Source: Piromyces finnis finn (taxonomy: Eukaryota; Fungi; Neocallimastigomycota). Taken from it: a DNA stretch of 64,000 nt. Position numbers and translations under genes: made by a program. The notes under the pieces were generated by a model, which worked only from the letters and a program-made list of their open reading frames with translations, did not search any database and was not told where the DNA came from. The stretch spans positions 558,001 to 622,000 of the forward strand of contig MCFH01000028.1 of NCBI GenBank assembly GCA_002104945.1. Direction: 5' to 3'. Positions 1 through 64,000 of this stretch are shown one piece after another (position 1 is the stretch's first letter; every line of letters starts with the position of its first letter).

Positions 1-790
1 AAAATCATTAATATGTATATGCTTTGCTATTATTGACTAGTAAACTACACAGAAGGATAACACATATATAAACGAAAAATACCTTATATTCGTAAATACT
101 CAATTTTAAAGTACATATTTTGATTATCAAAAATATTTATATAAAAAATATAAATATAAAAAGGAATACAATGATAAAATGAAGCAATAAAGGAATAAAT
201 AATATATAACAAAAAAGCATGTTAGCTCGTAATAAATACATTCAATTCATCCAATAACTTGGTTAATATTATTTCAGTAACATATTCTTAACTTTTAAAA
301 ATACAAATAAGTTAAATTTAATAATAATGATAGTTAAAGAAAATGATAATATCGATATATGATTTTTTTTTTTTTTAAATATAAATGTATAAAGTGATTA
401 TAAAAATAATTGAAATAAAAAAAGAAAACAAAAAAAAAATAATAACTATGAATTTTAATATATCACAGCCTTGAAGCAATACCTATTACATCATAATAAT
501 TTAAATACTAATAGTTAATTAATTATACCACAACTCTTAATTATATACAAAATAATACAAAGAATAAAAAATAAAAACAATACTATAATTTTTTTTCTTC
601 CTTTTCTTACTAGCAATGTAGAAATATAAAAGAATTAACCGTTTAAATTATAATGTATATACCTTTTTTAGCACAAAATTCTATATACAATAAATAATAT
701 CAAGAGGATGAAATAATACAAAGATTTTTCTAAAATTTTCTAAAATATTTAAAAATACATCAATATAATCCTAAATATATTAATTAAAAA

Positions 791-3700
791 ATGGGAAAGA
801 AAAATAAAATATTTGGAAATACATTAGATTATTTAGTCAAACGTGCCGAAGATGAGTTAAAAAAAACAAATATTAATTTAGATAGTAGTACAAAAAGCTT
901 AAAAAAGAAACCTATTACAAGTAGATATGTAGTAAAGCATATTCCGCCTGAAATACAAGAATTCGTACAGTTTTTTACTAAGAATGAAGGTTGGCTGTTA
1001 TATATAATTTAACAAACATTTAATATACATTAATAAACATTACAATAATAATTTATTTTATATATATATATATAATATATACATTAAAATTAAATGACTT
1101 TAAAAAGTTTGGAATGTAGAAGGAATATTTAGAAAAAATTCATCAGTAAAAGACTTAAAAAAAGCCAAAAAAATAATAGAAGATGGTATATATTATATAA
1201 ATATAATGTTATTAATTACTAGATTATAATAGTTTATATGTATTAATTAAAAATATATAAAAATTTAGAGGGTTCATTAAATTTGGATAAATACGACAAA
1301 GGAGATTCAATATTAGTATCAGGATTATTTAAAAATTTTCTAGCGGAAATTCAAGGAAGAATTATACCATATAAAATATATATAAAACTTAAAGAAGCAA
1401 GTATGTTAATATTTTTTAAACTTCATTAATAAAATATGTAATTAGAAACTTTTCAATACTAATTAATACATAATTTTTATGAAATGTTTATTTTTATAAG
1501 AAACTGATGCAGATTTAAAAGAAGTACTAAAAGAATTACCAATAAATAATTATGAGACATTAAATTACATTAATCAATTTGTTTTAAAAATTAATGACCA
1601 TTGTGAAACAAATTATATGAATTTATCAAATCTTAGTATTGTAATAGGACCAAATCTCTTCGAACTAACTAATGATGAAATGGTAAATTTGAACATTACT
1701 GTAATATCATCAGATATATATAAAAATATTCTACGAATAAGAAAAACTGAAAGAGATAATGCAGAAGTACATATTAATATTATTGTATTAATTTATTTTA
1801 ATAATTATAAAAAGTATATTTAAGTTTTTCAAAAAAAAAAAACAATATTTATTAATAATAAATAATAATATAGGGTACTTCAAGTATAGATCAATCTAAT
1901 TCGGATAGGTAAATATTATGACATGATAGTATTATTATATTTATGACATAGGAGCATATAAATATTTTTCAACTAATATAATGATTAAATTAAAATTATC
2001 TCTTAAAAGAAATGATAATGATAGCATGATTATAAAGAACCTTGATAGTTCTCTTAATGTTATATCTGAGCTTCCTCAATCATGTGTAATTATCAAAATA
2101 TTATAAAATATACATTATAATATTATTTGTTATAATTAATTATTTTTACTTATAAACAATAATAGACAAGTATTAATGATATTCTAAATAGTCCGGCAAC
2201 AGTGAATTTGACAAGAAGAAACAGTAAAATAAAAACAATATTCATTGATCATATAAAGGTAAAAGAAATAGTACAAAATATTAATCATCGTAATTCTTTT
2301 GTAATATGTTTTAAGTTTAATATTACATTCATATATAATTGATAATAATGTTTATAAAATGATATACATTATTATATATTTAATATAATAAAGGATAAAA
2401 TACAAAGAAGAAGAAGTTCTATTAGTATACCAATGATAAAAAATGAAAAAAGAAAGAGTGATATAAGTAATGAAAATGAAAGATTAAAATCAGATGAATA
2501 TCATGGATATGAAATATTCAACAGTGACGATTCACATAGCATGACAAAATCAGAAATAGTAAATAAAATTAGTAAGCATAACTATGAAGAAACAAACGAA
2601 CTATATGATGATACACTAAAACGTCATTTTGTTGAAAATAGCGATGACAGTTATAACGGAAGTATTCATAATCAAGATTCTGAATTCTCTCCAGAAAGCA
2701 CTAATATGGAAACAATTAATGAAGAATCATATGATTCGCTTTCTGCATCTCATCAAAATCTTCATAAAAATAATTTAGAGAAAATCTCATCAAAAAGTAA
2801 ACTTAATGAATCCACAAATTTAGATGAAGAAACTCATAAGTGTTCAGATGATAATGATAATGAAAGTTTAAGCTCTGAAAGTAGTAGTATAAGTATCGAT
2901 GAAAGTACAAATTCTGAAGAAGATGATAATAAAAGTGCTATTGAAGATGAAAATAATAAAAATGATTGTGGTAAAATAATTTAAATGAGTTACTTTATAT
3001 TTTTAATACAATAAAAAATATATATATATAAATTATTATTATTTACTAAAAATTATTTCTTGTTATTTTATATTAAATAATTATTAATTCAGTACGGGAA
3101 CAAAAAACATTCAACCATAAACATTTATTTGAAGATTCTGAAGTTTTACTTGATAATGATAATGATAATGGAAGTAAAATGAGTCATATTAGTTCAATTG
3201 AAGATACTGATTCTTTAATTATTTGCAATAATAATATAAATGATATGAAATTAATGAAAAGTGAATATTTTGATGTTATAGAAAATGATGATGAAAGAAA
3301 TGATGACGAAAGTAATTGTGAAACAATTGAAATAATAAATTATGAAAAAGATGAAAATAAACATGAAAATGAAATATTAAATAGCAATGAAATATATTAC
3401 AGTATCAATATACCTTTAAATAATGAAGATATTATTCAAAATAATAGTAAAAACAATAAGAAAAATAAAAATGAAATTTTAAAAAATTATTTAACAAATG
3501 AAGAAATCATATCAAAAGTATCAAACACCGAAAAAATAGAATTAAAACGTAAAAAATTTAGTACAGTTGGCCCAAGAAGTTCTATTAAAATTATTTTGGA
3601 TGATGAAATAGAATCAAACTTAAAAGATGCAATGAGTACTACTAACTTAAACGGTGAAAATGATCCATCTGAATTTTTAAATAAAAAACTGGAAAATAAT

Positions 3701-5800
3701 GAAAGAAACATAAATGTATCAGAAAAATCACTTAGTAAAATATTTAAAAATGATCAAAATAATGTATTTGAATCGAATATGGCATTTATTAACCAAAAAT
3801 TTGATAGTAATATTAAAGATTTAAATGAAGATGTTAAATATTATAATTCTAATTATAGTATATTTTATGACAAGATGGAAAATGGTAAAGAAAATATGAA
3901 TAATGAATTTAAAGAAATGGAAAATATAAATGAAAGTAATGAAGAATTCTTTGATAGCAATGAAGATGTTAAAACCGATAAAAATACAAATTCAAATAGC
4001 GAAATAGTAGAAAAATTATTTATACCACTTAAAGGTGGTAGTGAAAGTGATGAAACTGTTGATGTTAATAAAATAAAAAATGAAATGATCGAAGAAAAGT
4101 CAGATGAAACAAATAAGCATCATAATGATGTAATAACTACACAACATACTGAAAAAGAATTAAATAATGAGATGAATGAAGAGGAAAGGAAATATGAAAA
4201 TGTTGAATTGTCAATAAATAAAATAGATAATAGTAATCATAAAAGAAAACCTAGTAAAAGAAATTCAAAAAGAGTACCAAGATGTATTAGTAAAAGCTCA
4301 GCAGCTGTATTGTCAATGCTCCAATTTGATCTTGAAAATGTTGATGTTGATAAAGTTAATGACAATGATCTGGATAATTTAATTAGTAAAACTCATAAAC
4401 GTGAAGAATCCAATCTCTCTGATAATTGTCAAGATATTTTAAATCAAAAGCCTACACTTATGAATCTAAATACCGAATTCTTTTCATGTGAGGATAATAC
4501 ATTTAACAATAGTGGCTCTAATATAAAAGAAAAAGAACCAAAATTAGATGTAATTGATTCACAATCTAATATTTCTCTTAATAAAAATAATTCATCATTA
4601 CAACAAACTATACCTAAATCACCTGCTAAACCTGCACCACCTCCACCATCCTATAATAAAATAAAAACAAAATCATCATCACTTGTAGAAGTATCTATTA
4701 CTGACATATATGAAAATGTCGAAGGAAATATAGAAGTAAATTGTTTTTTAAAATTTTATATAACAGTAATAATTATAAATATTAAATATTAAATATTATT
4801 ATATATAATTAAATATTTTAAATAGGAAAGTGAAAATCAAATAAAAACAATATCTGAAGAAATTCGCGAAAGACTTGAATATAAACGAAAGAAAAATCAT
4901 CTACCTGATGATATTAATAAAATGACATATAAAGAAATGTTGAAAGAAAAGAAAGCTATAAAACAAGAACTTGTATTATTAAAATCAATGTATACTAATA
5001 ATCACTCTAATAATAGCACATCATCTCAATGCAATCATAATGATTTTATAAATAACCCATTAAAGAATGTTGTAAGTTCTACTCTTGAAACTAACAATTC
5101 ATTAAACGGAAAACCACCACTAAATTATGATTATAATAATAACGTTATATCTAAAAAGGTATGTTATAATTAATAATAAATTGATAATATGTTTTATATA
5201 ATATTAAACTATATTAATATATAATAGCTTCAAAAAGATGATATTAAATTTATGAAAGAACTATATCAAAAATATGCTGAGATAAAATTTATGATTGCTA
5301 AACAGGTAAATAAAATACATTTTTTATGTTTTATATAAAAAGCATATTAATAAAAATACTTTATAATTAATTTTAAATAAATAGAATATGGAAATGGATA
5401 ATGATAATGAAGCTTCTTCTCTAGGGTAAATAGAAGCATTTTTTATCTAAATTATCATATATATTTCTTGTTCTAATTATAATTATTATTATTATAAATA
5501 ATATAATATTAAAAGTCTTGAAAAATTAAAACAAGAAAAATTAGCTCTCCAAATTAAATTAAAAAATTATCAAGAAGAATTTGTCGAGAAAAATGGAAGA
5601 CCAATTAAAACTTTAGACGATCAAAAGCCAATTCGACAAGACTACTTAAGATATAAAGTAAATAAATATTTACTAAAAGTAAATTTATTATTAATAATAT
5701 ATATAATATACTAATATACTAATGAATTTCATTTTAATAATAATAATAATAATAATAATAATTAAAGGAACTTAAAAAAATTCTTCAGCAATCAAGCTAA
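791..5800 (+). CDS. Multi-exon RhoGAP-domain protein with long acidic/Asn-rich middle and FAM13-like C-terminal coiled-coil motifs
   Basis: Spliced exons give RhoGAP motifs VEGIFRKNSS (~1110), SGLFKNFLAEI (~1320) and MNLSNLSIVIGPNLF (1617). Last exons give MTYKEMLKEKKAIKQEL and EKLALQIKLKNYQEEFVEKNGRPIKTLDDQKPIRQDYLRYKELKKIL, which resemble FAM13A/B C-terminal repeats. Stop TAA at 5798-5800. Internal exon borders were not all resolved. Confidence 0.8.
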
Positions 5801-6078
5801 ATAATAATTTTCATATAAATATAATTAGAATTGTCATTAAAAAAAAAAAAAAAAACTACTTAAAGTTGGTTTTTTTTGTCTTTTTTATTATTGTTTTAAA
5901 TTTTTATCTTTTTTTTTTTTTTTTCGTTTTTGTTTTTGCTTAATTTTTGTTTAATTTATACTATTCTATATATTTTATGAAATAATAAAATGTAATAGAT
6001 ATTATTCAAATATTCAAATAGTCATTGTCACAAGTTTATTTAATTAAAAGAAATTAATCTATCTATAATTTCCTACTT

Positions 6079-6123
<45 letters not shown>

Positions 6124-6283
6124 TAAATAAAAATCTTGAAAACTCATTTTAAAATAATTAATTTATAATTATATGTTTATAATATATTTTAGTATTCAAT
6201 ATCATTTTGAAATATATCTTAATTGTTTGTTTAAATTTTTATATAAACTTTTATGATCACACTTAAGATTATTTTAATTATTT

Positions 6284-9230
6284 TTAATAGCATTCTTCTT
6301 GATAGATTTCTTTATCTTGTAATTCTTGAATATTACTAGAAGCTTGATTTTCATTAATACCACCTTCTTGAATATAAATGCTTTTTAATGCGGTTTTTAC
6401 AGCACTTGGTATTGTATTTGCATTACTGTATAATTTTAAAAATAAATAATAAAAATAAAAATAAAAATAAAAACGCATATATTAGTATGTAAAAATATTT
6501 AAATTTATTAATAAACTAGTTTAGAATATTAAAATTACCCAGAAACAATTATATAAGCATTCTTTTTATCAATTAATTCATAAATAAGTTCAGCATTTTC
6601 TTTTAATTTATCTTGAACATAAATCTTTTCAGGCTAAAATAAATTCAAATAAACCAATATATATGTAAGTTAATAGAATAAAATTATTAAATTGTTATTA
6701 AAAATATTAAAAATAAAAAATTCTACTTGATCTCTTGATGGTGCTAAAAATAATTTAACATTTCCTTCTTCAACATATTTCTTTAATTCATTAGCAAAAT
6801 AATCATCACAATTGGTATTTCTATAACCAAAGAATAAATAATTTTCTTATAAATAAAATATAGATATTTATGAAAACAAGAAATATATAAATAATAAATA
6901 ATTGTACATTATTTTAATAATTATCAAATATTAAATTCTAATATAATACATTATTTACCTTTTTGACCTTGAGCAATACGTTCTTGTAAACAACATCTTA
7001 TAGAAGCAATACCAGTACCAGTACATATCATAATGACTGGTTTATCAGCAAATGAATTAAATTTCATTACACCTTCCTTTACTTCAGCATAAACTATAAA
7101 AACAAAAATTAAAAATCATTAATAATAATTACTATTATAGATTAACAATTATATAATGTATTTTACTATAATACATCATCATTTTAAAAATTTCTTACTT
7201 TTTTGTGATGGCTCAAGAGTAGAAATCCACTTTGTTGCAATACCAACTCTTCTTTCGTTATTATAATTGGTAAATTCGTTAACACCGATGATTAATTCTA
7301 TAATATTATCACCACTAACCTATTTTATTTATATATATGAATAAGCATATAAAATAAATATTCTATTATAAAATATCTTAATTACTTTTCTTGATGAAGC
7401 AATAGAGTAAGATCTAGCTTTAAGAGTTGGAATAATATCAATAATTTCTTCAATTTTTAAATCTTTAGTTGGGAATTCACATAAAATATCAAAAATTGAT
7501 TTTTTATCTTTTATACAACTTTTTACAAATGATTCCTAGTAATTAAAATTATTTTTTAATAATAATAAATTTCAATATATATATTAATATTTAAAATAAT
7601 AATAATAATAATTCAATTTAAAAAAAAAAAACTGAATATAATACAATATCTGAAAGTCTTTTTTTTTCTTCATCATTTAAATTATTTTCTATAGATGAAT
7701 ATAAAGAGAGAACCATTTTTAAACTTGGCATACCGAAAAGATCTAATGAATTTTCTAAAAGATTTCTTAAAGTTTGAGTATTTTCCCAACTAATTGGTAA
7801 TTCAATAGTATCATCAGCCTTAATAATAAATGGTTTATCAGCATTTTCTTCCCATTGAAGTTTAACAATAGCTTCAGCTACTTCTGATTGTAAATTAACT
7901 GGGACTATGTCAATAATGTCACCTGGATTATAACTATATTTCATTAAATAATAGCAATAATAATAATAATTAATTATCAATTATTTAATAAATAAATGTA
8001 AATTTATATATTTACTTTAAAGTATTAGTAGATTTTAAATGAATTGATCTTGTATCACGTAAATAATCATTTGGAGTAACTCTATCATTTTTAATAACTT
8101 CATAAATTTCATTAGCTTTATTATTTCTAACTAAAGGATCAGCATTTATTTTAAGATCATTATTAATAAATTCAACAGAAAAGTTTGATCTTTTTTTAAT
8201 ATTTTCAGCTGCACCAACTAAGCATTTTTCTTCCATATTTTTCTTTAAATCATCAATCCATGGGTATAAAGTTTGATCGTGACTACAATTACAATAATTA
8301 AAATATAAATAGAATTTATATATTTATATTAATAAAATATATATATTCATATTACTCTATTAATGATTGAAGGATTGGATATATTTCTTATAACTTACCC
8401 ATTTTCATTTCTTGCATCACCAATACCACGTTCATTAATTGGATTGGCACCTAATTGTAATAATCTTCTATATAATCTCTTTGATGGAGCATTAAATCTT
8501 TATTATTTTTGAAATTTTAAAATATATTGTATTAGTGTTATTTAACAATTAAATTCAATAATATATTATAATAAAAGAATATATTATATTTTTATTTCAT
8601 ATAAACACAATATTTTGTAAAAACAGTATATTATAATAAGATAAAAATTCATTATTACAATTTAAATCTTGAATCACCACAACCGAAAACAGCAAAATGA
8701 ATAGTAGATAAAATATATCCTGGTAATTCTTCTCTTAATAAATATTCCCAGAATTCCTTCAATAAAGTAAATAAGAATATTATTTATACCAGAATAAATA
8801 TTAATATTTTAATAATTCGTCCTACTTAAATTTTTATTTGCCAAAAAATATTTTATTATATTTACTTTCATCATTTTTGGTTCGGCACCATTACCAATTG
8901 TTGAACAAATAAAAATAACAATATCTTCATCAATTAATTTTTCCTTTTATAATATTAAATGATAATATATGATTATAATATATGATTATAAATATGAATG
9001 TTAATTATAATTTATATATATAAAGTATTTAGTTGAAAAATAATACAGCATATATATTCCGGAATTACATAAAACTAATAAAATTAAATTATTATACAAA
9101 CTTTTTCATATTGATTAATAGCCATAACTCTTTTATCTTCAAATTTATAACATTCTAAGTTTTCGGATACGGTTTGAGCAATAGCTTTACTATGACCCAT
9201 AGAAGTAGCATACAAAATTAATAACTTCAT
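6284..9230 (-). CDS. Multi-exon NADPH-dependent diflavin oxidoreductase, NDOR1/Tah18-like (flavodoxin + FAD-binding + NAD(P)-binding)
   Basis: Minus-strand exons give ILYATSMGHSKAIA, IFICSTIGNGAEP, FAVFGCGDS, FNAPSKRLYRRLLQLGA (FMN domain); RVTPNDYLRDTRSI, YNPGDIIDIVP, KARSYSIASS (FAD domain); MICTGTGIASIR, LFFGYR, APSRDQ, KIYVQ, ending YQEECY* (NADP domain). Assignment to the NDOR1 subfamily rather than another diflavin reductase is inferred. Confidence 0.8.
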
Positions 9231-10556
9231 TTTTTACTCCTTTTATATTTAAATGAAAATAAAATTAGTTAAATTTAAATTATAAAATATTTAACTATTA
9301 TAATTAATCCTTAATCTTAAAATTAAAAAAATAAATGTTCATTTTTAATTTCATTTATATTTATATATTATTCTCATTATAAAAATATAATTACTTATTT
9401 CAATTCTAAAATTCTACTCGTAAAATACTTGTAAAAATTGCAAAGCACAAAAAATATAATTAATGCATAATGATAATGATATATATAAAATTTTTAGTAT
9501 ACTTAAAAGATTGGTATAAAGTTAAAAAAAAACAATTATATTCATAATATATAAACATAATATATATTAATATATAATATTATATAATATAAATATATAT
9601 ATAAAGGTTAAGTTAAAATAAAAATTAATCCTTAGAGAACTAAATCAAAATGATTAGATTATTTTAATTTTAAATTTTATAAATTTTAAATATGTAGTAT
9701 TTATGTTTTTTTTAATTACTTTTAATAATATAATAATAATAATAAAAACTTATAAATATTATATAATATTATATAATATTATTAAAATATTTTATTTAGT
9801 AAGCTATAAAAATATGTATTATGTATTGATATTAAAAAAAACTTTTATTGTTATCATTTGTTTGTTAATTTTATGACTATAAGTAATTAATTTATTATGT
9901 AAAATAAAAAATATTTCTACATTAAAAAAAATATAGACTATTTTGATTTTAAAATATTAATAATAAAAAAAACTATTATTTTGTATTTCGTATTACAATA
10001 TTAGTTTATTATTTATTTTATTATTCTGTTTTTATTTAGATTATTATTCCATTCGTTTTTACTATAACAATTTTGTAGTATTGCTAATCTACTTTTGAAT
10101 TATAAGGAACAAATTTATTTTTATTTAAATATTTAATAAAAACAACATATCATTCATAATTCACATGTTTTAACATATATTAATTTGAATGAAGAAGATT
10201 TATGTAATAAAAGAATATAATTGTTTATATATATTTTTTTTATTTAAATTAAATTTAATTAAAAATTTACTTTGGAAATTTTTTAAAGTTATTACTTTTA
10301 TTTTTTAAAAAATTTCATTATTTTTGTAATATTTGAAATTTGTTTATTTGTTATATACCATACCAAATTAAATTTATTTAATTTTTATTTAAAAAATTCG
10401 TATCAGTATTTTTTTAAAAAATACAATTTTTATTCAAATAAAATAAATGCCTTATAAAATTAGTTTTTATTGACATTATATAAAATAAGTAAAAAATATT
10501 TGAAATTGAGGAAATATAAAATTTTTAAAGGTCATTATTTCTTAAAAATATAAAAA

Positions 10557-21514
<10,958 letters not shown>

Positions 21515-22188
21515 AAAGATGCATAAAATATATTAAATTTATATCGCAGTATAATTTATACTAAAATACCACAATTTCATAAATATTTAAAATTACTTTT
21601 CATATATTTAATTTATTATTTTTATAAAGTATTAATTATTTTAGAAAATATTAAATACATAAGAATGTGCCATATATTTATTTAATTTTTTCTCATACAA
21701 TTTTTTTAATTTTTTTTATTATTAGTTAATACCAGTTTAAAATATTTTTCTTTCATTGTATATAAACAACAATTTTTATATAATATATATAATAAGTATA
21801 CTTTTATGCATATTTATTTAATTACAACATAAATAAAATTTAATAATTAAAATTCATAGTTTATTTGTTTTTTATTTAAACATAATTTTCTTGTTACTAT
21901 ATAATATATAATAACATAATATAAAATCTATAATATTAATTATGTAGTATTTAATGTTATATTAAGAGGATTTTTTTATTTTATTTTATAATTATATTTT
22001 GCTTATATATAGACATTAGTTAAATAAGTTGATTACTTATTTTCTTATCTTACTTTCCTTTCATTCTTTTTTTTAGACTAGTTAGATGGTTTGTCTTGTT
22101 AATTAACTATTATTGAAATCTTAAATTTGTTGTGGGATGCGGCTTTCATTACTTCTTACTATATTTAGTTTTCTTTATTTTTTCTTTT

Positions 22189-22356
22189 ATTTCTATTTCT
22201 ATTTCTATTTCTATTTCTATTTCTATTTCTATTTCTATTTCTATTTCTATTTCTATTTCTATTTCTATTTCTATTTCTATTTCTATTTCTATTTCTATTT
22301 CTATTTCTATTTCTATTTCTATTTCTATTTCTATTTCTATTTCTATTTCTATTTCT
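22189..22356. repeat. (ATTTCT)n hexanucleotide microsatellite, ~28 units, followed by a T-run
   Basis: Direct reading. Confidence 0.97.
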
Positions 22357-22419
22357 GTTTTTTTTTTTTTTTTTTTTTTAAATTTTTCGAGTAGTGCGGC
22401 TTTTTCTGCTATGATTTTG

Positions 22420-23860
22420 TGTAGTAGTAGTAGAAGTAATATTTTCCTTTTTATTGTATTTTTACGAATCTAGCTTTTTATGGATATGCTTTCTAATGAT
22501 GCCCTATCAATTGTGGTGTAAGACAAGGATATTCTTTTTCTTCTATATTGTTCAATTCCTTCTTCAATGATGTTTTAAATAAATGTGAAAATTTTAATGT
22601 TAGTATAAGAAGTAAACGTTGTTGTGGTAGTCATTTCGAAGATGGTATTTCTCAATTGTTCTTGGTAAGATGTGCCTTCTCAATCTAATTCTTAATTGGG
22701 TAAATCTAAATGAAATATTTTTTAACATAAATAAATAAATAGGTGTGCTACTGCCATTGTTAAATATATCAATTTAAATTTCTTAGTTACTTGGTTATGT
22801 AAGCCCTGCTTTTTACACTGGTGTATGCTTGATTCCAATGATTTCTTGCTATACTTTTCTTGGAGTCCATTTCGATAAAAATCTTTCTCTTATTCTTATT
22901 TTATCAAATTTCAATTGCGTACAAAATAGTTCAAAAATCATTTTTCTCTTTTATGAGTTTTCAATCAGCAATTTGGGTTTCTATTGTTTTGAATAATGTA
23001 TGGTTCCAATAAAAATAGAACTTATAGAGTTCAATTACTTATTAATATAAGTATCTTATGGAATATTAATAGTTTCCATCACAAAGGTTTTGATGACATA
23101 TATGAACGAAATTCATTTATTAGTCTTATAAGAGATTCGAAAATACTGATATTTGATTTATACTTTTCAAAAAAGGAAATGTTTTATTAAATAGTGAAAA
23201 TTATATTGTGTTATTAAATATTTTGTTTGACATATTTCTCTTGCCTCACTACCCATGGGTTAAAGAATTTTGTTTGATTATATAAGAAACTTATTAAAAT
23301 TAATATTAAAGGTACAATAGAGTCATTTCTGACTGATTTTGTGTCTGTCCATGTTGTGGTAAAGATGAATAATTCTTTTATCATTTGGATTTTAGAATGT
23401 TCTGTATTTACTCAATACAAAACCTTTTACTAAACTTTTTACTCTTTTTTATAATAAATAAGAATAATTTATCTCTTAGTTACTCTCTAAAATAGAAGTA
23501 TAAAAAATTATTTATAACTATATTTTTATGTCATGGTAGAACTTTAACTTATGATGATAAAACGGAACAAAGATATTTGAATGAACTGTTTTGTAGTTCA
23601 TCTGGATCTCATATTTCATATATAAAAACTCTTGTGGCTTTTATTACCATAACAATTTTTATCATAGTAGCTTAATGAAGCTATTTTTTGATAAATTAGT
23701 ATTTCATACATTAAGGACTAATGGAAGAGTTTAATTACTGATATTTCTCTCTTTTTTATTTCATTTAATTTATTAATAAGGGACCAATCTCACAATATAA
23801 ATTTTTAAATTATATCTATATTTAAATATATTTTATTATATTTAATACATATTGATCTAA
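22420..23860 (+). mobile_element. Decayed non-LTR (LINE-like) retrotransposon RT fragment
   Basis: NCGVRQGYSFSSILFNSFFNDVL at ~22510 resembles GVRQGCPLSPxLFN. CCGSHFEDG at ~22620 resembles a decayed FADD region, and a CYTFLGV-like motif lies near 22845. Many stops and frameshifts; boundaries approximate. Confidence 0.6.
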
Positions 23861-25347
23861 TAAAAATACACCATCCTGGAGAGAAGTTGGGGTTGAGTTT
23901 TATTAGAACTAGTATAACTGAATTTATAATATATATTGATATAAATTATATAAATTATATAAATACAAAAAAAAAAAAAAAAAAAAAAAAAAAACGACTA
24001 TTCTCAAAAAAAATTTTTATATATTTTCAATTTTTAACAAAAATGAATATATAATTAATCAATATATTTCATTAGGAATGCGTCATTTAAATAAAAAGAA
24101 GTTGTTACTTGAACCTTTCACAAATGATGTAATTGATAATTTATTAAAAAAGAGATAAATAAAAAATATTCAAAAATTAAAGCTAAATATATTATAATAA
24201 ATTATAATGGTAATTAAAAGTTATTGAGGAATGAAGTGCTTAACGTTTTATTAATAAAAATACTATTTATTAAAAAAAAAAAAAAAACAATACAAATGTT
24301 ATAAAAAATTATTAACAAAATAAATTTAGAATTTTTAAAATGTTTTTAATAAAATAAAAGATTGTATCGTTATCTACAATTATAAATTATATTAAATTCA
24401 ATAAAACTCTTATAAAAAGGTATTGCTTTAAAGATATTTTAAAATATTTATTAATATTTTTATTTATCAAACAAACAATATAATAAATTATTTTTAAATA
24501 ATATAAGATTTTACTTTGGTATTTTTTTCCAATTTATTTATAATTACACCTATTGATCTATTAATCATCTTATCAATGTATAATTTTAGTTTTTAGTTAT
24601 AAATATTATTATTTATTAAATTTAATAGTATACGTGTAATGTTGGGGAGATTGGAGACCCTGAGATGGTATTTTTTACATTAATCAATTTAATTAACATA
24701 AAAGTATCTCAATGTACTATGATACCTCTTTTTATATTGCAAATCTTTTTTTCAATATTTTAAAAATATAAAACGTTGAAAAAAAAAGAGTTAATTTTGA
24801 ACACAAGATCAAAGAGATAAAACATCTCTTAAATATCCCTGATTGATTAAAAAAAATCGACTATATAATGTATCTTTTAAAAAGATATCATTTAAAGTCT
24901 ATCAAACATTCAAAACTAACAATCTGCGTACATTATTTTTTTCTTGACTTTTCATAAAAGATTTTTATATTATATTATATTTACATATAATAATCTTTTA
25001 TTTTATTTTTTCCTATTATATACAATGAAATTTTTATTTTTTTAAAAAAAAATAAAGTAAAATTCAAAATATCAAAAAATATAAAGATCATTAATTTGAT
25101 TTGATTCGATATATATAACCAATCAAATATATGTATTACTTATAATATTTAAATATTCTCAATAAATAAAACAAATTAAAACCATCAAGAATTACTATAT
25201 ATCAAAAATGCTAATATAGGACTAATCTTATGTATAAAGTCTTTAATAATATAGTATTAGTTTATAAATTAATTATAAATGCCACTATAAAATACATAAT
25301 TAAAAAAATTATTTTAAAAATAAATTTTATAAAGCATATTTAATAAT

Positions 25348-25352
25348 AAAAA
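25348..25352 (-). terminator. Pol III T5 terminator of the tRNA gene
   Basis: TTTTT on the minus strand immediately after the tRNA discriminator base. Confidence 0.7.
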
Positions 25353-25434
25353 CGTCAGCTGCAGGGTTTGAACCTGCGCGGGCAGAGCCCATCAGATTTC
25401 AAGTCTGACTCCTTAACCACTCGGACAAACTGAC
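25353..25434 (-). tRNA. tRNA-Ser, anticodon UGA, intronless, 82 nt
   Basis: Reverse complement is GTCAGTTTGTCCGAGTGGTTAAGGAGTCAGACTTGAAATCTGATGGGCTCTGCCCGCGCAGGTTCAAACCCTGCAGCTGACG. It shows an acceptor stem, A box, anticodon loop CT-TGA-AA, long variable arm, B box GGTTCAAACC and G discriminator. Confidence 0.96.
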
Positions 25435-26412
25435 TATTACTGTTAAAACGTTGATAACGGATTGGTAGTTATATTACAACTTTTTAACTACTTCTTCTGT
25501 TATCTTATATTGTTTTATCTCGACAGCTATTGTACGAGCTTTAACAATATCTACTAGTTTTATTAATTTATTTTAAGTTATTTTATAATTTTAATAGTTT
25601 TATTATTTTAATAATATTTATATAGAATAATAACACCAGATTTATTCTATAAAATATTATTTATTATTAACACAATAATTACAAATTAGACAAGTTTAAT
25701 TTCGTTTTTATATTTTCTTTTATTTATTGTTCTTACGCTCTTTTTAACAATAATTTTTATTATATAAAAACTTATTTTTTGTCTTTTAAATATTATTATG
25801 TATTCACTAATTAATTATATTAACTATTATTAAAATTTAACTTATTATTAGTAATCTAAGTCTTCTTATTTTCTACTAAAAAATATTATTATTCTTTATA
25901 TTAAAAATTATTTTTATAATTTAACCCAATCAAATATATAAATTTATAAAATATTTGATTTTATGTAAATTATATTTTTATAATAAACTATATAAAATTA
26001 TTTAATAATTATTTTATAATAAAATTTTCTACTAATATCAAATTTATAATATATTTATAATTATTATTTATCAAGATTTCCTCCCCTAAGATACGACTTA
26101 GTGGTAGCTGATAAAAATATTCATAAATAATAATAAATATATAAGTTTTTGATATTTTTATACTAAATATTTAAAAATTTAAAATTTTTTTTTCTATATA
26201 TATATATATATGATAAAAATAATATAAAATAAGGTTTATAAAAAAAATGATGAAAAATTTGAAAATTTTTATTAATAAAATTTTTTTTCAAAGAGAAATA
26301 AAAAAAATGAAGTGAAATTTTGTTAAATGTCGTAGTGTAAATATTTTTGTGTTTTTATATATTTTTGTAATGTAATTGTCGTATTATTTGTATATAAATG
26401 TTTAATGTGGTT

Positions 26413-28410
26413 TTATCTTTCTTTAAACTTTGAAAATAGATGAAATTTTGATTTTAATATGTCGAAATAATGTCGTTTTAAAATTGAAGTTACTGATTTG
26501 ATATAATCTTTTAGATTGAAAATAATTGAATTTGAAATACTTTCTTTTACACTTTTTATTATACTGAAATATATATTCTTAAACGAATTATTTGATGAAT
26601 TTTTGATTATATCATTTTGTTTATTTCGCTTTTTTCTTGATTTTAATTTCCTGTTAATATTAATATTCAAATGATTATATTTTAGAATTTTACTTTTATT
26701 TTTATATATCTTGATTTTGTGGCATTTTTCGTGAATAATTGGCGTTTTTTCTGCTTCATCACGGCCGACAAGATTTGACTTATTAATTGAAAATTTAATA
26801 AGTGAATCGTTTTTAATTCTTTTTGGAAATTTGCTGAAATTTGAATGAAAAATGTGATATTTTGGATAAAAATATTTATTTTTAAATTTGAATAAATGTC
26901 GAAATTTAATTGAATAAAAAAGTTTGTTTTTATTGTTAAAAGTCGAATTAAAATTTTGAATTTTGATATTATTATTAAATGAATTAAATTGAGATTCATT
27001 AATATTTGATGGATTGAAACAATGAATCATTGAAATATTTGAAAGATTATTTTTATTTTGTTTAAAATTTGAGGGACGAGCAACCATAATAGGAGATGAA
27101 TTAGTTTTCATGTAAAGAGAGTCATCATCAGGATCAATGTATAATCGGTGATTCTTTTGAGATTGACGACCTAATATAATATCATAACATGAATCTTCAT
27201 CTTCTAGAATCCAGAATAATGCATAGATTTTTAAATCACCAAATTTAAGAGTTAAATTAACAGCTTGATTTGTTGAAATAACTTGTTTGCTAGCTAATTT
27301 AAAGAAAGTTCTCTTAAAATGTGTAATATTATGATTTGCTGATATTAAATTAAAGAAGGATTTAGTAATAACATTAACATCAGAACCAGTATCTACTAAA
27401 ACTCGGACAATGTTATTATCAATTGAGCCAATGACAGAAGCAATGTTGATTTTATTAATGACATTAATTTCGTTATCTGCTATATTGATAATATCATCAT
27501 CATTGTCATTATCAGCATCATCATTGTTTTCATTATTTTTATTATTATAATTTTCATTAATGATATTAATAAATGAATTAATATCATCATCATTAAGATC
27601 CATATTTTGAATGGCGTTTATTTTCCGAACATCATTTGGATCAAGCTTTAAACCTTTGGCACAAAGTCTTCTGATGATAGGACTGACTGCAAGCAATTGT
27701 GCAAAAGAGATACCAGCATTTGTATTATTAAGGGCATCAAAAATATTATATTCTTTATTTTTGCCCAACATGACAATAGAACGTAGGAAGTCATAATAGT
27801 TGCTTTTGGGAGACTTTTTGCTATCTATAACTTCTTCTAATTCGTCCTGTTTACTTGGTATATCTGGACCAATTCTTCTTTTATTTCTGGTTTCTTTATT
27901 TTTCATCTTAGCAGAGGAAATATTCTTGCCTGCAATTACCGAGGGGTCTAAGATGTCTAGGCGGGAAGTAGTGGTATGAAAATTTGAATTTTTCTCATTA
28001 CGAATTTCTTGCTGTTCTTTCATCTGAGTGGCCTTTGTATGTATTGGTAATGGATTTTCTCGAAGTTTCTTTTTCTTCGACTGAGTCACGTGATCCTCAT
28101 CATCACTTTCATCACTTTCTTCAGAACTTTTTCTCTTGAATGCATAAATAAGGTTTTCGATGTCCTTATCATCGACTGTATTTGTCACGTGATCACGTGT
28201 AACGTAATCCTTATCATCTTCATTGATTGGATCATCCACCAAAGGGTTAGAGAATTTTTCTTTAGAATTTGGAAATTTTTTTGTTTTATGGAAATCACGT
28301 GTATCATCAACATAGATTTGCTCATTAATGTTGTTGATGTTGTGGGTTTGGTTATTATCAATTTTGGAGTTAGAAGGGGAAGATTGAGAACTTCCCCCAT
28401 TTAATTTAAA
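26413..28410 (-). CDS. E1 second ORF (-1 frame): spacer + retropepsin-type aspartic protease + low-complexity tail
   Basis: Open from the T TTA AAT slip site into the 609-aa ORF. Contains VLVDTGSDVNVI and YDIILGR, and no YxDD. Confidence 0.85.
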   Translation of the reverse strand, partial: FKLNGGSSQSSPSNSKIDNNQTHNINNINEQIYVDDTRDFHKTKKFPNSKEKFSNPLVDDPINEDDKDYVTRDHVTNTVDDKDIENLIYAFKRKSSEESDESDDEDHVTQSKKKKLRENPLPIHTKATQMKEQQEIRNEKNSNFHTTTSRLDILDPSVIAGKNISSAKMKNKETRNKRRIGPDIPSKQDELEEVIDSKKSPKSNYYDFLRSIVMLGKNKEYNIFDALNNTNAGISFAQLLAVSPIIRRLCAKGLKLDPNDVRKINAIQNMDLNDDDINSFINIINENYNNKNNENNDDADNDNDDDIINIADNEINVINKINIASVIGSIDNNIVRVLVDTGSDVNVITKSFFNLISANHNITHFKRTFFKLASKQVISTNQAVNLTLKFGDLKIYALFWILEDEDSCYDIILGRQSQKNHRLYIDPDDDSLYMKTNSSPIMVARPSNFKQNKNNLSNISMIHCFNPSNINESQFNSFNNNIKIQNFNSTFNNKNKLFYSIKFRHLFKFKNKYFYPKYHIFHSNFSKFPKRIKNDSLIKFSINKSNLVGRDEAEKTPIIHEKCHKIKIYKNKSKILKYNHLNININRKLKSRKKRNKQNDIIKNSSNNSFKNIYFSIIKSVKESISNSIIFNLKDYIKSVTSILKRHYFDILKSKFHLFSKFKER

Positions 28411-29255
28411 TGGTTTTGGGTTTTGAGGAGGGTAGCTATGATTTTGTTCACATCGGTCATTTCGTTTGGGCAGAAGCGGGCATCATGTCCTTTCTGGTTA
28501 CAACGGTGGCAGATATGAATTTTCATCTGGGCAAAGCTTTTGGTCAAAGCATCCAGATCTGATTCTTTAGCTTCTTCTTTAGTAGTCTTTTCATTATCAG
28601 TACTACTATTATTTTCGTTATTATTATAAGAGGTTTTATCTTCAACTTCTGTTTTTCTCTTATAATAATTATTTTTGTTTTGAGTTCTTTTATTGGGTAC
28701 ATATTCATCATCACTTTCATAAGCAGATAGAAGCTCATCTGCTTTAATAGCAATGACCATAGCATCCTTTAAAGTTTTTGGTTGTTTGTTAATAAGAGAA
28801 TTTAATATAGAAGTTCTCCTATTAAAAGCTTTTGTATAAAGAAAAACAAGTCTTTCTTCAGAAGGCTTGTCCCTTTCTTTAATTTCTTTCAAGAGGTCAT
28901 TGAAGGAACGATTGAATTCTCTAACTGAACTCTTGTTTATTTTAATTTTTTCTAGTTTATTGAGGTTCTTATTGGAAGTTTTATCATCCTCAAATAAGTT
29001 AGATATTTTATTGATAAATTCATTATAAGATAGGGATCTATCTTCATAATAAATATCGCTACAAAGATCCTTAGTTTTGTCCGAAGTAGCGATTAGAGCA
29101 ACTCTTTTTTTTTCTTTTTCAGAAAGGTTTAAGTCCTCCAAGATATCTTCGAGTTCCATCTTCCATCTAAAGAACTTGGTAGTTTTCTTTCCGAGAGGGC
29201 TTATTTCTTTGGCCATACTTGCGGCTCTTTCAAAGTTATTCTTATCTTCGGACAT
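28401..29255 (-). CDS. gag: E1 Gag with CCHC zinc knuckle
   Basis: 284-aa ORF with CHRCNQKGHDARFC, ending ..HLN* at the slippery site. Confidence 0.88.
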   Translation of the reverse strand: MSEDKNNFERAASMAKEISPLGKKTTKFFRWKMELEDILEDLNLSEKEKKRVALIATSDKTKDLCSDIYYEDRSLSYNEFINKISNLFEDDKTSNKNLNKLEKIKINKSSVREFNRSFNDLLKEIKERDKPSEERLVFLYTKAFNRRTSILNSLINKQPKTLKDAMVIAIKADELLSAYESDDEYVPNKRTQNKNNYYKRKTEVEDKTSYNNNENNSSTDNEKTTKEEAKESDLDALTKSFAQMKIHICHRCNQKGHDARFCPNEMTDVNKIIATLLKTQNHLN

Positions 29256-29340
29256 ATTTATTAATTTAATTAAATAAATATGCTATATATATAAGTAAAC
29301 AGGAATTTTATATTTTCGGCTATCCCACGGGACGACTGAG

Positions 29341-29351
29341 GTTCTCCACCA
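29341..29351 (-). promoter_or_regulatory. E1 primer-binding site, tRNA-Ala type
   Basis: TGGTGGAGAAC is complementary to a ..TTCTCCACCA tRNA-Ala 3' end. Confidence 0.8.
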
Positions 29352-29979
29352 CTTGATAACGGATTGGTAGTTATATTACAACTTTTTAACTACTTCTTCT
29401 GTTATCTTATATTGTTTTATCTCGACAGCTATTGTACGAGCTTTAACAATATCTACTAGTTTTATTAATTTATTTTAAGTTATTTTATAATTTTAATAGT
29501 TTTATTATTTTAATAATATTTATATAGAATAATAACACCAGATTTATTCTATAAAATATTATTTATTATTAACACAATAATTACAAATTAGACAAGTTTA
29601 ATTTCGTTTTTATATTTTCTTTTATTTATTGTTCTTACGCTCTTTTTAACAATAATTTTTATTATATAAAAACTTATTTTTTGTCTTTTAAATATTATTA
29701 TGTATTCACTAATTAATTATATTAACTATTATTAAAATTTAACTTATTATTAGTAATCTAAGTCTTCTTATTTTCTACTAAAAAATATTATTATTCTTTA
29801 TATTAAAAATTATTTTTATAATTTAACCCAATCAAATATATAAATTTATAAAATATTTGATTTTATGTAAATTATATTTTTATAATAAACTATATAAAAT
29901 TATTTAATAATTATTTTATAATAAAATTTTCTACTAATATCAAATTTATAATATATTTATAATTATTATTTATCAACGT

Positions 29980-31079
29980 TGATACGCTACTCACATAAAA
30001 ACGTAATAAAAACTAGCCGAATAAACACGACTTAACCCATAGCGACTTATAATAAAAATAAAAGATAATAACCCTTAAAAATGAATAAATAATAATTTTA
30101 TGGAAATATAACCCTTTCTTTTAAATAAATAATATTCTCTTTATTAAATAATAAATTATGAATAAAAACGACTTAATAGAGATAATAATAAAATAAATTA
30201 TTAAATAAAATAAAACGACTCAATCCAAAAATGTATTAAAATAATAAAATAATAATAAGTAAATAAAAATGAATAAATAAACTAAAAAAATAAAATGATA
30301 TACATTAAATTATTAATTCTAGTGTTTTATCCAAGTGTTCTTTAGAAATTCTTTCAAACTTATATATATAAATTAACAAATAAATAACTGAGTAATTATT
30401 ACTAAAAGTGATTAATTTAAAGCCTGGAAATAGAACAATAATAACAATTTTAAAGATAAAATACAGAACTCTTTTATGTTTCTGTATAAAATGTGTTTAT
30501 ATTAATTGATACTTTTAATATTTGATTTTATTAATTTTATTTCAATTTTTATTTTAATTTTTATTTTAATTTAATATTATTTTAATTTTAAATTTTAATT
30601 ATTTTATTCAAGGTATTATACATTTAATGATAGTTAATGATAATTTATAATAGTTTTTCTAATTTTAAACATTTTGAAGTAATAAGAAAATCAAATAAGT
30701 AATATTCTATAATATTTTATAATACTAAGACATAATTTTAATTTATTCTTTTAATTTTAATAAATAATAACAATAGTAATAATAACATTTAATAGTTAAA
30801 AATAATAATACATGTAATAAATGAAAATGTATAAAAGGAAGATAAAATTCTTCTTTATAAGGGGCGGACAATAAATAGACAATAAATAAATTATAAATAT
30901 AATAAAGAGATAATTTAAACATAATAAAAAGAGTTTATTTTCGAGTTTTTGAGTGATTTATTTGTTAATTATAAAACATATTTTATTTTATTTTAAATTT
31001 ATTGTTTCATCATAAATATTAGAATTTATTATTTATTAAAAATATTATATTATTCAAAAATATATCGGTCAACGCATCA
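29980..31079. mobile_element. Z: probable solo LTR (1100 bp), termini like E2 LTR
   Basis: Starts TGATACG and ends CGCATCA (E2 LTR: TGATAC..GCATCA). Flanks ACGT / ATGT fit a 4-bp TSD with one transition. No second copy in the window. Confidence 0.6.
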
Positions 31080-31082
31080 ATG

Positions 31083-31884
31083 TGATAAATAATGAAATTA
31101 ATAAATATAAAATTATTATTATACCTGATTTTTAAGTTAACCCTAAAAGTAACTTAAAACAAGTTATAGTTTAATTAAGTACTTTACCAAAATTCTTAAA
31201 TAAAATTAATCCTAAACACTGCATATGTTTTGATTATTGAAAGAAAATAATAAACTTTAATTAATCGAGATCAAAATATATAACTTTTGTTAAATTAATT
31301 GTTAAATTAAATGTTTAATAACTTCGTTAGTAAATTACACTTTAAAAGTAAACAAATATAATAATTCATGTTATAAAATAATATAATTAAACACTTTTAT
31401 TAAAATACTAAAAATAATTATTACTTTAATTAATTGTAAAATAAACAACTTTTTATATTCTTTAACTTTTAATTATTTCTTTTATTGTTATTTCTAATTA
31501 CTTTTATTGTAAATAGTTATTAATTTTATTGTTTTAATGTAAATAGTTTAAATTCAAAAGAAAATATAAATACATGTAAATATTCTTATTTTAATCATTA
31601 TTATTATTATTAATAAAGAAATATTATATAGTTAGATTAATATTTTATAATTTTAATAATCACTTTTATACTTAAATAAATAAAATTTTAAATATTTAAA
31701 TATTAGAAAAACAAGTGTTTCTAATAAAACAATTTAGTGTTTTAACAAAACAATTTTATTAATTTTTATAAAAACGATTTTAAATCTTAATCAATATAAC
31801 TTATATAGTTATAACAAAAGATATAATATAATAATCACTTTTTGAAGTAAAATTCAAAATTAAGATTATTATCAAATTATATCA
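31083..31884. mobile_element. W: probable solo LTR (802 bp), termini like E1 LTR
   Basis: TGATAA...ATATCA, flanked by AATG (31079-82) and AATG (31885-88). Confidence 0.6.
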
Positions 31885-32656
31885 AATGTTGATACAAGAT
31901 GCATAGAAAAATATAATATTTTAAATATTTTATGAATAATATCTAATCCTTTTATAAATTGTATATCAATTACTAATGATAATAATAATTAAACTATATT
32001 AGTATAAATTATTATGACGCAAATGTTACACATACATTAGAATAATTAGTTACACAAGAAAGGAAAAGATATAAAAGAGAGTGTTAAAGCAGAAGATATC
32101 AAGAGAGAGAACTTTTCATTTATAAATAATTTTTGATATTTTAGTTTTAAGTATTAGTTTTATTTTATTTTATTTTTATATTAATAGTTTTAGTTTAAGT
32201 TAGTTTTAGGTTAATAATTACGTATTTAGTATTTATTATATTTCCTTCAGTTTAAATATTAGTTATAAAAGAAAAGAATATTTATTGTTTATTTTTACTA
32301 TTTCAGAAAAGTTATATTTTATCATTAATAATACTTTCATCAACATATTTTTATATTTACACATTATATTTAACTATTTATATTTATTCAATAATAACTT
32401 TCGATCCTATTAGTATTGAATGTTATTAATGTTATAATCATAATAATAATAATAATTAAATAAAGAATCTTTAAACCAAAATCTATTTAATTATATTATT
32501 ATAAAATTTATTATTTTTATTATTTATTTTTATTATTATAAAATAGAAATAAATACAATATTAACTAATATATTATTCATATATCATTCCCTATTGCTAA
32601 CGTTCATAATTATATTTTATTTATGGTGTTTTTGAAATATATTGCATCATAAAATT

Positions 32657-32673
32657 TGGTGGAGAATCCGGGC
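32657..32673 (+). promoter_or_regulatory. E2 primer-binding site, tRNA-Ala type
   Basis: 17-nt TGGTGGAGAATCCGGGC, 7 nt after the LTR. Confidence 0.85.
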
Positions 32674-32905
32674 GTAGCAATATTGAATAATATGAAACAT
32701 TAATAGTATTATTTCTATTCTAATTATATTTATTTTTTTTTTTTATTATTTTTAATTAAAATAAGTTCTTTTATATAAATAAAACTTTCTACTATAAAAC
32801 TATTAAATATACACAAATATTATATATATATATATAAAATTATTATAACAATAATATATAAGAAGTTATTATATAAATTTATTTTAAAATAAATAAATAA
32901 TTAAA

Positions 32906-34363
32906 ATGGTTGACGCCACTAAAGTAAAAAGAGACCTTCCATACCTCTGCGATTATGGAAAGGATATTGATTCCTGGATGGAGGATTTTATAAGTGTCAT
33001 GGAGATCCATGATATACAAGAGCCCTCTAGAATATTTATGTGGTTAAAAGTTGCCGTTGAAGCAGATATCAAGAATGTTTTGAAATCTTTATGTACCTCT
33101 CATAATAACGTTAAAAGGTATCCTACTTATAAAGAGGTACAATCTGCTATTGAAGATTATCTGGAAATAAAGCCAGGGGATAAATGTTCAGTATTAAAAA
33201 CATTAAAAATTAAACAAAACGAAACTATAAAAAGCTTCAACTATAAATACTTAACTCTTTACCACCGCTTGGAAAGAGATTTTATGAAAATTATTTCTGT
33301 GGATGACTATTTAAACTCTATTAAGAAAAGAGTTTATCCACACTCCCAAGTTATATTAGCCGAATGTGAAACATTATCTGAAGCTTTTAAAGTTGCTGAA
33401 AAGGCTGAGAAAGCCGAAAGAAGAACCATAGAAAGTACTGAAACTAACAATATTTCTATGGTATACCAAAATACAAAAAATACTCGAAATGTTTTGTTAG
33501 ACCATCCGTTATATAGAGGATTAGTAGATGATGATAATGTTAATATTAACCATAGCAATTTTAATAACTCTTATTCAAATTATGTACAAGAAAAGCCTAT
33601 CGGAAGATCCTATCCAGGTATCCCAAGAAATTATGAAAATGTGTATTTTAATAATAGTAACTTCCGGAGTATCAGATGTTACTATTGCAAGCAAATGGGA
33701 CATAAAGCTAGTGAATGCCCAAATAAAAGAGAAAGAAATAATTTCAATAATTTCAATAATTTTAATCAATTTAATAATCAAAGAAATTCTTATAACAGAT
33801 ATGGAAATTTATATAATAATAATGATAACAATAATTACAACAATAATAGTTATTTAAATGGATTTAATACTAATACTAATAACAACAACCAAAAGGATAA
33901 TAGAAACATTAATGAAAATAATTATATGGATTATCATCATAAAAATAACTATAATAATATGAATAACAATTATTATATGTACACCAATAATGATTATAAG
34001 AAAGGTAATTTTAATCCAAATGGAAATTACAATTATAATGAAAGTAATAATATTAATAGCTACAATAATTATAATAATACTATTGGATATAATGGATATA
34101 ATAATAATGGTTTTAATAGTTATAATAAAAACAACACAATGAATAATAATACATTTAATAACGTCAGTAATGTTAATAAGAATAATATGAGGAACAACAT
34201 TAATGATAGTGATAACAGGAACAATATTAATAATAATTACCCTAATCAATTAAATAATCAATATTATAATAATTATTATAATAAGACCTTACCAGAAAAT
34301 AATTACAATAAAGCAACCAAAATAAATTTAAACAATCCATCTGAATCAAATAATTTAAACTAG
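32906..34363 (+). CDS. gag: E2 Gag with CCHC knuckle and long Asn-rich tail
   Basis: 485-aa ORF with CYYCKQMGHKASEC. Confidence 0.9.
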   Translation: MVDATKVKRDLPYLCDYGKDIDSWMEDFISVMEIHDIQEPSRIFMWLKVAVEADIKNVLKSLCTSHNNVKRYPTYKEVQSAIEDYLEIKPGDKCSVLKTLKIKQNETIKSFNYKYLTLYHRLERDFMKIISVDDYLNSIKKRVYPHSQVILAECETLSEAFKVAEKAEKAERRTIESTETNNISMVYQNTKNTRNVLLDHPLYRGLVDDDNVNINHSNFNNSYSNYVQEKPIGRSYPGIPRNYENVYFNNSNFRSIRCYYCKQMGHKASECPNKRERNNFNNFNNFNQFNNQRNSYNRYGNLYNNNDNNNYNNNSYLNGFNTNTNNNNQKDNRNINENNYMDYHHKNNYNNMNNNYYMYTNNDYKKGNFNPNGNYNYNESNNINSYNNYNNTIGYNGYNNNGFNSYNKNNTMNNNTFNNVSNVNKNNMRNNINDSDNRNNINNNYPNQLNNQYYNNYYNKTLPENNYNKATKINLNNPSESNNLN

Positions 34364-34587
34364 TTTATGGGAGAAGGACAACTCCCAGTAATCAAACCAA
34401 GTTTGGCAATTCTTTTGATTCAAATGATGAAATAAATGAAAATATTATGTATGTTCATAATAATAATAATGAACTAAATGGGAATAATTATTTCTATGAT
34501 AGTCATAATGTTAATTTTAACAACAATCCTAATACTAATTTTATTTATAATGATACTAATAATAATAATAATAACAATTCTTATGAT

Positions 34588-34632
<45 letters not shown>

Positions 34633-37600
34633 TCTTATGATATTAATAATAATAATAATTATATATATGACAATAATACTTATGTTTATGATATTAAACA
34701 CAATGATAATAATTATGATATTAGTGATAATAAGGATAACTATATATATAATGAAAATAACTATGATGTTTATGCTACTAACTATAATAATCATGATGAT
34801 AATAATAATAATAAAGACTTTAACATAAATTGTGAAAATATTTATAATAATATCAACGAATATAAATGTAACAATATTAATAATATTAATAAAGACAATG
34901 ATAAGTACATGGAAAACAACAATAATGTTTATGAGAAAGATTATGGAATATTAAATAATTCTTGTGGGTGTGATAGAAGTTGTACATCTAATAATAATAA
35001 TATGATAAGAAATTGTAAGACATTAAATATAAAAGAACAATATTATAATAGACAACAAGAAAATAAGAATGAGTACTGACATATAGGTGAAGATAATGAA
35101 GTGGTAGCTGTTACTCAGAAGAATGAAAAATTAAATAAGTCTAAAAGGTTAACACCATTTAAAGATACCGAAAGAAAATTAAAAGAAAACCCTATTCCTT
35201 TTAGCACACCTGCTTTAAAATTAGCTAAACGGAAAATGAACAATAATAAAACTAATAAAAGCGTAGCTATGGATGAAGATACCACATTAGAGGAAACTAT
35301 TGAAACCAATACTATGAATGAAAATAAAAGTCCAGATAATAATCCAAAGAAGGAAAAACAGGTATCATTTTCTGAAGATGTGAAATCAATTAAAGAATCA
35401 GAAATAATAGTTTTAGATGATAATATTACCAAAGGAAATAACAAAAGTGATAAAGTCTTAGAAACCACTAATGATACTAGTAAAACAAATAAATTAAATT
35501 ACTTAGATTTGTCTGTTATAAATAAACCCAATATTTCAAATGCAAAAAAATTAAGTAAACAAGAAAAATTAAATGAAATAAAGAATAATTTAAATGATAG
35601 TATAAAAGAAATCCAATCTCTGAGTAAAACTAGTAATCCAAAATTAGAAAAACATATTAAAATGATGGAATTAATTGATGATTTCAAAATCAATGATTTA
35701 ATAAAAGAAGTTGCCTCTACTGATGTAGTAACAAAGTTAGGTTATCTTTTAGATTTATTTCCGAAATTTAGATCCGAATTTATTAAAGCTTTGAAATTAA
35801 AAGAAATTGATAAGAAATCTCTAATAAATGTTATGACTGTTATTGGAAGTCATAAAGTCATTAAGGTTAATGGATTTATAGAAAATCGACCATCGGAAAT
35901 ATTCTTAGATTCTTGTGCTAGTGTAAACCTAATTACTACTGCTGCACTAAAGAAATTCAATATCAAGAAATTACCAGTTGGTAGAGTATCTGAAAAAATA
36001 TTTCAAGTGTACTCAAATAGTTCTATTGATTCAAATATCTATGAACTTAAGATTACAATTGGAAATCACACATTTACAGATCACTTTAGAGAGGTAGAAA
36101 AAGATGATATCTTTGATGTACTTGTTGGAATTGCTACATTGAAAAGAAATAATTTTATTTTAAATTTAGTTGACGATTCTTTATTACATGTTAATAATAA
36201 TAATGAATGTATTAAATTAACACATTTACTCTATGATGTAAATTTTAATAATTCAAATAATATTAATAAAGATGATGATAAAAACTATATAGAGTACGAG
36301 TTGAGTAAATTTAATAGTGTGTGTTCTAATAATAATGCTCCTGATAAAATTTCCAATTTAAGAGTTTCTGATTTTATAAATAACTGTGAAAGTAATATAT
36401 CTTATGTTCCTAATAATATTACTACTAAAAATAGTTATAAATCTGATGATAATGCTTTATTTAAAAATTCCTGTTCTAGTCCACTTCCTGTTTTTATATC
36501 AATTGTCAAAGAAGATATCTCTTCTAATATTTCTAATAATAATGGTAGTGATAAGAAGCAGCTTATTATAAATGATATAATAAATGAAATACCTATTGAT
36601 AGTAGAAATAATATAAAGCAACTATTTTCTGAGTATAGAGATGTAGTGGCAATAAAGACAGATGATTTAGGTCATTCTAAATTAATGCCACATAGAATAA
36701 ATTTAGTTCCTGGAACCCAACCTATTAAACAACATGCATATAGATTATCTAAAGTGCAAGCTGATGCATTAAAAAATGAATTAATTAAGCTTATTGATAA
36801 TAAATTGATTGTTCCTTCTAGTTCGTCATGGTCATCCACAGTAGTCTTAGTACCTAAGAAGAATAATCAAATAAGAATGTGTGTTGACTATAGAAAGGTA
36901 AATAATTGTACTATAAAAGATGCATATGCACTTCCCTTGATTGATGATATTTTATACTATGTGGGTAATGCTACTATTTTATCTACTATTGATTTGTTTT
37001 CGGGTTATCATCAAATACCTATGCATCCTGATGATAGAGACATAACTTGCTTCACTACCATATATGGAAATTTTAATTTCCAAGTTATGCCTTTTGGACT
37101 TTGTAATGCACCGGCCACTTTTCAACGTGAAATGAATCGTATATTTTTTGATTTAATTGGTGTATGTGTATTTGTTTATATAGATGACCTTGTTATTTAT
37201 TCTAATTCATTGGAGCAACATTATGAAGACATCAAAAAGGTTTTTAAAATTTTACATAATAACGGTTTAAAAATTAATGTAGAGAAATGTCATTTTTTTA
37301 AAGAAGAAGTGGAACTACTTGGTCACACTCTTTCTACTAAAGGTATTAAACCTATTGATTCTAAAGTTCAAGTTATTATTAATTGGCTACCGCCTAAAAA
37401 TATTAAACAATTACGTTCGTTTTTAGGTGCTATTGGTTATTATAGAAAGTTCATTTCTAACTTTGCTCAAGTAGCCAAACCTTTATATGATCTAACAAAA
37501 AAGAATGTTACATTTGAATGAAATGATATTTCTAATAATGCTTTTGATACTCTAAAAAATAAATTAGCTATCGCACCTATTCTTACTCCTCCAGATTTCA

Positions 37601-38001
37601 ATAAACAATTTATAATACGTACTGATGCATCTAAATCAGGAATAGGTGGTGTACTTATTCAATTAGATAATGACGGCTTTGAAAAACCTCTCTATTTTGA
37701 AAGTAGAACATTATCTAATTCAGAATTAAATTATAGTATTACTGAACTTGAAGGATTAGCTGCTTTTTACTGTGTGTGTAAATTCAAACCATTTATAACT
37801 GGCAACAATCTTGAAACATTGTTGTATACTGATCATAAACCTTTGGTCTATATTTTTAATAGTAAAGAACCCTCATCAAGTCGTCATGTTAAATGGATAA
37901 CAGAGTTCAGCATTTTGAAGGTTAAAGTCTTATATGAAGAGGGGAGGAAGAATGTTATAGCTGATGCTTTATCAAGACTTCAAAGTAAATCAGGAAATGA
38001 A

Positions 38002-38104
<103 letters not shown>

Positions 38105-38678
38105 TAAATGAAAAATATGATAGCAGAAAAATCAATAATATAAAGGATATAATGGAAGAAAATATAATTAAAAATAAGAAAGAAGAATGTTCATTATTTA
38201 TAAATGATAATACAGCAAATAATAATAATATAAATAATGATTTATTTAATAATACTAATATTCCAGATAATAAACTTGGAAAAAATTATGTTAATAATTA
38301 TAATATTAATTATGATAAAAATAACAAACTGAATGATATGATATTAATTGGAAATTATAATGAAAATTGTAAAACAGATTTTGATTATATAAATAATGGA
38401 AATGATAATAATATAGAAAGTGATAATAATAGTGATATTTGTAAAGACAATAATAATGTTATGATAAATATTAATGAGAATAACAACAAAAGAAATATGA
38501 ATGATAATTATCTATATTCAAATACGAATAATAATAGAAATATGCTAAACAATTTTATTGAAGATTTTATAACTAAAAGATTTGTATACATTGATGGAGT
38601 TCAATATTATAAACAAAATGATTTATTAAGAAAAGTTATTACAAATAGTGATGAAAAATGGAAACTAATTAATGAAGC

Positions 38679-41256
38679 TGTAAAAGTTTTATAAATGTAA
38701 AACAGATTATAAAATTTTTTACAATAAAACAACAACACAAAATAAAGAAAAAACAAGAAAATAAATTATATTTAAAAAAATATCTCTTTTATTAATTTTA
38801 TTTAGTTATTAACTAAATAATAGTCAATAACAATTACATCGTTTTAATTAAGAAAATTTACATGCATTTATATTTTTCGTAAATTATATTTTAATATACT
38901 ATTCTATTTAATTATACATATATTCAATATAAAATAAACAAAACTAATTTAATACTAATTTAATTAAATAATAAAATAATAAAACTAAACTAAAACTAAT
39001 TAAATACACTTTTGATTCAATTTGAGTAAACTGTAAATTGAATACAGTCCATGTATTACCTATATATTAATTAAATATTAATAATACTATTTATTATATA
39101 TTTATAATTAAAAATGCTAATTTAAAACTACGCTAAAGTTATTAAACTAATTTTAATTAAATAAAAACTTTTTAAGATTTAATTTGAATATTTAAAATAT
39201 TTAAATTTAATTATCCATTAATTTAAATATTCATCCAAATTTCATTTGTAACTTTGATATTTTAAAATTAATATTTATTTAATTATTCCATAAAATTTAT
39301 ACAATAAATTTTATAAACAATTTTTTCATTAAAATATCAAAATTATTATTCAATAATTATTAATTAATTATTAAATAATTTAAAGATATACTTTATATCT
39401 TTACAATCTCTCCCTTTAAGTCGAGCTCCTGCGAGATCATTTCTTTGAAGGAATATCAATTACAAATGGTTGATATCTATGTCTGATCATACCATTGTTA
39501 TTCCTTGTATAAACTTGATCTTGACTTTCTTTTCTAGACTTTTTATTTTTCCTATAAAATTCTTGGATCAATTGTACATCTGAAATTTGATCTTCCGGGA
39601 TCCAAGTATTTTCGTCAAGATTTTTCCATGTCATCAAGAAAGATTTCTTTCCATGATAATTTCTTTCTTGAATAATCTTATCAGGAATCCTATCACTTTC
39701 TTTGTTTTATGTTGCAAAGTCTTCCATTTGCAACAATTGTGTCATTATTGGGATCCCCGAAATTGGTACGAAGGGCAGCAATAAATTGATCATAGTTTCT
39801 TAGAATGGCGTCGTTGTTCTGTCGTAAACGAGCGGCCCATTCTAAAGGTCTGTTAACAAAGTAAGATATTAAGAAGCGAACTCTCGCTTCATCATTAGCG
39901 AATCTATCAGGGTTGGCTTCAATGGCTAGTTCAACCCTGGTCAAGAACCCATCTAGTTCTTGTCTTCTTCCTGAGAAAGTTGGAGGATCATTAACTATCC
40001 TCAAAGACGCCCCTTGACGGTCCATATTTCCGTTTAAGTGGAGGTTGGATAAAAGTTGGTTTATTTCTTCCAGTATGTTTAATATTTACTTATTTAATTT
40101 TTTACAATATTTTAATTAAGATGTCGTCGTAACTCTATCCTATCAAACGGTGTTAGACGAGCTCTTAAAAATATAGTAACAAAATTAAATACAGTACAAT
40201 AGTAGATGTTGGTGGAAGATTAAATAAAGTTGATCCACAATATATACAAGTACAATGATGGACGCGGTAGATATCTCTAAAGCAAAGTAGTCGTTCTAAA
40301 TGACACGGTAGCAATACCAAAACGCGGTAGATAATCCTTTATTACGCGGTAGCAAATTTCAAAGTAAGGTAGAGAGTCCCTAAAACGCGGTAGTTAGTTT
40401 CTAAACACGGTAGCAAATTTCAAAGCAAGGTAGAGAGTCCCTAAAACGCGGTAGTAAAAAAAATTTTATTAAATATGTTTTATTAAAAAAATTTATAACG
40501 TGTTTTATTAGAACAAAGGTAATTGTTATTGTAAAAGTTTTATAAATGTAAAACAGATTATAAAATTTTTTACAATAAAACAACAACACAAAATAAAGAA
40601 AAAACAAGAAAATAAATTATATTTAAAAAAATATCTCTTTTATTAATTTTATTTAGTTATTAACTAAATAATAGTCAATAACAATTACATCGTTTTAATT
40701 AAGAAAATTTACATGCATTTATATTTTTCGTAAATTATATTTTAATATACTATTCTATTTAATTATACATATATTCAATATAAAATAAACAAAACTAATT
40801 TAATACTAATTTAATTAAATAATAAAATAATAAAACTAAACTAAAACTAATTAAATACACTTTTGATTCAATTTGAGTAAACTGTAAATTGAATACAGTC
40901 CATGTATTACCTATATATTAATTAAATATTAATAATACTATTTATTATATATTTATAATTAAAAATGCTAATTTAAAACTACGCTAAAGTTATTAAACTA
41001 ATTTTAATTAAATAAAAACTTTTTAAGATTTAATTTGAATATTTAAAATATTTAAATTTAATTATCCATTAATTTAAATATTCATCCAAATTTCATTTGT
41101 AACTTTGATATTTTAAAATTAATATTTATTTAATTATTCCATAAAATTTATACAATAAATTTTATAAACAATTTTTTCATTAAAATATCAAAATTATTAT
41201 TCAATAATTATTAATTAATTATTAAATAATTTAAAGATATACTTTATATCTTTACA
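38679..41256 (-). mobile_element. E4: 2578-bp internally deleted chromovirus-type mini element
   Basis: 727-bp LTRs 38679-39405 and 40530-41256. 5-bp TSD GAAGC (38674-78 and 41257-61); removal restores NEAHSIGHEG of E2 integrase. The 1124-bp interior has a Gag N-half (39693-40025) joined to a chromodomain-like tail (39437-39690). PPT AAAGGGAGAGA. Confidence 0.93.
40310..40460 (-). repeat. Short direct repeats with ACGCGGTAG cores in the E4 5' leader
   Basis: TAGCAAATTTCAAAG(T/C)AAGGTAGAGAGTCCCTAAAACGCGGTAG occurs twice, plus extra CGCGGTAG/CACGGTAG cores. Confidence 0.8.
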
Positions 41257-43106
41257 GAAGCTCACTCTATTGGTCATGAAGGAACATACAAGACATATCA
41301 CAGACTAAGAAGAGATTATTTTTGGAAAGGTATGACAAAGGATATTAAATTATTTATTAAATGTTGTCATAAATGGCAAACACGTAAACCGCAACCAACT
41401 AATATGTATCCGGAAGATTTAGCAACTCCTCCAGGTTTACCATTTAGTAGAGTTGGTTTAGATTTAATAGGTCCGTTATATACCACTGCTAGAGGAAATA
41501 AATATATAATCGTATTGGTAGATTATTTAACCAAATGGGTGGAAGCAGAACCTTTAATGAAAACGGAATCTGAGGATGTAATAAGATTCCTTACTAATGT
41601 ATTTTCAAGACATGGTATACCAGAAGTATTAATTACAGATAATGGACCACAATTCATATCTGATAAAACAAAAGCTTTTCTAGATTTACATGATGTATAT
41701 GTTCATTATATTAGTACCTATCATCCAGCCTCAAATGGAGAAGTTGAAAATAGAAATAGAGAAATATCAAAATACTTACGATTATTAGGAAAGAAAAATA
41801 AAGATTGGGATGAAACACTACCTAGTGCATTATGGGCCCTTAGAACTGCAAAAAACGAAGTTACAAAATTTAGTAGTTTTGAACTCCTATACGGAAGAAG
41901 AGACCTCCAACCATTTGAACTTAGTATCAATGTTGATAAAAGGTTAAAAGAAGAAAATGAAGAAGAATATTATATTAGGAAATTTATAAATCATAACCAA
42001 TGGATTAAAGAAGCAATAAATAATATTGAAACAGCTAATGAGCTATGGAAAGATAGAAGAAGACAAATCAAAAGACTACGTAGTGAATTTAAGCCTGGTG
42101 ATTTAGTTCTAATTAGAAATTTTAATAGAAGAAAATTAGATCCTTATTATCTTGGACCTCTAAAAATTGTAAAACAACAACTTAATACTGTAACAGTATG
42201 CGATCCAATTACAAATGATATTGCAGAAAGAAATATTCATTTAAAGAATGTAATTCCCTATATTAGTAGTTTTATTGAAATGAAACATTAATGAAAAATA
42301 CGACGACTTCAAGGGACGAAGTCTTATTTAAAGTGGGGGCCTCCTGATACAAGATGCATAGAAAAATATAATATTTTAAATATTTTATGAATAATATCTA
42401 ATCCTTTTATAAATTGTATATCAATTACTAATGATAATAATAATTAAACTATATTAGTATAAATTATTATGACGCAAATGTTACACATACATTAGAATAA
42501 TTAGTTACACAAGAAAGGAAAAGATATAAAAGAGAGTGTTAAAGCAGAAGATATCAAGAGAGAGAACTTTTCATTTATAAATAATATTTGATATTTTAGT
42601 TTTAAGTATTAGTTTTATTTTATTTTATTTTTTATATTAATAGTTTTAGTTTAAGTTAGTTTTAGGTTAATAATTACGTATTTAGTATTTATTATATTTC
42701 CTTCAGTTTAAATATTAGTTATAAAAGAAAAGAATATTTATTGTTTATTTTTACTATTTCAGAAAAGTTATAGTTTATCATTAATAATACTTTCATCAAC
42801 ATATTTTTATATTTACACATTATATTTAACTATTTATATTTATTCAATAATAACTTTCGATCCTATTAGTATTGAATGTTATTAATGTTATAATCATAAT
42901 AATAATAATAATTAAATAAAGAATCTTTAAACCAAAATCTATTTAATTATATTATTATAAAATTTATTATTTTTATTATTTATTTTTATTATTATAAAAT
43001 AGAAATAAATACAATATTAACTAATATATTATTCATATATCATTCCCTATTGCTAACGTTCATAATTATATTTTATTTATGGTGTTTTTGAAATATATTG
43101 CATCAA

Positions 43107-43601
43107 TGTAAGAAATATTTGTGGCCATAAGTTTGCCCACAAATATTTCAATTGAAACCATATATTCTGGTCATCATTTATTGGCCAAATATATGTATAA
43201 CCATATATTAATGGTTATTAATTAAATAGGAAGTTTATTTGCTTTACCCAATCAAGTGGTAAAGAAAGTAAACTCATATAGTTAAATAGTATAGTCAAAA
43301 CTAACGTTAAATACTTTAGCGTTAGTATTAAAGTAAATTAATAGCTATAATAATAATTAATGTAGATAATTATAATAAATAAATAAAAGATATAATTAAA
43401 ATATAATTATTTAAGTAAAAGTTATTTCATAAAATATTTATATAAGTGTTTATATTTATTTTAGTGTTATAATATTTATTTTCTTTCTTTTATTATTTTT
43501 TATAAAACTTTATTTAGTTATTAACTCGTATAGAGAGGTAATAACTAACTTAATTAACTAATTAGTAACTTATTAACTAATAATATAAAAAACCTTTTAC
43601 A
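43107..43601. mobile_element. X: probable solo LTR (495 bp)
   Basis: TGTAAGA...TTTTACA with a 13-bp hairpin at its start. The reconstructed flanks are TAAAA / CAAAA. Its first TGT forms part of the E2 TSD. Confidence 0.6.
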
Positions 43602-43608
43602 CAAAAAA

Positions 43609-44318
43609 TGTTAAGGAACCAACAAATAATGTTATTCTTGTCATAATTAATGATTATGACCTAATCCATTCATTATTGTTCCTAAATGTATGAAAACTTT
43701 ACAATATTCTTATTTGTAAATTAATGTATACACTTAAATTATATTTAAAATTATTAATAATTATTTTTATTGAACTTAAATTTTATTTTATTAAACTTAA
43801 AAATTAATTTAGTAATAATAATATATTGAAAATTATAGTTTATTGAACTTTTAGTTTAATTTATCAAGTTAATGAATTTTTATTAATTAAAATTATGAAT
43901 AATATTTCTGTAAAATAGTAAAATTCTTTAGTTAAATATATTTAAAGTAAACTTTTAATGTATGCTAATCAATTTAATAATATGTATAAATATTTATTAT
44001 AATAGTAATGTAATTTTATTATTCATTTAAAAGTAATTTAAATACTAAAATTAATGTAAATAATTAAAGACTAATTCTTTTAATTAACACTACTTAATTT
44101 TTTACAAAAAGTATAAAAAGGTGTATATTATAAGAATTAGAGAATATACAGATATTTTTATTTTTATTTTTATTTTATTTTATAATTTTATATTAATATC
44201 TTAATAAAACAATTTTATTAATAAAACAATTTTTCTTATTTCATTTTAATATTATTTTTGAGTATTAATAAATTTATTAATATTTTATAAATAAAAGTAA
44301 ATTCCTCGAACCGTAACA
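43609..44318 (+). mobile_element. Y: solo LTR (710 bp) of the E3 lineage
   Basis: TGTTAAGGAA...GAACCGTAACA versus the E3 LTR TGTTAAGGAA...GAACCGTAGCA; flanked by AAAA/AAAA. Confidence 0.75.
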
Positions 44319-45187
44319 AAAATGTTAAGGAATGAACATAAATAGTTGAATTAGCTAGAATTTTAGGATTTAACCTTCAACTATTTATATTCCTTACTAG
44401 TGTTTAACTCTATTTTTAAAATATAAAAATTATAATATATAATTTTTATACATTTTCTAGTAATTATTAATATTTTTATTATATAGTTATATTATTTGTA
44501 TATAGTTATTTAAGACCTTTATTATTAGTATTAGTATAATTACTTATAATATTTTATACTTATAAAATTTTACAAAATTTTATTATTAAAATAGTTATAG
44601 GTATTTTATTATTATTTAAGGTTTATTTTATTAATTAACTTTATTGTATAATATTTTATAATTTGAAATTATGACATAGAATTTAATTATAATTTTTACT
44701 AAAAGAGGCAACTGTTACACACAAAACAGAAGATACCTCGACAGAAAAATTATTATTTATGTCTAAAAAAGGGCATAATTAATTGAATAATATAATTTTA
44801 TTATATGTCATAATTAAATATATAATATATGATATGCAAAAATGTTACACATATCATAAATTAAAATTTTATTAATTATAAATTAAAAATTTTTCTATTC
44901 AAATATTAAGAGATTATTCATAATATATATTAAGGATTTAATTAATATATGTTACAGTGAATGATCCATATATTATGAATGAAATCAATTTAAATCCTTA
45001 GCTATCCAAAACCATTAAATTTCAAATAATGGATAGTTGGAAAAAGTACGAGGATTTTTGAGAAAAATTTTAAAAATTGAAAAATCAAAAATAAATTAAA
45101 TGAATAAAAATTAAAATTAAATAAATTTTTATCTTTATAACTATTCAAGTGTTTTGTGATATCTTATTTGAACCGTAGCATAATTAA

Positions 45188-45206
45188 TGGTGGAGATATC
45201 GGGGAT
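45188..45206 (+). promoter_or_regulatory. E3 primer-binding site, tRNA-Ala type (different 3' arm from E2)
   Basis: Complementary to ATCCCCGATATCTCCACCA; 7 nt after the LTR. Confidence 0.82.
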
Positions 45207-45594
45207 AATAATAACATATTGATATCACACTACATTTTTATAGTTACTTTTATATTTATTTTTGTATTATTATTTAATTAAAATAGTTAATAATTCAAAA
45301 GAGGGTTATACTAGTATAATAAAAAGTTATATACTTCAAGGCACAATTAAAATAGTTAATAGAGAGAAATTAATATTGTTAATTGGTGCAGTTAAGGAAG
45401 TATTTTATATTGGTATTACTAGTTTAACTAAAGAGAATAATTATTAGTGTTGTTAATTAAATATATTTCAAATATTGTTGTAATTCATTCTTTTAAATTC
45501 TTATAAAAGAAAATTATTTTTTTTAAACTTGTTTCATTCTTTAATATTATTGTAAAATTGTATTTTTATCTTTATTTAAAACTTGTATATAAAA

Positions 45595-47235
45595 ATGAGT
45601 ACGGGAGCTGATAAATCTATTGACTTTGCTAAATTAATGAAGGAATTAAAGCATGTCACTAGATTAACCGAAGATAATTTGGACATTAAGACTTGGTATA
45701 GTCAATTAAAGTATTGGACTATGCTTCAAGATGTTAAAAGTCCAAAAATGGTGTTTCTAGCTTGTTTGTTTACTACTACAGGAACACCAAATGAACTTAT
45801 TCAAGAGTTGAATCCTAATAAGGACTTTGAAAGTGATGAAGACAGTGAAGATAGTGATGAAGAAGATGAAGGTAGAGGAAAGAGAAGAGCTCACTACCCT
45901 TCCCTTAAAAAGATAGTCACTATGTGTAAAGATATAAAGTATATCTTTAAATTATTTAATAATTAATTAATAATTATTGAATAATAATTTTGATATTTTA
46001 ATGAAAAAATTGTTTATAAAATTTATTGTATAAATTTTATGGAATAATTAAATAAATATTAATTTTAAAATATCAAAGTTACAAATGAAATTTGGATAAA
46101 TATTTAAATTAATGGATAATTAAATTTAAATATTTTAAATATTCAAATTAAATCTTAAAAAGTTTTTATTTAATTAAAATTAGTTTAATAACTTTAGCGT
46201 AGTTTTAAATTAGCATTTTTAATTATAAATATATAATAAATAGTATTATTAATATTTAATTAATATATAGGTAATACATGGACTGTATTCAATTTACAGT
46301 TTACTCAAATTGAATCAAAAGTGTATTTAATTAGTTTTAGTTTAGTTTTATTATTTTATTATTTAATTAAATTAGTATTAAATTAGTTTTGTTTATTTTA
46401 TATTGAATATATGTATAATTAAATAGAATAGTATATTAAAATATAATTTACGAAAAATATAAATGCATGTAAATTTTCTTAATTAAAACGATGTAATTGT
46501 TATTGACTATTATTTAGTTAATAACTAAATAAAATTAATAAAAGAGATATTTTTTTAAATATAATTTATTTTCTTGTTTTTTCTTTATTTTGTGTTGTTG
46601 TTTTATTGTAAAAAATTTTATAATCTGTTTTACATTTATAAAACTTTTACACTATGTTAGAAGAATTTTATGGAGTAAAGGAAGATCAAATAGAACTTCT
46701 CAAGGAGCTTAGGGATATGCGAATCAAAAAGAATGAAAAAGTAAAAGACTTCAACATAAGGTACCGTTCCTTGTATGTCAAACTAGACAAGAAGCGTAGA
46801 AGGAAAGTAGATGTTGAAGATTACTTAGATTCCATTGAGCCTAACTATAAAGCCTGGGAAAATGTGCGTAGGGAAAAAGAAGTTACCTTAGCAGAAGCCT
46901 ACAAGCTTGCCGAAGATGGGGATAGACTAAATTTAAGAAATCGTCATAAAGCTAACAATTATGATGTATCCACCTCTTCTAACTCTGATAAAAGATATAA
47001 AAATAAATATGAAAGAAAAGAAGATAGCTATGAAAGGAACAAGAAGCCAACAATAGCGAATTATGGTAATGATAAGAAAGATCCTATGAATGAGTTGACG
47101 GAGAAAATGAGAAACTTAACTATCAAAACTTGCTACTTTTGCAACGAGAAGGGACACTTTCAATATCATTGTCCTAAACTGAGTGCCATAGTAGAAGAAA
47201 ACAAACAAAAGGCCAGAAAAGGTCATTTAAATTAG
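45595..47235 (+). pseudogene. gag: E3 gag interrupted by solo LTR
   Basis: Removing 45925-46656 restores KIVTMLEEFYGVK. Contains CYFCNEKGHFQYHC and ends GHLN*. Confidence 0.9.
45925..46651 (+). mobile_element. Solo LTR of the E4 family (727 bp)
   Basis: Reverse complement of the E4 LTRs (at least one substitution); 5-bp TSD CTATG (45920-24 and 46652-56). Confidence 0.95.
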
Positions 47236-50200
47236 ATAGTGGGAGAAGAAGCACTCCCAGTAATCCAAAAATAGCTTCACTTAATAACAGTTCAGTTGAT
47301 AATAATGAGTGCTCTGAATATTCTGAGTATTCTGACTTATCAGATAATGAAGAAATATCTTCTATTGAAGATAAAATTATTGCTGCAGCTAAAAGAAAAG
47401 CTAATGATGAAGAAGACTCTTCCAAGAAAAGAGTACAAAAATCATTAAAAGAAGACCCAAGACCAATAGTTACCCCTGCTACTAGGAAGCAACAAGAACG
47501 TGAACTCAGTAATGAGAGTTTAGAATCAGGTTCACCATCACAACCCAAGAACCAACTTGACACGTCTGTTCTGAGTCAACCTAATATTAACAAGGAAAAA
47601 GAGAAAAGTAAAAAACTCAGAGAAAAACAAAGAAGTAAACCACCAACCACCATAAATAAAAACGAAAGAGAAGAAAACGAAGATATGGAGGTCAGTATTG
47701 ATACGGAAGATAAAGTAGAAGTAGAAAAAGCTAAAAAGAAAAATACAGATATTCTACCGACGTTATTGAAAATGACTAAAGATAAAGAAAAAGATAAAAC
47801 TAAAGAGGAGAAAGTCACACGTAATATCCAAATGAGAGGTGATACCAGTGATTATGATATTTTTGAAGATTTAAACACAGCTAAATGTGATATTACTTAT
47901 GGACAGTTATTTAATGTATGCCCAAAAATAAGAACACAACTTTCCCAAGGACTAAAGTTAGAGAAAGTACAAAGCAAGGTATCAGGTGCATTAAATAACA
48001 TAGTAGCTACTACAACCTTATTAAATAATATCAACCATGACTATATAAGTAAGAATAATGAAGCTTCAGAAGAGGATATAGCAATGGTGGATGCGACTGT
48101 GGATGGGATACCAGGAAAACTACTGGTGGATACGTGTAGTAACTTAAATGTTATTACATCTTCTTTTTACAAAAGACTACCAAAGGAATATGAAGTGGTA
48201 GGAATAAGCAAAGGACGTATTCGACTAGCTACTACTGATGAAGAATACTCTGAGGGTACTGTGGTGCGTATACCAGTTAGAATAGGAGAGGTAGAACTAG
48301 TGGTTGACTTCAGAATACTTGAAAAAGAAGAACCGTTCTATGATATGTTAATAAATTATAAAACTCAAGTAGATAATTTATTATATATAAATCCAGTAAC
48401 CAAGAGCTTATGTCAAGTGAAAGAAAGAGGTGTAGTAGAAGAAATAGTACCTATCAATAACCAATATTATAATGAAGGAAAATTGGTATGTACTATTAAG
48501 AAGATACCAGATGGAGATACTAAAAGCTTGAAGTCTATTGAAGGTTTACCACCTCAGGAGTATATACACAATGAGATATTCTTGAACACCTTACCAAAAG
48601 ATAAACGGAAAGAAATACTCCGACTTTTGGAAGAAAACTTAGAGGTTATTGCGACGTCTTCTGAGGAATTAACGCCTTCTAAATTATCACCACATAAAAT
48701 AAATCTAAAGGCTGGTGTAAAACCAGTTAAACAAAGAGCTTATAGGTTAACTAAATTTAAATCAGATATACTAAAAGAAGAGTTAACTAAGCTAATAGAA
48801 AAAAAATTAATAGAGCCGTCCTATTCAGAATGGTCCTCCCCTGTAGTTCTGGTTCCAAAACATAATGGTAAGTGGAGAATGTGTGTGGACTATAGGAGAG
48901 TGAACGACCTCACGGAAAAGGACTCTTATTCACTCCCCTATATTGATGAAATATTTGATAGTCTGAACGGAGCCAAAATATTCACTACTATGGACTTATA
49001 TTCAGGTTATCATCAAATTTCTATGCATGAGGAAAGCACTGAGGTTACTAGTTTTACTACCAAGTTTGGTAACTATCAGTTTAAGGTCATGCCGTTTGGG
49101 TTAACTAATGCACCAGCAACTTTTCAGAGGGAAATGAATAAGATATTATTTCCTTTAATAGGAAATTGTGTATATAATTTTATTGATGATGTACTCATAT
49201 ATTCCAAGAGTGTGGAAGAACACATGGAACATATTAAGAGAGTATTTGAAATATTGAAAGAAAATGAATTAAAAATAAATCTTGAGAAATGTAGTTTTAT
49301 GAAGGAAGAAGTAAATGTATTAGGTCACAGGTTATCTACTAAAGGTTTGAGTCCTTTGGAAAGTAAAATAGAAGCCATAAGGACGTGGGAAGCTCCAGGA
49401 AATATTCATGAGTTACGTTCGTTTTTGGGTGCAGTAGGATATTATCGAAATTTTATTCCTAATTATTCTCAAGTAACCGCGCCCTTATGTGAGTTATTAA
49501 AGAAAAATGTACGATATAAATGGGAAGAAAAACATGAAAAAGCATTTAAAGTATTAAAAGAAAAACTGATAAACGCTCCCATTTTAAAGTTTCCTGAATT
49601 TGATAAGCCTTTTATCATACGTACGGACGCGTCGTATGAAGGAGTGGGTGGTGTTTTATTACAAGAAGATGAAACTAACAAAATAGAACACCCTGTACAT
49701 TATATTAGTCGAAGTCTTAGTAAAGCGGAGAAGAACTATGGAATAACAGAGTTAGAAGGTGCTGCGTTATTCTTTTGCGTGAGTAAGTTAAAACCTTATA
49801 TTTTAGGAAACCCGTACACTACTATAGTTTATACGGACCATAAACCACTTTTGGGTTTATTTAAAAATAAGGAACCAAATAGTGCACGTCACAACAGATG
49901 GTGTCTTACAGTAAGTCAGTTGGATATTGATATTCAATATGATAAAGGAAAGAATAATGTTATAGCTGATGCATTATCAAGAATGAAGAATAAAGAGGAG
50001 AAAAAGATACTGGTAACAAAAATTAATAAAACTAATAATGAAGAGTTATTAACCAAAGTTATTAAGGAGTTTATAGCTGAAAAATTTACTACCATAGATG
50101 GGAAGGACTATTTCGTAGATGGTAATAACTTACGTCAGCTAATATCTACTGTAGAAGAAAAAGTAAAGTTAATATTTCAAGCACATAACGTAGGTCATGA

Positions 50201-51203
50201 AGGTTATTATAAGACTTATCAAAGGTTAAAGAAAAATTATTATTGGAATGATATGATAGCGGATATTAAAAGAATTATTAGCAAGTGTGAGAAGTGTCAA
50301 GTAAATAGACCACAACCTTATCCAGAACCAACTGAGGACAAAGCTACTAAAGTGGAAGGACCATTTGTACATCTAGGTTTGGATATTATTGGGCCATTAC
50401 CTAAGACAAGAAATAGTAAACAATATATAATAGTCATAGTTGACTATTTTACTAAATGGGTAGAAGCCGAAGCGGTGGAAACTGTTACTTCTCTGGACGT
50501 GATAAAGTTTTTAATAAATGTGTTTGCAAGACATGGGGTACCACAAGTTATTACTACAGATAATGGAACTCAATTTACCTCAGATATGACAAAGATATTT
50601 CTAGACCTATATGACGTATATGTGAAGTTCACAGTTCCCTACCACCCTGAAAGTAATGGATTAACAGAAAACCGAAATAAGGAAATTGGGAAACTTTTAA
50701 GACTTTTAGGGAAAGAAAATAAAGACTGGGATGAAGTTCTACCTTCCGCGCTTTGGGCCTTAAGAACTACAAAGAATACGGCTACGAAACATTCAAGTTT
50801 TGAGCTAGTTTATGGTAGGGAAGACCAACAACCTTTTGATATAGCTGCCCGACCCACTAAAGATCAAAACAAGAGTTCCGATGAAATTCTTTTGGAAAAG
50901 TTTATAAATCACTACCGATGGACCCTAGAAGCTGCTGAAAATGTAAAGACGGCTGATAAATATTGGTCTATGCGAAGAGAAGAAAAATTAAGTATGAACC
51001 AAGCTAAGAAAATAAAAGTAGGTGACCTAGTTTTGGTAAGAAACTTCAGTAGAACAAAATTGGAACCTTACTTTGTAGGACCTCTCAAAGTGGTCCAGAA
51101 ACAGTTCAATACAGTAGTCTTAGCAGACCCAGAAACTGGAGTACTAATGAACAGAAATGTACATTTCAAAAATGTCGTTAAATATAACTCAGCAACGGAG
51201 TAG
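47226..51203 (+). CDS. pol: E3 pol, open (PR-RT-RNaseH-IN, GPY/F-like tail, no chromodomain)
   Basis: -1 frame is open from TTTAAAT (47226) into the 1172-aa ORF. Motifs: LVDTCSNLN, NFIDD, TDASYEG, HNVGH..CEKC, GLDIIG/TDNG/NGLTE, KLEPYFVGPL. Confidence 0.93.
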   Translation, partial: FKLDSGRRSTPSNPKIASLNNSSVDNNECSEYSEYSDLSDNEEISSIEDKIIAAAKRKANDEEDSSKKRVQKSLKEDPRPIVTPATRKQQERELSNESLESGSPSQPKNQLDTSVLSQPNINKEKEKSKKLREKQRSKPPTTINKNEREENEDMEVSIDTEDKVEVEKAKKKNTDILPTLLKMTKDKEKDKTKEEKVTRNIQMRGDTSDYDIFEDLNTAKCDITYGQLFNVCPKIRTQLSQGLKLEKVQSKVSGALNNIVATTTLLNNINHDYISKNNEASEEDIAMVDATVDGIPGKLLVDTCSNLNVITSSFYKRLPKEYEVVGISKGRIRLATTDEEYSEGTVVRIPVRIGEVELVVDFRILEKEEPFYDMLINYKTQVDNLLYINPVTKSLCQVKERGVVEEIVPINNQYYNEGKLVCTIKKIPDGDTKSLKSIEGLPPQEYIHNEIFLNTLPKDKRKEILRLLEENLEVIATSSEELTPSKLSPHKINLKAGVKPVKQRAYRLTKFKSDILKEELTKLIEKKLIEPSYSEWSSPVVLVPKHNGKWRMCVDYRRVNDLTEKDSYSLPYIDEIFDSLNGAKIFTTMDLYSGYHQISMHEESTEVTSFTTKFGNYQFKVMPFGLTNAPATFQREMNKILFPLIGNCVYNFIDDVLIYSKSVEEHMEHIKRVFEILKENELKINLEKCSFMKEEVNVLGHRLSTKGLSPLESKIEAIRTWEAPGNIHELRSFLGAVGYYRNFIPNYSQVTAPLCELLKKNVRYKWEEKHEKAFKVLKEKLINAPILKFPEFDKPFIIRTDASYEGVGGVLLQEDETNKIEHPVHYISRSLSKAEKNYGITELEGAALFFCVSKLKPYILGNPYTTIVYTDHKPLLGLFKNKEPNSARHNRWCLTVSQLDIDIQYDKGKNNVIADALSRMKNKEEKKILVTKINKTNNEELLTKVIKEFIAEKFTTIDGKDYFVDGNNLRQLISTVEEKVKLIFQAHNVGHEGYYKTYQRLKKNYYWNDMIADIKRIISKCEKCQVNRPQPYPEPTEDKATKVEGPFVHLGLDIIGPLPKTRNSKQYIIVIVDYFTKWVEAEAVETVTSLDVIKFLINVFARHGVPQVITTDNGTQFTSDMTKIFLDLYDVYVKFTVPYHPESNGLTENRNKEIGKLLRLLGKENKDWDEVLPSALWALRTTKNTATKHSSFELVYGREDQQPFDIAARPTKDQNKSSDEILLEKFINHYRWTLEAAENVKTADKYWSMRREEKLSMNQAKKIKVGDLVLVRNFSRTKLEPYFVGPLKVVQKQFNTVVLADPETGVLMNRNVHFKNVVKYNSATE

Positions 51204-52525
51204 CTTGAGTTTTAACGAAGGGCATTCTGTTAAGGAATGAACATAAATAGTTGAATTAGCTAGAATTTTAGGATTTAACCTTCAACTATTTATATTCCTT
51301 ACTAGTGTTTAACTCTATTTTTAAAATATAAAAATTATAATATATAATTTTTATACATTTTCTAGTAATTATTAATATTTTTATTATATAGTTATATTAT
51401 TTGTATTTAGTTATTTAATGTAACGAATCATAGAAATTAGTAACCTGTCTTAGTGGTTAGTAACTAAGACCTTGGTTTGAACTACTCGAGTTCGAAACCT
51501 CATTAATATCTTTTTAATTATTAAAATATTTTATAACGAAATTTTACCAAAGAAGATAATTTCTGATTGGCTTAAAAAATTAAGTTGTAAAATTTTTATA
51601 AATTTACTTTTAAAAATTTTTATATAAATACGAGTGAAATTTCTCAAAAAATTATTTTGAATTCGAGTTTTTATTAACAAAAAATTTTATAATAAAAATA
51701 AAATTATTAAACACTAACCTGTTATAATTTTGTTAAGTGTTCAATAATAAAATTTTTATTTGCTTTTATTATTTTCCTTTTTATATATTTGTGTTTTTAT
51801 TTATTGAACATTAGTTCTTTACAATAAAAACTCCTAAAATATATAATAACACCTTAGTGTTTAAAAAAGGAAGAATTTTTAATTTATTAAAAAATTAAGT
51901 AAGTCAGTGAAGCTTATTTTAACAATAAGGGTACTGAAAACAAAAGTAAAACCCACAGTTATTATAAGGGGAGCGCCAGGACGCTTAATTTAATAATAAA
52001 GAAAAAATTCATTTTCTAATAAAACGTTTTCTACTTTTAATAAATAAAATTAAATTTTATTTATTATTCTTTGAAAAATATAATAAAATAACAAAGAAGT
52101 TAGGATTCAATAACTCCCTTAGCGTGGATAGTTGGACACCTATACGTAATACTTTGTTGTTTAGATATTATTAATAATCGGGGAATTAAACCTATTTTTT
52201 TCTTTCCGCTTAATTAAGTAAGTGACAATAAAGAAACTAATACCGTTAATTCCTTTTATTGAAAATTTTCATTTCCAATATTAACAATTGATAATATCTA
52301 CGTTATCAACAAAGAGCTACAAGGGACCTAGTATTGAATACTAATAAAATTAAATATTTGATGGTCCAATACTATTTAATTTGACTCTTTGTCTATATTT
52401 AAAATATTTTAATCAATAAATAATAATAAAGATTTAATTTTTTTTTTCCTTCTTAATTTCTTCAAACATAACTTTATCTTATTTACATAATTTTTATTTT
52501 CAAACAATTATATTTTTTAATTCTA

Positions 52526-55500
52526 ATGGAAGGACAAATATTTGATAACGCCTCACTAAAAGACGGTTTCGCAGGAGACAGAAAATATCTCAAAGGTTTC
52601 TTAGCCAAAATAGAACTTGTTTTTCTCCTTTATCCCGAAAGATATCAAGATGAAGAGAGCAAGGTTATCTACCTGATTTCTCGCCTTTATGGAAATGCAT
52701 TAAATTGGGCCGCTACGCTTATTGACAACCATGATCCATGTCTGACCAACTACCAAGCATTCAAGGAAAGACTAAAGGCGTTCTATGGGAACAATGATGC
52801 AGTCTACGTAGCCAATCAAATGCTACGTACTCTCAAGCAACATCGTTTGGGCGGCATCAGAGGATACATCCTTGAATTTAACAAATACTCTGATGAATCT
52901 AACTGGAATGAAGAGGCTAAGATGGATGCTTTTATCGCTGGGCTCAACCAAGAAGTTGCAATGAAGATATTAGAGATGTTCCCAGGACCAAGAGATTTGT
53001 TTTCCCTCCAAACTATTGCAGCTAGAATAGACTCCAGACTTGCTACCAGGGGATTATTTTTTGACAAAAATTCTAAGGGACCAAGTTCTAATTCCAGCAA
53101 TGGCTCCAGAAAGGCTTCCACAAATCTAAAAGAACATCCCAAGAAGAAAAGATACTTTGGTCCGTTATCCAAGGAAGAAAAAGAAAGAAGAAGTAAGGAA
53201 AACTTATGTGTCTATTGTGGATCTCCAGGACACCAACTGAAAGATTGTCATAAGAGAAGAAATAAAAACTCAGCATTCGAATCTTTAGTTTCTCTACAAA
53301 ATAATTCTACCAATTCCAAGAAAAATCAACAAGATAGGGTAACCTCAAATTTTAAATTATCGTTTGAACTAGACACAAAAATTCTTATAGACTCCGGTTC
53401 TAGACTTAATCTAATAGATGTCGACTATTGCAACGATCACAATATTCCCTACCACTATGAAGAAGATTTACCCAACGTATTCGGTATTGGTGGTAGCCAA
53501 AAACTGTTCGGAGTTACTCCACCTCTTAATCTTCGCTACATGGATCACCTATGCCGTACTGTCTTTTACGTTACTGATCTACCTGTATATCCTTGTATTC
53601 TAGGTCTACGTTGGCTTAAGGAACATAATCCAAGTATTGACTTTGAAAATAATAAATTATCTTTTGGTTCTTCATATTGCTTGGATCATTGTATGACTCT
53701 CCCTTCGAATGTTCCCGAATTCCATCAGGAAACTTCTGTTTTTTCTACTGATTGCAATAACTCTTCTTCCGTTTCTTTGCCTATTTTTATTGACAAATCT
53801 AAATCTTCTTTTTCAAATTCTAAGTTATCTCATTCTCGTAATCCCAAAGAAAATCATTCTAAATCTGTCTTAATTAACAATGAATCTGTTAACGATCCTT
53901 TATCACAAGAGACTTGTACTGTCATGGCTTCTAATATATCTCTTTCTAAAGTTGACACTTATTCACCAAAAAACTCTCTTAAAGACTCAAATCCTATTAC
54001 TAAACTTCCGAAGGAATTAGAATCATATATGGACGTCTTTAGCGAATCTTCTGCTGATCAATTACCACCTCATCGTCCTTATGATTGCCAAATAAACCTA
54101 ATCGAAAATGCCAAGCTATTTTATGGACCAATCTACCCACTAACAGACGAAGAAACAAGAATTTTGAAGGATTATATCGATGAAAACCTCAAAAAGGGTT
54201 TCATTAGGAAATCCAAATCTCCTGCTGGTGCGCCTGTACTTTTCGTTCCTAAAAAGAATGGTGAACTCCGTCTTTGTCAAGATTATAGGGAACTCAACAA
54301 AATTACCATTAGAGATTCCTATCCTCTACCTCTGATTCAAGATATGCTAGAGCATCTTGGTAAAGCGAAAATCTTCTCAAAATTGGATTTACGATCAGCA
54401 TATAACTTGGTCCGAATCAAAAAGGGTGATGAATATAAAACAGCTTTCACCTGCAAATTCGGCCACTTTGAATACCTGGTAATGCCATTCGGACTGAAAA
54501 ACGCCCCGGCTGTTTTTCAGCATTTTATCAATGATGTTCTGGAAAATATTCTAGGGATTTTTGTTTATTCATATATTGACGATTTAATTATTTTTTCTGA
54601 AAACCATAAATCCCACATTAAGCACGTTATCGAAGTCCTGGATCGCTTAAGAAATGCTGGTCTTTATGCTAAGCTTGAAAAGTGTGAATTCTTTGTTTCC
54701 TCTATTGATTTCCTTGGTCATCGTATATCCTCTGAAGGTATACATATGGACCCCAATAAGGTTTCTGCTATTATTAATTGGCCAGTTCCGTCCAGTGTCA
54801 AGGAAGTTCAATCTTTTATTGGCCTAGCCAACTACTATCGTCGGTTTATTCCTAATTTTGCCAAAGTTGCACAACCCCTTCACAGACTACTTCGTAAAAA
54901 CGTTAAATTTGATTTTTCCTCTGAAGCTTTTGATGCATTTAATACCATTAAATCATTAATTTCATCTGCTCCCATCCTGTCTCATCCAAATCGTGATCTT
55001 CCCTTTATTGTTGAAACCGACTCTAGCAACTTTGCTATAGGAGCAGTTCTGTCTCAAAAATCTCCTGATGATAAAATGATCCATCCTGTCGCTTTCTATT
55101 CAAGATCTCTTACTTCCGCTGAAAGAAACTATCCTATATACGATAAAGAACTTTTAGCTATTGTTAATGCTCTTGAGACTTGGCGACATTTTCTCAAAGG
55201 TGCTTTAACCCCGTTTACTATTTATTCAGATCATCGAAACTTACTATATCAAAAGAAACCGGAAAAAATGTCACAACGTCTCGTTCGTTGGGCCCTTTTC
55301 CTTTCCGAATTTAACTTTAAAATTCTCTACCGCTCTGGTTCATCAAATGGTAAACCTGATGCGCTTTCACGAAGACCTGATTATATAGATTCCTCTCTTC
55401 CTTCTGATGCTCCTTTTTCGGTTTTACGCCCTGAGAATTTCTGCGCTTTGATTTGTTCCATTTCTTCTCTTAATGATGAAATATTATCTGAATATGTGAA

Positions 55501-56846
55501 CGACTCTTTTTACATTGACATTTGCAATTTTCTTGAAAATAAGAATCTCCCAGCTCCACATCCACAAAGTAATAAATTCTCTCTTAGTAATAGTTTTCTT
55601 CTTTTTGAAACTCTGTCATGATTCCCCCTCTGCCGGTCATTTCGGTATCCGCAAAACTATTTCTTTGATCTCTCGTGACTTTTGGTGGCCATCCATTTCT
55701 ATTGATGTTAAGAATTATATCCGATCTTGTGAGATTTGTTGCCGCTCCAAGCCTTCTCGTCATAAACCATATGGTTTACTTCAACCCCTTGAGATTAGTG
55801 ACCATCCTTGGGCTTCTATTTCTATGGATTTCATTACTGACCTCCCTCCTTCTGATTGATTTAACACTATTCTTGTTGTAGTTGACCGCCTTACTAAAAT
55901 GTGCCACCTCATTCCCTTTAAAGGTATTCCTTCTGCTTCTGATACTGCTTTTGCTTTTTTGAATTATATTTTCAAAATTCACGGTCTCCCCTCTGAAATT
56001 ATTTCCGATAGAGGCGCGCAATTCACTTCGAAATTTTGGAAATCTATTTGCCAATCTTTGGACGTCAATGTTAAATATTCTTCACCATATCATCATCAAT
56101 CCAATGGCCAAACGGAGAGGGTAAACTCCGTTGTTGAACCATATTTAAGATGCTTTTCTAATTATAAAGGAACAAATTGGATCAACTTTCTTCCATTGGC
56201 AGAATTCAGTTACAATAATGCTGTTCAAGACTCAACAAAATTCTCACCATTCTTCCTAAATTATGGTTATCACCCAAAATACTCTCCGGTAATTCCTGAC
56301 CAAACGAATGTTCCAAGAGCTGAAGAATTTACAAGAGACTTTGAAGACCTAATGGAGAAACTAAAAGAAAACTTAAAGAAGGCCATCCAAGTTCAAAAGA
56401 AATACGCCGACAAGTATAGACAAGAACCTCCGACATTCAAGACTGGTGACAAAGTATGGTTGGATAGCTCCTTGATAATTCATAAAGGAAATAAAAAATT
56501 TAATCCTAGGAAACTTGGCCCGTTTAGGATAATTAGTAAAATCTCTAATCTCACTTATAAATTAGAATTACCAAAATCGCTGAAGATTTACCCAATTGTT
56601 CATGTTTCAAACCTAGAACCGTATTATGAAGATAGTTTTGGAAGAATCAAAGATCCACCTCCACCTATAATAGTAAATGAAGAAGAAGAATACGAAGTAG
56701 AAGAAATACTTGATAAAAGAAAGCATTATGGGAAGATTCAATATCTAATAAAATGGAAAGGTTATCCGCTTTCAGAAGCATCTTGGGAACCTGAAAGTAA
56801 TTTAAACTGCGATGAACTAATTAAAAACTTTAATAATTCACATTAG
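52526..56846 (+). pseudogene. E5 single-frame gag-pol with canonical chromodomain, disrupted in integrase
   Basis: Motifs: CVYCGSPGHQLKDC, LIDSGS, SYIDD, ETDSSNFAIG, HDSPSAGH, SDRGAQF, YEVEEILDKR..YLIKWKGY..ASWEP. Small deletion/frameshift near 55608 and a TGA at 55857. Confidence 0.92.
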
Positions 56847-57118
56847 TAATAGTTATTAATTTAAAAAAAAAAAAAATTAGTAATTGATAAGAGAAAAAGA
56901 GAATAGAAAATAAAAAATGAAAAAATATATTTATAATTTAATATTCATGTAATTTAAAAAAAAAAAAAAAAAAAAAATTTCAAAATGTATTCACTCGTTT
57001 CAATTATTTCTCTTATAATAAAGTAACAAATAAATTTAGTTGATTCGTCTGGTATCCGAATCCTGGAGGAGGACCATGTAACGAATCATAGAAATTAGTA
57101 ACCTGTCTTAGTGGTTAG

Positions 57119-57907
57119 TGTAAAGATATCAAACGCCTCTGTTTGATATCTTTAATGTAACTTAAGCCACAAGTATTATTGTTTAAGTTACACAAATTAT
57201 ATTCAGAAAAAGAAAATGAGACATAATTTATTTATTAATAATTAAAGTTTAAAACAAAATAAATTATTAATTTATTTTTAATGTTTAACAAGCAAATTAA
57301 TATTCTCAATTCAAACCCCTAGTTTTAGTATTGTTTTGTAATAGAAATAGACATCTAGTATATAATTATTAAATGTTTAATATATCAATAATACATGGGC
57401 ACATATTCAAATTGAATGGTACTTAATTTGAATTGCCAATTGTATTTTACTAAAAATAGTTATAGTTTAAATATTTATTAATAATTAAGATTTTAGTGTA
57501 GATTTTAAATAATAATATATAAGAAATAAATAGTTATAATATAATATAAATGTATTTAGGAAAAATATAAATAGAAGATATTTTTCATCATTTTATCGAT
57601 GTAATTGTTATTATTAAAATTCTATTATAATAAAAGATATTTTATAAAACAATTTTTTATTTTATTTTTTCAAAATCTTGTGTTATTGTAATAGAATAGA
57701 TATCCTAATCTATTCTTTCAGTGTTCAACATTACAATAACAATTACCTAACATACAAATAAGAGTACGTTAGGATATCTTGGATAACTACTAGTGTCTTT
57801 GTGAGCTACCATTTTTATAAATTTATTCTATTATCTTGCTCGACACTGTAACATACAGAGAGAGTCTGAAGCAACGTTTTAGTATAGATTTTTCTTTAGT
57901 TACTTTG

Positions 57908-57946
<39 letters not shown>

Positions 57947-60900
57947 ACTTGCTTGTAATAGTAGCAGGAAACAATCGGTAATCTTAATTTTTTCATTTAG
58001 TGTCTAGTTGGTGAATTGGAGGAATTAATAAATATATTTGATAATTGGAATTTGGAGGAAATGACGGATAGAATGGAGAATGCTGCTGGGAATCATGGAA
58101 GCATTATTAATGCTCCACCATTATTCACTGGTAGGCAAAGGGAATTAGATGGTTTTTTAACCAGAGTGGAATTGGTTTTCCGAACTCGACCGGCACTGTA
58201 TAATACAGATCGCGTCCGGGTTGACTTCGTTATTTCCTACTTCTCTGGGAAACCGTTGGAATGGGCTTCATCACTAATGCGGAATAATAGTGGGATATTA
58301 AACAATTATGATGAATTTATAGATCGTTTGAGGGCTAATTTCGGATGTGACCGTTATGATACTGTTGTTGCGAATGGTAAATTAGACAACATCCGACAAA
58401 AAAAAACTTGGATATGTTGTTGATTATATTACCGAGTTTCAAAGAATAAGCCAAAATTCAAACTTTAATGAAAGTGCAAAGATCTATATGTTTCTGAAAG
58501 GTTTAAACCCACAGTTAAGAGAAAAGTTGGCTTTTGTTGAAACCAATCCAAATTCAATGGAACAGTTAATATCTTCAACAATTTTGGTTGAAGATATGAT
58601 GAAAAGAAATTCTTTAAGTGAATTCTATTTTAACAATAGGATTGCGGGAGATCCTATGGATGTTGATGTTTTTAAAATTAGTGCGGATAGGAAACGTAAG
58701 CGTTATATCAACATTCAAGGATCCAGCGGTCGTTATGAGGAGAGATCAAATAATTTTGAAGAAGAAAGAAAAAAGGGTGTTTGTTTTCTTTGCAAGAAAC
58801 CAGGACATTTGAAATTCAATTGTCCTAATAGAGTTAAACCAAAAAGAGTATTCCGGATTATTAAGGAAAAGACTCCTAGAATTGCTAATCCAAGGATTTA
58901 TAAAGTGGGAGTCATGGATAGCAAAAAAGACGTAAATATTATCGATTTTTATTTAAGTACAAACAATATTCCGGAAGTTAAAGTTAGAGTGTTAGTTGAT
59001 TCAGGATCCGAATTAAGTTTTATTAATCCTGAACTTGCTAAAGAAATTGGAATTCATTTTGAAACTGTTGAGCCTTTCCGAGTTTCAGGAGTTAACGATG
59101 GGATTTCTTGTGTAATGGAACGGAGTGAAAAGTGCATATTAAGATGTAGAAATCATTTTGAAACTATTCAATTATATAGTTTAAAGGTTCCTGGTGTCGA
59201 CGTAATTCTTGGACTACCATGGATTAAAAAGCACAATCCTGAGGCTTTTTATGATTCCAAGAAAATCAATTTTAGTTCGGGATATTGCGCTAGACACTGT
59301 AACCATGGGAAAAGAAATAGAAAAAGTAAGAAGAAATCTAAGAAGGACGAATTAGACCATGAAGTCCTCGACAAAAGTATTATGAAAAAATCGGCTAAAT
59401 CCATCGGTCTCTCGGATAATGCAAACACCTCGAATAATGAAGACAAGGAGTACGTTAGAGGACGCCTAGTAAGAACTATTAATGATGAAGAAGACAGCGA
59501 AGATGACGGAGACAATTATAATAAAAAAGTTAAATGTATAATTAGTAAAATTAGTGAAACATGTAATAGTAATAATAAATGTAATTATGAATGTAATGAA
59601 AATAGTCTTAGTTTAATAGAAACAAAGATTAAGAATAATGAATTAAATAAAGAAAAAATGGTCACCGTACCATCCGAATATATTGAATTTTTAGAAGTGT
59701 TTAACGAAAAAAATTGTGAAGTGTTACCTCCTCATAGACCTTATGATTGTGAAATCAAGATTAAGGATGATTCAACTTTATTTTATGGACCCTTGTATCC
59801 ATTAACTGAAGTTGAAAGAGAGGAACTTAAAAAATATATAGATGAAAATTTAAATAAGGGTTTTGTTAGGAAATCATCGTCTCCTGCAGGGGCTCCAATT
59901 TTGTTCGTTAAAAAGAAGGATGGCTCCCTGAGACTTTGTATTGATTATAGAAAGTTGAATGACATTACCATTCGTAATTCATATCCTTTACCTTTAATTA
60001 GTGACCTTCTGGAAAGAGTGAAAAATGCTAAAATTTTCACTAAATTAGATCTCAAATCTGCTTATAATCTTATTCGTATTAAAGAAGGTGACGAATACAA
60101 AACAGCTTTTCGTACTAGGTATGGTCATTATGAATATCTAGTTATGCCTTTTGGATTAAAGAATGCACCTGCAACTTTTCAACACTTTATTAACGATGTT
60201 CTCAGTGATTACTTAGACGATTTTGTTATCTCGTATATTGATGATATCCTTATTTATTCTAATAATATCGAAGAGCATCATGAGCATGTTAAAAAGGTAC
60301 TTAAGAAACTACTTGAAAATAATCTTTATGTTAAATTAGAAAAATGTGAGTTTGATGTTGAGAAAACCACTTTTCTTGGTTATGTCATTTCAAAGGATGG
60401 ATTGCAAATGGATGAAAATAAAGTTAAAGCAATTCTCGATTGGCCGGTTCCCAAGAATGTTAAAGAGGTTCAGTCTTTTATTGGTTTATGCAACTATTAC
60501 AGAATTTTTATTAAAGACTTTGCTAAAATTGCAAACCCTCTTCACAAACTCACTAGAAAGAATGTTGCTTTTAACTGGGTGAAAGAAGATCAGGACGCTT
60601 TTATTTTATTAAAATCTCTGTTCACGTCAGCTCCTATTCTGAAACATGCGGATAGTAATAAACAATTTATTGTAGAAACTGATGCTAGTAATTATGCTGT
60701 CGGTGCTATTCTCTCTCAAGAATTTGATGGCAAATTACATCCTATTGCATTTCTTTCTAAAAGTTTGACGAGTTGTCAAAGAAACTATCCTATATATGAC
60801 AAGGAACTTTTAGCTATTGTAATTGCTCTTGAAGAATGGCGTCATTATTTAGAAGGTGCACGCCATCCGTTCATAATTTATACTGATCACAAGAATTTAA

Positions 60901-63303
60901 CATTTCCTAGAAAACCTGAAATGTTATCTCAGAGACAAATTAGATGGAATTTGTTCTTATCCAGATTTGATTTTAAACTCATTTATAGAGCTGGAAAGAA
61001 ATCCGGTAAGCCTGATATCCTGTCTCGTAGAAGTGACCATTTAGAGAATAATATTAATTCTGATGTTTCTTGTCTTACTATTTCGTTTCATCATAGCGAT
61101 AACAAACCGTTAATCGATTCTATTTTATTAGAACTTAAAAATGACGATTTGTATAATTCTATTGTCCAATTTAAAATGAATGGTTCTGCATGTAATGCAC
61201 CTATTAAAAATATTGATAAAGTTATTATTGATAATGAAGGATTTTTGTTATATAATAATCTTATTTATGTTCCTAAATCTCTTAGGACAAGAGTTTTGGA
61301 ACTTCATCATGATTCTGTTGCTGCTGGTCATTTCGGTATTAAGAAAACCACTGAACTGATTTCCAGAAACTTTTGGTGGCCAAGGTTTCATTCAGACGTT
61401 AAATCTTTTATCAAATCTTGCGTGACTTGTTGCAAATCTAAAGTCCCCAGACATAAGCCTTATGGATTATTATCCCCCTTGGGCACTCCCAGTAGGCCCT
61501 GGTCTGATATTTCTATTGATTTTATTGTTGATCTTCCTAAGTCCAGAGATATGACAACTCTCATGGTTGTTGTCGATAGATTTACTAAATTTGCTCACGC
61601 CATTCCTTTACGTTGTCTTCCTACTGCTTCGATTGCTGCTGATGCTTTTATTGCCAATGTCTTCCGTTTGCATGGTCTTCCTGATTCCATCATTTCTGAT
61701 AGAGGCTCGCAATTTACTTCTGACTTTTGGTCAAGACTTTGTGACCTTCTTAATATCAATCATTCATTATCGACTGCCAACCATCCGCAGACAGATGGTC
61801 AAACGGAGAGGGTGAACGGCATATTAGAACAATATTTCCGTTGTTTTATAAATAAAAAGCAGAATAACTGGGTTGATCTTATCCCATTTGCTGAATTTGC
61901 ATATAATAATACTTTACAACAATCTATAAATCAATCCCCATTCTTTGCTAATTATGGTTTTCATCCAAAGTTCAGCTTAGAAATTCCAGCTAATGATAGA
62001 CCTAGTAGAGCTGAACAAAGAGTAATTGATATGAATGAAAACTTTAAATTATTAAAAGAAAACTTAGAAAAAGCAAAAGAAACATATAAGAAATATGCCG
62101 ATATGAAGAGAATGATTCCCCCGGAGTTCGAAGTAGGAAAGAAGGTATGGTTATTGAAAGATTCTCCTGGAACTAACCTAAAGAGAAAATTAGCACCTCA
62201 AATGCTTGGTCCATTTGAGATAATTGAAAAAGTTAGTTCTCTCGCTTTCAAATTGAAACTTCCAAAGACAATGAGATGTCATCCAGTCTTTCATGTTTCA
62301 TTGTTAGAACCATATTTTGAAAACAAGTTTAACGACAGGTCTAATCGTAGGAAGAGGAACATTCACCTTAACACAGATTTAATTGAAAAAATTCCAGAGA
62401 AAATTGAAAAGATGAAATCTGTTAATGGTGAAACATTTTATAAGTTATCATGGAAAGGATTTGACAAATCCACTTGGATTTCTGAAGATCAGATTCCAGA
62501 TAAACAATTAATACAAGAGTTTGAAAGAAACTCTAAAAAGTCAAAATATAAGTCGAACGACTCCTCCATGAAAATTAGAGAGAATAAAGTTGGTAATCTA
62601 ATCAAGCATAGATACCAACCATTTGTAATTGAAATTCCTTCGAGAAAAGATTCCTTATAAATTAATCTCGCAGGAGCTCGACTTAGAGAGAGAGATTGTA
62701 AAGATATCAAACGCCTCTGTTTGATATCTTTAATGTAACTTAAGCCACAAGTATTATTGTTTAAGTTACACAAATTATATTCAGAAAAAGAAAATGAGAC
62801 ATAATTTATTTATTAATAATTAAAGTTTAAAACAAAATAAATTATTAATTTATTTTTAATGTTTAACAAGTAAATTAATATTCTCAATTTAAATCCCTAG
62901 TTTTAGTATTGTTTTTTTTATAGAAATAGATAAATAATAAATGATTAATATATCAATAATACATGGGCACATATTCAAATTAAATAGTACTTAATTTGAA
63001 TTGCCAATTGTATTTTACTAAAAATAGTTATAGTTTAAATATTTATTAATAATTAAGATTTTAGTGTAGATTTTAAATAATAATATATAAGAAATAAATA
63101 GTTATAATATAATATAAATGTATTTAGGAAAAATATAAATAGAAGATATTTTTCATCATTTTATCGATGTAATTGTTATTATTAAAATTCTATTATAATA
63201 AAAGATATTTTATAAAACAATTTTTTATTTTATTTTTTCAAAATCTTGTGTTATTGTAATAGAATAGATATCCTAATCTATTCTTTCAGTGTTCAACATT
63301 ACA
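57119..63303 (+). mobile_element. E7: 6185-bp chromovirus-type element, innermost insertion
   Basis: LTRs 57119-57735 (617 bp) and 62697-63303 (607 bp). TSD GTTAG (57114-18 and 63304-08). PPT AGAGAGAGAGA at 62685. Confidence 0.95.
58041..62660 (+). CDS. E7 gag-pol, intact except one extra A in an A9 run at 58398-58406
   Basis: With A8 the frame reads RQKKLGYVVDYITEFQRIS into the 1390-aa ORF. Motifs: CFLCKKPGHLKFNC, LVDSGS, SYIDD, ETDASNYAVG, HDSVAAGH..CVTC, DRGSQF and a variant chromodomain YKLSWKGF..STW. Confidence 0.88.
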
Positions 63304-64000
63304 GTTAGTAACTAAGACCTTGGTTTGAACTACTCGAGTTCGAAACCTCATTAATATCTTTTTAATTATTAAAATATTTTATAACGAAATTTTACCAAAG
63401 AAGATAATTTCTGATTGGCTTAAAAAATTAAGTTGTAAAATTTTTATAAATTTACTTTTAAAAATTTTTATATAAATACGAGTGAAATTTCTCAAAAAAT
63501 TATTTTGAATTCGAGTTTTTATTAACAAAAAATTTTATAATAAAAATAAAATTATTAAACACTAACCTGTTATAATTTTGTTAAGTGTTCAATAATAAAA
63601 TTTTTATTTGCTTTTATTATTTTCCTTTTTATATATTTGTGTTTTTATTTATTGAACATTAGTTCTTTACATTTAAGACCTTTATTATTAGTATTAGTAT
63701 AATTACTTATAATATTTTATACTTATAAAATTTTACAAAATTTTATTATTAAAATAGTTATAGGTATTTTATTATTATTTAAGGTTTATTTTATTAATTA
63801 ACTTTATTGTATAATATTTTATAATTTGAAATTATGACATAGAATTTAATTATAATTTTTACTAAAAGAGGCAACTGTTACACACAAAACAGAAGATACC
63901 TCGACAGAAAAATTATTATTTATGTCTAAAAAAGGGCATAATTAATTGAATAATATAATTTTATTATATGTCATAATTAAATATATAATATATGATATGC

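Follow-up and report, generated by a model that had tools for sequence, protein, structure and literature searches.

The window analysed here is a 64,000-nt stretch of the Piromyces finnis finn (Neocallimastigomycota) genome (GCA_002104945.1, contig MCFH01000028.1, positions 558,001–622,000 of the forward strand). A tRNA-Ser(UGA) gene, identified by ARAGORN and from the sequence, occupies 25353–25434 on the minus strand; its mature 5′ end is at 25434, and by sequence reading a T-run terminator lies directly 3′ of the gene. Seven abutting Ty3/gypsy elements or solo LTRs are stacked upstream of this anchor gene in the order E1, Z, W, E2, X, Y and E3, with their boundaries defined by self-BLAST and direct reading of the sequence. 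A 17-nt spacer (TATTACTGTTAAAACGT, 25435–25451) separates the tRNA gene from E1, and its last four nucleotides, ACGT, are the proximal copy of the E1 target site duplication (TSD).

E1 (25452–29975, minus strand) runs in the same direction as the tRNA gene. It is a 4.5-kb non-autonomous element of lineage A (defined below) encoding gag and protease only, and its gag contains a Ty3_capsid domain detected by Pfam. The two 622-bp LTRs (25452–26073 and 29354–29975) are 100% identical and are flanked by ACGT at 25448–25451 and 29976–29979; the primer-binding site (PBS) is TGGTGGAGAAC (29341–29351, minus strand). At least 40 copies of E1 are present in the genome at 99–100% identity. Z (29980–31079, plus strand) is an 1100-bp solo LTR of lineage A (TGATACGC...GCATCA) with ACGT at one side and ATGT at the other side. 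Z LTRs elsewhere in the genome occur as same-strand pairs 8.7 kb apart, and the neighbours of Z copies at two loci (L021 and L024) include a polypurine tract and integrase sequences 44–53% identical to those of E2 and E3. W (31083–31884, plus strand), an 802-bp solo LTR of the same lineage (TGATAAATAATG...ATTATATCA) with the TSD AATG, also occurs elsewhere as same-strand pairs, 7.59 kb apart; one copy (L019) adjoins an integrase 51–52% identical to those of E2 and E3.

E2 (31890–43105, plus strand) is a full-length lineage-A element interrupted by the insertion N. Its LTRs (31890–32649 and 42345–43105) are 99.6% identical, its PBS is TGGTGGAGAAT at 32657, and its TSD is ATGT (31886–31889 and 43106–43109), the distal copy of which overlaps the first TGT of X. 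X (43107–43601, plus strand) is a 495-bp solo LTR (TGTAAG...TTTTACA) of a chromovirus-related family, whose LTRs form same-strand pairs 6.2–6.4 kb apart elsewhere and whose full-length copy (L061:389–7104) has a single 1801-aa ORF. The 5-bp TSD of X, which reads TAAAA at one flank and CAAAA at the opposite flank, was given in the same form in the earlier note; its length is no exception but the norm of the X family, with 5-bp TSDs also found at five other X loci. Y (43609–44318, plus strand), a 710-bp solo LTR (TGTTAAGGAAC...CGTAACA) bordered by AAAA on both flanks, is a close relative of E3: copies of Y adjoin an E3-type PBS at L032 and L076, and a polypurine tract and an integrase 83% identical to that of E3 at L026 and L028. 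The LTR pairs of Z, W and X, the polypurine tracts beside Y and Z copies and the PBS beside Y copies bear out the earlier identification of all four as LTRs. E3 (44323–64000, plus strand), a full-length lineage-A element, continues past the window end and has its distal TSD outside the window. It contains a 5′ LTR (44323–45180), a PBS (TGGTGGAGATATCGGGGAT) from 45188, pol at 47685–51203, and a 3′ LTR that begins at 51228, is interrupted at 51419 and continues from 63672.

Other elements are nested inside the stack, each with a 5-bp TSD. N (38679–41256; TSD GAAGC) is a 2.6-kb non-autonomous element within E2 pol; its 727-bp LTRs are 100% identical and related to those of M2. A solo N LTR (45925–46651, minus strand; TSD CTATG) lies inside E3 gag. 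M1 (51420–63671, plus strand; TSD TTTAA), a chromovirus with a canonical chromodomain, is inserted in the E3 3′ LTR, and M2 (57119–63303; TSD GTTAG), of the same type, in the 3′ LTR of M1. M1, M2 and N together account for ∼15 kb of 25452–64000 and entered inside E2 or E3, away from the tRNA anchor; neither M1 nor M2 was ever seen beside a tRNA gene at the loci examined. The claim that more than 38 kb had grown from a single point therefore holds for a stack anchored at the tRNA gene but not for these ∼15 kb.

Stepwise removal of the elements with their TSDs leaves E1 at 17, Z at 17, W at 16, E2 at 17, X at 14, Y at 16 and E3 at 16 nt from the tRNA gene. The ARAGORN call, self-BLAST and this reconstruction agree on seven LTR insertions 14–17 nt upstream of one tRNA-Ser gene, as had been proposed from the window. 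The informative 4-bp TSDs (ACGT, ATGT and AATG) have a joint chance-match probability of ∼7e-8 in DNA of ∼80% A+T. On their own, the A-only TSDs of X and Y are hardly informative.

Genome-wide association was assessed in a tRNA-centred sample of 43 distinct transcription units, each a single tRNA or the head of a Glu-Arg or Gly-Thr tandem pair, chosen without regard to transposons. The sequence read in all covers ∼0.27 Mb of the 56-Mb genome. In this sample, which is dominated by four multi-copy tRNA species, an LTR terminus lies 11–18 nt upstream of 34 of the 43 units, as compared with ∼0.04 units expected under random scatter of LTR ends; two more units have a terminus at 22 nt. When six units found via E1 are included, the fraction at 11–18 nt is 40/49, with a mode of 14–16. 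Among 30 E1-LTR loci, five are 14–18 nt upstream of five different tRNA genes. In the E1-centred sample, five loci outside the window adjoin Trp (twice), Ser(GCU), Glu(CUC) or a tRNA-like relic at 13–18 nt. The enrichment near tRNA 5′ ends anticipated in the earlier note is thus observed. The offsets are family-specific: lineage-A LTR ends are 13–18 nt from the mature tRNA 5′ end, X is at 11–12 nt in all seven of its sampled cases, and E1 lies consistently 3 nt farther from the tRNA than X (gap 1 at L027 and L030; 14 versus 11 nt from the tRNA). Orientation is strongly biased, with the 5′ LTR toward the tRNA. The LTRs adjoining tRNA genes involve eleven tRNA species, at least 10 LTR families and varied spacers, which excludes the copying of one unit. 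Unoccupied units in the sample are Leu(CAA), three Thr(UGU) and one Gly. Where tRNAs stand in tandem pairs, only the first has the LTR upstream of it. The tRNA-like relic, at L017, retains a B box and has one E1 13 nt away.

Several loci record reuse of the same target and the order of insertion. Locus C155 (L008/L010) reads old E1–TAAA–E1–TAAA–E3–TAAA–AGATATCAT–tRNA-Thr, and ATTC was used twice at L077. An empty X site (L035/L037/L041) reads ...CCGTTATA–GATAA–AGAGTA–tRNA-Glu, and the filled paralogous site (L054/L061) contains X inserted with the TSD GATAA. Where a TSD overlaps the terminus of a neighbour by at least 2 nt, the duplicated bases are always on the tRNA side: in the window, the E2 TSD duplicates the TGT of X, and at L029/L030 the E1 TSD ACAA puts a duplicate of the terminal ACA of X on the tRNA side. 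That the newest element lies nearest the tRNA, a polarity suggested in the earlier note, is supported by these copies of an older LTR's terminal bases.

The stack very probably results from repeated, position-specific integration of Ty3/gypsy LTR elements immediately 5′ of a single gene transcribed by Pol III. The integrase would place every incoming cDNA at a position set by the tRNA gene to within ∼1 nt, presumably in the region where Pol III starts transcription. By analogy with yeast Ty3, we infer that the most likely tether of the integrase is the transcription complex, namely TFIIIB placed by TFIIIC (PMC8632968, PMC5911963). The Pol III complex would re-form at a constant distance from the internal promoter of the tRNA gene, whatever lies upstream, so that the next insertion would strike the same 4–5 bp and push older elements outward, leaving a TSD-sized gap alone between neighbouring LTRs.

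An alternative is that new elements recognise the ends of LTRs already in place and not the Pol III complex, the tRNA gene having seeded the first insertion only. Near-constant gaps between neighbours fit such nesting: the junction from Z end to W start is 3 nt in 16/16 exact matches (nine different triplets), and that from Z end to E1 is 4 nt in 7/9 cases genome-wide. The Z/W junction in the window parses either way, with AATGT on both sides, and many copies of E1 lie between LTRs, with no tRNA less than 1.5 kb away. Constant gaps are also expected, however, if the anchor is fixed by the gene and each family has its own small offset, such as E1 at 3 nt beyond X. Moreover, the 11–18 nt spacing persists where the other flank is not an LTR, as for the E1 solo LTR at L017 (TSD AAAT), and the tRNA-side bias of the TSD overlaps described above argues against recognition of LTR ends, which we consider improbable. 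More improbable still is that integration is random and purifying selection spares only insertions upstream of tRNA genes. The genome is gene-dense and survivorship in general shapes transposon landscapes, but 1-nt precision, reuse of the same 4 bp and the family offsets (X 11–12, lineage A 13–18 nt) are beyond the reach of selection, and the orientation bias would be left unexplained. The chromoviruses M1 and M2 and the element N survive elsewhere in the same genome. The pattern is already present in copies with identical LTRs; long-term filtering cannot explain it, given the 100% identity between the E1 LTRs and the at least 40 E1 copies that retain 99–100% identity. Repeat mis-assembly or a segmentally duplicated block is the least credible explanation: the region is almost all repeats and exact duplicates of tRNA-plus-LTR loci exist on different contigs (e.g., L037 and L041), but matching TSDs at every junction are not expected of random mis-joins, the architecture recurs at many tRNAs with differing spacers and partners, and no second copy of the tRNA-Ser/Z junction was found in the genome.

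Position-specific integration upstream of tRNA genes is not confined to one type of element. The TG...CA ends, PBS and polypurine tracts are those of Ty3/gypsy (Metaviridae) LTR elements, and Pfam detects RVT_1, RT_RNaseH, Integrase_H2C2 and rve, arranged in this order, in both E3 and X; in E2 they are recovered in pieces. The earlier note had taken the stack to comprise several unrelated LTR families; E1, E2, E3, Y, Z and W are in fact a single pol lineage, termed lineage A, and it is X, together with a further family, F2, that is separate and chromovirus-derived. Lineage A makes a 4-bp TSD. A −1 frameshift is found in E1, E2 and E3, and tRNA-Ala priming is shown for E3/Y and indicated for E1 and E2 by a 3′-end signature; both traits were seen only in the lineage-A members read here. 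The three traits had been said to set the stack apart from Ty3, which is correct for lineage A but not for X, whose 5-bp TSD is like that of Ty3.

The integrases differ at the C-terminus. That of lineage A has a 44-residue helical linker and an SH3-like domain, followed by the stop, with no chromodomain. E2, E3 and every one of the 81 relatives whose alignment spans the C-terminal part have their stop 0–26 residues past this domain, and the structure model of this part contains a long helix and a small β-barrel only. A Ty3-type tandem of SH3 domain and chromodomain was thus not encountered in E2, E3, the 81 relatives or the model. Lineage A may still work in the manner of Ty3, but in Ty3 it is the chromodomain that touches Brf1; with none available, any contact made by lineage A must be of another kind. 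The C-terminal part of the X integrase is predicted to contain an SH3 domain and a degenerate chromodomain fold (pLDDT 78). Its best PDB match is 7q5b, the Ty3 integrase in the TFIIIB-bound intasome, with a weak Foldseek E value (7e-3), and the next structural matches are chromodomains (TM 0.75–0.82). Two of the three aromatic-cage residues are not kept in X (Phe stands in place of Trp, and one Tyr is missing), and Pfam detects no Chromo domain. On the predicted structure, the SH3 plus chromodomain-fold tandem of the Ty3-type tether is present in family X only. X pol is 43–50% identical to M1 and M2, in which Pfam finds a canonical Chromo domain (E 1e-17 and 1e-5, respectively). F2, the third tRNA-targeting family and also a chromovirus relative, has an ORF that ends right after the SH3 domain, with no chromodomain. 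X and F2 make up one chromovirus-derived lineage at the least and probably two. The tRNA-upstream site is therefore targeted by two or more pol lineages in one genome, and sister chromoviruses with an intact chromodomain nest in other transposons.

A broader reading is put forward tentatively, at slightly less than even confidence: three integrase designs may have been independently retargeted to the Pol III start-site region in one early-diverging fungal genome, namely that of lineage A, which either never possessed a chromodomain or has lost it entirely, and those of two chromovirus relatives, one whose chromodomain is degenerate and one that no longer has it. The tether of lineage A would then differ from the chromodomain–Brf1 contact of Ty3. 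Most tRNA genes would have seeded transposon islands tens of kilobases in length, and the position of an LTR end would mark a Pol III gene, unannotated ones included, to the nucleotide.

tRNA-gene targeting is a textbook case of a transposon picking a 'safe' landing site. The gut-fungus case adds an independent example for studies of integrase retargeting, in which one genome combines very young families at high copy number with two or three integrase designs. It ties loss or decay of the chromodomain to a switch from heterochromatin to Pol III genes, and a second docking mode on the Pol III machinery should emerge from lineage A, which has a 4-bp TSD and no chromodomain. It also accounts for the repeat islands around tRNA genes in hard-to-assemble gut-fungus genomes and offers a candidate integrase for trial in site-specific DNA insertion in such fungi, for which, to our knowledge, few genetic tools exist.

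In agreement with the earlier note, which knew of no description in this fungal group, no report of tRNA-upstream LTR targeting in Neocallimastigomycota was found in the paper library searched. The behaviour itself is already known in yeasts and amoebae; listed cases of tRNA-gene targeting are from ascomycete yeasts and dictyostelid amoebae (PMC5911963, Table 1). The closest counterpart is Ty3 of Saccharomyces cerevisiae (Metaviridae), with the analogues Tj1 (Schizosaccharomyces japonicus), Tca8/beta (Candida albicans) and Tyl3/Ylt1/Tyl6 (Yarrowia lipolytica). Ty3 inserts 1–4 bp from the Pol III start site (PMC5911963, Table 1) and is tethered through its integrase, the SH3 domain to TBP and a vestigial chromodomain to Brf1 (PMC8632968). 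The elements described here share with Ty3 the Ty3/gypsy LTR organisation, the gene order PR-RT-RNase H-IN, and insertion at most a few nucleotides from a single position immediately 5′ of tRNA genes, which leaves the tRNA gene intact; family X alone further shares the 5-bp TSD and the predicted C-terminal SH3/degenerate-chromodomain tandem, best matched by 7q5b. Lineage A differs from Ty3 in its 4-bp TSD, −1 frameshift (+1 in Ty3), tRNA-Ala primer and an integrase ending after the SH3-like domain without a chromodomain. The host belongs to an early-diverging fungal phylum, the 5′ LTR is strongly biased toward the tRNA whereas Ty3 inserts in both orientations, and copy number and occupancy are far above the two full-length Ty3 copies in S288C.

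The best structural match of the lineage-A integrase C-terminal part is the integrase of prototype foamy virus (PFV; E 1e-6), and the sequence match to PFV integrase is far stronger for the E3 integrase part (E 2e-30) than for X (E 4e-9). PFV also makes a 4-bp TSD. It is an animal retrovirus with no tRNA-gene targeting, and the likeness lies in intasome geometry, not in target choice.

Likeness extends to DGLT-A and Skipper-2 of dictyostelids, where several Ty3/gypsy lineages converge on tRNA genes in an A+T-rich, gene-dense genome and DGLT-A inserts ∼15 bp upstream of tRNA coding regions (PMC5006619). Those hosts are Amoebozoa rather than Fungi, and high copy number, found here, is called exceptional there (PMC5006619). 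The single ORF of DGLT-A contrasts with the separate gag and pol of lineage A, which a −1 frameshift connects, and Skipper-2 lands on the downstream side of tRNA genes, X on the upstream side. In the Skipper group, the form with a canonical chromodomain ignores tRNAs and the form with a diverged chromodomain targets them (PMC5006619), which parallels M1 and M2 versus X and F2.

The window lies in an assembly of 56.46 Mb and 232 contigs, and its DNA has a G+C content of 17–33%. The sole tRNA gene called in it by ARAGORN is tRNA-Ser(UGA) at 25353–25434 on the minus strand, so that the upstream side of the gene points to higher coordinates. Self-BLAST and direct reading showed seven Ty3/gypsy elements or solo LTRs stacked upstream (E1, Z, W, E2, X, Y and E3), all of lineage A except X, a chromovirus relative. 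They are chained end to end with gaps of 2–7 nt, the gap between W and X being measured after E2 had been taken out. The target-site duplications (TSDs) of E1 (ACGT), E2 (ATGT) and W (AATG) are all perfect, informative and 4 bp long; the flanks of Z differ (ACGT versus ATGT), as do those of X (TAAAA versus CAAAA), and Y is flanked by AAAA. E3 extends beyond the window end, so that both flanks could be compared for the other six elements. Stepwise removal of each element with one TSD copy gave LTR-to-tRNA distances of 17, 17, 16, 17, 14, 16 and 16 nt, exactly as the earlier note had reconstructed them. The distal TSD of E2 overlaps the first TGT of X, which bears out the proposal that E2 is later than X. 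A search of the genome for tRNA-Ser joined directly to Z, the paralogous empty site for E1, found no match.

The stack is anchored at the tRNA, but the more than 38 kb said to have grown from this one point include about 15 kb of nested insertions. Four insertions with 5-bp TSDs sit within other elements: M1 (51420–63671, TSD TTTAA) inside the 3′ LTR of E3, M2 (57119–63303, TSD GTTAG) inside the 3′ LTR of M1, N (38679–41256, TSD GAAGC) inside E2, and a solo N LTR (45925–46651, TSD CTATG) inside the gag of E3. The integrases of M1 and M2 carry an SH3_Tf2-1 domain followed by a canonical Chromo domain at the C-terminal end, and no tRNA lay beside any of the nine M1 or M2 copies seen. From its position M2 is expected to be younger than M1, yet the LTR identities point the opposite way, the LTRs of M2 being 96.8% identical and 368 aligned bases of those of M1 100% identical; recombinant cDNA or gene conversion are possible causes. 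N is a non-autonomous element of 2.6 kb with LTRs of 727 bp, which match part of the M2 LTR at 68% identity in inverted orientation. Copies of N are 99.9–100% identical, indicating recent movement.

Z, W, X and Y proved to be true LTRs, as the earlier note had assumed. Whole-genome searches returned at least 40 copies each of X, Z and W, and same-strand pairs keep a constant spacing (X, about 6.3 kb; Z, about 8.7 kb; W, 7.59 kb); these LTR-centred statistics are based on coordinates alone. A full-length X (L061:389–7104, in one of the stretches of this genome read with flanks, L001–L081) encodes a single gag-pol ORF of 1801 aa. Copies of Y adjoin either a primer-binding site (PBS) identical to that of E3 (L032, L076) or a polypurine tract and an integrase 83% identical to that of E3 (L026, L028), and next to copies of Z and W are integrase ends with 44–53% identity to E2 and E3. 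The E1 LTR is likewise present in at least 40 genome copies, at 99–100% identity. E1 (25452–29975; L001–L030) codes only for a gag (Ty3_capsid) and a protease-containing ORF and has neither reverse transcriptase nor integrase; its copies are all about 4.5 kb long with an LTR spacing of 3.90–3.92 kb. Judged by this coding content, E1 must have moved in trans. The first 11 nt of its LTR are those of the W LTR (TGATAAATAAT).

The association with tRNA genes was read genome-wide from both sides. Among 30 loci of the E1 LTR, the window excluded, four have the LTR end 14–18 nt upstream of a tRNA gene (tRNA-Trp twice, Ser(GCU) and Glu(CUC)), and at a fifth a solo E3 LTR lies between E1 and tRNA-Thr(CGU), 13 nt from that tRNA. 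The remaining E1 copies mostly abut the termini of other LTRs, and an Rfam search of 20 E1 loci matched no other Pol III gene beside E1. At L017:2123–2215, a solo E1 LTR with TSD AAAT is found 13 nt upstream of a tRNA-like relic that has TGGTTGTTAAGGCG and GGTTCGACCCC boxes, with the B box kept, and escapes both ARAGORN and Rfam. LTR ends may thus point to Pol III genes that have decayed or lack annotation.

For the tRNA-centred sample, the 63 genes scoring best with the Rfam tRNA model were taken irrespective of transposons, and 50 of them were readable with flanks. Merging of loci with identical upstream sequence, and counting of each Glu(UUC)-Arg(UCU) or Gly(UCC)-Thr(UGU) tandem pair as one unit, resulted in 43 distinct units. 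An LTR terminus lies 11–18 nt upstream in 34 of these and at 22 nt in two more; in another two an LTR end is linked with a damaged tRNA-Glu, and the remaining five, Leu(CAA), three Thr(UGU) and one Gly, are empty. About 0.04 matches would be expected by chance at roughly one LTR end per 10 kb, so that the proposed enrichment at tRNA 5′ ends holds in this genome-wide sample. The distance is 11–12 nt in all seven cases of X and 13–18 nt, with a mode of 14–16, for E1, E2, E3, Y, Z, W and three further LTR families found near tRNAs elsewhere (F1, F3 and F4). The insertions involve eleven tRNA species and no fewer than ten LTR families, and the spacers differ, which excludes copying of a single tRNA-plus-LTR block.

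Both tandem pairs occur in many copies, with spacers of 9–10 nt in Glu-Arg and 5–7 nt in Gly-Thr (L033–L061, L062–L081), and only the first member has LTRs upstream, which suggests that the pairs are dicistronic Pol III units. The tRNA-Glu that follows X at 11 nt in L038–L040 has a 10-nt deletion in the D arm, and in L052 a tRNA-Glu is truncated and contains an LTR terminus, 28 nt upstream of tRNA-Arg; insertion or later deletion has thus sometimes harmed the leading tRNA of a pair.

Mutual alignment of the LTR families gave only low-complexity matches, and kinship was therefore judged on proteins. The integrases of E2, E3, Y, W, Z and the F1 element are 44–83% identical and define lineage A, to which E1 belongs more distantly through its protease. 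X is 33% identical to E3 versus 43–50% to the chromoviruses M1 and M2. The integrase of F2, a family with its terminus 15–18 nt from tRNA-Arg, is 44% identical to that of M2 over the aligned stretch and stops directly after the SH3 domain. The "several unrelated families" of the earlier note are thus more than one lineage, but by protein comparison they reduce to two or three. The 4-bp TSD ascribed to them holds for lineage A, and the −1 frameshift and tRNA-Ala priming for some of its members. Its TSD is consistently 4 bp (more than 25 cases read), and E1, E2 and E3 share a frameshift cassette, with slippery TTTAAAT or TTTAAAC at the gag stop, a GGGAG...CTCCC hairpin and pol in the −1 frame. 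The PBS of E3 and Y corresponds to the 3′ end plus CCA of a tRNA-Ala(UGC) gene in L075, and that of E1 and E2 ends ...TCTCCACCA, the signature expected for tRNA-Ala. These traits do not extend to X, which has 5-bp TSDs (TTATC, ATTTT, TAATT, AAAAT and GATTT) and no TGG-type tRNA PBS after its 5′ LTR (L061:883–1183). The 5′ LTR of W is followed by TGGTCCTTCGAACCGGAG (L059:150–180), which does not look complementary to the 3′ end of a normal tRNA. As read from these sites, priming differs among the families.

At its C-terminal end the integrase of X has an SH3_Tf2-1 domain and, beyond it, a tail of 77 residues without a Pfam match; this tail aligns with the chromodomains of M1 and M2, but two of the three aromatic-cage residues are not conserved (Trp replaced by Phe, one Tyr missing). 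In the PDB, the top match of the predicted X model (pLDDT 78) is the Ty3 integrase from the TFIIIB-bound intasome (7q5b), and many chromodomains come next, at TM 0.75–0.82; the E-values are weak. In Ty3, which has a 5-bp TSD, the SH3 domain touches TBP and a vestigial chromodomain touches Brf1 (PMC8632968). From the domain order, the model and these contacts, X plausibly acts in the manner of Ty3. In E2, E3 and each of the 81 relatives alignable over the C-terminal part, the lineage-A integrase has a 44-residue helix and an SH3-like domain and ends 0–26 residues later, with no chromodomain. The best structural matches of this part are foamy-virus and Ty3 integrases, and lineage A and X match Ty3 about equally in the PDB. 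As the chromodomain is missing, any tether of lineage A must partly differ from that of Ty3.

Insertions return to the same bases. On another contig (C155) the order is old E1, TAAA, E1, TAAA, E3, TAAA-AGATATCAT-tRNA-Thr, and in L077 ATTC was duplicated by both E3 and Y. Through such repeated use of the same 4 bp, adjacent LTRs are usually exactly one TSD length apart; the junction from the end of Z to E1 is 4 nt in seven of nine cases genome-wide. That from the end of Z to the start of W always measures 3 nt (16 exact matches, or 26 with one mismatch allowed), and nine different triplets at these junctions (31077–31086 in the window) indicate independent events. As W and Z are found anywhere from 14 to 17 nt from tRNAs, a looser junction would be expected. 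The constancy would be explained if both integrases used an anchor fixed relative to the gene, with their positions always offset by 1 nt; recognition of LTR termini is a possible alternative.

The position used by E1 is 3 nt farther from the tRNA than that of X. In L029 and L030 the E1 TSD, ACAA, copies the terminal ACA of X onto the tRNA side, so E1 entered between X and the tRNA. Paralogous Glu-Arg loci hold the empty site of X, ...CCGTTATA-GATAA-AGAGTA-tRNA (L035, L037, L041), and in L054 and L061 X is inserted at the paralogous position with GATAA duplicated. New elements could also be guided by resident LTR ends, and such nesting would equally yield constant gaps; however, it explains neither insertions at virgin sites nor why the duplicated bases of overlapping TSDs fall on the tRNA side. 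Mis-assembly of the stack is unlikely from the sequence, given the matching TSDs at every junction. Random insertion followed by selection cannot account for placement to the single nucleotide in copies with as yet undiverged LTRs.

By analogy with Ty3, the stack anatomy, the TSDs and the genome-wide tRNA association are best read as the work of integrases tethered to the Pol III pre-initiation complex; the earlier observation is confirmed, and its Ty3-like interpretation is right in substance. The spacing between this complex and the internal promoter would be set by TFIIIC, regardless of upstream sequence, and a tethered integrase would hit the same target again after each insertion; target reuse would thus be explained. 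The 5′ LTR faces the tRNA in six of the seven window elements, E1 being the exception, and in 17 of 18 distinct cases of E2, E3, Y, Z and X genome-wide, with E1 found both ways. In contrast, Ty3 inserts in both orientations, which has been attributed to a second contact with Tfc1 (PMC5911963). The bias suggests that a single asymmetric contact may operate here.

Relatives of the lineage-A pol at 40–75% identity are numerous in ENA and JGI metagenome sequences and also occur in Orpinomyces, so the trait, as far as these sequences indicate, is probably widespread in the phylum. Four metagenome contigs with proteins 68–74% identical to the E3 pol (L082–L086) contained no tRNA and no assembled LTR pairs, and a metagenome scan returned relatives at 25–33% identity only. 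Literature searches on retrotransposons and tRNA in Neocallimastigomycota, anaerobic fungi, Piromyces finnis and early-diverging fungi found nothing relevant. The tRNA-targeting elements tabulated in a review, namely Ty1–4, Ty3p, Tj1, Tca8, Tyl3, Ylt1, Tyl6, DGLT-A, Skipper-2 and the TRE elements, all have ascomycete yeasts or dictyostelids as hosts (PMC5911963). Of most interest here are a lineage that combines a 4-bp TSD with the absence of a chromodomain, and the convergent retargeting of chromovirus relatives in the same genome. To these are added LTR ends at about 80% of the tRNA units sampled and target reuse to nearly the single nucleotide. The system is of a kind already known, and represents a well-populated new variant of Ty3-like targeting of Pol III genes.
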